Assembly: GCA_963847705.1 (NCBI GenBank)
Contig: CAWKBC010000032.1
Location: 224,001 to 288,000 of the forward strand
DNA from: an uncultured Pseudomonadota bacterium
Lineage (GTDB): Bacteria; Myxococcota_A; Polyangia; Fen-1088
Reading direction: 5' to 3'
Length of the DNA: 64,000 nt
The position numbers and the translations under genes are program-made. The notes under the pieces are model-generated. The model searched no databases. It was not told the origin of the DNA and saw nothing but the letters and a program-made list of their open reading frames with translations. This document shows, in pieces, positions 1 through 64,000 of this stretch; position 1 is the stretch's first letter, and every line of letters starts with the position of its first letter.

Positions 1-986
1 AGCTGGAGCTGGCGTTCGGCGAGGTGCGCCGCCAAGGGTCGGAGACGCCGACGCCCCCGTGGCTGGTCGATCGCATCTTCCGCAACCTGCTGGTCGACGT
101 CAGCGGCAACACGCACCGGACCGAGATCTGCATCGACAAGCTCTACAGCCCCGACAGCGCGACCGGCCGCCTGGGTCTCGTCGAGCTGCGTGCGTTCGAG
201 ATGCCGCCGCACGCGCAGATGAGCCTCACCCAGCAGCTCCTGCTCCGCTCGATGGTGGCCTGGTTCTGGCGCGCCCCCTACCAGCGGAATCCGGTGCGTT
301 GGGGGACGGGCCTCGTCGATCGTTTCACCCTCCCCCACTTCGTCGAGCAGGACTTCGAAGACGTGCTCGACGATCTGCGCAACGCGGGCTACCCATTTGC
401 GACCGATTGGTTCCGGGCCCATCGCGACTTCCGCTTCCCGCTCGCCGGCACCATCGCCGCCGACGGCGTGACCCTGGATCTGCGCCAGGCGATCGAGCCC
501 TGGCACGTGCTCGGCGAGGAGCCTGGTCCCGGCGGGACCGCCCGCTACGTCGACTCGTCGGTCGAACGGCTGGAGGTCAAGACGACCGGGCTGATCGAGG
601 GCCGTCACGTGATCGCCTGCAACGGTCGGCGCGTCCCCCTCCACCCGACCGGCTCGCCCGGTGAGGCGGTGGCCGGCGTGCGTTATCGCGCCTGGCAGCC
701 CCCCTCGGCGCTGCACCCGACCATCGGCGTGCACACGCCCCTGATCTTCGATCTGATCGACAGCTGGACCGGCCGCGCCATCGCGGGCTGCACGTACCAC
801 GTCGCCCACCCGGGCGGCCTCTCGCACGAGCGGCTGCCGACGAACGCGCTCGAGGCGGAGGGGCGGCGCATCGCCCGTTTCACCCCCTTCGGGCACACGC
901 CGGGCGCGCAGGAGGCGCCGCCCGAGGAGCACAACCCCGACTTCCCGCTCACGCTCGATCTGCGCCGCCCACCCCCGCCCCGCTGA
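1..986 (+). CDS. C-terminal part of a DUF2126 / transglutaminase-family protein (putative amidoligase-like); 5' end lies outside the window
   Basis: Motifs [53 protein letters not shown] and [17 protein letters not shown] recognised as DUF2126; frame is open from the window start. Confidence 0.85.
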
Positions 987-1146
987 AGCCGCTCACGCCC
1001 CTCGGCGACGCCGCGCCGCTCCCCCTCCGGGTGGCCGGCAGCCGCGGCTCATTGGGTCCTGGTTCTTGCTTCGTGTAGAATCCAGCCTCAGGTTCTGGCA
1101 GGAAATAATCGATTTTTCAGTAAAAACCCTTGCCTGAGGAGCCCTG

Positions 1147-3876
1147 GTGGCCCGTATCTTCCCTTCACACTCTCTGCGAGTCTCGGTGGCCTCTCTCCTC
1201 GGAGCGGCGCTGGCTTTCGTGGCGCTCTCGGCGCCGGCCAGGGCACAAATTCTCTACGACACCACCGGCTACCCAGCAGGAGGATCGCCGGGTTCGACCG
1301 CAGCCGCCATCGCCACCTTCGACAGTTTGCCCGCGTCGACGACCGGGTACGGTTGCCACACGGTCGCGACCCTCGACGGCGTCAACAACCAGCTCAGCGG
1401 CGGAACGATGTCCAACATCGCGTTCCACGAATCGGCCATCTTCGTGGTGGCGCCGTCGCAGGCGGGTCTCTGGTCGTTCCGCTGGGGCCCCGACTTCGGA
1501 TGGGGCGGAACCCTGCTGCTCGACGGCGTCGAGCTGCAGGCGCGCTGGACCGACATCTGGTGGGGCGGAGCCTTCGTCGATCCCACTCAGTACCTCGCCG
1601 GCAGCGCCAACCTGTCGGCGGGCACGCACATCGTCGAGGTCTTTGGCTTCGAAGACTGCTGCGACGGCGCAGGAAACGCGCAGTTTCTCTCCCCTTTGAG
1701 CTCGACCTGGCAGGACATCTCGGCGGCGAACCTCACGCTGGTCCCCGCCGTCTGCGGCAGCCCGAGCCTTCTGCTGACCGGCAGCGCCTCGCCCAGCCCC
1801 GTGGTCGACGGCAGTCAGCTGACGTTCACGTTCTTCTACGAGAGCACCGGACAGTCGTCGGCGGCCGGCGCGCTGCTCTCGGCCTCGATCCCCGACAACA
1901 CGACCTTCGTCTCGGCGAGCGCGGGGGGCGTTTTCAGCAGCGGAGCGGTCAACTGGAACCTCGGCGCGCTGGGCGTGGGTGCTTCGGGAACTGTGTCGCT
2001 CACGGTTCAGGTCAACGCGCCGCTCCCGGACGGAACGCCGCTGTCCGACGTCGCCACCCTCACCGCGACGGGCGCCACCACGGCGACGGCCACCACGAAC
2101 GTCACGGTCAGCAATTCGGTCCTCACGCTGGAATCGGTCAGCGCGCCCAATCCTGTGATGGCCGGCGCCTCCCTCACGATCAGCCTGGCCTACGCGAACT
2201 CTGGCACCGGCGTGGGCGGGATGGCCACCCTGGTCGATCAGCTTCCCGCCAACACGACCTTCGTCTCGGCCTCGAACGGCGGCACCTACGACGGCACCTC
2301 GAATCAGGTGAGCTGGAACCTCGGGGCGCTGGCGATGGGGACCTCGGGCGGCGTCTCCTACGTCGTTCAGGTCGCGACCCCGTTGGCCGACGGAACGATC
2401 CTCAGTGACCTGGCGACCTTCTCGGCCACCAACAACACCCCGGTCACCGCCACCTCTTCGGCGAAGGTGCTCTACGAGCCTGTGCTGGGCCTGACCGACA
2501 CGCCAGCCCCCAACCCGGTCGCCGCCGGAGGGACGCTCGTCTACACGCTGGCCTTCGCGAACACCGGCTCCGCCGCGGCCTCGGGGGCGACGATCACCTA
2601 CGCCCTTCCGGCGAACGTGACCTTCCAGACCGCCAGCGACATCGGCACGTACAGCACCAGCGCCAACGCGGTGACCTGGAGCCTGGGGTCGATCGCCACC
2701 GGGGCCTCGGGCACCGTGACGGTCACCGTCGTGGTGGCGAGCCCGATCGCCAACGGCACGGTGCTCACCGACGCCGCCTCGTTGTCGACCGGCAACGCGC
2801 CCACCGTGCTGGCCAACGCGACCGTCGCCGTCACCAGCACGGCGGTGCTCTCGTTGACGGAGACGGGTGCGCCCAACCCGGTGGCCGCCGGCACCCAGCT
2901 GGTCTACACGCTCGCCTACGCCAACAACGGCACCGACACGGCGGCCGCGGCGGCGATCGTCGCCGCGGTCCCCAGCAACACCACCTTCGTCTCGGCGACG
3001 AGCGGTGGGACCTACGACAGCGGCGCCAACCAGGTGACGTTCAACCTCGGGGGCGTACCGGCTGGTATCAAGGGGACCGTGGCCTTCACCGTCCAGGTCG
3101 CCGCGCCGCTCGCCAACGCGACCTCGCTGACCGCCTCGTCCACGCTGTCCGCCACCGGCGTCGCCAGCGCACCCGCGATGGCCACCACCTCGGTGGCGAG
3201 CGCGCCGACGCTGTCGCTCACGAACACGGGAGCGCCCAACCCGGTGCTGGCGGGCAACCAGCTGACCTACACCCTGGCGTTCGCCAACCACGGCACCGAC
3301 ACTGCACATGGGGCCACCCTGACGAACCCCTTGCCGATCGGCTCGAGCTTCATCTCGGCCAGCAACGGGGGAAGCTACGACGCTGGCGCCAACACCGTGA
3401 GCTGGAGCCTGGGCGATCTCGCCTCCGGGGCCAGCGGCTCGGTGACCTTGGTCGTGCGGATCGGGAGCAACGCGGTGGTGGGCCTCCTGTCCGACACAGC
3501 CACGCTGGCCGCGACCAACAACGCCACGGCCGTGCCCGCGACATCGATGACGATGGTGAGCTCGCCAGTTCTGCCGGACGCCGGCCCCGACGGGGGAACC
3601 GCCGACGCGGCGACCGGCGGCTCCAGCGGAAGTGGAGCGGGCGCAGGTGGTGCGGCCGGCGGGACGAGCGCCACCGACGCAGGGGGAGCCGCGGGCGGGA
3701 GCGCGCTCGGCACCGGGGGCGGCGGCAGCAAGGGCGCCGCCGGTTCCGGCGGCCAATCGAACGCCTCGTCGGGCTGCGACTGCGCGGTCGGTCAGGCACC
3801 CAGGCCCACCAGCCTCTTCGGACTCGGTGTGGTGGTGGGCCTCCTGCTGGTCGGCCGCCGGAAGCGCCGCCGCTAG
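1147..3876 (+). CDS. Secreted surface protein: CCxG-motif (PA14-like) N-domain, five DUF11-type Ig-like repeats, Gly-rich linker, MYXO-CTERM tail
   Basis: Signal peptide ending APARA; FEDCCDG motif; five repeats starting L-x-L-T...(A)PNPV.AG..L.YT; C-terminus SGCDCAVG + hydrophobic helix + RRKRRR. Confidence 0.85.
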   Translation: MARIFPSHSLRVSVASLLGAALAFVALSAPARAQILYDTTGYPAGGSPGSTAAAIATFDSLPASTTGYGCHTVATLDGVNNQLSGGTMSNIAFHESAIFVVAPSQAGLWSFRWGPDFGWGGTLLLDGVELQARWTDIWWGGAFVDPTQYLAGSANLSAGTHIVEVFGFEDCCDGAGNAQFLSPLSSTWQDISAANLTLVPAVCGSPSLLLTGSASPSPVVDGSQLTFTFFYESTGQSSAAGALLSASIPDNTTFVSASAGGVFSSGAVNWNLGALGVGASGTVSLTVQVNAPLPDGTPLSDVATLTATGATTATATTNVTVSNSVLTLESVSAPNPVMAGASLTISLAYANSGTGVGGMATLVDQLPANTTFVSASNGGTYDGTSNQVSWNLGALAMGTSGGVSYVVQVATPLADGTILSDLATFSATNNTPVTATSSAKVLYEPVLGLTDTPAPNPVAAGGTLVYTLAFANTGSAAASGATITYALPANVTFQTASDIGTYSTSANAVTWSLGSIATGASGTVTVTVVVASPIANGTVLTDAASLSTGNAPTVLANATVAVTSTAVLSLTETGAPNPVAAGTQLVYTLAYANNGTDTAAAAAIVAAVPSNTTFVSATSGGTYDSGANQVTFNLGGVPAGIKGTVAFTVQVAAPLANATSLTASSTLSATGVASAPAMATTSVASAPTLSLTNTGAPNPVLAGNQLTYTLAFANHGTDTAHGATLTNPLPIGSSFISASNGGSYDAGANTVSWSLGDLASGASGSVTLVVRIGSNAVVGLLSDTATLAATNNATAVPATSMTMVSSPVLPDAGPDGGTADAATGGSSGSGAGAGGAAGGTSATDAGGAAGGSALGTGGGGSKGAAGSGGQSNASSGCDCAVGQAPRPTSLFGLGVVVGLLLVGRRKRRR

Positions 3877-3887
3877 GCGGCGGCGGC

Positions 3888-4343
3888 CTAGGTCTGACCA
3901 AGCCGAAGCTGGGCGAGCTTCTCGACCAACTCGGCGGCCTCGAAGGGCTTGGCGATGACCTCGACGTCGCCGAGCCCGGCCGCCGCGAGCCGCGCGCGGA
4001 TCTCCTCCGGATCGTCGCCCGTCATGAGCAGCATCGGGATCCCCCACAGGCGGGCGCTCCTGCGCATCCAGACCAGGAGATCGATCCCGGTCCAGCGCCC
4101 GCCGAGGTTGTGGTCAGTCAACACCAGCGACGGCTCGTGCCTCGCCAGCAGTTGCTGCGCCTCCTCGACCGAAGAGGTCGCCAAACAGGGCCGGTTGCTG
4201 CCGACCAGCAGGCGGCGCAGCGCGTAGCGCACCAGCTCGTCGTCCTCGACCAGCAGCACGTCCGATCGACGGCCATGCGGGCCGTGCGCGGCATCGGCCG
4301 CGGGCCGCGCCATCACGTCGGAGATCGGCAGCGTTCCCATCAC
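3888..4343 (-). CDS. Single-domain response regulator (REC)
   Basis: VLLVEDD, LVLTD (phosphoacceptor), LLMTG, IAKPF; exact start uncertain. Confidence 0.85.
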   Translation of the reverse strand: MMGTLPISDVMARPAADAAHGPHGRRSDVLLVEDDELVRYALRRLLVGSNRPCLATSSVEEAQQLLARHEPSLVLTDHNLGGRWTGIDLLVWMRRSARLWGIPMLLMTGDDPEEIRARLAAAGLGDVEVIAKPFEAAELVEKLAQLRLGQT

Positions 4344-4389
4344 AGTCCTCCTTCACGGTTTCGATACGGCGGCGCCGCGAAGCGTTGCC

Positions 4390-4692
4390 TCAGTTGCCAT
4401 CGGGACGCGGGTGGTGATGCGCCCGCGCCTCGCGAATCGCCGTCTGGCATCCGGCCGACAGCTCGTCCTTGTGCGCGCGCAGACATTCGCGGAGGCGCCC
4501 CTCCCCCGGCTTGACGTCCTTGCACAGACGCTCGACGTCCTCGTGACAGGCTTCGCGCACCTTCGCGAAGTCGCCCGACCCGCCCCCGCCGGGCGGCGGT
4601 GGCGGAGGGGGCGGTGTGCTCTGTGCAAACGCGAGCGATGAAGTGGCGAGCGCCACACCGAAGAGCGTCGTGCGAATGAACTTCGTCGTCAT
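4390..4692 (-). CDS. Small secreted cysteine-rich repeat (GLG1/Cys_rich_FGFR-like) protein
   Basis: GGAGG RBS before ATG 4692; signal peptide ending AFA; ACHEDVERLCKDVKPGEGRLRECLRAHKDELSAGC. Confidence 0.75.
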   Translation of the reverse strand: MTTKFIRTTLFGVALATSSLAFAQSTPPPPPPPPGGGGSGDFAKVREACHEDVERLCKDVKPGEGRLRECLRAHKDELSAGCQTAIREARAHHHPRPDGN

Positions 4693-4905
4693 GTTGACCT
4701 CCGCCCGGGTGGACCCGGCCCGCCCAGCGAAGTTAGGCCCCGGCGGGCGTCGGCGCCCGCGACCCGGAACGGTGAGCGTCAGCGCCCGCGCGCCAGCGCG
4801 AGCTCGATGATCGGTTTTCGCGAGCCCGTTTCGGTTCGACGAGCAACTGCATATACGATGCACTCACCCTCTGACCGGGCCCCGCTTCGAGGGGCCCGAA
4901 CGCGC

Positions 4906-6336
4906 ATGACCCGACCGATGAGCAAGGCGTTTACCTTTTTTCTGGTTCCTCTGGTGACGGTGGGGGTGGCGCTGACCTGCGCCTTCTTCGACCTGCACCT
5001 GGGCGTCGCCCAGGCCGCCGATCAGAAGGCGATCCTCGCCAAGATCAAGGCGCACTATCAGGCGGCCGCGGGTGCCTACGACGACGGAGAGCTCGACAAG
5101 ACGCAGGGCGAGCTCCAGCAGGCGTTGAAGCTGGCGGACGACAACGGACTCGGAGCTCAGAAGCTGGTCGCCCAGGTCTACGTCCTCTACGGCGTCCTGG
5201 AGGTCGCCGGTCTCGGGGACCAGGGGCAGGGCATCAAGTGCTTCGCCAAGGCGCTGGACATCAGCCCCGCCATTCAGGTCCCACCCACGATGGCCTCCAA
5301 GGCAGTCCTGGCAGCCTTCGACCGGGCCGAGAATCAGGAGAGCGAGACGCCGGAAGCGCCCGCGGCGCAAGCAGCTGCGGACGAGGTCACACCGGCCGCG
5401 CTGACCAAGCCCGCCCCGGCGGGGAAGTCGGAGTCTGCGCCGCGAAGGGATCCCGCGCGAAGCGATCCCGCGCGAAGCGATTCGCGGCGAAGCGATCCCG
5501 CGCGAAGCGATTCGGGGCGAAGCGATTCAGAAAAAGAGAAGCTGGTCGAGGACCTGGCCGCCAGCCAGGCCGGCGAGAAGAGAGAACGCGAAGCGAGCAA
5601 CAAGCTGGCGCACGACAAGTCGGAGAGCGACAAGCAGCTCGCCGAGGCGAAGCGCAGCCTGCTGGAGCTGACCAAGCAGAAGGCCGACACCGACCGGCTG
5701 CTCGCCGCCGCGCGCGACGAGGCCAAGAAGGAGCGCGAGGCCAGGGAGAAGCTCCAACAGCAGAAGGGGGAGAGCGACAAGCAGCTCGCCGAGGCGAAGC
5801 GCAGCTTGCTGGAGCTGACCAAGCAGAAGGCCGACACCGACCGACAGCTCGCCGCCGCGCGCGACGACGCCAAGAAGGAGCGCGAGGCCAAGGAGAAGCT
5901 GGCCGCCGCGCGTCGCGAGGCCGACACCCGCGACGCCGAACGCAAGAACAAGGAGCTCCAGGAGCGAACGGCGCGCGAGAAGCTGGCCGAGGGGCCCGAG
6001 CTGCCGGCGCACATCTCCGAGCAGATCGCCTGCACGGTCCCCGACGAGGTCGCGCCGGGCGCCGACCTCTTCGTCCATTGCGTGCCGCGCGCCGGGCTCG
6101 ACGCCAAGGTGGTTGCGCTCTATTACCGCTCGGGCGGCGCCGTCGTGTACAACGCCAGCACGATGGATCGCTCCAAGAAGGGGTGGTACACGGCGCTGAT
6201 TCCCGGCGGAAAGATCGCGGGGAAGGTGTTGCACTACTACGTCGAGGCGCGCGACGGCCGGCAGGACGTGGTGGGCGCGAACGGGCACGCCAACTCGCCC
6301 AACATTGCCACCATCCGCCCGGGCACGGCGCGGTAG
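4906..6336 (+). CDS. Secreted/membrane TPR-like and coiled-coil protein with a C-terminal beta domain
   Basis: N-terminal hydrophobic segment, TPR-like helices (CFAKALDISP), long E/K/R coiled coil with internal duplication; start could be 4906 or 4918. Confidence 0.7.
   Translation: MTRPMSKAFTFFLVPLVTVGVALTCAFFDLHLGVAQAADQKAILAKIKAHYQAAAGAYDDGELDKTQGELQQALKLADDNGLGAQKLVAQVYVLYGVLEVAGLGDQGQGIKCFAKALDISPAIQVPPTMASKAVLAAFDRAENQESETPEAPAAQAAADEVTPAALTKPAPAGKSESAPRRDPARSDPARSDSRRSDPARSDSGRSDSEKEKLVEDLAASQAGEKREREASNKLAHDKSESDKQLAEAKRSLLELTKQKADTDRLLAAARDEAKKEREAREKLQQQKGESDKQLAEAKRSLLELTKQKADTDRQLAAARDDAKKEREAKEKLAAARREADTRDAERKNKELQERTAREKLAEGPELPAHISEQIACTVPDEVAPGADLFVHCVPRAGLDAKVVALYYRSGGAVVYNASTMDRSKKGWYTALIPGGKIAGKVLHYYVEARDGRQDVVGANGHANSPNIATIRPGTAR
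5449..5523 (+). repeat. In-frame 15-bp tandem repeat x5 (GAT(C/T)C..GCGAAGC; D-P/S-x-R-S)
   Basis: Read directly from the sequence. Confidence 0.9.
5623..5900 (+). repeat. Near-identical internal duplication with a 147-bp (49-aa) period in the coiled coil
   Basis: GAGAGCGACAAGCAGCTCGCCGAGGCGAAGCGCAGC starts at both 5623 and 5770. Confidence 0.9.
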
Positions 6337-6349
6337 TCTGCGTCGACCG

Positions 6350-6838
6350 TCAGCCCGCGACGGGCGTGCCGATCATCGTCGTCATCGGAATCTTGTCGGC
6401 GGCGACGCTCACCGCGCTCGGCATCGGCGCCGGGGCCGATCCCTCGGCCAGCTGGAGCCGCTCCTTGACCTCCGTCGTCTCCTTCAGATCCGCCTCCAGC
6501 GAGGCGATCTCCTGGCGGTGCGCCTCGAGCTGCTTCTCCAGCTCGGCGTTCTTCGCGTGAAAGTCGGCGATGCGATCCCGCGTGAACTTCTCCTTGCGGG
6601 TCGCGTCCTCGATGATCTCCGGCAGCCGCACGTTGAGCGACGCCAGCGTGGCGCGCACGACGCGCACGACCAGCTCGACGTTCTGATCGGCCGGCAGCGA
6701 CCGCATCAGATGGATCGTCTCGGCGATCCCGTATTTGAGGGGCTGCCCCGGTTTTGCCGGCAGCGGGGCCGGTGCAGGACCACCAACCTCCGCCGCGACC
6801 TTCTGCTCCCAGTTCTCTTTTTTTGCGAACATGGCCAT
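6350..6838 (-). CDS. Hypothetical coiled-coil protein
   Basis: Strong GC3 bias, GAGGGGAGG RBS upstream, heptad-rich C-terminal half. Confidence 0.7.
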   Translation of the reverse strand: MAMFAKKENWEQKVAAEVGGPAPAPLPAKPGQPLKYGIAETIHLMRSLPADQNVELVVRVVRATLASLNVRLPEIIEDATRKEKFTRDRIADFHAKNAELEKQLEAHRQEIASLEADLKETTEVKERLQLAEGSAPAPMPSAVSVAADKIPMTTMIGTPVAG

Positions 6839-6944
6839 CTTCCGCCTCCCCTCGCCTTTTCGGCAGATTCTGGCAGAGCTTGACCCGGCCCGCAGGCGGG
6901 GCTCCGACCGGCGCGGTCCCGTATGGTAGTTTCCCAGTGATCAC

Positions 6945-7619
6945 ATGAAGATCCTGGTCATCGACGTGGGTGGGACCCACGTCAAAGCGCAAGCCACCGG
7001 ACAGCGTTCGCGGCGCAAGCTCCCGTCCGGGCCCGGGATGACGCCCCATCTGATGGTGCGCGAGGTGGGAGATCTCATCACCGATTGGCAGTACGACGTG
7101 GTGTCGATCGGGGTTCCGACGCGCGTCCTCCGCGGACAGATCGCCGCCGAGCCGGCGAACCTCGGACGCGGGTGGGTCAAGTTCGATTTCGCCCGCGCCT
7201 TCGAACGACCGGTGAAGCTGATCAACGACGCGGCCATGCAGGCCCTCGGCGCGTACCAGGGGGGGCGGATGCTCTTCCTGGGGCTGGGGACGGGCCTCGG
7301 GTCGGCGATGATCGCCGACGGCGTGGTCGTCCCGATGGAGCTGGCCCACCTCCCCTACAAGAAGGATCGAACCTACGAGGACCTGGTCGGGCGGCGCGGC
7401 CTCGAACGCAGCGGCAGGAAGAGATGGCGGCGCGACGTGGCCGACGTCGTCAACCGGTTGGCGATCGCGCTCGAGGCCGAGGATCTGGTCCTCGGCGGCG
7501 GCAACGCCAAGCATCTGAAGAAGCTCCCCAAGGGGGCCCGCCGCTGCACCAACGCCGACGCGATCAAGGGTGGATACCGCCTCTGGACCGAGGGCGGCGG
7601 TCAGGGCCGCAAAGACTGA
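6945..7619 (+). CDS. ROK family sugar kinase (polyphosphate glucokinase-like)
   Basis: ILVIDVGGTHVK, INDAAMQALG, LGLGTGLGSA, MELAHLPY, LVLGGGN. Confidence 0.85.
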   Translation: MKILVIDVGGTHVKAQATGQRSRRKLPSGPGMTPHLMVREVGDLITDWQYDVVSIGVPTRVLRGQIAAEPANLGRGWVKFDFARAFERPVKLINDAAMQALGAYQGGRMLFLGLGTGLGSAMIADGVVVPMELAHLPYKKDRTYEDLVGRRGLERSGRKRWRRDVADVVNRLAIALEAEDLVLGGGNAKHLKKLPKGARRCTNADAIKGGYRLWTEGGGQGRKD

Positions 7620-7848
7620 GCGTCCTCGGGACGGCCAACGGCAAAGGTCGTCGCAAGGATTCCCCACTTTCTGGCCGAGGTAGACGCCGAGCTCGTCGCA
7701 GATGAGCTGGTGGTTGTTGATCGGCTCGCCGCTCTTCTCGTCGACCGAACCATGGTGAAGATCTCGCCTTCGTCGATGTCGTCGTTGCGGCCGGTCGCCT
7801 GCTGGGGTTCGACGGCCGCGCGGACATCGCCCCCAACATATCCGTGTC

Positions 7849-7854
7849 TATACT
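7849..7854 (+). promoter_or_regulatory. -10 box TATACT 7 nt before ATG 7862 (probable leaderless promoter)
   Basis: TATACT-tctcccc-ATG with no Shine-Dalgarno. Confidence 0.55.
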
Positions 7855-7861
7855 TCTCCCC

Positions 7862-8581
7862 ATGCATGATCGGGGGAACGGGCGGCAGGACGGGGGCCGT
7901 GACGGGCGCCGGGAGTTCTTGGTGGGCGTGGCCGGCGCCGGTGCCGTGCTGATCTCGACGGCGGCCGCGGGCGCCGAGTCCAGGCATGGCGGTGCCGGCG
8001 GCGACGTCCCCCCCACCGAGGATCTGATGCGCGAGCACGGCGTGCTGCGACGGCTCCTGCTCGTCTACGAGGAGGCGATCCGGAAGCTGCCCTCGGGCGA
8101 CGCGGCGATGGTCGACGTGATTGCGGGCGCCGCGAACATCGTTCACCGGTTCGTCGAGGGGTATCACGAGAAGCTGGAAGAGGACTTCGTCTTCCCCAAG
8201 CTCGAGCAAGCCGGGAAGCTCGTCGACCTGACCCAGGTGCTGCGCATCCAGCACGCGGCCGGGCGCAAGGTGACCGACGCGATCCGCGAGGCGACCAGGC
8301 AGAAGTCGCTGGGGCCGGAGCGGCGCCAGTCGCTGACCGCCAACCTCCAGGCCTTCATCCGCATGTATGCCCCCCACGCCGCCTGGGAGGACACCGAGCT
8401 CTTCCCTGCCTTCCGCCAGCTCTACACCGCAGCGGAGCTCGACCGTCTCGGCGATCGCTTCGAGGCGCAGGAGCACAAGTTGCTGGGCGGCGGCGGCTTC
8501 GAGGGATCACTCGCGGAGGTGGGCGAGCTCGAGAAAGAGCTGGGGATCCACGACCTCAGCAAGTTCACGCCCGGCGTTTAG
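7862..8581 (+). CDS. Tat-exported hemerythrin (HHE) domain protein
   Basis: GRREFLVG twin-arginine signal; LMREHGVLRR, YHEKLEEDFVFP, QH, PHAAWEDTELFP hemerythrin motifs. Confidence 0.85.
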   Translation: MHDRGNGRQDGGRDGRREFLVGVAGAGAVLISTAAAGAESRHGGAGGDVPPTEDLMREHGVLRRLLLVYEEAIRKLPSGDAAMVDVIAGAANIVHRFVEGYHEKLEEDFVFPKLEQAGKLVDLTQVLRIQHAAGRKVTDAIREATRQKSLGPERRQSLTANLQAFIRMYAPHAAWEDTELFPAFRQLYTAAELDRLGDRFEAQEHKLLGGGGFEGSLAEVGELEKELGIHDLSKFTPGV

Positions 8582-8729
8582 GCCCGCCTCCATGCCCAAT
8601 CCCAATATCTGACGCGCTGACGCGATGACGCGCGGCGACCGGACGCCGCAGAAGCTCGGCCGTTCATTGCCGCTGCGCGCGAGCAGCACGCGATTGCCAA
8701 AACCGCGCTCAGTTCGGATAAAATGAGGC

Positions 8730-9197
8730 GTGCACGAACGGATGTCGCGCTCGCGTTCATTGTTCCACCAGGCGGCGCTGGCCATCGCCATCGGGGGGCT
8801 CTCCTCGACGGCCTGTTACGAGGCCAAGCCACTGCACCTCACGGTTCAAACGGCGGCCACGACGCTCGACTGCGCCAGCACCGCGGATCGCGTCTTCTTC
8901 GACGCGTCCTACGTCCGCATGAGCAACGTGCTCGGCCCGAGCGTGTTTTACACACCCCGCGTCGGCCCGCCCCGACAGACGACGTCGACGCGCACCGGGA
9001 GCCTCGGATGGGGCATCGGCGTCTGGCTCACGGAGCGCGCGCCCCAGGGGGACCACGGCTCCTGTGGCTTCGCGCTGGAGGGGCTCTCGCCCGATCCGGC
9101 CTGCGGCCCGACCTGTCCCTATTCTTCGCAGCGCGGCGCCGACGTCGATCAGGCGCTGCGGGACATGACGCGGCGGCTGGCCGCGGCGTTCGAGTAA
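8730..9197 (+). CDS. Hypothetical lipoprotein
   Basis: Hydrophobic stretch plus STAC lipobox-like motif; TAAAAT 5 nt before the GTG start. Confidence 0.6.
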   Translation: MHERMSRSRSLFHQAALAIAIGGLSSTACYEAKPLHLTVQTAATTLDCASTADRVFFDASYVRMSNVLGPSVFYTPRVGPPRQTTSTRTGSLGWGIGVWLTERAPQGDHGSCGFALEGLSPDPACGPTCPYSSQRGADVDQALRDMTRRLAAAFE

Positions 9198-9238
9198 CCG
9201 CCAGCAACCTCCAGGACCTCGAGGCACCGCCCCGCGCG

Positions 9239-11422
9239 TCAGGGCCGGTCGATGACGATCGGTGGCGGGGGCGGCGGCGGGGGGGGCGGCGGCGGCGGCG
9301 GAACGGCCGCGGCCGGCGGCGTCGGCGCCGAGCCGGGCGGCGGGATCGGCGGCAGCATCTGCGTCCCGGTCTGGACCGTCACGCAGGACGACAGATCGAA
9401 GAACATGAACTCCAGCGCCAGCTCCGGCGGCGTCATCGTGGTGGTCGCCTGACAGCCCATCGGGAAGGCGATCTCCGGGTGCGAGGTGTCCCCCGCCGCG
9501 ACGTGCACGTCGGTGAAGGTGACGCTGCCGCACTGGTTGGCGGCCGGCGCCTCGACCGGCGTGTTGAACGACATGTACTGCGTGGTCGCCTTGGTCGGAC
9601 TGGCGGTGTGGAGCCACTGCTGCGCGGGCGGATTCACGCTGTCGATGGAGTTCTCCACCGCCGCCGCCGAGATCTGGCCGCGCGTGGTCGAGGCCTTCGT
9701 GGTCACCAGCCAGTCGGCCATCGCCATCCCCTTGGGGAAGGTGGTGTCGACGTACTCGGTGACCGGCGGGTCGCCCTTGGAGGGATCGGCCAGATCGGGC
9801 AGGACGCTCTGGGCCCAGGCGCCGGTGGCCGGCCAGGGGGGCAGGCCCTTGTTGATCCAGTACGAGTGGAGGTGCTCGGCGAAGACCTTACCGCCGCTGT
9901 CGGCGTAGCGCTTCATGTTGAGCAGGTACGGATCCTTGGAGTCCGCGAGCTGCGAGCTCTCGCAGGTCAGCACGATGATGTCGTACTTCGACATCTGCGC
10001 GAAGCTGGGGAAGAGCTTGCTGTACGAGTTCGCCAGCGTCGCGCCCGAGGCCAGCGTGGTCGACCCTTCGTTGGCCGACATCCCGTCGCCGCCGGCGTAC
10101 ATGTGCACGCGGCCGGTGCCGGTGTCGGCGGTGAACTCCGCGTCGTCGATGCCGACCCGGCGCAAGAAGCAATCCAGCGCGTCGGCATGACCGGTGGAGA
10201 TGGCGATCTGGGGCAGGTCGCCTTCGCTCTGCTTTCGCGGCAGCCGGAAGGTGGTGGGGTCGCTGAACGGGTTGTCCTGGCAGGCGGTCACCTTGGCGAG
10301 CGTGACCTGCCGCCGCCACTTGCCGATCTGGATGACCAGCGGAACGTTGGTGCCGTGCGGGGCGTTGTGAATGACGAAGTGCCCGGTGGCGTCGCTGAGC
10401 CCCGCCGCCACCGGCGTGCCGGAGATCGGCGAGTTGCAGGTGTTGCAGGAGACACCCTGCGGGATCGGATCGACCGCCGTGTTGGGGACGTAGAGGAGCA
10501 CGTTGTAGAGCGGATTGAGCCCGGCGGGGTCATAGACGGTGCCGCTGATCGAGGTCTCGGCGGTGCCGCTGCAATGATCGAGGTTGCACTGCAGGTTGGT
10601 GCAGGTGGTCGCGGTCGAAGGGCAGACGTGGGCCAGCGTGCCGGTGGTGGCGCAGGCCATCCCGTTGGCGCAGGCGCCGCAGTCCTCGGTCCCGCCGCAG
10701 CCGTTCCCGATCACGCCGCAGTACTGCCCGCCCGAGGGGGTGCAGCTGACCGGCGCGCAGCTGGCGTTGACGGCGCCGCAGACGCCGGTGATGCCGCCGC
10801 CACCGCAGGTGTTGGCCCCCGTGCAGGCGCCGCAGTCGAGCGAGCCGCCGCAACCGTCCCCGATGGCGCCGCAATATTGCGCGCCGCCGCCCGCGTTGCA
10901 GGTGGCCGGCACGCAGCCGGAGACGACACAGACGCCGCCGTTGCAGGTCTGCCCGCCCGGGCAGGCGCCACAGTCGACCGAGCTGCCGCAGCCGTCGCCG
11001 ATCGTGCCGCAGTACTTCGCGCTGCCCGAGCTGCAGGTCAGCTTCACGCAGCTCGCGCCGCCCAGGCAGATCCCCTGGCTGCCGCAGGTCTCGTCGCCAG
11101 GGCAGGCGCCGCAGTTGATCGACCCGCCCGGGCAGCCGTTGCCGATCGTGCCGCAGTACTCGCCGCCGGCCGGCGTGCAGGTGACGGTCGAGGTGCAGGC
11201 GGCGTCGCCGCTCGAGCCGCCGCTGCCGGTCATGACCGCTGACCCGCCGGTGCCCGTCACGCCGGAGCCGCCGCCGCCGGTCGGGTGGTTTCCCCCATCG
11301 ACACCGCCTCCCACATTGGCCCCCTGCCCTCCGCTGCCGCCGGTCGAAACGCCCGACTTGACCCCGGCGCACCCGAGCGAGAACAGCAACGCGACGCCCG
11401 CAACGAAATGAGGTCGGTTCAT
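9239..11422 (-). CDS. Lipoprotein with Gly-rich linker, Cys-rich repeats and a carboxypeptidase-regulatory-like domain (myxobacterial family)
   Basis: SLGC lipobox; repeated YCGxIGxGCGGxxxCGAC; ISGTVYDPAG...LVIQIGKWRRQV; poly-Pro tail. Confidence 0.8.
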   Translation of the reverse strand: MNRPHFVAGVALLFSLGCAGVKSGVSTGGSGGQGANVGGGVDGGNHPTGGGGSGVTGTGGSAVMTGSGGSSGDAACTSTVTCTPAGGEYCGTIGNGCPGGSINCGACPGDETCGSQGICLGGASCVKLTCSSGSAKYCGTIGDGCGSSVDCGACPGGQTCNGGVCVVSGCVPATCNAGGGAQYCGAIGDGCGGSLDCGACTGANTCGGGGITGVCGAVNASCAPVSCTPSGGQYCGVIGNGCGGTEDCGACANGMACATTGTLAHVCPSTATTCTNLQCNLDHCSGTAETSISGTVYDPAGLNPLYNVLLYVPNTAVDPIPQGVSCNTCNSPISGTPVAAGLSDATGHFVIHNAPHGTNVPLVIQIGKWRRQVTLAKVTACQDNPFSDPTTFRLPRKQSEGDLPQIAISTGHADALDCFLRRVGIDDAEFTADTGTGRVHMYAGGDGMSANEGSTTLASGATLANSYSKLFPSFAQMSKYDIIVLTCESSQLADSKDPYLLNMKRYADSGGKVFAEHLHSYWINKGLPPWPATGAWAQSVLPDLADPSKGDPPVTEYVDTTFPKGMAMADWLVTTKASTTRGQISAAAVENSIDSVNPPAQQWLHTASPTKATTQYMSFNTPVEAPAANQCGSVTFTDVHVAAGDTSHPEIAFPMGCQATTTMTPPELALEFMFFDLSSCVTVQTGTQMLPPIPPPGSAPTPPAAAVPPPPPPPPPPPPPPIVIDRP

Positions 11423-11424
11423 GG

Positions 11425-12513
11425 TCAATTGCTCCCAGCAGTCCAATCAATGGCCGCGCTGAACAACTTGAAGCCGTCGATGGTGAGGTTCTGAACGGCA
11501 TTGGTCTTCCAGCCGAGCCCCACCCGACGCGCCGGGGCCGTCCCGGTCGCCATCGCGGAGCCTTTTTCGTAGGCGAAGTCGATGAGCTCGGTCGGCGCGC
11601 CCATGACCGAGGCGACGTTGATGGGCGCGCCCCCCGGCGTCCCCCAGTAGAGCGACGTGCTCTGCGTCGAGAGGATCAGCGCGAAGCTGACCCCGGCCGT
11701 CAGGTCGGAGGCCAGCGGCGTCGACACGTTCCCCACGCTGACGTTGGTCGTGCTGGCCACGGTCCCCTTGGCCGACGACGAGGCCGTCCACCCGAGCGTC
11801 TGAAACGCCGAGTTCCCGAACACGATCATCGGCACGGCGACGCTGCCAAAGATCGGCACGAAGTCCCCGGCGCCCGAGGAATCGGAGACCACGACGACGT
11901 TCTGGCCCGCCGCCAGCGACGCCGGCCCGGTGGAGGCACCGACGGTGACGACCATGCCGCGCTCCTGCAGCACCTCCTCGACGATGGTCTCGCCGTCGCT
12001 CATGCTGCTCGGCGAGTCGACGACCAGCAGCGCCTTGCGTCCGGTGAGGTCGATGGGGCCGGTGGTGGTGCCGCCGGTGCCGGTGCCGGAGGTGCCGGCG
12101 CCGCCGGAGCCGGAGGTGGTCGTCCCGCCCGTTCCAGGAGTGCCGCCGGTCGCGTGTGCGCCACCGGCGCCGGGGGTTCCGCCGGTGGCCGTGCCACCGG
12201 TGCCGGTCGTCCCGCCGTGACCGGTCGAGCCGCCTGTCGCAGTCGCCCCACCAGTGCCGGTTGCGCCGCCGGGGGCGGGCGTACCACCCGTGCCCGTCGC
12301 AGGAGAACCGCCCGTCCCCGTCGCGCCCCCGGCAGCAGTCACGCCGCCTGTGCTCGTCACGCCGCCGGAGCCAGTCAGACGACCGCCCGTGCCACCAGAT
12401 ATGCCCGATTCCCCGCCGGTTCCCGGCCCGCCACCGACGTTGGGCGCACAGCCCAGGATCCACGAGGCGAGAACGAACACGCAGCCGCCGATCGGACGGC
12501 AAGGGGCCCTCAT
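11425..12513 (-). CDS. Lipoprotein with long Gly/Thr linker and a C-terminal alpha/beta domain; probably co-transcribed with 9239-11422
   Basis: ILGC lipobox, GGT repeats, 2-nt gap to the next gene. Confidence 0.75.
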   Translation of the reverse strand: MRAPCRPIGGCVFVLASWILGCAPNVGGGPGTGGESGISGGTGGRLTGSGGVTSTGGVTAAGGATGTGGSPATGTGGTPAPGGATGTGGATATGGSTGHGGTTGTGGTATGGTPGAGGAHATGGTPGTGGTTTSGSGGAGTSGTGTGGTTTGPIDLTGRKALLVVDSPSSMSDGETIVEEVLQERGMVVTVGASTGPASLAAGQNVVVVSDSSGAGDFVPIFGSVAVPMIVFGNSAFQTLGWTASSSAKGTVASTTNVSVGNVSTPLASDLTAGVSFALILSTQSTSLYWGTPGGAPINVASVMGAPTELIDFAYEKGSAMATGTAPARRVGLGWKTNAVQNLTIDGFKLFSAAIDWTAGSN

Positions 12514-12659
12514 ACCCCGTGAGTGTCCGGAGGCTCACCGAACGGCGCAGCAACTAGGACCAGTCGACTCGGTCATGCATGGCCGTTCATATCGTGGTCG
12601 GCGGCCAAATGTTTCTCGCCTGCTGTCGATGAGCTGACTCCTTCACCAATGGAGAGCCG

Positions 12660-13010
12660 ATGCGTCGTGCCGTTCTGTTCGGGTTCCTGGAGATCGCCAT
12701 GGCGGTCAGTGGATGCGGAGGTTCATCCGGGGCCGCTGGGACTAGCGGGTCGGGCATGGGAGAGTCGGGCGCCTCCAATCCGACCGGCACCGCAGGAGTG
12801 AGCGGAAACAGGGGCGGGAGCGGCGGAGCGGGATCGAGCAGATCCGGGAGTACCGGCGGCAGCGCCGGCGCGAGCGCGAATCGAAGACGCGAATACCACG
12901 ATGTCAGGGCACACAGATCGCTTGGCGACCTAACTGCCTTCGGATCGGTCTCTCAGCCCAACCGGAGCAGATCGAGGGCCTGTCAGGACTATCGAGACCG
13001 TTCAGGATGA
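12660..13010 (+). pseudogene. Probable truncated lipoprotein (signal plus Gly-rich linker only)
   Basis: GGAGAG RBS, VSGC lipobox and GS-rich linker, then non-coding-like sequence with atypical codon use. Confidence 0.4.
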
Positions 13011-13258
13011 TTTCTTCTGCGCTCTCGCTTCCCAATACTCCAAGGATGGAAGAACGCGATCATCCGGCGGATCCTTTCCGATCGCTCTCCAGTCCTCCCT
13101 CTCCTGTTCTCTGAGGAATCTGACGAACACGACAATCGCCGTGATCTGTTCCTGGTCGAATCCGCCGACTCGGCTCTGAAACCACTCCCAGCGTTCGCAG
13201 CTCGCTTCTTTGGCGCGTGAGATTGAAGATCACGGAATCCCACGCCACATCAATTAGC
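13002..13258 (-). pseudogene. Lower-GC frameshifted gene remnant (possibly DUF6714-like)
   Basis: Two frames join as ...DVAWDSVIFNL / ...RWEWFQSRVGGFDQEQITAIVVFVRFL...LEYWEARAQKKSS*; 5' end missing. Confidence 0.3.
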
Positions 13259-13448
13259 CTTCAAACTCGCGGTCGTGCTGGAGGCGGACGCGGCTCCGGG
13301 CGGTGCGTCAATTTCTTCCCAGGACGCACCAATCGGGCCCGCCCCGCCCCTAAAGCGAAGAGGGCCTTTCTCGAGAACCGGCGGACGGGTCTGCCGACAC
13401 CTCTCAGTCAGCCCCAGTCCCCCTGCCCCACGGCACCGAAGAGGTAAA

Positions 13449-15437
13449 ATGACGATGAGCCGCCGAACGACGATCGGAAGCGCGCTGCTGGTTCTGCTGT
13501 TTCCGCTGGCGGCTTCGGCGGCGACCACCTGGTATGTCGCGCCGACCGGCAGCGACACGGCGGCCGGCACGATGGCGGCGCCGTTCGCCACCTGGGCGCG
13601 GGCCCAGACGGCGGCGGCCGCCGGCGACACGGTCTACTTTCGCGGCGGGACCTACAAGTACACCAGCGCGACCAACACCTGCGGCGGGAGCACCACTGCC
13701 ACGGTGGACGCCGTCGTGCTCAGCAAGAGCGGCACCTCGGGCAACATGATCAACTACTGGGCCTACCCCGGCGAGACCCCGGTGTTCGACTTCTCCGGCA
13801 TCACCGACATGAGCAACTACAACTGCCGGCACTCCAGCGTGCGCGTCGAGGGGAGCTACCTCTACCTGAAGGGGCTGGAGATCACGGGGACGCTCCAGCT
13901 CAACATGGACAACCACGAGTCGTGGGGCGTGTACATCACGGGCGGCAGCAACAACAAGTTCGAGCTCATCAACTCCCACCACAACATGGGCCCCGGCTTC
14001 TTCCTGCTGACGGGGGGTAACAACACCTTCCTGAACTGCGACTCGCACGAGAATGAAGACACGCTGACCTCCAACGGCGACGGGCAGAGCGCCGACGGCT
14101 TCGGCTGCCACCCCAACAAGGCCGGCAACACCGGCAACATCTTCCACGGCTGCCGCGCCTGGTGGAACAGCGACGACGGTTGGGACTTCATCAATTCAGA
14201 GGAAGCCTGCACGGTCGAGTATTCCTGGGCCTGGTATCAAGGGTACAAGCCCGACGCCATCGGGCCAGTCGCCCTTAGCGCTGGCAACGGCAACGGGTTC
14301 AAGGGTGGCGGCTACGGCGACCCGGCGACGAACGTCCCGGCAACGCCCCCCCAGCACGTGATCCGGTTCGACGTCTCGTTCTACAACAAGGCGAACGGCG
14401 TCTACGCCAACCACGGTCCCGTCAACGCCATCTTCTACAACAACACGTCGTACAACAACGGCGTCGACTTCGATATGCTGGGCCTGATCGGGACGGTCGA
14501 TTCTTCGGTCGGCCTCTTGCGGAACAACCTGGCCTTCGGCAAGACGCTGACCAGCGACTTCGGCAACAGCGGTCCGATCGACGACAAGTTCAACTCCTGG
14601 GACTCGAGCACCGGAGTGACCGTCTCGGCCGCCGACTTCGTGAACACCACTCTCTCGCCGCCCACCTCCTGCCCGGCGGCCTACTCCGCGGGCGGGAAGG
14701 TCTGCGTGCTGCCGACCGATACCACCAGCTTCGCCGGGATGGCCAGCGCGCGGCAGGCCGACGGCAGCCTGCCGGTGTTGACGTTCCTGCACCTGGCAGC
14801 GGGGAGCGATCTCATCGACAAGGGGACTGACGTCGGGTTGCCGTACGTCGGCAAAGCACCCGATCTGGGGGCGTTTGAATATGGCGCCGCCACGGGCGGA
14901 AGCCCCGGGACCGGCGGCAGCACCGGCACGGGAGGCGGCACCACCGGGACAGGTGGGACGCCGGCCACGGGCGGCACCACCGGCAGCGGGGGCACCGGGA
15001 CCAGCGGAGCGGCCGGCAAGGGCGGCGCGGGCGGCGCGAAGGGCGGGACCAGCGGGACCGGCACCGCCGGTGCCAATGGGGCTGGCGGAACGACCGAGAC
15101 CGGCACCGGCGGCACCACCACCACGGGAACCGGCGGGAGCGGCACGACCGGCACCGGCGGAGCCTCGGGCGGGAGCAGCGGCACCGGCGGCAGCATCGCG
15201 ACCGGGTCGGGCGGAGGCAACGGAACCGGCGGGACCTCGGCCGGCACGGGCGGGACCGGCACTGCAACCGGCACGGGCGGCTCGTCCAACACGGGCACCG
15301 GCGGGACTGGCGAGACCGACACCGCCAGCGGATGCTCTTGCGACACCGGCCCGGCCGGCGGCGGCAACTTCGCTGGATTGATGATGCTGTCGCTGCTCGG
15401 GCTGACTGCTTTGCGGTCGCGCAAGCGCGCCCGCTGA
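13449..15437 (+). CDS. Right-handed beta-helix polysaccharide lyase (PL9/Pel9A-like) with Gly/Thr linker and MYXO-CTERM
   Basis: WYVAPTGSD, GDTVYFRGGTY, ADGFG, WWNSDDGWDF, GNGNGFKGGG, APDLGAFEY; tail SGCSCDTG + TM + RSRKRAR; GAGG RBS. Confidence 0.88.
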   Translation: MTMSRRTTIGSALLVLLFPLAASAATTWYVAPTGSDTAAGTMAAPFATWARAQTAAAAGDTVYFRGGTYKYTSATNTCGGSTTATVDAVVLSKSGTSGNMINYWAYPGETPVFDFSGITDMSNYNCRHSSVRVEGSYLYLKGLEITGTLQLNMDNHESWGVYITGGSNNKFELINSHHNMGPGFFLLTGGNNTFLNCDSHENEDTLTSNGDGQSADGFGCHPNKAGNTGNIFHGCRAWWNSDDGWDFINSEEACTVEYSWAWYQGYKPDAIGPVALSAGNGNGFKGGGYGDPATNVPATPPQHVIRFDVSFYNKANGVYANHGPVNAIFYNNTSYNNGVDFDMLGLIGTVDSSVGLLRNNLAFGKTLTSDFGNSGPIDDKFNSWDSSTGVTVSAADFVNTTLSPPTSCPAAYSAGGKVCVLPTDTTSFAGMASARQADGSLPVLTFLHLAAGSDLIDKGTDVGLPYVGKAPDLGAFEYGAATGGSPGTGGSTGTGGGTTGTGGTPATGGTTGSGGTGTSGAAGKGGAGGAKGGTSGTGTAGANGAGGTTETGTGGTTTTGTGGSGTTGTGGASGGSSGTGGSIATGSGGGNGTGGTSAGTGGTGTATGTGGSSNTGTGGTGETDTASGCSCDTGPAGGGNFAGLMMLSLLGLTALRSRKRAR

Positions 15438-15504
15438 GGCATCCTCGAATGGGTTGAGACGACGCCGGGCGCGGAGGCGCGCTGGGCGTTCGTCGACGAT
15501 CCGG

Positions 15505-16584
15505 ATGAGAACAGCGCACAAGATTGTCGCGGCGGCTGGCTGCGTGGCGCTCGCTGCCGCTGGGCTCGGTCTCATCAGACACCAACGGAGCGCGACCACG
15601 GCGGTCGCGGTTCGACCGGCGACGCCGGCGCTTCCCGCCATCGCGCTGGACAGGGCCGACGCCGAGAGGCTCACCAAGATCGAGCTGACCCGACCCGCCG
15701 ACCACGACGATGACCCCGCCGCCGACCACACCGGCGACGGTGCCGGCGCACGCAGCCTCAGGCTCACGATGGAGAGACGCGGGTCCGGCTGGGAGATGAC
15801 CACGCCGATCGTGGGCGAGGCCAGCTCCGCGAAGGTCGCCGAGGCGATCCAGAACCTGGAGACGCTCCACCTCTGGAAGCAGCTCGACCCCGGCACCAGC
15901 TACTACGATCAGTACGACCTCACCGACGAAAAGGCGCTGCACATCGTGGCCTGGCGAGGGGCGGAAAAGGTCGTCGATCTGTTCTGCGGCAAGGGAAGCA
16001 CCGACGGGCAGCTGGTCCGTCTTCCCGATCGGGATGGGATGTTCGCCCTCGTCAACTGGGGGCCGCAGGGCTACGCCGGTTTTCTGTTCACGCGCACGCT
16101 GCACGACTGGCGCGAGACGTCGATCTTCAACTTCGCCCCCGAGCACGTCGTCGGAATCGAGATCAGCAACCCGGCGGGCGACCTCACCTTCGCGAAGGTT
16201 GACGGGCGGTGGCTGGCCACGCGCCAGAGACCGAAGCCGGCTGGCCACCTCGGTCGAGCGAAGCCATGGTTCGGCTTCGACGCGACGAAGATAGAAAATC
16301 TCCTGCGCGACTACCGGGCGCTCGCCGCCGAGGACTTCGGCGACGGGGTGAGCCGCGCCGAGGCCGGCATCGACGACGCCAAGCGAGCCGGCGGCGTCAT
16401 CCGCATCACCCTCGAGGGCGGCGCCGCGCTGACCCTGCGGGTCGGAAAGCTGGCAAACAGCGGGACGCGCTGGGCAATGAAGGACAGCCGCTGGGCGAGC
16501 AAGGATGGCGGCGACGGAACGCTCTACGCGCTCGCGCCGTGGCCGGCCGCCTGGGCCACCGCCGACGCCCACAAGTTCGAATGA
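15505..16584 (+). CDS. DUF4340-like exported protein
   Basis: N-terminal TM; duplicated DUF4340-like pattern (KIELT...WEMTTP...A...; GIEI...LTFAKVDGRW). Confidence 0.65.
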   Translation: MRTAHKIVAAAGCVALAAAGLGLIRHQRSATTAVAVRPATPALPAIALDRADAERLTKIELTRPADHDDDPAADHTGDGAGARSLRLTMERRGSGWEMTTPIVGEASSAKVAEAIQNLETLHLWKQLDPGTSYYDQYDLTDEKALHIVAWRGAEKVVDLFCGKGSTDGQLVRLPDRDGMFALVNWGPQGYAGFLFTRTLHDWRETSIFNFAPEHVVGIEISNPAGDLTFAKVDGRWLATRQRPKPAGHLGRAKPWFGFDATKIENLLRDYRALAAEDFGDGVSRAEAGIDDAKRAGGVIRITLEGGAALTLRVGKLANSGTRWAMKDSRWASKDGGDGTLYALAPWPAAWATADAHKFE

Positions 16585-16591
16585 ACATTTC

Positions 16592-17905
16592 TCAGGCGAG
16601 CGCGCCGGTGACGACGGCACCGGTCGCGACGTCGCTGGAGATGGTCGCGGACGACACCCCCACGGCGGCCAGCATCGTCTGCCCGAACGCCGCCAGGCTG
16701 TTCACCGCCGAGATGTCGCCGCTGGCCGACGCCGCGCCGGACTTGGAGTCGATCGCCAGCGCGCCGTAGTCGCCCGCCACCGGCGCCACGCCGCCGATGA
16801 TCCCGCCCTTGAACGGCTTGCCGATGGTGATCGACACCTGGTGGTTGGGATTGTGTTGCCGGCCGTCGGTGTTGCCGGGGCCAATGGTGCGACCGAAGAC
16901 GTTGAGCGACATGAGCGTCACCTGGTCGGACAGGCCGGCCCCCGCCAGCTGCTGCATGAGCGACGCGATGGTCGCCACGCCCGAGACCGTCTGGGCCGTC
17001 TCGGCGGCCAGCCCCACGTCGCGGTGGTTGTCGCCGCCGAAGGGGATATGGATGGAGATGACGGGGGCGACCTTCATCTGGATGAGGGTGATCGCCGCCA
17101 GGATCTGCGAGTTGGCCGTGTTGTCGGTGATGGAGCCGAGCGCATCGAGCAGGCTCTGGTTGATGTTGCGGACCTGCTGTTGCGAGGTAACCAGCGAATC
17201 GACGTAGGCCTGCTGCGCGGGGCTGGCGCCGTTCTTGTAGAGGTCGTAGAGCTGGTTCATCGTCTGGTCGCGCAACGCCTGCAGGTTGGTGAGCGCGCCC
17301 GGAGCGCTGGTCAAGGTCGCCTTCAGCGCCAGCGCGGGAATGATGGGGAGCGGCGCTCCGTCGAAGGAGATCCCCTCGGACGGCGTCGTCGCGCCCATGC
17401 AGATCGGCTGCGACTGGATGGTGCCCAGGCAGGGGGCGAGCTGCCGCGCCAGCAGCGAGGGGAGCATCTCGCCCGCGGCCGTCACGCCCATCAGCTTGAG
17501 GACGTTCGGCTCCTGCGGGTGCACCGGCGTGTTGGTCATGAGGTGCCAGAAGCAGGTCCGGTCGAGCACGTTCTGGGGGAGCGTCGCCCAGGGAGCGGCG
17601 GCGGTGGTGCTCTGACCGTTGAGCGTCAAGGCGGTCGCCGCCATCGACGGATCGGCGCTGTGGACGATGTTGGGATCGTCGTAGGTCCCTGGGACGCTGG
17701 CGTTGATCGGATCGCCGTTGCCCGAGGTGTTGAAGATGATGTACTGGGCCTTGGCGTTCGCTCCGCACATCGAGGCGTCCCCGCTGGCGAACGCGCGCCG
17801 CGGGTTGAGCAGGAACGAAGGCGGCAGGCCGGTCGCCAGCGCCCGCAGCCCGACCAACCCCGCTCCGAAGAGCGTCGTCTTGACTCCTTGGCGGCGGGTG
17901 ATCAT
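16592..17905 (-). CDS. Tat-exported DUF1501-like protein
   Basis: ITRRQGVK Tat motif; IPFGGDNH, SLNVFGRT, GRQHNPNH. Confidence 0.7.
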   Translation of the reverse strand: MITRRQGVKTTLFGAGLVGLRALATGLPPSFLLNPRRAFASGDASMCGANAKAQYIIFNTSGNGDPINASVPGTYDDPNIVHSADPSMAATALTLNGQSTTAAAPWATLPQNVLDRTCFWHLMTNTPVHPQEPNVLKLMGVTAAGEMLPSLLARQLAPCLGTIQSQPICMGATTPSEGISFDGAPLPIIPALALKATLTSAPGALTNLQALRDQTMNQLYDLYKNGASPAQQAYVDSLVTSQQQVRNINQSLLDALGSITDNTANSQILAAITLIQMKVAPVISIHIPFGGDNHRDVGLAAETAQTVSGVATIASLMQQLAGAGLSDQVTLMSLNVFGRTIGPGNTDGRQHNPNHQVSITIGKPFKGGIIGGVAPVAGDYGALAIDSKSGAASASGDISAVNSLAAFGQTMLAAVGVSSATISSDVATGAVVTGALA

Positions 17906-17919
17906 GGGTCTTCTGTCTC

Positions 17920-20010
17920 CTACATTCCGATCGAGACGGCGGACGGCGCCAGGCAGGCCGCGACGAAGGTCGACTGCAGCGCGGCGGTCGCGGTGGCGCC
18001 CTGCTGCATCGCCGCCGTGAAGTGGGCGTGCAGGAGGCTGCTGGCCGCAGCGGAGCGCGGATCGGCCGGAACCAGCGCCATCACCGTCGAGACGAAATCG
18101 GCGATGGCGCCGTCGGGATCGCCGCTCGACCAGTACGTCCCGGCGTCGGTCTGCTTGGCGGCCGCCACGTCGATGACCTGAGCGGCCACCGCCGCGCAGA
18201 TGTTCTCGGTCGCCGCGCGATAGAACAGCGACGGCTGATTGGGCAGGACGGGAATCGTCGACCCGCGGCCGTAGCCGTCCGACGGCAGGCCGCTGACGAT
18301 CTGCGGGACCGTGGCTGTCATCTGCTTCTTGGTGGTCGCCTGGAGGCCGCAGACGTCGTTCAGCCCCAGCCGGTTGTCGAGCGCCGCGCAGAGGTGGTCG
18401 CGGCGCGACACGGCGACGGTCTCTCCGTGCGCGGTCGTCGTCTCGGTGGGCGTCGCGTTGGTGGTGAGCGGCGAGGCGAACAGCTCGGCGACCAGCGTGT
18501 TCCACGAATAGTTGGAGCTCTTGAACAGCGACACCAGGCGCTGGAACTCGGGATCGGCGGCGTCGCAAGGGCCGGAGTTCGCGTAGTAGCAGAGCTTCTC
18601 CACCCAGGCGGCGGCGAAGAAGGGGTGCGCGGCCAGCGTGCTGCCGAGGTCGGCCATGCTGGCGACCGGCTGGACCACCCCCTGGAAGATGAACTCGCCC
18701 GGCTGGCCCGACCAGGTGGTGTCGAGCTGGTCATGGTAGTTCCAGGAGTAGCTGGCGGCGAAGATCGAGCGGGTCGGATCGAGCGTGACGTGGCAGTGGG
18801 CGCAGGCCCCGTTGGACGCATGGACCGTGTCGAGCCCGGGCGGCGGGTTGGTCGGCGGCGCCGTCGGATCGGTCCCGTCGACCGAGGCCCCCAGCGCCAC
18901 GATCAACGTCTGGTTCATCGTCACCCGCATCTGGTTGCTGGTGTTGGTCTGCCAGTTGGCGAAGAAGGCCGGCGTGCTGAAGAACCCGACGCGCGGGATC
19001 GAGAGGACCAACGTGGTCGCGCTCCGCAGCGCCGGCAGATCGTAGAAGGTGCTGACCGCCTCGCCGCTCTTGGGCGGGCGGATGGTCACCAGCGTCCAGT
19101 CGGTGAAGTCGCTGGCCGCGAGCTGCGCCGCCGTCGCGCTGCCGTTGGCGTTGGGACAGTTGGTGCCGTCGGCGAGGTTGCGACCGTCGAGGGTACCGTA
19201 GAGCAGCCAGTGCAAGGTGAAGGCGCTCGGTGGATAAACGATCGGATCCATCGCGCAGCCGGCGATCGCCGAATCCTCCGTGGCGGCGTCCGGATTGTAC
19301 CAGTGCATGTAGTTGGCGCTGGTCGGGTCGAGCGTCTCGGCGATGGGGATCGGGCCCCCGGCGGTCTCGACGGTGATCTGCAGCTTGGGGTTGGCCTTCT
19401 TGAAGCGGTCGGTGACCGTGCTGTTGTCGTCCACCTCCCAGACGTCGAGGAAGGAATACAGCTCCTTGAGCGCGGTGGTCATCATCAGCTGATTGGTCGT
19501 CGTCGCCGCGGTGAGCGGCTGGCCGGCGGCGATCAGCGCCAGCATCGTGCGGGCGAAGCTCTCCTGGAGGTTTTGCAGGAGCAGCGGCGTCGTCGCGGCG
19601 TTTTCGTCGAGCTGCTTCGGATAGACCTGATCGGCATAATCGGCCGACGTCACCTGGGTCTGCTGAAACGCCAGCTCGAAGAAGCGCTGCATCTTCGAGG
19701 CGTACTGCGGCAGCTGCATCCAGCCCTGGACCAAGGATTTGAGCTGCGTCGGATCCGCGGTGACGGCGGCGACCTCGTCGCTGGTGGGCGGCAGCCCCAC
19801 CAGCAGGTTCTTGACCTTGGCGAGGTAGACCGTGGGAGGGTCAGGCTGAAAAGCGAGTGCCGCGACGTCCGGCGGTGCGCCGTCCAGGCGGCTCGCGTCC
19901 AGCGTCGTCTGCGGCGCTCCGCCGTCGGACCTGGGCCTGGCGCTTCCCCCGCTCGTGCAGGACGCCGCCGTCGCCAGCAACGTCAGCCAAGCTATTGCAA
20001 GACGCCGCAT
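17920..20010 (-). CDS. Lipoprotein partner of the DUF1501 gene with a single CxxCH (c-type heme) motif
   Basis: AASC lipobox; YLAKVKNLLVGLPPT; GACAHCHVTLDP. Confidence 0.75.
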   Translation of the reverse strand: MRRLAIAWLTLLATAASCTSGGSARPRSDGGAPQTTLDASRLDGAPPDVAALAFQPDPPTVYLAKVKNLLVGLPPTSDEVAAVTADPTQLKSLVQGWMQLPQYASKMQRFFELAFQQTQVTSADYADQVYPKQLDENAATTPLLLQNLQESFARTMLALIAAGQPLTAATTTNQLMMTTALKELYSFLDVWEVDDNSTVTDRFKKANPKLQITVETAGGPIPIAETLDPTSANYMHWYNPDAATEDSAIAGCAMDPIVYPPSAFTLHWLLYGTLDGRNLADGTNCPNANGSATAAQLAASDFTDWTLVTIRPPKSGEAVSTFYDLPALRSATTLVLSIPRVGFFSTPAFFANWQTNTSNQMRVTMNQTLIVALGASVDGTDPTAPPTNPPPGLDTVHASNGACAHCHVTLDPTRSIFAASYSWNYHDQLDTTWSGQPGEFIFQGVVQPVASMADLGSTLAAHPFFAAAWVEKLCYYANSGPCDAADPEFQRLVSLFKSSNYSWNTLVAELFASPLTTNATPTETTTAHGETVAVSRRDHLCAALDNRLGLNDVCGLQATTKKQMTATVPQIVSGLPSDGYGRGSTIPVLPNQPSLFYRAATENICAAVAAQVIDVAAAKQTDAGTYWSSGDPDGAIADFVSTVMALVPADPRSAAASSLLHAHFTAAMQQGATATAALQSTFVAACLAPSAVSIGM

Positions 20011-20185
20011 GAGACTCAAAGGCTCCAGACACCGCAACCGTCGAAAACCAGATCATTGTGCTCGCGGAATCAATAAATTGCAGGTGACAGCAATCACCAG
20101 GAGCAACGATTGCCAAACACTGCGAGGGCGATCTTGCGTGCGGCGACGATCACGGGCGGCGGCTCACGATTTCAGGCGGTCGCTC

Positions 20186-21490
20186 TCACATCTCCATCCG
20201 ACGGAAGCTGCCGTCGAGCATCCACATCCCGAACAGATGCAGCCCGAGGTCCAGCGTCACCGCGGTCGAAGAGGGATAGTAGGGGGGAGGGCCCAGCAGC
20301 TCCGCCGGGATGTGAATGAAGGTGCCCTCGCCGTAGACGCCGACCTGCAGCCCCTTGCGGTGACCGCCCGCGATGACGCGCTCGTACCCGAACGTCTCGA
20401 ACAGCCAGGGGCTGCTGACGATGCCGCCGCGCGATGCCGGCTCCTCGCGCTGGTTGAGCTCGCTGCGCCCCCAAAAGACGTCGCGCAGGGAGGCGTCGCG
20501 CACGGCGAGCTCGGCGAGCGCACCGTTGGCGTTGGCGCCCACGTCGGGGACGTCGATCGCCCAATCGACGAGCCCGTCGAGCCGCCAGCCGCCCAGGAAT
20601 CCCCAGGCGGTCACGCTGGCGCTCCATTGCGTGGCGTCGGGCTCACCGTTGCCCTGGTCGCGCAATCGCTCGCCTGAAAACTGGGCCTCGACCGTCCCCG
20701 CGAACAGGTGGCGGATCCGGGCGGCGTACGACGAGGGGGTCCCGGGATGCGGGGCCCATCGTGTGTCGGCCGGCGTCAGCTCCTTGGCGCTGAAGAGCGA
20801 CGCCTCGAGCGTCGTCGCGCCGTAGCGGAAGGCGGCGCCGAACACCGGGAACGTCTCGTGCGGGTTTTCCCCCTTGTGATGCTTGCGGGGCACCGTCGGC
20901 CCGGGGTTGCTCGCGCGGTGCATGAAGATGGGCGGGCCGATCGTGGCGCTCCCCTGCCCTCCGAAGATCGACAGATCGTAGGCCCCCTCGCTCATCATGC
21001 TGGCGGCGCCGCCCGCGGTGCCGGCCAGGGGATGAAAGGCGATCACCGCCTGGTGCAGGAACTGGTGCGAATGCTGCGCGTCCCACAGCCCCTCGCCCGA
21101 CTGCCCGAGCTCCGGGTAGCCGGCCGGGCCGACGGTGGCGGGCTCGAAGTCGAGCATGAGCAACCCCTCGACCCAGCCGTGGGCCTCGCGGCCGTAGGCC
21201 ATCACCCAGTCGTCGGTGATGAGCGGCTGCGTGCTCCCGGCGTCGAACGTGCGCGGGGTGCCGGGGTTGTCGATCGTGTAGCCCGAGAGGCCAGGGTTGT
21301 TGAGGTGCGCGAACCCGTTCACCATCAGGTGAAAGCCGCCGGCCATCCCCGGCGTCCCGGGGATGAGCGTCTGGCGCGGCGTCGCGTAGGGCATCGACGC
21401 GAGATCGTCGTCGGCGGCCTCGGCGCTGGCCGGCCGCGGCGCCAGTGACAGCGCGAGACAGACGACGATGATCGAGAGCGCCGAACGAAT
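20186..21490 (-). CDS. Putative outer-membrane beta-barrel with His-rich motifs; signal peptide lies upstream of the annotated ATG 21394 (possible ATT start at 21490)
   Basis: GYPELGQSGE..DAQHSHQFL, PPIFMHRAS, PRKHH; alternating aromatic beta-strands; in-frame IRSALSIIVVCLALSLAPRPASA upstream of the ATG. Confidence 0.65.
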   Translation of the reverse strand: MRSALSIIVVCLALSLAPRPASAEAADDDLASMPYATPRQTLIPGTPGMAGGFHLMVNGFAHLNNPGLSGYTIDNPGTPRTFDAGSTQPLITDDWVMAYGREAHGWVEGLLMLDFEPATVGPAGYPELGQSGEGLWDAQHSHQFLHQAVIAFHPLAGTAGGAASMMSEGAYDLSIFGGQGSATIGPPIFMHRASNPGPTVPRKHHKGENPHETFPVFGAAFRYGATTLEASLFSAKELTPADTRWAPHPGTPSSYAARIRHLFAGTVEAQFSGERLRDQGNGEPDATQWSASVTAWGFLGGWRLDGLVDWAIDVPDVGANANGALAELAVRDASLRDVFWGRSELNQREEPASRGGIVSSPWLFETFGYERVIAGGHRKGLQVGVYGEGTFIHIPAELLGPPPYYPSSTAVTLDLGLHLFGMWMLDGSFRRMEM

Positions 21491-21560
21491 GACCCCCGCG
21501 TTTTAACACGCGCCCGGGGTCGGCCGGAGCAGGGCCGACCGAGCTCCTCTCGACAGGCGA

Positions 21561-22910
21561 CTAGGCCGCGATGTCCGGGAGCGGCGTTTTGCTCGCGCCG
21601 GTCAGGCCGGGATCGCCGAAGCCGGTGAAGTTGGTGATCCCGAAGGCGTCGCAGACGTTCAGCAGGATGCGCTCGTGCCGCTCGGTCGACTTCACGTAGC
21701 GCCCGCCGCTGGCGAGCTTGAGGTAGCCGGCGTTGCCGCTGGCCAGGACGAAGCGCATCGATTGCTGGTTGTGGTTCTGGGCGTCGCCCATGTCGCGCGC
21801 CCAGATCATGAGGGTGTTGTCGAACAGCGTCGTCTGACCGGTTGCATCGAGCGGGTCCTGGATCGCCTTCAGGGCATTGATCAGGTTGACGAACTGGGTC
21901 GCCAGGTAGGCCTCGAACTTCACCAGGTTCGCGTAGTTCGAGGCGGCGCCGCTGTGGATGTAGCCGCCGTGCTGATCGTCGTAGGGGAGGCTGTAACTGG
22001 ACGGCGCGTTGACCATCAGCTTCTGATCGTTGCCGTACTCGAGACAGGCCACCCGCGTGTAGTCGCAGGCGAAGGCGCTGACGATGATCTGCTGGTGGAG
22101 CAGGTTGGCCGCCAGCGCGTCGAGGTCGCCCATCACCTGAATCGTACTGTCGGCGCCCGGGGTCGACGGCTTGGTGCACCCGCCGCCCGACGAGGACGTG
22201 CTGGCGTTCAGCTTGTTCTCGAGCTGGGAGATCGAGTCGAGGTGTTGGTCGAGCTTGGCCTTCTCGTTGCTGCCGAGGGTCCCTTCGAGCGATTTGATCT
22301 CGGCGGAGACCGTATCGAGGATGCTCATCCGGCGGGTGAGCAGCGACGAGGCCGACATCCCGGTGGGGAGCGCGGTCCCGAACACGGTGTTGAAGGCCGA
22401 CAGCGGCGAGCTGATCGTGGGGAGGTTCCCGCCGTTGGAGCCGCCGTAGAACTGGGAGAGGCCCCCGCTCTCGTTGGCGTTCGCCCCGAGCAGCAGCGAG
22501 CCGATCGGTCGGTTGATCCCGGCGGCGACCAGGTTCTTGGCCACGAACTGATCGACGGAGATCTTGATGACCGGGACGTTGTTGACGGCGTAGTAGCCGA
22601 ACCCCTGACCGGTGAGGCTGTCGGAGCTGCCGTGGTTGTCGTTGGGGTTGCCGCTCGGCATCCCCTCGACCAGGACCACGTTGCTCGCCACCGCCGACAG
22701 CGGCTGGGTCATGGCGCTCCAGGCGGTGATCGTCTCGCCCGACACGGTCGGCGTCCAGAGCGGCGGATAGGTCCCCATCGTGCAGAAGACGAGGAGACGC
22801 TTGGACTGTTTGCTGCCGGCCTGCGCCTTCCGCGCGAGCCCCATGTTGATGAACGGCGCCAACAGGAGACTGGCGCCGACGCTGCCCACGAACTGTCTGC
22901 GGCTAGGCAT
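21561..22910 (-). CDS. Tat-exported DUF1552 domain protein
   Basis: SRRQFV Tat motif; ISVDQFVA, KLDQHLDSISQLE, AFACDYTRVA, TLFDNTLMIW. Confidence 0.88.
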   Translation of the reverse strand: MPSRRQFVGSVGASLLLAPFINMGLARKAQAGSKQSKRLLVFCTMGTYPPLWTPTVSGETITAWSAMTQPLSAVASNVVLVEGMPSGNPNDNHGSSDSLTGQGFGYYAVNNVPVIKISVDQFVAKNLVAAGINRPIGSLLLGANANESGGLSQFYGGSNGGNLPTISSPLSAFNTVFGTALPTGMSASSLLTRRMSILDTVSAEIKSLEGTLGSNEKAKLDQHLDSISQLENKLNASTSSSGGGCTKPSTPGADSTIQVMGDLDALAANLLHQQIIVSAFACDYTRVACLEYGNDQKLMVNAPSSYSLPYDDQHGGYIHSGAASNYANLVKFEAYLATQFVNLINALKAIQDPLDATGQTTLFDNTLMIWARDMGDAQNHNQQSMRFVLASGNAGYLKLASGGRYVKSTERHERILLNVCDAFGITNFTGFGDPGLTGASKTPLPDIAA

Positions 22911-22925
22911 GTCTCGTCGTTCTCC

Positions 22926-24824
22926 TTATTGGTCCTGCACGCGGGTCGTGAAGTTGGGTGCGTGGAGGATCGCCATCAACACGCTCTTGAGCCCGAACCC
23001 GTTGGTCTGCGACTCGTTGTAGATCGCGTCGTAGGTGCAGCCATCCTGCGCCCAGGAGCTCGACCCGTAGGTGTAGTAGGTCCAGTACCTCTCCATGCAG
23101 TGGGTGACCGTGTTGCTCTGGGCCAGATAGGCCGGGAGGCTCCCCGCGCCGGAGAGGCCGGTCACCGGGTCATCCTGCCCGTCGTCGGGAGAGGAGTAGA
23201 TGATCGCGGTGTCGACGGTCGGCAGGCCATTGTCGGTGGTGCGGTAGCGCCCCCATCCGTCGTAGTTCTCGAAGGCGAAGCCGATCCAGTCCATCGCCTT
23301 GTGGCAGCCGGCGCAGGCCCCTTGCTCGTGCTCGTTGATGAAATGATCGCGGGTCGTCTCGACGGTCGTCGACGGCATGAAGGTGGTGTTCAGCCCGGCC
23401 GGCGGCGGGTTGATGTTCTGACAGAGCATCCGCGAGCGCACCAGGTGGCCGCGCTGGGTGGGCGAGTCGGTGTTGGGGCGGGCGTAGCCGTTCAGGATCG
23501 TCCCGGTCGCCAGCAGCCCCGGATCGCGGGTGATCGGCGCGGTGTACTTGACGCTGGTGAACGAGGTCCCGAGGCCGTTGGTCACGCTGGTCGGAAAACC
23601 GTAGAAGGTCGCCAGGTCCTTGTTCAAGAACGAGTGATCGGCGGTCAGCACCGAGCCGAAGGTCCCGCTGCCGTTGAACGCCTCCATGATGAGATCCTGC
23701 GACTCCGTCTGCATCTCGTTCTGCGTGGTCGCCGATATGGTGTAGACGGTGGTGTCCTTGGCCGTCGTGAAGAGCCGCGGCAGCCCCAGCCAGCCGTTCA
23801 TGAAGCCCATCACCGCCGTGGAGTTGCTGGCCGAGCTCGAGCCGACGAGCCGCATCGCCTGCGCGTCGATCATCGCCGACATTTGCGTGCTCCCCGAGTT
23901 GACCGAATCGGCGGCCGTCAGGAGCGTGCTGTCGGGCGTGGTTCCGGTCAGCGTGTAGGCGAGCTCGGTGGCGACCTCGTACGGCGTCAGCGCGAAGCTG
24001 CTCCCGCTCTGCTTGCCGAGCTCGAGGCGATAAAGGAAGTACGGCGATTGCAGCATCGCGGAGATGACCGCCTGCGCGCCGTCCGAGTTCGAGCTGCCCG
24101 CCATGAACAGCTTGCTGTAGGTCGTGAGGCGCGCGTCGCCCGTCGCCAGCGTGGTGCGGAACGCGACCCGACCGAAGGCCTGGATGAACGAGGTGGCGCA
24201 TGAGGACGCCGGTGCCCCCGTCGCCGTCGCAGCGCAGCTGGCAAACTGCGCCAGCTTGCCAGCGGACGCCGCCCAGGCCGCGACCGCCTCCGCGTTGTCC
24301 TCGAGCTGCGAGGCGTTCAGGCCCTGAACGAGAAGCCCATTGGCATCGATCGAGAAGCCGAGCACCGCCGTATCGCTGAATACGGTGGCCACCGGCGCGG
24401 CGTTGGCGGTGTCACCAAAGATGCTGTAAATGCTGGCCGCGAACTCCGGGGCCGAGAGCCGCCAGATCTTCCGCGGGCCCGGAGCATTGCTGGTGCAGGG
24501 ATCGGGGTCCGCCAGCGCGCTCGGCAGGAGCTGAACACCGCCGTCGGCGGCGTTCGCGCCACCGGTCCCGGTCGACGTTCCATCGCCGCCGGTGCCGCTG
24601 GTGCTTCCACCGCCGGTGGTGCTGCCGGTGCCGCTGGTGCTTCCGCCGCCGGTGGTGCTGCCGGTGCCGCTGGTGCTTCCGCCGCCGCTGCCGGTGCCGG
24701 TGACGCTTCCGCCGCCGCTGTTTCCCCCTGTCCCCGTGATGAAATTTTGATCACCACGGCCAGCGCAACCACCGGCAAAGGCGAACACGGTGGAAGAAAT
24801 TACAAGGAGAGAGAACCGTTGCAT
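22926..24824 (-). CDS. DUF1587/1595/1592/1588 domain lipoprotein with a CxxCH motif
   Basis: AGGC lipobox; MLQSPYFLYRLE, LTPYEVATELAY, SPTQRGHLVR, CAGCHKAMD.IGFAFENYD..GRYR. Confidence 0.88.
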   Translation of the reverse strand: MQRFSLLVISSTVFAFAGGCAGRGDQNFITGTGGNSGGGSVTGTGSGGGSTSGTGSTTGGGSTSGTGSTTGGGSTSGTGGDGTSTGTGGANAADGGVQLLPSALADPDPCTSNAPGPRKIWRLSAPEFAASIYSIFGDTANAAPVATVFSDTAVLGFSIDANGLLVQGLNASQLEDNAEAVAAWAASAGKLAQFASCAATATGAPASSCATSFIQAFGRVAFRTTLATGDARLTTYSKLFMAGSSNSDGAQAVISAMLQSPYFLYRLELGKQSGSSFALTPYEVATELAYTLTGTTPDSTLLTAADSVNSGSTQMSAMIDAQAMRLVGSSSASNSTAVMGFMNGWLGLPRLFTTAKDTTVYTISATTQNEMQTESQDLIMEAFNGSGTFGSVLTADHSFLNKDLATFYGFPTSVTNGLGTSFTSVKYTAPITRDPGLLATGTILNGYARPNTDSPTQRGHLVRSRMLCQNINPPPAGLNTTFMPSTTVETTRDHFINEHEQGACAGCHKAMDWIGFAFENYDGWGRYRTTDNGLPTVDTAIIYSSPDDGQDDPVTGLSGAGSLPAYLAQSNTVTHCMERYWTYYTYGSSSWAQDGCTYDAIYNESQTNGFGLKSVLMAILHAPNFTTRVQDQ

Positions 24825-25051
24825 CAGACCTCCGAGGGGGCGACAAAAGCGGGAGGCAGAGAGGCCGCTGAGAGTGGTTAACGCTAGCGCCGTGCATGCT
24901 CGAGGTCAATTGTGCATTGCTCCTCACCGACGGGAAACGCGGTGTGATACCCAGCTGCAACCACTCTGGCGGCAGCACACCTACATGGTGGCTGCGACCT
25001 TGCGCACGACCGATGTGGGACGACCACCCACCTCCCACCGGCGTTCCACCT

Positions 25052-25444
25052 CTACCGGAAGTCTCTGAGGTGCCGCCGCCCGCCCTGCCGAGGCGAACCG
25101 TCCTTCGCCTGCTGGCACTCGACGCAAAGCTCGACGTACGGCATCAACTCGAGCCGCCTGGCGGCGATCGGCTCGTCGCACTCGGCGCAGTTGCCGAAGC
25201 CGTCCGGATCGTCCTCGAGCCGGGCCAGCGCGGCCAGCACGCGCGCCAGCACGCCGGCCCGGTTGCGGTTTCGCGAGGAGGCGATCGACTGCGACATCTC
25301 GGCCAGGGGTTGCGCGTCCTCGTCGTTGCCGACCGCCGTGTCGTCCTCGCGCGCCGCCTCCGGCTCGATGTCGCCCGCGGCCAGGATCTCGACCTTGAGC
25401 GCCAGCAGCCGCTGGCGGTGACGTTGGGCTGCCGAAGCGTCCAT
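25052..25444 (-). CDS. TraR/DksA family C4 zinc-finger protein
   Basis: FGNCAECDEPIAARRLELMPYVELCVECQ; preceded by TAGAAT-6nt-ATG. Confidence 0.9.
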   Translation of the reverse strand: MDASAAQRHRQRLLALKVEILAAGDIEPEAAREDDTAVGNDEDAQPLAEMSQSIASSRNRNRAGVLARVLAALARLEDDPDGFGNCAECDEPIAARRLELMPYVELCVECQQAKDGSPRQGGRRHLRDFR

Positions 25445-25494
25445 ACCGTCATTCTAAGGTAGCGTGCCCAGCCGGTTCGAGCAGATTGGGCTGG

Positions 25495-26823
25495 TCAGAC
25501 CGCGGGCCGGCGCCGCACCATGTTCGCGTAGGCGATCGCGGCCGCGACCGCCACCACGGCCAGCCAGAGCAACGCCCGCGGATCGTCGGTGAGCGTGTAC
25601 CAGAGCATCCACGCCGCGCCGGCCAGGTAGACGATCGCCGCGCCGACCACGACCGGTGACGGGCGGGGAAATTGGGTCCGCCCGAAACGGAGACGCAAGA
25701 CCAGCGCCACGGTCAGGGTCGAGTCCAGGGTCAGGATGGCGCCCACCGAACGGAGCAGCGCCTCGAAGCTGTTCGTCGCCAGGAGGGCGAGCGCGAGGGC
25801 ACTTTGCAGCAACACCGACCAGACCGGCGGGCGTCCCGCGCGACCGGCCAGTGCCCGCGGCAGGAACCCCTCCTCCGCCATGGCGGAAGCGACGCGCGGG
25901 CCGGCCATCGTCATCGCGATCACGGACGAGGCCAGCGAGAGCACCACGCAGAGCGACGTCGCCCGGGCCGCGCCCGCGCCCGCCAGCTGCTCCATCAACA
26001 GATGGGCCAGGGTGATCCGCGTGGTGTCCTGCCCCAGCCAGCCGGCCAGGCGCTGGCCCGACAGGTTGGCGACGAAGATGGCGTTGACGACCAGGTAGAC
26101 GACCGTCACCAGCGCCGTCCCCCAGAGCATCGCGCGGGGCACCGTCCGCCGGGGATCGCGAAACTCCTCGGCGGCATAGGCGACCGCGTTCCAGCCCGAG
26201 TAGGCAAAGGCGACGTAGACCAGCGACACGGCGAACGGCTCGAGGGGGAGCGTCGATGGGGCCTCCGGCGCCCGCCAGGTCGGCACGGCGTGGGCGCCCA
26301 GCGCCACCCCCACGACGATGAAGCCGGCCAGGAGCAGCCCCTTGACGATGGCCAGCGCGTCCTGGGTCCGCTTCGACCACCGCGCGTCGAAGGCCTGGGA
26401 GGCCGTCGCCAGGACGATCAGCGCGGCCCCGGTCAGCCGCGGCGGCGCAGCAGGGACGAGCGTCGCGACGAACGGGCCCGCCGTCGCCGCCGCCAGCGCC
26501 ACCGGCGCCGAGAACCCCACCAGCAGCGAGGTCCACCCCGACAGCGTCCCGAAGAACGGATGCAACAGCTCGGAGAGATACCGGTACTCGCCACCCGAGC
26601 GGGGGATCGCCCGCGCCAGCTCGGCGTAGCAAGCCGCGCCGGCAATCGCCAGCGCGCCCCCCACCAGCCAGCCGAGGAGAATGGCGCGTGGCCCCAGCTG
26701 CAGGGCCATGTAGCCGGTGTTGGTGAGGACGCCGACGCCGATCACGTTGCCGACGACCAGGCCGATCCCCGACCACAGCCCCAGCTTGCCGGGCTGGGCA
26801 CGCTGCCTCTCCACGCGCTTCAC
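25495..26823 (-). CDS. APC family amino acid permease
   Basis: GLVVGNVIGVG, YAELARAIPRSGGEY, FAYSGWN..AYAAEEFRDP; about 12 TM; GTGA overlap with the upstream stop. Confidence 0.9.
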   Translation of the reverse strand: MKRVERQRAQPGKLGLWSGIGLVVGNVIGVGVLTNTGYMALQLGPRAILLGWLVGGALAIAGAACYAELARAIPRSGGEYRYLSELLHPFFGTLSGWTSLLVGFSAPVALAAATAGPFVATLVPAAPPRLTGAALIVLATASQAFDARWSKRTQDALAIVKGLLLAGFIVVGVALGAHAVPTWRAPEAPSTLPLEPFAVSLVYVAFAYSGWNAVAYAAEEFRDPRRTVPRAMLWGTALVTVVYLVVNAIFVANLSGQRLAGWLGQDTTRITLAHLLMEQLAGAGAARATSLCVVLSLASSVIAMTMAGPRVASAMAEEGFLPRALAGRAGRPPVWSVLLQSALALALLATNSFEALLRSVGAILTLDSTLTVALVLRLRFGRTQFPRPSPVVVGAAIVYLAGAAWMLWYTLTDDPRALLWLAVVAVAAAIAYANMVRRRPAV

Positions 26824-27719
26824 CTGCCGCGAAAACCGCCCCCCGCGCGCCCGCCGGCCTCGATCCAGGCGTGGGCCATGCGGGCCGTGTCGAAGGCGAA
26901 GCCGACCCTCCCCGCGACGTCGACGCAGATGAGCCCGCCGGAGCCGCCCTGGCGGCGGACCGCCGGCAGCACGTCTCGGGCGGCCTCCGTCGGAGACCGG
27001 CCAGCCCGCAGCGCCTCGACCGCCTGCCTGGCCGCGGCGGCCTTGATGAACGCCTCGCCGTGGCCGGTGCACGAGACCGCTCCGGCGCCGTCGTCGGCGT
27101 AGGTCCCGGCGCCGATCAGCGCCGAGTCCCCCACCCGCCCGCGTCGCTTGAGCATCGTCCCGCCGGTCGAGGTGGCGGCGGCGAGGCGGCCCGCGGCGTC
27201 GCGCGCCACGCAGCCGACCGTACCGCCGGAGGGCGCTGCCGCCGCGCGGGCCACGGCCGCGCGCCACTTGCCGCGCATCCCCTCGGTCACCAGCGTTCCG
27301 GGCGGAAGCGGGGTCAGACCGCATTCGGCGGCGAAGGCCCCGGCGCCCGCGCCGACCAGCAGGACGTGGGGCGTCTTCTCCATCACCAGGCGCGCCAACC
27401 GGATCGGGTTCTTCACGTCGCGCAGCGCCCCCACGGCGCCGGCGCGGCCGTCGCCGCACATGACGGAGGCGTCGCACTCGACCTCGCCGTCGACGGTCAG
27501 CGCCGACCCGGTCCCGGCGTTGAACCGAGGATCGTCCTCCAGAACGACGACCGCGGCCGTCGCCGCGTCGAGCGCCGAGCCCCCCGCGCGGAGAATCTCG
27601 AAGCCGGCCTGCGCGGCGGCGCCACAGACCGCCACCAGCGCCTCGCCCTCGCCGTCCTCGGACGACCAATCGCCGGCACCGCCGTGCACGATGAGAGCGG
27701 GTTCGAGGGAAGCCGACAT
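26820..27719 (-). CDS. iaaA: Isoaspartyl peptidase / plant-type L-asparaginase (Ntn hydrolase)
   Basis: IVHGGAG, LEDDPRFNAGTGS, GGTVGCVA (Thr nucleophile), ATSTGG, GRVGDS, SCTGHGE. Confidence 0.9.
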   Translation of the reverse strand: MSASLEPALIVHGGAGDWSSEDGEGEALVAVCGAAAQAGFEILRAGGSALDAATAAVVVLEDDPRFNAGTGSALTVDGEVECDASVMCGDGRAGAVGALRDVKNPIRLARLVMEKTPHVLLVGAGAGAFAAECGLTPLPPGTLVTEGMRGKWRAAVARAAAAPSGGTVGCVARDAAGRLAAATSTGGTMLKRRGRVGDSALIGAGTYADDGAGAVSCTGHGEAFIKAAAARQAVEALRAGRSPTEAARDVLPAVRRQGGSGGLICVDVAGRVGFAFDTARMAHAWIEAGGRAGGGFRGR

Positions 27720-27776
27720 CGCGAGGCCGCGATCATAGACCGGGCCGACCTCTTCGGCGACAGACGGCGCACAGCC

Positions 27777-27935
27777 CCCCTCGAACGAATCCTCCGCGAG
27801 CTCCCGGGAGATCCGCGGGCGCCGCTGGCCGCGCTCGCCCTCGGCCGGCTGGAGCTGGGTTCGTAGAACCGGCCCGCCAGGGCCGCGACGGCGCTCAACC
27901 TGGCGCTGTCGCTCGGCGTTCCGCAGCATCGTCGA
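27777..27935 (+). pseudogene. Remnant of a TPR-like C-terminus typical of myxobacterial FecR-type anti-sigma proteins, with an in-frame TAG
   Basis: PLERILRELPGDPRAPLAALALGRLELGS*NRPARAATALNLALSLGVP; stop at 27864-27866. Confidence 0.45.
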
Positions 27936-27959
27936 GTCGCAAATGCGATAAGTTGGCCC

Positions 27960-28790
27960 ATGCGGCCTTTCCGGCTACCGATCCTGATCGCTGTCTCGGT
28001 CGCGCTGCGGGTCACGCTCTCGATCGACCCGTGCGACGCGAGCGCCGCCGCGGTCGACGTTCGGGTGCGCGATCCGGGCCGCCCGGCCGACCTGGCACGG
28101 CGGGTCGGCCTGGGCGACGTCCCGCTCGAGGCGCGGCCGCGGGCGCTCGCCCTGGCCGTGGCGGAGCTGGCGCACTCTGCGACCGCCTCGCCACCGGCGG
28201 CGCCGGCCGTGACCGCGCCCGCACCTCCACCCGCCTCGAGCGCCGGCACGGGCGATTCCGGCGGGGTGCCCCGACCGCGCGTCCCCTGGATCTTCATCTC
28301 CGGGATCGTCGAGCTCGAGACCCACCCGGGAAACAACATGACCTTGTGGGGCGTGCGCCCGTCCGTGGCGGTGGCACGCGGCCACTGGCAGGGGGCGCTG
28401 GACGTCGACCTCATGGCCGGCAATCCATCGATCCCGCTCGGCGACGTCGGCACCCGGATGCTGGCCGCAACGTTGGCGGTGGGTCCGCGCCTGACGCTCG
28501 GGCACCTGGTGGTCGACCTGGCAGCCTGCGGCCGTTTCGGCTGGGCCTGGATGGCCGGGAACACGAGCGACGCGAACGCCGTCGCCAGCTCGGGCTCGGC
28601 GCCGGTCGCCAGCGCGGGCGGCCGGCTCGGGATCTTCCTTCCGACCGCCGCGAAGGTGAGCCACGTGCGCGCGCTGGTGGAAGCCGGCGCGATGATTCAT
28701 GGGCTCGACGCCACCGTCAACGGAGCCACCGCGGCGGGCCTGACGGGCGGTTACGTTCTGTTGGGCGTCGGCTTCGGTGAGAACAGATAG
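27960..28790 (+). CDS. Hypothetical protein with a C-terminal OMP-like beta region, possibly N-terminally truncated
   Basis: ARPRALALAVAEL motif, Pro-rich linker, amphipathic strands ending GVGF. Confidence 0.6.
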   Translation: MRPFRLPILIAVSVALRVTLSIDPCDASAAAVDVRVRDPGRPADLARRVGLGDVPLEARPRALALAVAELAHSATASPPAAPAVTAPAPPPASSAGTGDSGGVPRPRVPWIFISGIVELETHPGNNMTLWGVRPSVAVARGHWQGALDVDLMAGNPSIPLGDVGTRMLAATLAVGPRLTLGHLVVDLAACGRFGWAWMAGNTSDANAVASSGSAPVASAGGRLGIFLPTAAKVSHVRALVEAGAMIHGLDATVNGATAAGLTGGYVLLGVGFGENR

Positions 28791-28865
28791 CTCCGCTCGC
28801 CCGCGGCGGCGCCATCGCCGGCAATTGGGCCACATAGGGGAGATCCCCAAAGTCGCGGCGGCGAA

Positions 28866-28893
28866 TTGACCGCCGTTCCCAACGACGTACCTT
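28866..28893 (+). promoter_or_regulatory. Sigma70-like promoter TTGACC-N16-TACCTT, 7 nt before the hypA ATG (leaderless)
   Basis: Both hexamers read directly; no SD before ATG 28901. Confidence 0.6.
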
Positions 28894-28900
28894 GGGCGCC

Positions 28901-29230
28901 ATGCACGAGCTGGCCCTGATGGGGCGGGTGGTGGCGGCGGTGGAGTCGCGGGTTGGGCCCGCGCGCGTCGCCCGCCTCCGCATCCAGATCGGAAGGCTCG
29001 CCGGGGTTCTGCCCGAGACGGTCCAGTTCTGCTTTGCCATCTGCGCGCGCGGCACGGCGCTGGATGGCGCGCAGCTGGAGATCGACGAGGTTCGCGGCCG
29101 CGGGCACTGCCGCCGTTGCGGCGCCGACGTCGCCATGGAGACGTTCGTCGATCCCTGCGCCTGCGGCAGCCGGGAGATCGACGTGGTGGGTGGCAAGGAA
29201 CTGCAAATCGAAACCGTGGAGGTCCAATGA
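28901..29230 (+). CDS. hypA: Hydrogenase maturation nickel metallochaperone HypA
   Basis: MHE N-terminus, GTALDGAQLEI, CRRCG...CACGS, GKEL. Confidence 0.92.
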   Translation: MHELALMGRVVAAVESRVGPARVARLRIQIGRLAGVLPETVQFCFAICARGTALDGAQLEIDEVRGRGHCRRCGADVAMETFVDPCACGSREIDVVGGKELQIETVEVQ

Positions 29231-29778
29231 GCGCGCGGATCTTGATTGCGGGCATCGGCAACGTCTTTCACGGCGACGGCGGATTCGGGGTGGAGGTCGC
29301 CCGACGGTTGGAAACCTATCCCCTGCCGGACGGCGTCACCGTCACCGACGTGGGGATCCGTTCGCTGCACCTCGCCTACGCCATGCTCGAACGCCCCGAC
29401 CTGTTGCTGGTGATCGATGCGGTCCGGCGTGGCGGCGCGCCCGGCACGATCTACCTGATGGACGTCTCCGAGCTGGCCAGCGCCCCACCGCGCGATCTGC
29501 CCGAGACGCGCGGGATGAGCATCACCACGGTGGTGACCGCGGCCTGGACGTTGGGCGGCAAGTCTCCCCCCATCGTGCTCGTCGGCTGCGAACCCCAGTT
29601 CGTGGGCGAGCGGTTGGGATTGAGCCCCGTCGTCAAGAGCGCGGTCCCCAAGGCCGAGGATCTGATCCGCGGAACCATCGCCCGCTGGCTGGGGAGCGGG
29701 GTCGGTCAGCCGAGCGTGATCGGGGGGATCGCGAAGTCGTCCCAGGACGGCGTGTGGTTGCCGTCGCTCGACGGCTGA
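29227..29778 (+). CDS. Hydrogenase maturation protease (HybD/HyaD family)
   Basis: ILIAGIGNVFHGDGGFGVEV, VIDAV, LVGCEP, GLSPVV; ATGA overlap with hypA. Confidence 0.88.
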   Translation: MSARILIAGIGNVFHGDGGFGVEVARRLETYPLPDGVTVTDVGIRSLHLAYAMLERPDLLLVIDAVRRGGAPGTIYLMDVSELASAPPRDLPETRGMSITTVVTAAWTLGGKSPPIVLVGCEPQFVGERLGLSPVVKSAVPKAEDLIRGTIARWLGSGVGQPSVIGGIAKSSQDGVWLPSLDG

Positions 29779-31418
29779 TTCCACAGATAGAGCGCCGGGG
29801 TGGTGGTGATCTGGCCGACCTCGTCGACCACCACGCCGGTGATGTAGAGCTGCGCGTTGCCCGAGCCGGTCCGCTTCGACGAAAAGGTCAGCCAGTAGTA
29901 GGTCTTGCCGTTGGCGGTGACCGCCTGCGGTGACCACTTGGGCCAGTCGTTGGTGAGGCCGGGGCTCACCGTCGTCGTCTGACAGGCGGCCGCATCGTTG
30001 GCCGCCAGGCGGATCGCCGTGCCCCCCACGCCGCCGTTGAACGGCAGCAGGTAGACCTCGGCGTCGGGATTGCTGTACGCCGACTCGGAGCCAGGCACCC
30101 GCGTGAAGGCGACGAAGGTGTCGTCGGGCGAAAAGGCCGGGTAGTACTCGGTGAAGTTGGGGTCGGACGCGCCGGGCAGCGGGGTGGCGGTCCCGCCGGC
30201 GCGGTTCTGGTACGGAACGGTGTAGAGGTCGGCCGGGCCGGTGTCGAGGCGGCCGTCGACGATCGCCGTGGCCGAGGCGTAGACCACATTCTTTCCATCG
30301 TGGCTGAAGGCGGGCTCGGTCGCCTTCTGGGCGTCGCCGGTGCGCGCCAGCGTCCCGCTGGTGGTTCCGTCGACCTCCACCCAGTGCAACGTCCCGGTGT
30401 CGCTGAGCAGCGCGATCCGATCGCCGTCGCTCCAGTGCGACGTCGAATAGGCGGGGATGCCGTGCAGCGTCTGCATCGTCGCCAGCGCGGCCGGCGTGGC
30501 GTACGACGGCGTCACGCCCACGGCGCCGGCGGTCACGTTGGAGAGCTGGTTGAAGTAGTTGTTCGGCCCCATGTTGAACCCGACCGAGTTTCCGTCGGGC
30601 GTCGCCGCGTGGCAGCCGATGCAGGTGTCGTTCGAGGCGCGCGTCTGCACCTGGCTGGGGACCAGCACGTCTTCCACCGATTCTTCTCCGATGCCGAACC
30701 CCTTGAGCGAGCCGACCTTGGTCCCCATGTCGTCCGCCAGCGCCCAGTAGACGATCTTCCCGGGGGCCTCCACCGGCGCGATCGTGAAGGTGGAGGTCGC
30801 GGGCGCCGAAGGGGCCAGCTGGACCGCGCCGGCGGCGTCGAGGGTCAACGCGCGCATCGTCACGGTGATCGGCTTGTCGATGACCGACCCGCGCAGCCCG
30901 TCCCAGGTCGCGGCGTCGAGCGCGTAGGTCGGGTTGGCGGTGAAGATCCGGAGCGTGTGGGCGAACCCGACCACCGAGAGATCGATCTCGAACAGGTTCT
31001 CGCCGGCGGCGGCGCTGAGCTCGAAGCGCGGCCGCAGCCAGTTGCGCGGCATCAACGTCCCGGCGATGGGCGCAGTGACGCAAGGGGCGCCGTCGCTGCG
31101 CGGCGTGCTGCCGTCGAACAGCGCGGCGGCGTTGGGCGGCGCCGACGGATCGACCACTGGCGTCGCGGGGAAATCGGAGAATGTTGCCCCAGGGCCAGCG
31201 GCATCGGGGCTCGAGCCTCCGGTGGCGCCGCCGGAGGCACCTCGGCCGGCGCCGCCCAGCCCGCTCGAGGTTCCAGCATCGCTTCCCCCCGTGCCGGGTC
31301 CTTGCGCGACCGAACGAGACCCGGCGGAGAAGCCACACCCGGCGGCGGCAACCAGGCAGAGAGCGACGATCGGCGAGGCGACCGGAAACCGGGAGACTCT
31401 TCGCACGTGGGAGGGCAT
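29706..31418 (-). CDS. TolB-like / PD40 beta-propeller lipoprotein
   Basis: AAGC lipobox, CIGCH, PAFSHDG, YPAFSPDD, WPKWSP, WLTFSSKR. Confidence 0.8.
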   Translation of the reverse strand: MPSHVRRVSRFPVASPIVALCLVAAAGCGFSAGSRSVAQGPGTGGSDAGTSSGLGGAGRGASGGATGGSSPDAAGPGATFSDFPATPVVDPSAPPNAAALFDGSTPRSDGAPCVTAPIAGTLMPRNWLRPRFELSAAAGENLFEIDLSVVGFAHTLRIFTANPTYALDAATWDGLRGSVIDKPITVTMRALTLDAAGAVQLAPSAPATSTFTIAPVEAPGKIVYWALADDMGTKVGSLKGFGIGEESVEDVLVPSQVQTRASNDTCIGCHAATPDGNSVGFNMGPNNYFNQLSNVTAGAVGVTPSYATPAALATMQTLHGIPAYSTSHWSDGDRIALLSDTGTLHWVEVDGTTSGTLARTGDAQKATEPAFSHDGKNVVYASATAIVDGRLDTGPADLYTVPYQNRAGGTATPLPGASDPNFTEYYPAFSPDDTFVAFTRVPGSESAYSNPDAEVYLLPFNGGVGGTAIRLAANDAAACQTTTVSPGLTNDWPKWSPQAVTANGKTYYWLTFSSKRTGSGNAQLYITGVVVDEVGQITTTPALYLWNQPSSDGNHTPSWDDFAIPPITLG

Positions 31419-31600
31419 GTCGGATCTACGGGCCGAGCCGGCAGACAGACGTATGCTTGCTCACGGCTGGCCGCCGCGTTACCCATCTGGGCCTGGCACT
31501 GCTACCAGACGGTGCCAGGATTGGGGCAACGACGCATGGTTGCCGTGGTCCAGCTCAGGCATGAACCCTGCATTCTCTTGCTGCTGCAAAGGAGAGAGAG

Positions 31601-31891
31601 ATGACCCAGCGATTGCCCACCGCAGTGGCCCGCAAGGATTTCGCGAACGTGCTCCGTGATTCGGCGGCAGGCGAACGGATCAAGCTGACCCGCTACAACA
31701 AGACCGTCGCCGTGATCATCCCTAAGCAGGATCTCACCGACCTCGAGGACTGCCAGAAGCTCCACGGGGGCCGAGCGCCCTCGCAAGAGGCGCAGACCGA
31801 CAAGCCGGCACGAGCCCAGGCCGCGAAGCCGAAGGGGCACAAGAAGAGCGAAAAGCAGCGCCCGGACAGCGGCGGGCGCACCGAGCCTTAG
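31601..31891 (+). CDS. Phd/YefM family antitoxin-like protein
   Basis: ARKDFANVLRDSAAGERIKLTRYNKTVAVIIP; GGAGAG RBS. Confidence 0.75.
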   Translation: MTQRLPTAVARKDFANVLRDSAAGERIKLTRYNKTVAVIIPKQDLTDLEDCQKLHGGRAPSQEAQTDKPARAQAAKPKGHKKSEKQRPDSGGRTEP

Positions 31892-32094
31892 GGAGGCGAT
31901 TCGTCGCCGCTCGACCCGGTCTGATCGTCTCGTTCCAGCGCGCGCAGCTCCCGGCGCGTGAGACGATCGAGGTGAACCAGGGCGGCGACGGGACGCCCGT
32001 ACCTCACCACCACCACCGTCTCGGCCGTCTCACGCACGGCCTCGAGAACGCTGGCGAATCCACCGCGGACTCTCGATGCGTCCATCGTCTTCAT
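31888..32094 (-). CDS. Phd/YefM family antitoxin-like protein
   Basis: MKTMDASRVRGGFASVLEAV...VVVVRYGRPVAALV. Confidence 0.75.
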   Translation of the reverse strand: MKTMDASRVRGGFASVLEAVRETAETVVVVRYGRPVAALVHLDRLTRRELRALERDDQTGSSGDESPP

Positions 32095-32167
32095 CCGACA
32101 CGGCTGAGGTTAGTCGGGTCGTCTCCAGGCCGTCAAGGGAATATACCCTCAACAGCATGAGCGCCCG

Positions 32168-32473
32168 TCAGACGTCCAGGAGCACGATGTGCTCGACGCC
32201 GATCTCGGCGACGACGCGAATGTCGCCGCCCAGGGCGCGGACGTACTTGCGCAGCGTGGAGACCAGGTGATCGCGACGACCCTCGATCCGCGACAGCTGC
32301 GGCTGCGTGACGGCGGCTCTGCGCGCGACGTCTCCCTGGGTCTTGCGGACGTGCTCGCGCAGCTGCTGCAGGTTCATGGCGCTCCGGCCTCTCGCCGAGC
32401 TCCTGACCTTCTTGACGCCGACGAGGTCGGCCTTCTTGTTCCGGACCTTGCTCGGGAGACTGACGCGCTTCAT
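32168..32473 (-). CDS. XRE-family HTH protein (HigA-like antitoxin)
   Basis: LQQLREHVRKTQGDVA...VTQPQLSRIE...STLRKYVRALGG. Confidence 0.82.
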   Translation of the reverse strand: MKRVSLPSKVRNKKADLVGVKKVRSSARGRSAMNLQQLREHVRKTQGDVARRAAVTQPQLSRIEGRRDHLVSTLRKYVRALGGDIRVVAEIGVEHIVLLDV

Positions 32474-32632
32474 TCGTCGAGGAGACCGCGTGGCGGCAAA
32501 CCCAAGCTAACGCGCGACGATTATCTTGTACAACAATATCGGTCCGTCGACCCGCCGACGCCCGACCCTGGGCCGTTGCGGCCGGCAACGCCACCCGTCC
32601 GATGTTCCCGATGTTAAGGTCGCGCGAGGACC

Positions 32633-33268
32633 ATGCCCCACAAGAAGCCGCCTGAAACGTCACCGCTGGTCGCTGCGGCGGAGGCGTTCGACGAATCGCT
32701 GCGCAGGTTCGCTGCGCTGGCGGAGGGCCTGCGAAGCGCCGCGCTCGACTCCAGCCACGGCCTCGGGCGCGCCGCGGATGCCCTCAAGGAGGTCGCCGAC
32801 TGCGAGGAGGATCTGCAGTCTCGGGCCAGGACGCTCATCGGCGCGCTCGGCACGGCGCGGGCGGCGCAGGAGGGACAGGCAGAGCTGGTGCGCACCCGGG
32901 CGCTGGAGATTCAGGCACGGAGCGGAGAGTACGCGGTGCTGCTGGGCCGCTTCGAAGCCATCGGGGTCGACGCCGCCGAGCTCAACACGGTGACCCAGCG
33001 GCTGGCCTCGCAGCGCAAGCTCAGCGAGCAGGGGCTGACGGAGGGCGACGTCTCCTCGCTTCTGTCGGAGCTGGGCGAGATCGAGGAGAGGATGGCCAGC
33101 GTCGTCTCCAGCAGCGAGGGGCTGGCCAACGACGCGCGCAGCGCCCATTTCGACGAGCTCCACCGCAAGACGGACGCGCTTCGCCAGCAGCTCCTGGCGG
33201 CGCGCAACAGGATCGGCCTCCTCAAGGAAGCTCTGGTCAAGGCCGTCCCCCGCACGCTCTTTTCCTGA
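32633..33268 (+). CDS. Hypothetical all-helical coiled-coil protein
   Basis: GAGG RBS, strong codon bias, heptad pattern. Confidence 0.7.
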   Translation: MPHKKPPETSPLVAAAEAFDESLRRFAALAEGLRSAALDSSHGLGRAADALKEVADCEEDLQSRARTLIGALGTARAAQEGQAELVRTRALEIQARSGEYAVLLGRFEAIGVDAAELNTVTQRLASQRKLSEQGLTEGDVSSLLSELGEIEERMASVVSSSEGLANDARSAHFDELHRKTDALRQQLLAARNRIGLLKEALVKAVPRTLFS

Positions 33269-33313
33269 TTCGCCCGGTCCGCTTCGGCCGCTCGGGTCGC
33301 GCTCGCGCCTGGG

Positions 33314-34906
33314 TCAGGCGGTGACCGTGCGCAGAACCTTGTCCAGACTGTCGACCGCCACCGGCTTCACCAGGTGGTGGTCGAACCCCGCCTCGCGCGT
33401 GCGGCGATGATCCTCCTCGCGCCCCCAACCGGTGATGGCCACCATCAAGGGAGGATTGGCGATGGGCAGAGCGCGAATCCGGCGACAGATCTCCACGCCG
33501 CCCATGTGGGGTAGCCCGAGATCGCACAGCACGACGTTGGGGCGGACCTGCTGAACCAGATTGATTCCGTCCGATCCGGAAAGGGCGGCCCAGACCGTAT
33601 GGCCCGTGTCCTCGAGGAGATCCTTGAGCGACTCGGCGACGTCCTCGTTGTCCTCGATGATCACGATGCGAAGACCGTTCGTCACGCCGACCGTCTCCTT
33701 CGGCTGCTGAAGCGGCACGATCGACACTGGCGCCCTCGGTGACGCGGGAAGCGAAAGCGTGAAGGTGCTCCCGGCGTTCTCACCCGCGCTGGCGACGCTC
33801 AGCTCACCACCGTGCATCTCCGCCAGGCGCCGGGCCAGGGCCAACCCGATGCCCAGCCCCACGGGCCCGTCGGCATCGGCCCGTTTGACCCGGGCAAACA
33901 TTCCGAAGATGCGATCGATCTGATCCGCCGGGATCCCGGCGCCGGTGTCGGTGACCCGAATCAGCGCCCGATCGTCGTCGCGCGAGAGCGCGATGGTGAT
34001 CCGCCCGTTCTCGGGCGTGAACTTGGAGGCGTTGGTGAGCAGGTTCGTCACGATCTGGGCCACCCGCGTGGCATCGACCAGCGCCTCGATCGTCTCCGGG
34101 TTCTCCAGCGCCAGCTGCTGGTGGTGCTGCTCGAACATCGGACGCAAGGATTCGACCGTCGTGGAGAGGACCTCGCCCAGATCGACGGGCGCTTTCTTCA
34201 GCTCCAGCAATCCCCGGCTGACCCGGGAGATGTCGAGCAGATCGTCGATCAGGCGAACCATGTGGTGGAGCTGACGGTTCATCGTCCCCAGCGTGCGCGC
34301 GATGACCGGCTCGGCGTCCTTCCGGCGCAGCAGCAGGTCGAGGCCGCTGCGCAGGGGCCCGAGCGGGTTGCGCAGCTCGTGGGCGAGGATCGCCAGAAAC
34401 TCGTCCTTTTGCTGCGCGGCCGCCCGCAGGGCCGCCTCGGAGCGCTCGAGCTCCAGGGTGCGCTCCTTCACCCGCTCCTCCAGCTTCTCGTTCAGCTCGG
34501 CCAGCTCCCGCGTCTTGCGGAACAGCTCGGCGAACACGGCGACCTTGTGCTTGAGGATCTGCGAGTTCACCGGCTTGGTCAGGTAGTCGACCGCGCCGGC
34601 GTCGTAGCCGGCGATCATGTGCTGATCGTCGATGAGGTGGGCGGTCAGAAAGACGATGGGCGTCTCCCGAAACCGCCGGGTGTTCTTGATCATCTGCGCC
34701 AGCTCGAAGCCGTCCACCTGCGGCATCTTGATGTCGAGGACGATGGCCGCGACGTCGTTCTCCAGGAGCAGGCGCAGCGCCCGATCGGCGTCCTGGGCCC
34801 GCAGGAGCCGGTAGTTGGGGCTCTCCAGGATCGCCTCCAGCGCGTCGAGGTTCCGGGCCTCGTCGTCAACCAGCAATATGTCGATGGGGCGGGACATCTG
34901 CGGCAT
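33314..34906 (-). CDS. Hybrid histidine kinase REC-HisKA-HATPase-REC
   Basis: ILLVDD/VLDIKMP; LAHELRNPL; NLLTNASKFT, DTGAGI, GLGIGL; VLCDLGLP, HLVKP. Confidence 0.93.
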   Translation of the reverse strand: MPQMSRPIDILLVDDEARNLDALEAILESPNYRLLRAQDADRALRLLLENDVAAIVLDIKMPQVDGFELAQMIKNTRRFRETPIVFLTAHLIDDQHMIAGYDAGAVDYLTKPVNSQILKHKVAVFAELFRKTRELAELNEKLEERVKERTLELERSEAALRAAAQQKDEFLAILAHELRNPLGPLRSGLDLLLRRKDAEPVIARTLGTMNRQLHHMVRLIDDLLDISRVSRGLLELKKAPVDLGEVLSTTVESLRPMFEQHHQQLALENPETIEALVDATRVAQIVTNLLTNASKFTPENGRITIALSRDDDRALIRVTDTGAGIPADQIDRIFGMFARVKRADADGPVGLGIGLALARRLAEMHGGELSVASAGENAGSTFTLSLPASPRAPVSIVPLQQPKETVGVTNGLRIVIIEDNEDVAESLKDLLEDTGHTVWAALSGSDGINLVQQVRPNVVLCDLGLPHMGGVEICRRIRALPIANPPLMVAITGWGREEDHRRTREAGFDHHLVKPVAVDSLDKVLRTVTA

Positions 34907-41242
<6,336 letters not shown>

Positions 41243-41434
41243 GATCACTCGCCCCCAAGGTCTGGGAAACGGTGAGCGTAGCATTGACCGCCTGCTGATC
41301 ACTCCTCAAGAAAAACGTCAAGCGTGTTGTACAAAACCGCGACGAAATTCTTGGCAAGCGCCTCTTGCGCTTTCACGAGAAGGCCGAACGAAGCAAAAGG
41401 CGGTGGACGACCGCCGAACTGCCCCTAAAGCAGG

Positions 41435-41977
41435 TCAGGCGGTCGCGCGCATCGAGGTCAAGGCCTCGCGGCGCCTGGGCGCGCGGTGGCTTCGCAGCGC
41501 GCGCTCGACGTCGGCCCGGGACACGGCGCCGAGCAGGAAGGCGCCGGCCGCGACCGGCAGCGCCGAGGTCCGGGAACGGACGAACAGCTCCTGGGCACGC
41601 TCCGCCGTGGTCGTCGGACCGAGGCAAAGCTCGATGGAGCGGAGACAGTGGGCGACGCCGGCCTCGTCGGAGGCCTCGACCAGCTCGTGCTCGTCCAGCG
41701 TCCCCAGCAGCTGACCGTCACGCTCGACGAAAAGAACGTTCGCCCGCTTGAGCTCGGCGATCTTGCGTGCCGCCGCCATCGACAGGTGGGCCGGGATGAC
41801 CGGAACGGCCCGGATCGGCAGATCGCCGACCCGGGGCACACAGGACTCCCCGCCGCTCAGCCCGACTGCCCCAACGCCCGTCGTCGCCGCCACAAAAGCT
41901 CTGCTCTCCCCGCGCCGCCCCTTCGACCATGCCGCTCGTGCGGCGGAGAGTCCTGCGTGTCCCGAGTTCTCGTCCAT
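41435..41977 (-). CDS. CBS-pair domain protein
   Basis: VERDGQLLGTLDEHEL and LPVAAGAFLLGAVSRADV CBS-like motifs; start uncertain. Confidence 0.7.
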   Translation of the reverse strand: MDENSGHAGLSAARAAWSKGRRGESRAFVAATTGVGAVGLSGGESCVPRVGDLPIRAVPVIPAHLSMAAARKIAELKRANVLFVERDGQLLGTLDEHELVEASDEAGVAHCLRSIELCLGPTTTAERAQELFVRSRTSALPVAAGAFLLGAVSRADVERALRSHRAPRRREALTSMRATA

Positions 41978-42118
41978 GTCGACGCCATTGCTCTTCAATC
42001 CCCGTGCCAGCCCGCCGGGCCACCAAAACCGCGAGGTTCCGCGGGAAAATGTTCCCCCGTCTAAGAAAGTCTCGTAACGTCGCTGGTCGAGCTGTTACGA
42101 AAAGCGGAATCTTCCCGG

Positions 42119-43627
42119 GTGCCCGCAATCGCCCTGGCGTGCGCTGCGGCGCTCGTGTCGGCGATGGGGGCCTGTGCGCCGGCCCAAAACCGGACGGGTG
42201 ACCGGCCGGATGGCCGAGCTCTGGCGCAGATCGCGGCGCGCGGGGAGCTCCTCTGGGGCGCCGACGAACAGGGGGGCGAGCCCTACGCCTACGAGGACCC
42301 CGCGCGCGGAGGGGCGTTGAGCGGCTTCGAGGTCGACCTGGCGGATGCCCTGGCGCGCTCGCTGGGGGTGCGCGCGCGCATGGTCCAGAATGACTGGCCG
42401 ACGCTGATCCCCTCGCTCGAGCGGGGGACCTTCGACGTCGCGCTCAACGGCATCGAGGTGACGCCGGCGCGCGCGGCCCGCGTCAGCTTCACCCGCCCGT
42501 ACTACATCTTCGGCGAGCGGCTGGTCGGCCGCCGCGGCGACGCTCGGGTGCGCGACTTGCGCTCGTTGCGCAACTTGCGCGTCGGAACGCTGGCCAACAC
42601 GCAGGCCTGGGATCTGCTGCGCGAGACGGGCGCCGTCCCGGTCCCTTACGAAGGGGTCGATGAACAGTTCGTGGATCTCGAGCACGGTCGGACGGACGCC
42701 GTGCTGCTCGACGACATCATCGTCGCCCGCTACGTCGGCCGGCATCCGACGTTGACCGCGGTGGCCGACGTCGCCGAGGGGCGTTACGCGATCGCCGTGC
42801 GCCCCGCCGACGCCGAGCTGCGGGCGGCCCTCGACCGCTCGCTCGACGAGATGATCGCCTCGGGCGCCTGGCGAAGAACGCTGGCCCGCTGGGGCATCGA
42901 CGGCGAGCGCGAGCGGGCGCTGGCCGCGCCGGGCGGCGCCAGTCCACCCGCCGTGGTGGCCGCCGGCGGCGGCGCGGCCCGTCTCCCGCTGACGCTGCCG
43001 CAGCTCCTGTTGTTCGCGGACGGGGCCCTGGTGACGCTGCTGATCTCTCTGGCGGCGATGGCGCTGGCCGCGCCCTTCGGGCTGGCGCTGGCGCTGGTCC
43101 GTCTCGAGAGCCCGCGGCTCGCGCCGCTGGCGACGATCTACGTCGAGATCGTGCGCGGAACGCCGGTGCTCTTGCAGCTCTATCTCCTCTACTACGGCCT
43201 GGCGGGGATTCTTCCGCTCGGCCCCTGGACCGCCGCGGTCGTCGGCCTCGGGCTCAACTACGCGGCCTACGAAGCGGAGATCTACCGCGCGGCGATCACC
43301 TCGGTGCCGCGCGAGCAGTGGGAGGCGGCGCTGGCCATCGGCGCGCCCCGCCGCGCGGCCTTCCGCCAGATCATCCTGCCGCAGGCCCTGCGCCTGGCTC
43401 TCCCCGGGGTGACCAACGACTTCATCTCGCTGCTCAAGGACAGCTCGTTGGTCTCGGTCCTCACCGTGGTCGAGCTGACCAAGCGCATGACGATCACCGC
43501 CGTCGACAACCGCGGCTGGATCGTCCCCGGCGCGCTCTGCGCCGCCCTCTACTTCGCGCTCGGCTTTCCGTTCACGCGCCTCGCCCGTCGGCTCGAGCGC
43601 CGGCTGGGCGCCCACGCCCAGCCCTGA
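42119..43627 (+). CDS. Polar amino acid ABC transporter, fused substrate-binding (SBP_bac_3) and permease domains
   Basis: GFEVDLA, FTRPYY, VRGTPVLLQL, AAYEAEIYRAAI...QWEAA..IG (EAA loop), LLKDSSL. Confidence 0.9.
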   Translation: MPAIALACAAALVSAMGACAPAQNRTGDRPDGRALAQIAARGELLWGADEQGGEPYAYEDPARGGALSGFEVDLADALARSLGVRARMVQNDWPTLIPSLERGTFDVALNGIEVTPARAARVSFTRPYYIFGERLVGRRGDARVRDLRSLRNLRVGTLANTQAWDLLRETGAVPVPYEGVDEQFVDLEHGRTDAVLLDDIIVARYVGRHPTLTAVADVAEGRYAIAVRPADAELRAALDRSLDEMIASGAWRRTLARWGIDGERERALAAPGGASPPAVVAAGGGAARLPLTLPQLLLFADGALVTLLISLAAMALAAPFGLALALVRLESPRLAPLATIYVEIVRGTPVLLQLYLLYYGLAGILPLGPWTAAVVGLGLNYAAYEAEIYRAAITSVPREQWEAALAIGAPRRAAFRQIILPQALRLALPGVTNDFISLLKDSSLVSVLTVVELTKRMTITAVDNRGWIVPGALCAALYFALGFPFTRLARRLERRLGAHAQP

Positions 43628-44010
43628 CGGGGCTGGCGGCGGCGGCGCGCCCTGCCGTTCTGCCGTTCTGCCGACTTGGGTCGAGCTCAGAACGCGGCAG
43701 CGGCGCCGGCGGCCAGCGAGCGCTCGCCAAGAGGGAGCCCCTCGACGAAGAGGTCCACACGGTGGACGACGACCGACGTCAGGCCCCGCCCACCCGGGAC
43801 GCGAGCCTGGCCCATCGCCGGTCGGCCCGCCGGGCGAAATCGGCCAGCGGCGCGGTCACATCCACCGCCGGCGGGCGTGCGCGCCGCCCACCTCTCGGAA
43901 CGCCGGCGGCCCCGCGGCCGCTCCGTCACGAACCTGACACCCCGGTCACACAGACGCGTTTCGGAGTTGGCAGATCGCGCCTGGTCACGAAGACCTAAGC
44001 TCCGCGCGCG

Positions 44011-44604
44011 ATGCGGATCCGCCCACGCCAGGCCACCGTGAGGCAGAGGACCCTCCGGTGGTGCGCGAGCCTGTGGGTGCTGGCCGCCGGCGGATGCTGG
44101 GGGACCGATCTTCCCTCGGTGGTGGGCCGGGACTCCGCCGACGCCGCCCCCCCAGCTCCCCCGCCGATCCGAGCCTCCGTCGGTGACGTCGAGGACGGTT
44201 CGCTGGCGGACAACCTCGAGGTCCCCGACGCGTCACAACCCTCGGTCTCCGAGAGCGGCACAATCACTCTGACGATAGGCCTGCCGATCGACACGGTGAC
44301 CGGTCAGGTGGCCAGCTTCGGTTCGCTGACCGTTCGGCTCTGGTCGGATGGGCAGGCACCGAGATCGTTGACCTTGCAGCTCAGTCATTCATCCGGCGAG
44401 ATCACCCTGAGCCTGGCCAACATCGCGGCCGGCGGTCCCTACACCCTCGACGTCACGACGACTGCGAATGGGAGCTTGGCCTGCGCGGGGTCCAGTCCCC
44501 CCTTCTTCGTTCCTGCCCTGCAGACGGTCCGCGTCCTGGAGTCGATCCTCTGCGGCGCCGACGCCGGCCTCACCGCGACCCTCTACGCCGGTCCGTCGCT
44601 CTAA
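44011..44604 (+). CDS. Hypothetical lipoprotein
   Basis: AGGC lipobox, beta-rich C-terminal domain. Confidence 0.6.
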   Translation: MRIRPRQATVRQRTLRWCASLWVLAAGGCWGTDLPSVVGRDSADAAPPAPPPIRASVGDVEDGSLADNLEVPDASQPSVSESGTITLTIGLPIDTVTGQVASFGSLTVRLWSDGQAPRSLTLQLSHSSGEITLSLANIAAGGPYTLDVTTTANGSLACAGSSPPFFVPALQTVRVLESILCGADAGLTATLYAGPSL

Positions 44605-44630
44605 GACCGAGACCCGCGCGCCGGGAAAGA

Positions 44631-45131
44631 TCAGCCAGCCGCGCGGGTGGGCGCCATCGGGCCCAGCCAGGCCCGGGCGCGCCAGCGCCGGAGCGAGCGG
44701 CGAAGCTCGAACGCGGCGACCACGGCCAGGCGACCGAGAAGCCCCGCCGTCACTTCGAGGTCGACGCGCCGGCCGGCGCGCTCCACGGCGATCACGCGGC
44801 CACGAACCTCGGCGGCGGTCACGGGGCGGTCGATCTCCAGCGCCGCGTCTCCGCACAAGGTCAGGCGGGGAGCACGGGATGCGTCTTTTTGGATGGAGAG
44901 AACTCGATGCGCCACCGACCGCGATCCCGTCTGGCACAAAACCACGTCGGCGACATCGACGTCAGCGGCGGCGACCGGGGCGACGATCAGAACCTCGCTG
45001 TCCTCGATCGTCGGCGTCATGCTGCGCCCTCCGGCGCGGAATCGAACGCCGATCCCTTCAGCGAGCAACCCTTCGACGACGGATGCGAAGGCCCCTCGAT
45101 GCAGAGCGCTGTGGCCGTGACTCGATCTCAC
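44631..45131 (-). CDS. S24/S26 family peptidase (Ser/His, Sec11/SipW-like)
   Basis: GRSMTPTI (Ser), DVVL, VAHRV (His), LCGDA. Confidence 0.8.
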   Translation of the reverse strand: MRSSHGHSALHRGAFASVVEGLLAEGIGVRFRAGGRSMTPTIEDSEVLIVAPVAAADVDVADVVLCQTGSRSVAHRVLSIQKDASRAPRLTLCGDAALEIDRPVTAAEVRGRVIAVERAGRRVDLEVTAGLLGRLAVVAAFELRRSLRRWRARAWLGPMAPTRAAG

Positions 45132-45267
45132 GCCTCAACACATCGGAGTTTCCGTCGAGAAAATGAACGATCGGCGCGCGATTCTCGCTCGTGACCGCGG
45201 CGGAGATCTGACGGACGCGGGTGTCACATTTCAGACACGCCTCGACCAGGAGTGCACGGTTCAGTTG

Positions 45268-45443
45268 GCCGCGCGCTCGGTTTGCCGCGCGCTCGGTTTG
45301 CCGCCCGGCCCGTTTGCCGCGCGCTCGGTTTGCCGCCCGGCTCAGGTTTGCGGCGCGCTCGGTTTGCCGCGCAGCCCAGTTGCCGCGCGCTCGGTTTGCC
45401 GCCCGGCCCAGTTGCGGCGCGCCCAGTCGCTGCGCGCTCAGTT
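45268..45443. repeat. About 11 degenerate ~16-bp tandem units (consensus GCCGCGCGCTCGGTTT)
   Basis: Read directly; the last unit overlaps the kinase stop codon at 45438. Confidence 0.85.
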
Positions 45444-46314
45444 GCTGCGGACGAACGCCGGCGCGGCCGCGTCCGGAACGAAGCCGAGCTCGACCGAGCG
45501 GCAGCGGGCGGCGATGCGCTCCAGGGAGCCGAGCATGTCGTCCAGGCCGGCCGCGTCGTAGAACGGCGGAAAGCAGCAGGCGAAGAGGCGCGCGATCGAT
45601 TCGGTGGCCGCCACCGCCGTCATCTGGTTGCGGGGCGCGTGGCGCAGAAAGCAGATCCGATCGAGCGGGGCGCGCCCCTGATTCGAGATGCGCCCATCCC
45701 CATGCCAGGGTGTGCCGTACATCCAGACGACATCGCCTTCCTGGCGCAGCACGACGCGCTCGTCGCTCAGGATCTTCACGCCCGGCTCGGGGAGCCAAAG
45801 GCGGGCCATCGTCGTCTTGCCTGCGCCGGACTGGCCGGCGAACAGCGTCCCGCGGCCGTCGGCGTCGACCACGCCGCTGCCGTGGATGGCGACGCCGCGC
45901 CCCCGGGCCAGCAGGTGCACCATCACCAGCTCGTCGAGCGGATACTGCAACGGGTAGAGCGGCAGCCGCCCGGCGAAGACCTCCCGTCGCACCGAGACCT
46001 CCCCCTCGGTGAAGTCCGGGCTGAACGACGCCATCTGGTAGGGTCGCGTCCCGAGCGGCGCCGAGGTGAACACGAACTGAAGGCCCAGGCCGCCGCGGTA
46101 GAGGCGCCAGAGCCCCTTGCCCGAATCGAACAGCAGATCGCTTGCGTCGGGCTCGCGCGGGTCGCCCCAGTCGGCGCGAATCCGCACCTCGGGCCGCTCG
46201 GCGTCCGAGACGAACTTGGCGGCGGCGCCCGCGGCGGCGATCGGCAGAATCCTCCGCCCCGGACGAGAGCGCAATCTTGATTCCGGCGATGTCGAGCGCG
46301 AACGCTCCGCTCAT
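45438..46314 (-). CDS. HPr-kinase-related P-loop protein (RiPP-associated kinase) with an apparent 1-nt frameshift near 46249
   Basis: AIHGSGVV, FAGQSGAGKTT, ILSDERVVL, YGTPWHG; ATG 46314 overlaps the precursor stop (ATGA) but is out of frame with the body. Confidence 0.75.
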
Positions 46315-46493
46315 GAGCCGAACGTCATGCAGCCGCCGAGCGAGGTGCAGTCGGACTCCGCTGGTCCCGCCACCCCCATCGTCTTGCAGTTGCCGAGCAC
46401 GGCCTCTTCGGGGCGCAAGGCCACCTGCGACAGCGTCGGCTTCTCGTACGGTTTTCGTCCGGAGCCGGGCTCCGGTGGAGACTCTGGTGTCAT
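46311..46493 (-). CDS. RiPP precursor peptide (60 aa): leader with KPYEKPTL RRE-binding motif, core with three Cys and C-terminal Ser
   Basis: GGAG RBS 6 nt before the ATG; MTPESPPEPGSGRKPYEKPTLSQVALRPEEAVLGNCKTMGVAGPAESDCTSLGGCMTFGS; lies between the rSAM and kinase genes. Confidence 0.85.
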   Translation of the reverse strand: MTPESPPEPGSGRKPYEKPTLSQVALRPEEAVLGNCKTMGVAGPAESDCTSLGGCMTFGS

Positions 46494-46502
46494 CCGATGC
46501 TC

Positions 46503-47786
46503 CTATGTCCCTTCCGCGGCGCCACAGGCACCGCACCCACCGCTCGAACAAGACGACGACGAAGCGGTGCTCAAGACTTTGAGTGAGCTGGCCCGCGCCA
46601 GGGGCCGCAGCGCGCCAGCGGCCGCCTGGCCCGCCTGCACGCTGTCGACCGCGCGCAGGAGGCGTTCGTGGTGGGCGCCGCCCTCGCAGAACGCGCACTC
46701 GCCATGCGCCGGCGGCGTGAAGCCGACGACGCGGGCGCGCAGGTGGGCCACCTCGCAGAAGAACTCCACCGGCGCCTCCGGATCGCCATGCTCCAACTCG
46801 CTGGTGGCCGCGCAGGCGGAGCAGAGCGAACGAATGTGGCAGTCGGTGCACTTGGTCGGGCGGGTGATGGTCTTGTCGCGCACCTTGGCCAGGAAGCCCT
46901 CCCACCCCTCCTTGAAGCTCCCCCGGCGCAGATCGAACTGGTCGCTGTGCGACAGCACGCAGATGCTCATCTTCCCTTCGGGATCGATGGCGAAGGAATT
47001 GATGCCGCCGCCGCACTGGTAGACCTTGTCGCGGGTGCCGACCACCGGGCGCGCCCGGGAGGCCAGCTCGGCCCATCCGGCGCGGCGCACCGGATCGAGG
47101 ACGTCGAGCTCGACCATCTCGGCCGGGGAGAGCCGCACCTCGAGCGGGCTGTGCGAGCAGTCGATGCGGGCGTTGATCATCCCGTCGAACTTGAACTCCA
47201 CCCCCAGCTCCTCGGCGAACTGCTGCATCTGGGGGACCTCGTGGCGGTTGATGCTCACCGCGACGGTCTTGAGCCGCAGCGGCAGGCCGCGCTCGGTGAG
47301 CAGGCGGATGCCGCGCATGCAGCGATCGAACGAGCCCGGCACGCCGGTGAGGCGCTCGTAGGTCTCGCGCGTGCGGCCGTAGAGGGTGATCTCCACGGCG
47401 AACGGGCGCCACTCGGCCAGCATGTCGGCGAGCTCCGCCGTCAGCTGCGTGCCGTTGGTGAACAGCGTCACCAGGAGGCCGCGGCGCTTGGCGTGCTGGT
47501 AGATCTCCACGAAGTCGCGGCGGGCCAGGATCTCCCCGCCGGTGAGCAGCAGCCAGAGGCAGCCGGCGTCGGCCATCTCGTCGATGATCCGGAAGACCTC
47601 GGCGGTCGACAGCTCGCTCGCGCGCGCCGCCGCGTCCCCGACCGGGAGGTTGTTGTAGCAGTGCGCGCAGGCCAGCGGGCAGCGGTGGGTGAGCTCGATG
47701 GTGCCGTTGGTGGGCAGGCGTCCGCCTCGCGCCCGCCGGTAGATCTGCGCGCTGAAGTCGCCGTAGCTCCGGAGCGCGGCGTTCAT
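46503..47786 (-). CDS. Radical SAM/SPASM peptide maturase
   Basis: CPLACAHC (CxxxCxxC), TGGE, TNG; SPASM YQCGGG...GKMSIC and CTDCHIRSLCSAC...FFC; ATGA overlap with the PqqD gene. Confidence 0.93.
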   Translation of the reverse strand: MNAALRSYGDFSAQIYRRARGGRLPTNGTIELTHRCPLACAHCYNNLPVGDAAARASELSTAEVFRIIDEMADAGCLWLLLTGGEILARRDFVEIYQHAKRRGLLVTLFTNGTQLTAELADMLAEWRPFAVEITLYGRTRETYERLTGVPGSFDRCMRGIRLLTERGLPLRLKTVAVSINRHEVPQMQQFAEELGVEFKFDGMINARIDCSHSPLEVRLSPAEMVELDVLDPVRRAGWAELASRARPVVGTRDKVYQCGGGINSFAIDPEGKMSICVLSHSDQFDLRRGSFKEGWEGFLAKVRDKTITRPTKCTDCHIRSLCSACAATSELEHGDPEAPVEFFCEVAHLRARVVGFTPPAHGECAFCEGGAHHERLLRAVDSVQAGQAAAGALRPLARASSLKVLSTASSSSCSSGGCGACGAAEGT

Positions 47787-48100
47787 GGGGAGACCTCGCT
47801 GACGAGACCCTTGGCCAGCAGCAGCGCCACGAACTCCTGGACGTCGGCGGCGGCCTCGGCCTCGCTGACTTCGTACTCGCGCGACAGCGCGGCCGCCAGC
47901 GCCTGCACCGAGCTCTTCCCGTCGATCCATTTCCAGATCGAGGCGCCCACCGCGTTGAGGGTGAAGATCGACTCGAGGTCGCCGACGCCGCCGCGGACAG
48001 GAACGATGATGACGTCGTCGGCGATCGTGCGGCTGACGAAGCCTTCGGCCTTGCGAGGGAAGCGGGCAGACGAGATGCCTTCGGTGCTCAACACGTACAT
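47783..48100 (-). CDS. PqqD family RiPP recognition element (RRE)
   Basis: IFTLNAVGASIWKWIDG..SV..LA..L..EYEV...A..DV.EFV..L...GLV. Confidence 0.92.
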   Translation of the reverse strand: MYVLSTEGISSARFPRKAEGFVSRTIADDVIIVPVRGGVGDLESIFTLNAVGASIWKWIDGKSSVQALAAALSREYEVSEAEAAADVQEFVALLLAKGLVSEVSP

Positions 48101-48104
48101 AGTA

Positions 48105-50552
48105 TCAGCTGTCTGCCCTCGAACCTTGAGCCGCGTCAGCAAGATGGCGACGCTCGAGGCGCCTCCGACGTCGCAGCCCGGCCACCCCGCCGGAGGCCAT
48201 CAGGGCCCAGAGCACGAGCTGGCCCGGCCGCCCCCGCCCCGAAAGCTCGCATCCGCAGCCATCGCCGCTGGGAGGCAGGAGCGAGGCCGCGTCTTGGGAA
48301 CCGTCGCTGCCGCCGTGGCCGCTTGCACCGTCGCCCCGACCGGCGTCGGGCATTGTGGCGACCGACGCATCGGCGACCACCCCGGCGTCCGGCCCGGCGG
48401 CGTCGGTCCCGGCCCCGTCGGGGCCGAGGCCCGCGTCGCCCGGCGCCGGCGGCGGCGTGGGCAGGCCAAAAATTGTCGGATCGGCGAACAGGATCCAGGT
48501 CCGTTGCGCGTCGACGTCGGTGATGGCGTGCTTGGCCGCGATGGCGGCCTCGCCGAGCGAGGTGTGGGTCAAGCGCGCGACGAACGCCTGGTCGAGAACC
48601 CCCTGCTGGTCGAACGAGGTGAGCGTCGAGGAGGCCCAGACGGCGACGGCGCCGCCGGCGGGCGCCTTGGTGAGCGTCTCGGCCAGGCTCTCGGTGTACA
48701 CGTCCTGAAAAAAACCGTTCAGGCAGTTCATGCTGACGTAGATGGAGAGGGGGGCGTTGGTGAGCGCCGCGGCGTCGCTGCCCGAGAAGAGGCCATCCCA
48801 CACCGAGACCGATCCGTGGCCCATGTAGTTGACCAGGAACGGCCCGGCATCGAGCAGCGGAAGCAGGGCCGCCTCCGTCGAGCTCGGCTGGCTGAGAAAA
48901 AAATTGCTGGTCGGCATCGAGCCGGCGACCGACGCCGCGCTCGCCTGACTGTCCTCCTCGAACGAGAGGCCGGTCTCATCGGCGTCCGCGATGAAGAGCC
49001 CGCCCTGCGGCAGGTCGGCGGCGCCGCCGTAGCCCAGGATCTTCCCCACCACCGTCGACGCCTCCGAGGCCGTGCGGACCGAGAGTCGTCCGATGGCGAT
49101 GTCCTCGACGCCGTCGGCGTCCCAGTCGACGAACCAGCCATCGGAGGCGGTCTCCATCTGCTGCGTGTCGACGAGCTTGGTGGGGGCGAAGTCGAAGTCC
49201 CCCTGCCCCAGGAAGTTGCGCGGATCGAAGGAGGCGTCGCCGACCAGCAGCACGAACCGCGGCGCCGGCGTCCAGCTGCCGTGAACCGCCTGCAGAAAAT
49301 CGCGCACCGCGAAGGGCGTCTTGTCGCCGGCGCCGAACTCGTCGTACACGTCCTGCAGGTCGACCAGCTGCACCGACCAGCCCTGCTGCCGCCGCGCCGT
49401 CACCAGCGGCGCCAGCGCGTCGATGAAGAGAGCGTTCGAGAGGATCACCATCTCGCCGGCGCGCGGGTCCGTCCAGCGGGACGGCCGGCTGGCGGTGACC
49501 GACGAGGGCGCCACGACGGCGGCGCCGGTGAAGGCGTACAGCGCCGGCCAGGAGGTCTCCCCCGGTGTGTTCACCGTGACGGTGGTGCTCGACCCGGCGG
49601 TGACCACGCTGGTCACGAGCTCGATCGGGCTGGTCGGATCGGTCACGTCCATCACCCGCACGTCGGACGACGAGAACCCCGCGATGGCGATCGGCGTGGC
49701 GGGCGGCGCGGTCAGGTTGAGCGCGTTCCCGTCGGCGACGAACAGGTGCTGGTAGTCGATCTCCACGCTGGCCACCAGCGACTCGTCGGGAGAATCCCCC
49801 TCCCCGACCAGCAGAACGTCGTTGGCCCCCTCGCGCACGCTGACCGGCGAGAGCGCGCAGGTCTGGGAGTCCTGCCCGGCGAACGCGCAGACGCCGACCG
49901 GCTGGCCGTCGAGCGAGATCGCCACCTGGTGGTCTCCGGCCGTGACCCCCTGCAGGACGACCTGCAGCCCGGCCGGCTGCGCCCCGTCGAGGTGAGTGAC
50001 CGACACCGACTCGGTCACGCCGGCGGGGCCGACGACGTCGCCGAAGAAGTTGCTGGCTTCGCCGTTCTTCAGCGCCGCGAAGTAGTTGGTTCGCTGGCGC
50101 AGCACCGCGGCACCTGGAAAATCCTGGGGCGCCGCTCCGCTGGCCGGATACGCCGAGAGGGGGACGCGTTTGCCGGCCGTCCCCGGTCCGACGACCAGCC
50201 AGTAGGTGCGCGCCCCCGTCCAGAGCGTATCGCGCCCCTGGCCGTAGAACTCGATCGCCTCGCCGCTGTCGAACACCGCGTCGCCGTTGCCGGTGATCGA
50301 CAGCGCCTGTTCGACGCCGTCGGCGAAGAGCTGGAGCTGCGCCGGGTCGACCCCTGGAGCGAGCCCGGCCGCGACCAGGGCCGGCTGCGAGACGTGTTGC
50401 CACCCCGTCGAGGTCACCACCAGCTTGACGGCGGGCATCGCGGCCAGCTCCAGCTGGCTCGGCGCGCCCGGGCTGGCCGCAAATGCCGCGGGCGTCGCTG
50501 GCAGGCCGAACGCGCCGAACGCGCCGGCCACGACGAGAGACCAGCGCGCCAT
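48105..50552 (-). CDS. C25 family (gingipain/PorU-like) cysteine peptidase with signal peptide and MYXO-CTERM
   Basis: VKLVVTSTGW, IEFYGQG, DVYDEFG, VLLVGDASFDP, IAIGRLSV, catalytic NYMGHGS and SMNCLNG, WILFADP; tail GCGCELSG + TM + RRRRR. Confidence 0.9.
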   Translation of the reverse strand: MARWSLVVAGAFGAFGLPATPAAFAASPGAPSQLELAAMPAVKLVVTSTGWQHVSQPALVAAGLAPGVDPAQLQLFADGVEQALSITGNGDAVFDSGEAIEFYGQGRDTLWTGARTYWLVVGPGTAGKRVPLSAYPASGAAPQDFPGAAVLRQRTNYFAALKNGEASNFFGDVVGPAGVTESVSVTHLDGAQPAGLQVVLQGVTAGDHQVAISLDGQPVGVCAFAGQDSQTCALSPVSVREGANDVLLVGEGDSPDESLVASVEIDYQHLFVADGNALNLTAPPATPIAIAGFSSSDVRVMDVTDPTSPIELVTSVVTAGSSTTVTVNTPGETSWPALYAFTGAAVVAPSSVTASRPSRWTDPRAGEMVILSNALFIDALAPLVTARRQQGWSVQLVDLQDVYDEFGAGDKTPFAVRDFLQAVHGSWTPAPRFVLLVGDASFDPRNFLGQGDFDFAPTKLVDTQQMETASDGWFVDWDADGVEDIAIGRLSVRTASEASTVVGKILGYGGAADLPQGGLFIADADETGLSFEEDSQASAASVAGSMPTSNFFLSQPSSTEAALLPLLDAGPFLVNYMGHGSVSVWDGLFSGSDAAALTNAPLSIYVSMNCLNGFFQDVYTESLAETLTKAPAGGAVAVWASSTLTSFDQQGVLDQAFVARLTHTSLGEAAIAAKHAITDVDAQRTWILFADPTIFGLPTPPPAPGDAGLGPDGAGTDAAGPDAGVVADASVATMPDAGRGDGASGHGGSDGSQDAASLLPPSGDGCGCELSGRGRPGQLVLWALMASGGVAGLRRRRRLERRHLADAAQGSRADS

Positions 50553-50649
50553 GCGTTCCCCACATCGGGAGTCCCCTGACGGACTAAAGATGCGAATTCG
50601 GTCACCAACCGCTAAGGCCAGGCGGCAGCTCGACCGATTTCGGGTGAAG

Positions 50650-53600
50650 ATGACTCGGAGGAGAGCTCTGTTCGGCGTCTCGGGGGGAGTCCTGGCGCTC
50701 GCCATCGCCTGGCCGGCCGCCGTCCAGGCCGCCGCCTGCGCCACCACCGCCTGCGGTTCCGCCACCAGCGTGACCTACAACGGCGCGGCCTTGACCTTTG
50801 CCGGCGCTTCGACGAACGGGACGGTGCGCAGCGAGCTCTGGTACCTGGTCGCGCCGACGAGCGGCGTCCACAACGTGGTGGTCACCGCGCCCAACGCCGA
50901 CGCGGTCACCGCCACCTCGATGTCGTTCACCGGCGTCAACCAGACCACCCCCCTCGGCACCACGGTCTCGGCGATCGGCACCGGCACGACCACGTCGGTC
51001 TCCACCACCAGCGCGGTCGGCGAGCCGCTGTTCGACGTCGTCGGCGCCGTCGGAACCACCCCACCGACCGTGGCCGGCGCGACCCAGACCGTTCGCCAGA
51101 CCAACACCACCGCGACCGGCCTCGACCAGGTGGTCCTCGGCTCCAGCACCGCGCCGGGCGCGGGCGCCACGTCGATCAGCATGTCCTGGACCATCCCCAG
51201 CGCCGACTGGGCCCAGATCGCGGTCCCCATCCAGGCCTCCACCGCACTGACCGCCGTCGCGGTGAGCGCTCTGACCGCGACGTTGCAGCCCGACGGCGTG
51301 CTGGTCCAGTGGAGCGATGGCTATGAGCCGTCGTCGCTGGGATTCTACGTCTACCGCAGCGACGGTACCGGAGGCCGCGTCCGGCTGAACGCCTCGGTCA
51401 TCGCCGGCGGCGCGCTCGGCACGGGAGCGTCGTCGTTCTCCTGGAAGGACGCCTCGGCGGGCTGGGACGGCGCGGTGTCGTACTGGGTCGAAGACGTCGG
51501 CCTCGACGGCTCGATGAGCTGGTACGGTCCGGTCACCCCACGACCCGCCGGCGCCATCGACGCAACGGGCGGCGCGGCCGCGAGCTCGTCCGGCGGCGCC
51601 GCCAGCAGCTGGTCCGGCGCGGGCGGCCAGGCGCCGGCAGAATCGGCCGGGGCGGGCGGGTGCACGGTCGCCGCGCGCGATCCGCGCAGCACGCTGCTGC
51701 AGCTGGTGCTGGCGCTCGGCCTGGTCGCCGGCGTGCGGCGGCGGAAGCGGCTCGCCGCGCTGGTCGTCCTCTACGCCCTGGCGGTCGCCGCCAGCGGGCT
51801 GCTTTCGCCCCGGACCGCCGCAGGCGCGGGCGGCGTCGCCGTCGACGCGACCGCCACCGGGTCGGGCGCCAGCGGATTGACCTTCTCGCACACGATGGGC
51901 GCCGGCGCGAACGGGCTCCTGATCGTGGGGGTGGTCGTCCCGATCACCTGCGACGACACCACGACCGACGGGGCCAACTGCGGGGCCTGCGGCACGACCT
52001 GCGCGCAGGATGTCGGAGCTTCGCTCGGCACGGGTCTGCTCGGCCTGTGGCGCTTCGACGAGGGGAGCGGCACCACCTCGGCCGACTCGTCCGGCAACGG
52101 CAACACGGCCACCCTCTTCAACAGCCCGAGCTGGACCACCGGTTACTCCGGCGACGCCGTCGAGGGGAACGGCACCAGCAGCTACGTCGCGGCCAACATC
52201 GGGACCTGGTTCGGGGCGAACAACACCCTGTCGGTCTCCGCCTGGACCTACGTCAACGCCAGCTCCAGCGGCCCGGTGGTCGGGATCGCCGGGACCAACG
52301 GCTGGAACATGCCATTCCTCAGCGTCAACGGCTCGACCGTCTACGGTTGGCTGTGGGGCGTGCCCGGAACCGACCCGGCCAGCAGCCCCCTCGCGGCGAC
52401 GGTCACCCTCGACGCCTGGCACTTCCTGGCCATCACCTACGATCCGAACGGTGGTGGCGCGGGGATCGGCCAGGAGATCTTCTACGTCGACGGCATGGTC
52501 TCCAGCTCGGCCACCGGGACCTACCAGCCGTCTGGAACGAGCGACGTCTTCACCACGCAGATCGCCGGCGCAAAGCCCAACGGAGGCGCCATGGACAGCG
52601 TCCTGCTCGGCAAGGTCGACGAGGTGCGCGCCTACAACCGGACTCTGAGCGCCGCAGACATCACCGCGCTCTACGGCGGGCGGCTCACCTGCGCGGCCAG
52701 CACCTGCGCGGCCTGCTCCGGGGGCCAGACCGCTTGCAGCGGCAGCTGTACCGACACGTCGACCGACATCGACAACTGCGGCGGCTGCGGACACGCCTGC
52801 AACATCGCCGGCGGCGAAACCTGCGTGGGGGGAACTTGCACCTGCACCACCGGCACCGACTGCAGTGGCGTCTGCTCCACCACCTCCAACGATCCCAACA
52901 ACTGCGGTGGCTGTGGCATCGCTTGCGGAATGCCGACCAGCGCCGCCATCGACAGCGGGCTCATCGGGCACTGGAACCTCGATGAGGGGTCCGGCACGAC
53001 CTCGGCCGATTCGTCGGGGAACGGCAACACGGCGACACTCTCCGGCGCGACCTGGACCACAGGCTACTCCGGCGACGCGGTCGCGGGTGACGGCAGCTCT
53101 ACCTACGTGAGCGCCAACCTGGGGAGCTATTTCGGCACCAACGCCGCCCTCACCGCCAGCGCCTGGGTCTACGCCACCGCGACCACCAACGGTCCTGTCT
53201 TCGGCGTCACCTCCATCCCGGCGGGCGGCGGCTGGAACATGCCCTTCCTCAGCATCGCCGGCTCAACCGCTTACGGATGGTTGTGGGGGGTCCCGGGGAT
53301 CGACGGCGGCTCGAGCCCGCTGGCCGCCACCGTCAGCCTCGACGCCTGGCACTTCCTGGCCATCACTTACACGCCGTCGGGAGGGTCAGGGACGGAGAGG
53401 TTCTACGTCGACGGCGCGCTGGCCGGCACCGCGACCGGCGCCTACCAGCCCTCGGGCCAGGTCGACACCTGGTCCACCACCATCCCCGGCGCCAGGCCAA
53501 GCGCCGTCACCAACAGCTTCCTCAACGGCAAGGTTGACGAGGTGCGCGCCTACAGCCGCGCGCTCAGCGCCGCCGAGATCTCGATCCTCTACAACGCCCG

Positions 53601-54657
53601 CCAGACCTGTTCGTCGTCGATCTGCGGCGGCTGCACCGGCGGCGAGTCGCTCTGTGGCGGCGATTGCACCGACAAGACCATCGACGCCAGCAACTGCGGC
53701 GCCTGCGGCACCAGCTGCAACATCTCCGGCGGTGAGAGCTGCATCTCCAGCAGCTGCGGCTGCGCCAGCGGCACCGACTGCAGCACCGTCTGCGTCGACA
53801 CCACCTCCGATCAGAACAACTGCGGCGGCTGCGGCGCCCCCTGCGGCGCTGTCACCTGCGCCTCCTGCGGCAGCGGGATGGCGGGCCTGTGGCACCTCGA
53901 CGAGGGCTCCGGGTCGACGTCGGCCGATTCATCCGGCAACAACCACACCGCCACGCTCAACAGCAGCCCCGGCTGGGTGACGGGCGAGGCGGGCAACGGG
54001 CTGGCGTTCAACGGCACCAGCTACATGACGGCCACGCTGGGAAGCTGGTTCGGCAACAACAACCCCCTCTCCGCCAGCGCCTGGGTCTTCGCCACCTCCA
54101 CCACGAACGGGCCGATCTTCGGCGTCACCGACACCCTGCCGGGGACGAACTGGAACATGCCTTTCCTGAGCATTGCCGGGTCGACCGTCTACGGCTGGCT
54201 CTGGTCGATGGCCAACAACAATCCCCTGTCGGCGACGGTCTCGCTGAACGCCTGGCACCTCCTCACGATCACCTACGATCCGAACGGAGGCGCCGCCGGC
54301 ACCGGCCAGGAGATCTTCTACGTCGACGGCGCGGTGTCGCAGTCCTCGGACATCACCTACTGGCCCTCGGGCAACAGCGACTTCCTCACCACGCAGATCC
54401 AAAACGCCAAGCCGAGCGGCGTGAACAACATTCTGACCGGCACCATCGACGAGCTCCGCGCCTATACCCGCGTCCTCTCGGCGGGTGAGATCGCGCTGCT
54501 CTACAACGCGCGTCAGACCTGCGTGGGCTCCGTCTGCACCGGCTGTCCGACGGGGACCACCAGCTGCGGCGGCGGCGTCTGCCAGAACACCGCCTGCGGT
54601 GCCTGCGGAAGTCCCTGCTCGGGCACCCAGCAGTGCGTCTCCGGCACCTGCATGTAG
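50650..54657 (+). CDS. Large secreted polyprotein-like adhesin: signal peptide, beta domain, C25-associated TAV domain, internal MYXO-CTERM, second signal peptide, three LamG domains with Cys-rich repeats
   Basis: Signal ending AVQA; TAVAVSALTA...GFYVYR...YWVEDVGLDG..WYGPV; GGCTVAA-TM-RRRKR-TM; three W.(F/L)DEGSG.TSADSSGN...(V/I)DE(V/L)RAY.R.LS LamG units. Confidence 0.85.
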   Translation: MTRRRALFGVSGGVLALAIAWPAAVQAAACATTACGSATSVTYNGAALTFAGASTNGTVRSELWYLVAPTSGVHNVVVTAPNADAVTATSMSFTGVNQTTPLGTTVSAIGTGTTTSVSTTSAVGEPLFDVVGAVGTTPPTVAGATQTVRQTNTTATGLDQVVLGSSTAPGAGATSISMSWTIPSADWAQIAVPIQASTALTAVAVSALTATLQPDGVLVQWSDGYEPSSLGFYVYRSDGTGGRVRLNASVIAGGALGTGASSFSWKDASAGWDGAVSYWVEDVGLDGSMSWYGPVTPRPAGAIDATGGAAASSSGGAASSWSGAGGQAPAESAGAGGCTVAARDPRSTLLQLVLALGLVAGVRRRKRLAALVVLYALAVAASGLLSPRTAAGAGGVAVDATATGSGASGLTFSHTMGAGANGLLIVGVVVPITCDDTTTDGANCGACGTTCAQDVGASLGTGLLGLWRFDEGSGTTSADSSGNGNTATLFNSPSWTTGYSGDAVEGNGTSSYVAANIGTWFGANNTLSVSAWTYVNASSSGPVVGIAGTNGWNMPFLSVNGSTVYGWLWGVPGTDPASSPLAATVTLDAWHFLAITYDPNGGGAGIGQEIFYVDGMVSSSATGTYQPSGTSDVFTTQIAGAKPNGGAMDSVLLGKVDEVRAYNRTLSAADITALYGGRLTCAASTCAACSGGQTACSGSCTDTSTDIDNCGGCGHACNIAGGETCVGGTCTCTTGTDCSGVCSTTSNDPNNCGGCGIACGMPTSAAIDSGLIGHWNLDEGSGTTSADSSGNGNTATLSGATWTTGYSGDAVAGDGSSTYVSANLGSYFGTNAALTASAWVYATATTNGPVFGVTSIPAGGGWNMPFLSIAGSTAYGWLWGVPGIDGGSSPLAATVSLDAWHFLAITYTPSGGSGTERFYVDGALAGTATGAYQPSGQVDTWSTTIPGARPSAVTNSFLNGKVDEVRAYSRALSAAEISILYNARQTCSSSICGGCTGGESLCGGDCTDKTIDASNCGACGTSCNISGGESCISSSCGCASGTDCSTVCVDTTSDQNNCGGCGAPCGAVTCASCGSGMAGLWHLDEGSGSTSADSSGNNHTATLNSSPGWVTGEAGNGLAFNGTSYMTATLGSWFGNNNPLSASAWVFATSTTNGPIFGVTDTLPGTNWNMPFLSIAGSTVYGWLWSMANNNPLSATVSLNAWHLLTITYDPNGGAAGTGQEIFYVDGAVSQSSDITYWPSGNSDFLTTQIQNAKPSGVNNILTGTIDELRAYTRVLSAGEIALLYNARQTCVGSVCTGCPTGTTSCGGGVCQNTACGACGSPCSGTQQCVSGTCM

Positions 54658-54697
54658 CGCCGGAGCGTCGCGCTTCAGAAGACGCAGCGCTTCGTCG

Positions 54698-57379
54698 ATG
54701 AGTCTGCAACAGATGCGCACCAATCTCAGGCTCACCAAAGGTCTCGCCTTGCTGGCGATGAGTGGCATGTTCCTGGTTGCCTGCGGCGACGCGTCCCCCG
54801 GAAGCTCGGGCGGCGCCGCCGGCGCCGGCGGTGCCCAGACAGGCGGCGCGGGTGGGTCAGGGACCGGCGGCACGACCGGGACGGGTGGGCTGGCCGGCGG
54901 CTCGGGAGGCGGCAGCGTCGGGACGGGCGGCGGCGGCGGCACGGGCGGGGGCGGCGGCGGCGGCACGGGCGGCGGCGTCGGCACGGGCGGCGGCGTCGGG
55001 TCGGGCGGCGGCGTCGGCACGGGCGGCGTGAGCGGTGCGGCCGGCAGCCAGGCGACCGGCGGCAGCGGCGGCGCGGCCGGGGGCGCGACGGGCGGAGGCA
55101 GCGGTGCTGGCGGTTCGGCGATGGCCGGCGCAGGCGGCGGAACCACGGACGCGGGGGCGGTCGACACCGGAATCGACGTCCCGCCCCCTCCCCCGGCGCC
55201 AGCGACGACCATTCCCACCACCCCGATCGACTTCGGAGCGATCGACTGCGGCGCGGCCGGCGGAACGCTTCCCTTCTCCTTCACCAACACGGGAACCGCC
55301 AGTCTCCATTACCGCGCCGCCATCGATCTGGGCGGCACCTTCTCGCTGCAGGGGGCCGCGGCCGACGGCTCCCTCACCGGCGACGTTGCCCCCGGCTCGA
55401 CCGCACAGCTGACGATCGTGGCCGGGATCATCCCGACGACCAGCGCCGTCGGCGCCGTCCTCACCGGAGCGTTGACGGTGGCGACCAACGCCGCCGGTGC
55501 CGACAACACGCAGATCGCCATCGCCATGACCGCCCAGGGAAGCACCTGCACGCTCACCTGTGGCGCGTTCACCAAGTGTACGCCCAGCAGCGCCTCTCCC
55601 TATTGCGCCAACACGGAGACCGACAACATCAACTGCGGCGCCTGCGGTCACACCTGCGGCACCGGTGAGGTCTGCACCAACGGCAGCTGCGAGCTCACCT
55701 GTGGCGCGCTCACCAAGTGCTCACCGTCGTCCGGCAGCGATTACTGCGCCAACACCACCACCGACAGCAACAACTGCGGTGCCTGCGGCAACGTCTGTGG
55801 CACGGGGCAAGTCTGCAGCGGCGGCGTCTGCACCCTCTCTTGCGGCGCGCTCACCAAGTGCTCGCCGTCGACGGGCGCCCCCTATTGCGCCAACACGCTG
55901 ACCGACAACGCCAACTGCGGCACCTGCGGCAACCCCTGCACCGGCGCCGACGTCTGCTCGAACGGCGTCTGTACGCTCACCTGCGGCGCGCTCACCACCT
56001 GCGCTCCCACCAGCGGCGCCCCCTACTGCGCCAACACGCTGACCGACAACGCCAACTGCGGCACCTGCGGCAATCCCTGCACCGGCGCCGACGTCTGCAC
56101 CAACGGCGTCTGCACCATCGCCTGCGGCGCGCTCTCGACCTGCACGCCGTCGAGCAGCGCCCCCTACTGCGCCAACTTCGCCACCGACAACGCCAACTGC
56201 GGCAGCTGCGGCAACGTCTGCGGCGCCGGCCAGGTCTGCAGCGGCGGCGGCTGCACGCTCACCTGCGGCGCGCTCTCGAAGTGCACCCCCACGAGCGGCA
56301 CCCCCTACTGCGCCAACTTCGCCACCGATACCGCCAACTGCGGCAGCTGCGGCAACGTCTGCGGCGCCGGCCAATCCTGCATGGGCGGCGTCTGCCAGGC
56401 CAACTGCTCGGGGAGCGAGACGGCCTGCGGCGGGTTGTGCACCAACACCTCGTTCGATCCGAGCAACTGCGGCGCCTGCGGCAACGGCTGTGCGTTCGCG
56501 CAGGGCTCCGCGGCCTGCGCCGGTGGGGGGTGCTTCCTCACCGCCTGCAACGCCGGCTACGCCGACTGCAACCACGCCCAGTCGGACGGCTGCGAGACCA
56601 ACACCGACAGCGACGCCGCCAACTGCGGCGCCTGCGGCAAGTCCTGCGCGCTCGGGGAGACCTGCGTCTCGGCCGTCTGCACCGCCAACCTCTCGCAAGG
56701 GCTCATCGGCTACTGGAAGATGGACGACGCCCCGGGCTCGACCAAGGCCGCCGACAGCGGCCCCAACAACCTCCCCGGGTTCGTCCAGGGGAACGTCACC
56801 TTCCTTCCCACGGCCGGCAAGCAAGGCTCGGGCGCGATCTCCCTGGCGGGCAGCGGCTACATCCGCGTCCCCTTCCCCAACAACGCCATCAACCAAGGGA
56901 CCGGCATCGCCATCCCGCAGGGAAACATGACCTTCTCGATGTGGTTCAAGACCAACACCACGGGCCCGGGCGGCTTGCAGGTCGTGGAGGGGAACGCAGC
57001 CTGGGGCTCGGGCTACGATCGCGTGGTGGGCAGCGGAACCGGCTCGACGTTGCAGTACAACGCTTGGCACGAGGTCAACATGACAGGGGTCGTGACCGTC
57101 AACGACGGCAACTGGCACCTCATGACCTACGTCCTCGACGAGTCGAACGGCTTCCTGACCTATATCGACGGCAGCCCCGACGCCAGCTCTTCGACGCTGA
57201 CCGACAATTGCGGCGAAGGGTGCAGCGGCTTCAACTGGGCCGCGGAGTACTGGATCGGCACCGGTGCCGACGGCCGTTTCAGCGCCGGCAACTTCAGTGG
57301 CCTCATCGACGACGTGCGCATGTACAACCACGTCCTTTCGCCGGCCGCGGTGATGCAGCTCTACAACGCCACCAAGTAG
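54698..57379 (+). CDS. Lipoprotein with Gly-rich linker, Ig-like domain, about eight Cys-rich (D..NCG.CG) repeats and a C-terminal LamG domain
   Basis: LVAC lipobox; six repeats at a 120-bp period; GLIGYWKMDD...GLIDDVRMYNHVLS. Confidence 0.85.
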   Translation: MSLQQMRTNLRLTKGLALLAMSGMFLVACGDASPGSSGGAAGAGGAQTGGAGGSGTGGTTGTGGLAGGSGGGSVGTGGGGGTGGGGGGGTGGGVGTGGGVGSGGGVGTGGVSGAAGSQATGGSGGAAGGATGGGSGAGGSAMAGAGGGTTDAGAVDTGIDVPPPPPAPATTIPTTPIDFGAIDCGAAGGTLPFSFTNTGTASLHYRAAIDLGGTFSLQGAAADGSLTGDVAPGSTAQLTIVAGIIPTTSAVGAVLTGALTVATNAAGADNTQIAIAMTAQGSTCTLTCGAFTKCTPSSASPYCANTETDNINCGACGHTCGTGEVCTNGSCELTCGALTKCSPSSGSDYCANTTTDSNNCGACGNVCGTGQVCSGGVCTLSCGALTKCSPSTGAPYCANTLTDNANCGTCGNPCTGADVCSNGVCTLTCGALTTCAPTSGAPYCANTLTDNANCGTCGNPCTGADVCTNGVCTIACGALSTCTPSSSAPYCANFATDNANCGSCGNVCGAGQVCSGGGCTLTCGALSKCTPTSGTPYCANFATDTANCGSCGNVCGAGQSCMGGVCQANCSGSETACGGLCTNTSFDPSNCGACGNGCAFAQGSAACAGGGCFLTACNAGYADCNHAQSDGCETNTDSDAANCGACGKSCALGETCVSAVCTANLSQGLIGYWKMDDAPGSTKAADSGPNNLPGFVQGNVTFLPTAGKQGSGAISLAGSGYIRVPFPNNAINQGTGIAIPQGNMTFSMWFKTNTTGPGGLQVVEGNAAWGSGYDRVVGSGTGSTLQYNAWHEVNMTGVVTVNDGNWHLMTYVLDESNGFLTYIDGSPDASSSTLTDNCGEGCSGFNWAAEYWIGTGADGRFSAGNFSGLIDDVRMYNHVLSPAAVMQLYNATK

Positions 57380-57503
57380 CCTCGAGGCGGAACAGCGCGC
57401 CTGTGCCAGCGGCGAAGCTGACAGTCCAGCTCTCTTCGCGCGCGCCCGGAGGGTCGTGTCCCTCGTCATAGGTGTGGGCGCCGCCTTGGACTAGTCTCAG
57501 GCG

Positions 57504-58064
57504 ATGAGATTACCTGCCGCTTTCGTTGCGTCGCTCGTCCTGGCCGTCACAGCTTGTGGCGGTTCATCGGGAGGTGGGAGCGCGACCGATGGTGGCAAGG
57601 ATCGCGCGGGCAACACGGGCGGTAGCTCCGGCGGCGGCCAACCAGGCCAGGGAGGCATTGCCGGCGCCGCGGGAAACTCCGGTCGCGGAGGAGCCGCGGG
57701 CGCCGCCGGCGGCAACGCGGGGCTGGGCGGAGCGGCTGGCGCAAGCGCCGGTGGTGCGGCCGGATCCGCCAACCTCGACGGTGGCGCGGCCGGCGCGGGC
57801 GGAGGCGCCGGGCAAGGTGGCGCCGGGCGCGACGGCGGCGCCGACGCGCGGGCAGACGGCGGCAACTGCCCCAGCCAGAATCCCGACCCCTGCCTCTGCG
57901 GACGCCCCGACGCGAACCCGGTCTCGGCGTCCGACTGCACGCGCGAGAAGGCCTGTCGCGCGGCCGGAGGCATCTGGGAGCCATACGTCGTCTACCTGGC
58001 CGAGGGCGGAGTGTACGGACCGCGCTGCCAGTCCGTCGACGGCGCCGCCTTCGACGCCCCCTGA
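57504..58064 (+). CDS. Small lipoprotein with Gly-rich linker and a Cys-rich C-domain
   Basis: VTAC lipobox; TAGTCT-6nt-ATG. Confidence 0.7.
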   Translation: MRLPAAFVASLVLAVTACGGSSGGGSATDGGKDRAGNTGGSSGGGQPGQGGIAGAAGNSGRGGAAGAAGGNAGLGGAAGASAGGAAGSANLDGGAAGAGGGAGQGGAGRDGGADARADGGNCPSQNPDPCLCGRPDANPVSASDCTREKACRAAGGIWEPYVVYLAEGGVYGPRCQSVDGAAFDAP

Positions 58065-58117
58065 GCCCGCGCTCGCCACTGCCAAACCGGACCTGACCGA
58101 GAGCCTCTCGATTTTAA

Positions 58118-58439
58118 CGAGCGAGAGCTCCGCGTGGCTTGGCCACGCGGAGCGGAGGGGGACCGGGCAGAGCGAGCACAGCGTGACGGACGGGGATGCG
58201 AGCGCAGCGTGGCGGACGGGAGAGCGAGCGCAGCGTGGCGGACGCGAGAGCGAGCGCAGCGTGGCGGACGCGAGAGCGAGCGCAGCGTGGCTCTGCCACG
58301 CGGAGCGAGGGGGGACCGGGGGGTGCGAGCGGCAGCGAGCCGCCCCCCGTAAAATCAAAGGGGTGCGAGCGGCAGCGAGCCGCCCCCCGTAAAATCAAAG
58401 GGGTGCGAGCGGCAGCGAGCCACCCCCCGTAAAATCAAA
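58118..58439. repeat. Composite intergenic REP-like element: 11-bp hairpin, 26-bp unit x3.5, 40-bp unit x3
   Basis: CTCCGCGTGGC-ttg-GCCACGCGGAG near 58128; GCGAGCGCAGCGTGGCGGACGCGAGA at 58198-58291; GGGGTGCGAGCGGCAGCGAGCCGCCCCCCGTAAAATCAAA at 58320-58439. Confidence 0.85.
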
Positions 58440-59052
58440 GCACGAAGTTGACCAGCAGCTTCTCCTCGCCGCGCAGAAGCTCGGTCGGGAACCGCCACTT
58501 CTTGAGATGACTGCTGTAACAGTGGCGGACGTCTCGGGCCGCACCGTCGGCGCCCAGGATCTGCACCAGCTCGACGGCGCCGTTGGCGCCAATCTCGAAG
58601 GCGGCGCCGAGCTCGAGCGGTGGGCCGCGATCGGGATCGTCGAGGCACTCGCGCAGCTCGGGTGCCCGCTCGGCGGCGAAGGCGCGCAACGCCTTCGTGC
58701 GCTCCCCCTCTTCGAGCGGCTTCCCGGCGGGCAGCGGCGTGAGCGCCGCAAGGGCGGCGCGCCCCACCTTGCCATGCCGCGCGACGTGCGACGCGCCGAT
58801 GGCGCCGCCGCCGCCGCTCGCCGCCGGCGGCGCGACGCAGGCGACCGTGGGGGGACAGACGGCGGGCGGCGTGGTGACCGCGGGAACCGCGCGCCTCAGA
58901 GCCAGCAGGTAGCCGGCGCCGCCGCCGGCTGCGAGCAGCAGGAGGGCCAGCGCCGCCAGCGCCGGCCCGCGCGGTCGACCGCCCCCGCGCCGGCCCGGCG
59001 CGCCGCCGCCGGAATGGCGCAACCAGGCGGGGAGATCGGCGGAGGGTGCCAT
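58435..59052 (-). CDS. Single-TM protein with a C-terminal AgmX/PglI (TonB-C-like) domain
   Basis: TM ALAALALLLLAAGGGAGYLL; ELRECL...AFEIGANGAVELV...VRHC....KKWRFP. Confidence 0.6.
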   Translation of the reverse strand: MAPSADLPAWLRHSGGGAPGRRGGGRPRGPALAALALLLLAAGGGAGYLLALRRAVPAVTTPPAVCPPTVACVAPPAASGGGGAIGASHVARHGKVGRAALAALTPLPAGKPLEEGERTKALRAFAAERAPELRECLDDPDRGPPLELGAAFEIGANGAVELVQILGADGAARDVRHCYSSHLKKWRFPTELLRGEEKLLVNFVL

Positions 59053-59072
59053 GGCGTGTCTGCGTCGATCGC

Positions 59073-60152
59073 TCAGTGGCTCGTCGCCAGCGTGGCGACG
59101 CTGCTGCCGAGCTGCTGGATGGCGGCGGCCGGCATCGAACCGATGAGCTGGCAGAAATCGGCGCTCTGCCCGGTGCCGGGATTGGCGGCGTTGAGCGCCG
59201 CCATGAGTGGCGTGAAGTAGAGGTTCGGCGACGGGCCGATGTCGTCGAGCACGTTGAGCGGGAACCCCGTCACCGCTTTGCACTTGGCCTCGAAGTCGGT
59301 CTGGCTCTGCCCTTCGGCGGTGGCGATCGCCACCTGCACCACCTGCGACGGCGAGATGCTGGTGCCGCTCGAGAACGAGAGCCAGGTGACGCCGCCGGAG
59401 GCGTCGGTGTCGAGGAAGATGTCCGTGGGCGAGCGGCCGTTGACGTTGCAAGCGTCGCTCGGCAGCGCGCAGCGCCGGGCGACCGGCTGCAGGTAGACGA
59501 CGATGAACAGATCGCGGGGGCTGTCGAAGAAGGCGCTGCGATCGATCCCACCCTGCCCCGCCGGCAGCGCGGCCGAGTCGAGGCCCTGCCCGAAGCCGAT
59601 CAGGTTTTTCGCCTCGCAGGACTGGCCGTCGCCGTCGAAGTTCCCCGATCCGGCCAGGATCTGCAGCGCCAGCGGCAGGTCGGCGTCGTCGATGTTCGCC
59701 AGCGTCGGCGCGATGATCGGCAGCAGGCTCTGGTAGTTGCTGAGCCCCGCGTCTGCCCCCAGGAGGCCCAGCAGCGCCAGCGCAGGGGGGAGCGACTGGC
59801 TGGAGCTCGAGCCCTGGCGGCCGAGCAGCAGCCGCGGCCCGAACTCGTCACCGTAGGTCGAGATGAGCCCCATGTTCGCGATCGAGAGCCCCCGCGAGCC
59901 CAGGTAGTTCATGAAGCCGGTCATGATCCCGGCGTACTGGTTGGAGAGGTTCACCGAGGTTCGCGCGAGGTTGGCGACGAAGAGGATGCTCGCCGTCAAG
60001 GGAGGTGGCTGCGGCAGCGCGTCGGGGCGGACGGGAAACGGGACCGGGATGTAGATCTTCTTGGTCATCCCGCCGTCGGGGCTGGCGGGCGTGATGATCG
60101 TGCAACCGGCCCCCGCCAGCACCAGAATCAAGAGGAGCGATCGGGTCTTCAT
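59073..60152 (-). CDS. Lipoprotein with a degenerate vWA-like fold
   Basis: GAGC lipobox; SILFVANL...F..YL....MGLIST resembles the vWA beta1-alpha1-beta2 region without a MIDAS; ATGA overlap with the upstream gene. Confidence 0.6.
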   Translation of the reverse strand: MKTRSLLLILVLAGAGCTIITPASPDGGMTKKIYIPVPFPVRPDALPQPPPLTASILFVANLARTSVNLSNQYAGIMTGFMNYLGSRGLSIANMGLISTYGDEFGPRLLLGRQGSSSSQSLPPALALLGLLGADAGLSNYQSLLPIIAPTLANIDDADLPLALQILAGSGNFDGDGQSCEAKNLIGFGQGLDSAALPAGQGGIDRSAFFDSPRDLFIVVYLQPVARRCALPSDACNVNGRSPTDIFLDTDASGGVTWLSFSSGTSISPSQVVQVAIATAEGQSQTDFEAKCKAVTGFPLNVLDDIGPSPNLYFTPLMAALNAANPGTGQSADFCQLIGSMPAAAIQQLGSSVATLATSH

Positions 60153-61957
60153 AGTGCCACCATCTTTCCCTTGTCCTTCGCCGTCGCGGAGCCACTGCCG
60201 GACTTTCCACTCTCGGCGTGCGACGTTTGGGGCGCCTGCAGGCCACGGGCGCGCAGCGTCTGTCGCAGCGCCGCGTAGAGCGCGCGGCGGGCCTCGGCCG
60301 TCTCGCGCGGCGTCGGCGTGACGACCAGCGAGAGATCCTCCTCCAGCGCCGCGGCCACCGTCCGTGGCAGCGTGGAGAGCGTGCGCGAGGCGACCGTCGC
60401 CGAAGCGGTGCGCAGAAAGCGCGCCAGGATCTCCGTCGGGACCCCCACCACCGTGGCCCCGAGCACCTCCTCGGAGACCAGCTCGAACGACTGCTCGGTG
60501 ATGAGCGCGGCCTCGATCGCGCGCGCCTTGACCGGATCGGCGCGCCGCATGGCGTCCAGGATCTCGGCCTGCTCGTCCATCGGCCGCTCCTCGACCAGCT
60601 CCACCGCCAGATCGATGTCGCCGGTCTGGCCCGAGTCGAGGTGGGCCTGTTCGATGGCCCGCGCCCGCAACGTGGCCGCCACGTCGAGCAGGTGCTCCTT
60701 CGAGAGCGACTTGGGAGAGGCGATGGCCGCCGCCAGCGCCGCGCGCTCGCCGGTGGAGCGCGACTCGAGATAGGTCGAACGCAGATGGGCGGGCGCGTAG
60801 CGCAGCGCCGCCGCCCGCACGCTGGGCGGCTCGGGGTCGAGCACCGCGGCCAGCCGCGCCGGCGACACGCCGAGCAGAAACGCGAACTCCTGCTCGACCG
60901 GATCGTCGGCGCCGACCATCCGGTGTTTGAGGATGCGCCGGTGCAGCTGGTCGACGATCTCGCGCGTGTCCGAGCGGGGCCGTCCGTCGACGAGCAGCGC
61001 AGCGGCCTCGCGCAACGCCGAGGCGCAGGCCGGATCGCCGCGGAGATCCTCCACCACGCCGGGGCCGATGAGCTCGACGGCGACGGCGACCTTTTCGATC
61101 TGGTTCTCGCGCAGGAGCTCCCCCATCACGCGCCGGGCCAGCACCCGATCCTCGCGCAGGGCGCGCCGCACCTCGGGGAGATGATCGACCGCCGCCGGCA
61201 GCGCGCCGGCACCGGAGGCCTCGCCGCGCCGATCGGGGGCGGTCCCCTGCTGGATGTTGCGCCGGGCGCGCCGGTCGGCGAGCGCGCTCAGCAGCGCAAA
61301 GCCGAGCGCCCCGATGAGCAGGCCCAGGACGCCGAGCGCGATGGCCACCACCCAGGGGATTCCATGCGTCCCGTTGTCGACGGCCGGCGCGGGCGGCGGC
61401 GGGGGGATCGGGTACGGCTGCGGCGCCGGCTGCTCCCGCTCACGCTGCGGCGCCGGCTGGGGCGGGGGCGGATAGGCGTAGGGAGACATCTCACGCTGTT
61501 GCGGCTGAGGCCGCGGCGTCGGAAAGGCGATCACGCTCTCGGTGATCTCGACGGGAACGTCGAGCATGTCGAGCTTGCTCTTGAGGAGGTTCTTGAGGTC
61601 CTTGCGAAACTGGGCGGGGAGCTTGGCGTCGAGCGTCACCGCCACCTCGACCCGCTCCGCCACGAACTCGGTCCCGGGCGTCAGCTCCTCGAAGCCGGGC
61701 GCCGCGCCGGCCGGCAGCGCCGTGGGGCGATTGACCCGGACGTCGACGTACTTGAGCTCGGCCTGGCCGGGCGCCATCTCCTCCAGCACCGGGGCGATGC
61801 GCCGCGTGACCTCATCGCGCACGTTCGCTTCCAGCAGCTGCGCGTCGTTGCCGAACGGTGGTCGCCGCTCCGCGCGCGCGGAGCCCGCCGCCAACAGGGT
61901 CGCCAGCGCCACCGCGGCCGCCCCCATCCCGGTTCTCATATGAATGATGCGCTTCAT
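60149..61957 (-). CDS. FliF-like (RBM3 + TM + C-tail)-FliG fusion protein (putative rotor)
   Basis: Signal peptide; RRIAPVLEE...ERVEVAVTLD...LKNLL; TM; REDRVLARRVM; EKVAVAVELIG (FliG-N); FAFL...EPPSV (FliG-M); DPVKARAIE...LPRTVAAALEEDL (FliG-C). Confidence 0.7.
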   Translation of the reverse strand: MKRIIHMRTGMGAAAVALATLLAAGSARAERRPPFGNDAQLLEANVRDEVTRRIAPVLEEMAPGQAELKYVDVRVNRPTALPAGAAPGFEELTPGTEFVAERVEVAVTLDAKLPAQFRKDLKNLLKSKLDMLDVPVEITESVIAFPTPRPQPQQREMSPYAYPPPPQPAPQREREQPAPQPYPIPPPPPAPAVDNGTHGIPWVVAIALGVLGLLIGALGFALLSALADRRARRNIQQGTAPDRRGEASGAGALPAAVDHLPEVRRALREDRVLARRVMGELLRENQIEKVAVAVELIGPGVVEDLRGDPACASALREAAALLVDGRPRSDTREIVDQLHRRILKHRMVGADDPVEQEFAFLLGVSPARLAAVLDPEPPSVRAAALRYAPAHLRSTYLESRSTGERAALAAAIASPKSLSKEHLLDVAATLRARAIEQAHLDSGQTGDIDLAVELVEERPMDEQAEILDAMRRADPVKARAIEAALITEQSFELVSEEVLGATVVGVPTEILARFLRTASATVASRTLSTLPRTVAAALEEDLSLVVTPTPRETAEARRALYAALRQTLRARGLQAPQTSHAESGKSGSGSATAKDKGKMVAL

Positions 61958-61971
61958 GAAACCACTCCCAG

Positions 61972-62685
61972 CTAGTGGACCCTAATCACGACCCTGCGAT
62001 TTTCGCTGCGGGCGCGCGTCTGCGCGGAGGCATCGCCCTGCACGGGCGTGGCCGGCCGCGTGTCGGCGTATCCCTGGGCGGAGAGTCGCTGCGGACTGAC
62101 CCCCGCCGCGGTGAAGGACTTGAGCACGTTGATCGCCCGCGCCGAGGAGAGCTCCCAGTTCGAGTCGAACCGGCCCGTGTGGATCGGGACATCGTCGGTG
62201 TGCCCCTCGATGGCGATCTGGTAGCGGTTGTCGATGGTGGGGAGCAGCTTCCCCACCCGATCGATCGCCGCGCGCCCGGTCGGCGTGATGTCGGCCTGGC
62301 CGCTGTCGAACAGCAGCGCATTCTTCAGCTCCATGCGCAGCCCCTCGTCGTCGACGACGGTCTTCACCTGCTGGGTCAGCCCCTGCGCCGCGATCACCGC
62401 GTCGATCTTCTCCTTCAGCACGTCGAGCGAGGGCGGCGGTGCCTGATGCGAGATCGCCGCGGAGACCATCTCGAACTTGCGCAGGTTCACCTTCGACATG
62501 GCCAGCGCCAGGATCAGAAACGCCAGCAACAGGCTGACCACGTCGACGTAGGGGATGAGCCAGGAGGTGTCGTCCTCCTCGCCGTAGGCCAGCAGATCGC
62601 TGGCATCGGGGCCCCGGCTGGGGCTGGCCTTGGCGGAGCGCTTGGCGCCGCCGCCGGGCCCGCCGCCGGTCTCGAGGCCGATCAC
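61972..62685 (-). CDS. motB: MotB family stator protein (TM with conserved Asp, plug, OmpA-like PG-binding domain)
   Basis: WLIPYVD..SLLLAF; LLFDSG; IEGHTD; NWELSSARA; GYADTRP; NRRV; GTGA overlap with the motA stop. Confidence 0.9.
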   Translation of the reverse strand: MIGLETGGGPGGGAKRSAKASPSRGPDASDLLAYGEEDDTSWLIPYVDVVSLLLAFLILALAMSKVNLRKFEMVSAAISHQAPPPSLDVLKEKIDAVIAAQGLTQQVKTVVDDEGLRMELKNALLFDSGQADITPTGRAAIDRVGKLLPTIDNRYQIAIEGHTDDVPIHTGRFDSNWELSSARAINVLKSFTAAGVSPQRLSAQGYADTRPATPVQGDASAQTRARSENRRVVIRVH

Positions 62686-63443
62686 GCGGCCTCCGCGGCG
62701 GAGGGGGCACCGCCGCCCGCGCCGGCCAAGAGGCGCAGGTCGTAGAGCGACCGCCCCTCGGCGATGCTGGTGAGCCCGCGCTCGAGCAGGCGCGCCGACA
62801 CCGAGAGGTTGCGTCCGTAGTTCTCGATCCGCTTGGCGAACGGCGACCAGATCGCATACGCCAGGATGAGGCCGTAGAACGTCGCCAGCTGCGCCACCGC
62901 CATCGCCGGGCCCAGCTGCTCGAAGTTCTTCAGGTTGATGAGCATGTTCACGAGGCCAACGATGGTCCCCATCAGGCCGACGGCCGGCGTGGTGCGGGCC
63001 AGAAAGCGGAACACCTCCTCCGCCTCTTTGACCTGCGACAGGCGCGCGTACGACAGCGTCAGCACGGTCTCGCGCGCATCGGCGCCGCCGCCCGGCTGGA
63101 GCAACAACGGACCGACCTCGCGCAGCAGCGGATCCTCGGCCTCGGCGAGCACCTTGGAGGCCTCGACCGTTCGCCCCTGCTTGAGCTCGCGGCCGAACCG
63201 ATAGAGATCGGCGATCATGCGCGACTCGGCCCGCCGCGCGTTGTAGCGCAGCGCCTGGGCCAGGGTCACCACGCCGCGCCAGATCTCGCGCACGTCGTGC
63301 CCCACCAGCAGGATCGACGGCGGCGCCCCCAGCAAGAGGATGAGCGCGGCCGGGTGAAAGAAGCCGGTGAACCCGTTCGGCATGTGGCTGCGCGTGGAGA
63401 CCAGCGTCGCCCACAATCCCGCCAGCCCGATGATGATGTGCAT
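62682..63443 (-). CDS. motA: MotA family stator protein
   Basis: PAALILLLG; DPLL; PAVGLMGTIVGLVNML..L; LGPAMAVA..ATFYG; PFAKRI. Confidence 0.88.
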   Translation of the reverse strand: MHIIIGLAGLWATLVSTRSHMPNGFTGFFHPAALILLLGAPPSILLVGHDVREIWRGVVTLAQALRYNARRAESRMIADLYRFGRELKQGRTVEASKVLAEAEDPLLREVGPLLLQPGGGADARETVLTLSYARLSQVKEAEEVFRFLARTTPAVGLMGTIVGLVNMLINLKNFEQLGPAMAVAQLATFYGLILAYAIWSPFAKRIENYGRNLSVSARLLERGLTSIAEGRSLYDLRLLAGAGGGAPSAAEAA

Positions 63444-63452
63444 CTTCCCTTT

Positions 63453-64000
63453 CTACTTTCCGAGGCGCTGAAGCGCCTCCAGCACCGCGAGGTTGAAGGG
63501 GTTCAGCCGCAGGGCTTCTTGCCAGGCTTCCCGCGCCAGGTTCTTGTTGCCGAGGCGCTCGTAAAGGGACCCCTTCATCGAGAGGATGTGCTCGTCTTCG
63601 GGGTACTGCCTCTCGAGATCGACCAGCTCCACCAGCCCCAGCTCGTAATGGCGCGTGCGATAGAGATCCTTCACCCGCGCCAGCGTCAGCAGATAGCTCG
63701 CCTTCGCCGCAGGCGGCGTCCCGGCCGCGCCCGGGACCTTGTCGCCCGGCCGCGCGGTCCTCTGTGCCAGACTCCGGTTGGCGTCGCGGTCGGTCGGATG
63801 GGCCGCCCCCTCGTCGACCGCGTCGTCCGGGCCGGGAGCATCGCTCTTGGCGCGCTCGGCGGCCGCCATGTTGTCGGCCATGATCTCGCGATCGGCGGCG
63901 GTCGCCGTGGCCATGTCGATGGACATGGGCGCCGCCGGCTTCCCGCTGAGTGGAACCTTGACCTCGTAGGCGGTCGCGATCTCCGGGAGCTGAATCTCCC
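63453..64000 (-). CDS. TPR-containing protein; 5' end lies outside the window
   Basis: Frame open to the window edge; LSMKGSLYERLG..NLAREAWQEALRLNP. Confidence 0.75.
   Translation of the reverse strand, partial: EIQLPEIATAYEVKVPLSGKPAAPMSIDMATATAADREIMADNMAAAERAKSDAPGPDDAVDEGAAHPTDRDANRSLAQRTARPGDKVPGAAGTPPAAKASYLLTLARVKDLYRTRHYELGLVELVDLERQYPEDEHILSMKGSLYERLGNKNLAREAWQEALRLNPFNLAVLEALQRLGK

Follow-up and report, generated by a model that had tools for sequence, protein, structure and literature searches.

We analysed a window of 64,000 nucleotides (the whole stretch of DNA considered here), in which positions 60149–61957 of the reverse strand hold a genuine open reading frame of 602 aa with its frame intact; one search returned 190 homologues and another 244 representatives. 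The gene, which encodes a one-chain rotor-like protein, lies within an 11-gene operon whose other products include MotA and MotB of flagellar type, a TPR lipoprotein, and further lipoproteins and beta-barrels. On the same strand, it is bounded on one side by genes for a MotB-type stator subunit (61972–62685; 237 aa, with MotB_plug and an OmpA-like domain, the ion-binding Asp48 being kept), a MotA-type stator subunit (62682–63443; 253 aa, with K88 at the R90 position and S96 at the E98 position) and a TPR lipoprotein-like protein of 256 aa, a core partner, which occupies 63453–64000 and starts 223 nt past the window end. On the other side, also on the reverse strand, lie genes for a 359 aa lipoprotein-like protein (59073–60152), which overlaps the rotor stop codon and whose vWA-like score of 0.86–0.89, below the 0.9 mark, is a lead only, and for a 205 aa TM protein (58435–59052), a homologue of which shows a weak, sub-threshold similarity to the C-terminal domain of AgmX/PglI (E 0.0095). 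An OMP_myx_plus-like barrel in the operon likewise scored below cut-off (E 1e-10 to 1e-13), and both this barrel type and the AgmX/PglI-C type are modules of myxobacterial Agl–Glt-type systems. The barrel partner gave no match in Pfam or PDB sequences and a CsgG/FlgO-like domain score of 0.85–0.87, again a lead below the 0.9 mark. Rod, hook, filament and export genes are absent from the operon. Its gene order is held across relatives at 25–35% identity, and a single-protein locus scan gave one locus. In two soil metatranscriptome runs 5–6% of words were found, with contigs matching operon pieces of relatives, although contigs cannot show transcription. The rotor gene is one element of a larger unit, a conserved trans-envelope system of several genes.

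The initial annotation had proposed that the protein consists of a signal peptide, an RBM3-like domain, a Pro-rich linker, one TM, a FliF-C-like helix and FliG, and this order holds. Residues 1–29 (61871–61957) form a predicted cleavable signal peptide, judged by hand from a basic N-terminus, a following hydrophobic stretch and A-R-A before E30; the A-x-A at residues 27–29 recurs in 95–96 of 98 close homologues. Structure comparison and colinear profile segments place a FliF RBM3-like periplasmic domain at residues 38–146 (61520–61846), which leads into a Pro/Gln-rich linker (residues 147–201; 61355–61519) predicted to be disordered from its sequence and a pLDDT of about 50 or below. The single TM helix, followed by basic residues, is assigned to residues 202–227 (61277–61354) from the model and hydrophobicity, and 129/141 aligned rows have one hydrophobic TM peak past residue 45. 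A FliF C-terminal-like helix pair (residues 260–283; 61109–61180, from hhalign) precedes a shortened FliG_N-like helical domain recognized by structure only (residues 284–350; 60908–61108), a FliG_M-like domain with EPPS in place of EHPQ (residues 354–437; 60647–60898; Z 11.4, rmsd 1.8 to 4fq0_C) and a FliG_C domain (residues 443–573; 60239–60631; Pfam FliG_C above cut-off, Z 14.0, rmsd 1.8 to 1qc7_B), all on the reverse strand.

The predicted structure of the N-domain has an alpha-beta-loop-beta-alpha-beta topology. When it was compared with 48,161 chains, the top three matches were FliF RBM3 (Z 11.5, 10.9 and 10.4; 105–110 residues aligned, rmsd 4.5–4.7), and the next-best fold was MamB-CTD at Z 9.9. 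Assignment to FliF RBM3 is therefore the best structural match, but its margin over the unrelated MamB/CDF C-terminal fold is just 0.7–1.6 Z, and the OsmC fold also scores near it. A phmmer search of the N-domain against PDB sequences gave no match, and the YscJ_FliF_C profile found no Pfam match in the rotor. Nevertheless, the RBM3, TM and FliF-C segments are colinear with FliF 230–551 (long form E 1.8e-4, hhalign); the alignment of rotor residues 261–283 with FliF 526–548 (hhalign E 0.019) is weak alone, but colinear with the rest. As had been proposed, the chain lacks RBM1 and RBM2, having a single periplasmic domain and one TM; the FliF first TM and long beta-collar are also missing. The supposed short collar is instead a 22-residue loop (residues 77–98) with a conserved PGF motif, situated at the place of the FliF beta-collar, in which the low-confidence model places no collar strands. 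A complex prediction with three RBM-domain copies scored 0.00, a result that argues neither for nor against assembly.

FliG identity is firm for M and C. These were recognized by hhalign over residues 358–571 (probability 98.6, E 5e-16), a separate sequence comparison gave an ungapped match over 210 residues of FliG M+C, and the model of residues 284–576 aligns to FliG 4–324 with Z 12.7. The FliG_N-like region, some 30 residues short of its E. coli counterpart, gave no profile match, so that, of the FliG N, M and C segments originally described, M and C stand by profile and structure and N rests on the structure alignment. The protein is not a conventional FliG, being a 602 aa membrane protein rather than a soluble one of about 330 aa, and its NCBIfam fliG score was 29.1 bits, below the cut-off of 226.7. 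We also considered whether the C-terminal half is MgtE-N/ARM-like only and the N-domain a generic KH/CDF-CTD-like fold, as weak MgtE_N matches and the proximity of MamB-CTD and OsmC to RBM3 might suggest. For the C-terminal half this is refuted by the rotor family profile, which matched FliG 3hjl at E 7e-25 and MgtE at E 0.006; with the ungapped FliG match, the colinear FliF segments and the adjoining MotAB, we regard the combined explanation as scarcely credible. We conclude from sequence and models that, in the main, a single membrane chain here unites what appear to be the ring and gear components of the flagellar rotor.

The torque-helix equivalent, LPRTVAAALEEDL, and the EPPS motif lie where first reported, at residues 530–542 (nt 60332–60370) and 376–379 (nt 60821–60832) respectively. 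The proposal that torque charges are retained is correct for the acidic side only. E540/D541 occupy the FliG D288/D289 positions, the D289 column being acidic in 51/53 rotors and the D288 column in 32/53, although the acid at D289 is also lost in three stator-linked long-form rotors. T533 and T549, however, stand at the R281 and R297 positions, and Arg is found at the R281 column in 16/53 rotors as against 11/11 canonical FliG. The arginine first taken as retained is R532, the Arg of LPRT, which aligns one position before R281 and is kept in 76/98 close but 2/42 distant homologues. The EHPQ FliM-contact motif is lost, as had been noted, and occurs in none of 141 aligned rows.

The stator is of flagellar type, judging from the plug, OmpA-like domain and Asp of MotB and from the placement of MotA. 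The best models for MotA were PomA/MotP/MotA (1e-19 to 1e-17, as against 1e-4 for TolQ/ExbB); in trees it falls on the side of flagellar MotA, apart from six ExbB/TolQ-like proteins (SH-aLRT 100), and the operon-type MotA forms its own clade (support 83). The same three groups recur in the quick trees built for stator and rotor. An apparent paraphyly of the operon stators to flagellar MotA in the first MotA tree was rejected as a root placement with very long branches; a second tree omitted E. coli MotA as well as five long ExbB-like rows and gained 14 flagellar-type rows. Because the base of the second tree is unresolved, we make no claim on the order of origin. The R90 column is basic in 38/39 partner MotA proteins; at the E98 column none of the 39 has E or any other acidic residue, as against E in 103/120 flagellar-type controls. 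By alignment, then, the R90–D289 stator–rotor pair is kept and the E98–R281 pair is lost on both sides. In one study, E98–R281 is reported to be more important for torque and R90–D289 for stator positioning (PMC4030992).

Within the phylum, the fusion and the barrel partner occur in the same 20/301 genomes, which belong to three families and are kin, not independent. Flagellin and FliM were not found in 16/20 of these carriers, nor in 12 of the 16 carriers that are at least 90% complete; in the source genome (84.7% complete) flagellin, rod and FliM were not found. The suggestion that there is no FliM switch thus agrees with most carriers and with the loss of EHPQ, but four carriers are flagellated. 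In a second, flagellated phylum, a two-RBM form with its own MotA clade occurs in 78/131 genomes, and 76 of these 78 carriers have the barrel partner and 74 an orthologous MotA, although fusion, MotA and partner genes are adjacent in just 4/19 loci read. RBM3 with a complete FliG M/C is found in all three lineage groups. Flagellin is present in all 78 second-phylum carriers and torque residues are partly lost, as might be expected if this were a supplementary stator set plus a decaying rotor gene, accessory to the flagellum or left over from it; Bdellovibrio is reported to have three motAB pairs that are tied to flagellar rotation (PMC13689555). We consider this very improbable, given carriers that lack flagellin and FliM, the separate FliG-like gene retained by the four flagellated carriers, the intact frame and conserved gene order at low identity, and the separate clades in stator and rotor trees.

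The initial annotation held that the rotor is not export-linked, which the source genome alone cannot show, because it has scattered SctJ-, SctQ-, SctR- and SctV-like genes; better evidence is that 35/37 second-phylum carriers tested have one FlhA/SctV-family gene only, presumably their flagellar FlhA. A dispersed type III secretion system, with SctJ as RBM1/2, the rotor as RBM3 plus FliG, SctQ for FliM/N and a gate inside the ring, would make use of those scattered genes and of the FlhA/SctV-family gene found in 32/32 Myxococcota carriers tested (which may be background frequency), and Chlamydia is described as having a FliF–FliG fusion (PMC4768692). None of the Sct-like genes is in the operon, however, and the FliM-binding motif is gone; together with the single gene of the second phylum, this makes such a system improbable, and the rotor system is likely not export-linked.

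Judged from sequence and predicted structures, rotor, stator and outer-membrane proteins likely form an undescribed ion-powered envelope machine. On balance, we think it somewhat more likely than not that the chain of a FliF-like ring domain, one TM and FliG forms a ring that is driven one-way by MotA/MotB and passes force to outer-membrane partners, not to a flagellum. After signal cleavage, the RBM3-like domain would be periplasmic and FliG cytoplasmic, and subunits would oligomerise in the manner of the MS- and C-ring, with RBM3 and the stacking of FliG M/C as contacts. MotA5B2, wall-anchored through the MotB OmpA-like domain, would conduct ions via Asp48 and engage the ring through the kept pair of K88 (R90) and E540/D541 (D288/D289) at a remodelled interface. 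Because the FliM site is missing, CheY would not switch the ring. The load may be the core pair present in both phyla, the barrel protein with a CsgG/FlgO/LpoB-like domain and the TPR lipoprotein. For Myxococcota, the vWA-like lipoprotein and additional Glt-like barrels would point to the moving or pulling of a surface adhesin, in gliding or prey contact; this output is the weakest step of the proposal, and a doubtful one.

Against this proposal, we found no protein that could serve as rod, bushing or shaft and so carry rotation across the cell wall. This would be less of a difficulty if the FliG-bearing protein were a scaffold that recruits and unplugs stators pulling on outer-membrane barrels, a TonB/Tol/Agl–Glt-like energy transducer without continuous rotation. 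Of the two charge pairs, the one for positioning is kept and the one for torque is lost, and the operon has an OMP_myx_plus-like barrel and an AgmX/PglI-C-like protein, as a transducer might. We think it unlikely, though a serious competitor: the full FliG M/C and RBM3 in all three lineage groups are more than a recruiter seems to need, and the stator has a plug and OmpA domain, reported as specific to flagellar stators (PMC12505986).

The ring driven by MotA/MotB would resemble the flagellar motor core (FliF, FliG, MotA5MotB2/PomA5PomB2) in its RBM3-like domain, TM, FliF-C helix and FliG M/C with a shortened N-like region, its flagellar-type stator (plug, OmpA domain and ion-binding Asp), and its R90–D289 pair. 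It differs in being one chain without the first TM, RBM1, RBM2, beta-collar, EHPQ or FliM, in the lost E98–R281 pair, and in an operon with outer-membrane barrels and a TPR lipoprotein in place of export and filament genes. With the Agl–Glt machine of Myxococcus it would share a 5:2-type ion motor linked to outer-membrane barrels, TPR proteins and a surface lipoprotein. The motor of that machine, AglRQS, is however TolQR-like and works with no FliG/RBM rotor; at the operon we found neither a TolQR-like AglRQS motor nor Glt proteins above cut-off, the GltJ model scoring 22.8 bits on the rotor (cut-off 450), in the Pro-TM region only.

A natural FliF–FliG fusion in non-flagellated bacteria also occurs in Chlamydiaceae; that protein is described as about 330 aa long and as having two TMs and an RBM2-like region, but no RBM3 and, of FliG, only an M-like part (PMC4768692), whereas the present chain has RBM3, a single TM and both FliG M and C, with a cognate stator encoded next to it. 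An engineered Vibrio FliF–FliG fusion is reported to form rings (PMC10941966) and a Salmonella deletion-fusion motor to rotate (PMC9389320); both are laboratory constructs made from flagellar genes and studied as flagellar parts. The type IX secretion/gliding rotor (GldLM–GldKN) is similar in concept, in that stators drive a ring whose action is at the outer membrane, but it consists of unrelated proteins, and its ring is described as lying in the periplasm and outer membrane (PMC13104615). The literature searched, which lay outside subscription papers and bioRxiv supplements, gave no description of the present system, and described FliG–stator gearing solely in the flagellum.

A non-flagellar use of the MotAB–FliG gear, in which a minimal one-protein rotor, turned by its own co-evolved stator and represented by two or more deep paralogous types, serves an outer-membrane machine in predatory and gliding bacteria and may model the motor core without export, switch and filament, seems to us plausible at somewhat less than an even chance. 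If true, a version with just three proteins, rotor, MotA and MotB, would be the simplest setting in which to ask how a ring is turned by a 5:2 ion motor and which contacts this needs, with one textbook pair of charges out of two lost here from rotor and stator alike. It would also bear on a problem at the heart of flagellar origins, namely whether a rotor–stator core can function in the absence of type III export. Source records name family members in the cultured species Lujinxingia vulgaris and L. litoralis, and Bradymonadales are described as gliding, contact-dependent predators (PMC7188933); genetics and tomography are thus feasible.

The 602-aa rotor ORF at window 60149-61957 (minus strand) lies in a 6.1 Mb genome that is 84.7% complete, where the window spans 224001-288000 of contig C32, and its close homologues carry the source label 'Polyangia bacterium'. 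In its AlphaFold model (141 alignment rows, mean pLDDT 81.5, pTM 0.50), an alpha-beta-loop-beta-alpha-beta domain at residues 39-142 is followed by a Pro linker that is disordered and by a TM helix starting at residue 202, and the cytoplasmic part is helical; in Foldseek, FliG came first and FliF RBM3 second. In Pfam, FliG_C was above cut-off at residues 469-567 (E 1e-6), FliG_M was below it (E 0.011) and MgtE_N gave E 0.16, and a 53-row family profile reached FliG structures down to E 7e-25 versus E 0.006 for MgtE. The M and C domains superpose on FliG with an rmsd of 1.8 (Z 11.4 and 14.0 respectively); residues 284-350 match FliG_N in whole-chain superpositions only.

Folded alone, the N-terminal domain had FliF RBM3 as its top three matches among 48,161 chains (Z 11.5, 10.9 and 10.4; rmsd 4.5-4.7 over 105-110 residues in this isolated-domain model), followed by MamB-CTD (Z 9.9). 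On the full-length model the RBM3 margin over MamB-CTD is small (Z 11.2 versus 10.5), and Z alone is therefore not decisive. Profile alignment against a small FliF reference set placed rotor residues 38-76, 98-130 and 261-283 colinearly on FliF 230-268, 372-413 and 526-548, each segment being weak singly (E 0.002-0.14), and in the long form of the fusion, from a second phylum, the RBM3 end, TM and FliF-C region gave a single continuous FliF match (E 1.8e-4). A 22-aa insert in the rotor domain occupies the place of FliF's ~100-residue collar. The long form (proteins P0215 and P0202; locus L077, 10001-12205) carries two RBM-like domains in tandem with a CxxxC pair in each; most Myxococcota members beyond the window's clade have one pair, and the window's clade has none.

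The rotor belongs to a minus-strand operon on contig C32 of the source genome, encoding a 606-aa lipoprotein-like protein (293351-295171), an OMP_myx_plus-like barrel (292563-293354), a 685-aa protein without a family match (290482-292539), a 276-aa barrel-like protein (289655-290485), the barrel partner (288229-289671), whose CsgG/FlgO/LpoB-like N-domain is a lead only, and a TPR lipoprotein (287453-288223), followed in order by MotA, MotB, the rotor, a vWA-like lipoprotein and a TM protein. All 11 genes keep this order across the four Myxococcota reference loci compared. The TPR gene follows the barrel partner in 14/14 loci read, and partner, TPR, MotA, MotB and rotor are contiguous in 4/19 second-phylum loci read.

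At E < 1e-40, 20 of 301 genomes of the window's phylum carry the fusion (the source genome, 18/26 of family f16 and one in f60), and the barrel partner occurs in the identical 20; 19/24 genomes match in the source genome's own genus. Among the members named by their sources are Lujinxingia vulgaris, L. litoralis and a Bradymonadaceae bacterium. Flagellin and FliM occur in the same four of the 20 carriers (4/16 among those at least 90% complete), which also have a second FliG-like gene. The source genome, at 84.7% completeness, has one FliG_C match and yielded no flagellin or rod motif. In the second phylum (E < 1e-60) the long form, 680-970 aa with two RBM-like domains, is present in 78/131 genomes, every one with flagellin, 76 with the barrel partner and 74 with a single orthologous MotA; three further genomes have partner and MotA without a detected fusion. 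Because carrier genomes are related, these co-occurrence counts are not independent and are given without a test statistic. That the fusion is a relic or accessory seems very improbable. The predicted rotor-stator system is real, conserved, made from flagellar parts and, in the literature searched, undescribed. A Chlamydia fusion is known from the accessible part of PMC4768692; this system is not described in the accessible parts of the literature searched, including that paper, PMC4030992, PMC12505986, PMC9389320, PMC13104615, PMC13689555, PMC13277936, PMC7188933 and PMC10941966.

Stand-alone FliG-like ORFs of 330-400 aa occur in ~100/301 genomes of the window's phylum, and all ten read have R281 and D288/D289, which suggests that many Myxococcota may be flagellated. 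One genome, G275, has 25 flagellin-N matches, some within ORFs of 1300-2270 aa.

In a quick IQ-TREE analysis, partner MotA from both phyla came out together (SH-aLRT 83); flagellar MotA (95) and a second set associated with fusions (92) each formed a separate group, and ExbB/TolQ-like proteins were split from all three (100). A FliG M/C tree, likewise quick, recovered the same groups; neither resolved branching at the base. The second phylum also contains a second paralogous type (minus strand; loci L212:5147-7381, L211:5202-7346 and L213:5268-7355), whose 695-744-aa rotor has a signal peptide, an RBM-like domain (by eye), a coiled coil, a TM and a FliG-like part with FliG_C above cut-off. MotA, MotB and a HAMP/PP2C-like protein follow, with a divergent TPR lipoprotein and barrel. 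In these rotors the R281 position is still Arg, and 6/9 MotA of the group have an acid at E98.

E. coli FliG together with 11 canonical FliG served as the reference for the charge columns. R516, T533, E540/D541 and T549 of the rotor stand at K264, R281, D288/D289 and R297. Of 53 family rows, 51 have an acid in the D289 column and 32 in the D288 column, and 16 have Arg in the R281 column; in long-form rows the R281 column is acidic in 25/26, and the D289 acid is missing from three long-form rotors that are linked to a stator. The FliM-binding motif EHPQ is in none of 141 family rows. In partner MotA the R90 column is basic in 38/39 and the E98 column acidic in 0/39; among 120 homologues of one flagellar MotA, individually unchecked, R is found in 120 and E in 103. 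MotB keeps its ion-binding Asp in 23/25 rows, the other two being broken or mis-framed ORFs. The review PMC4030992, in its accessible part, assigns stator positioning to R90-D289 and greater weight for torque to E98-R281. Loss of E98-R281 on rotor and stator alike is in keeping with a physically paired, co-evolving contact, but it also makes a claim of ordinary torque weaker. We somewhat favour a predicted stator-driven ring; a non-rotating transducer is a less probable reading, though one to be taken seriously.

SctJ-, SctQ-, SctR/FliP- and SctV-like genes of the source genome are dispersed rather than clustered (C32 ~100.4 kb, 431 kb and 535 kb; contig C29 ~307 kb), with SctJ beside a sigma-70 gene. 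An FlhA/SctV-family gene is present in 32/32 Myxococcota carriers tested. Since 34 of 37 second-phylum carriers tested show a single match to this family (the others have two fragments, two genes and none, one carrier each), a dedicated export gate appears not to travel with the rotor-stator system, and we consider a type III-linked system unlikely.

Elsewhere in the window, PqqD-like and radical SAM genes come after a gene for a C25 peptidase (46503-50765, minus strand), and the set may be a peptide-modification cluster; large Cys-rich, laminin-G-like surface proteins (domain names by eye) are encoded divergently from it at 50287-57379 (plus strand). Directly downstream of the operon, at ~58100-58800, identical phrases recur among several ORF translations, which suggests putative short repeated non-coding elements.
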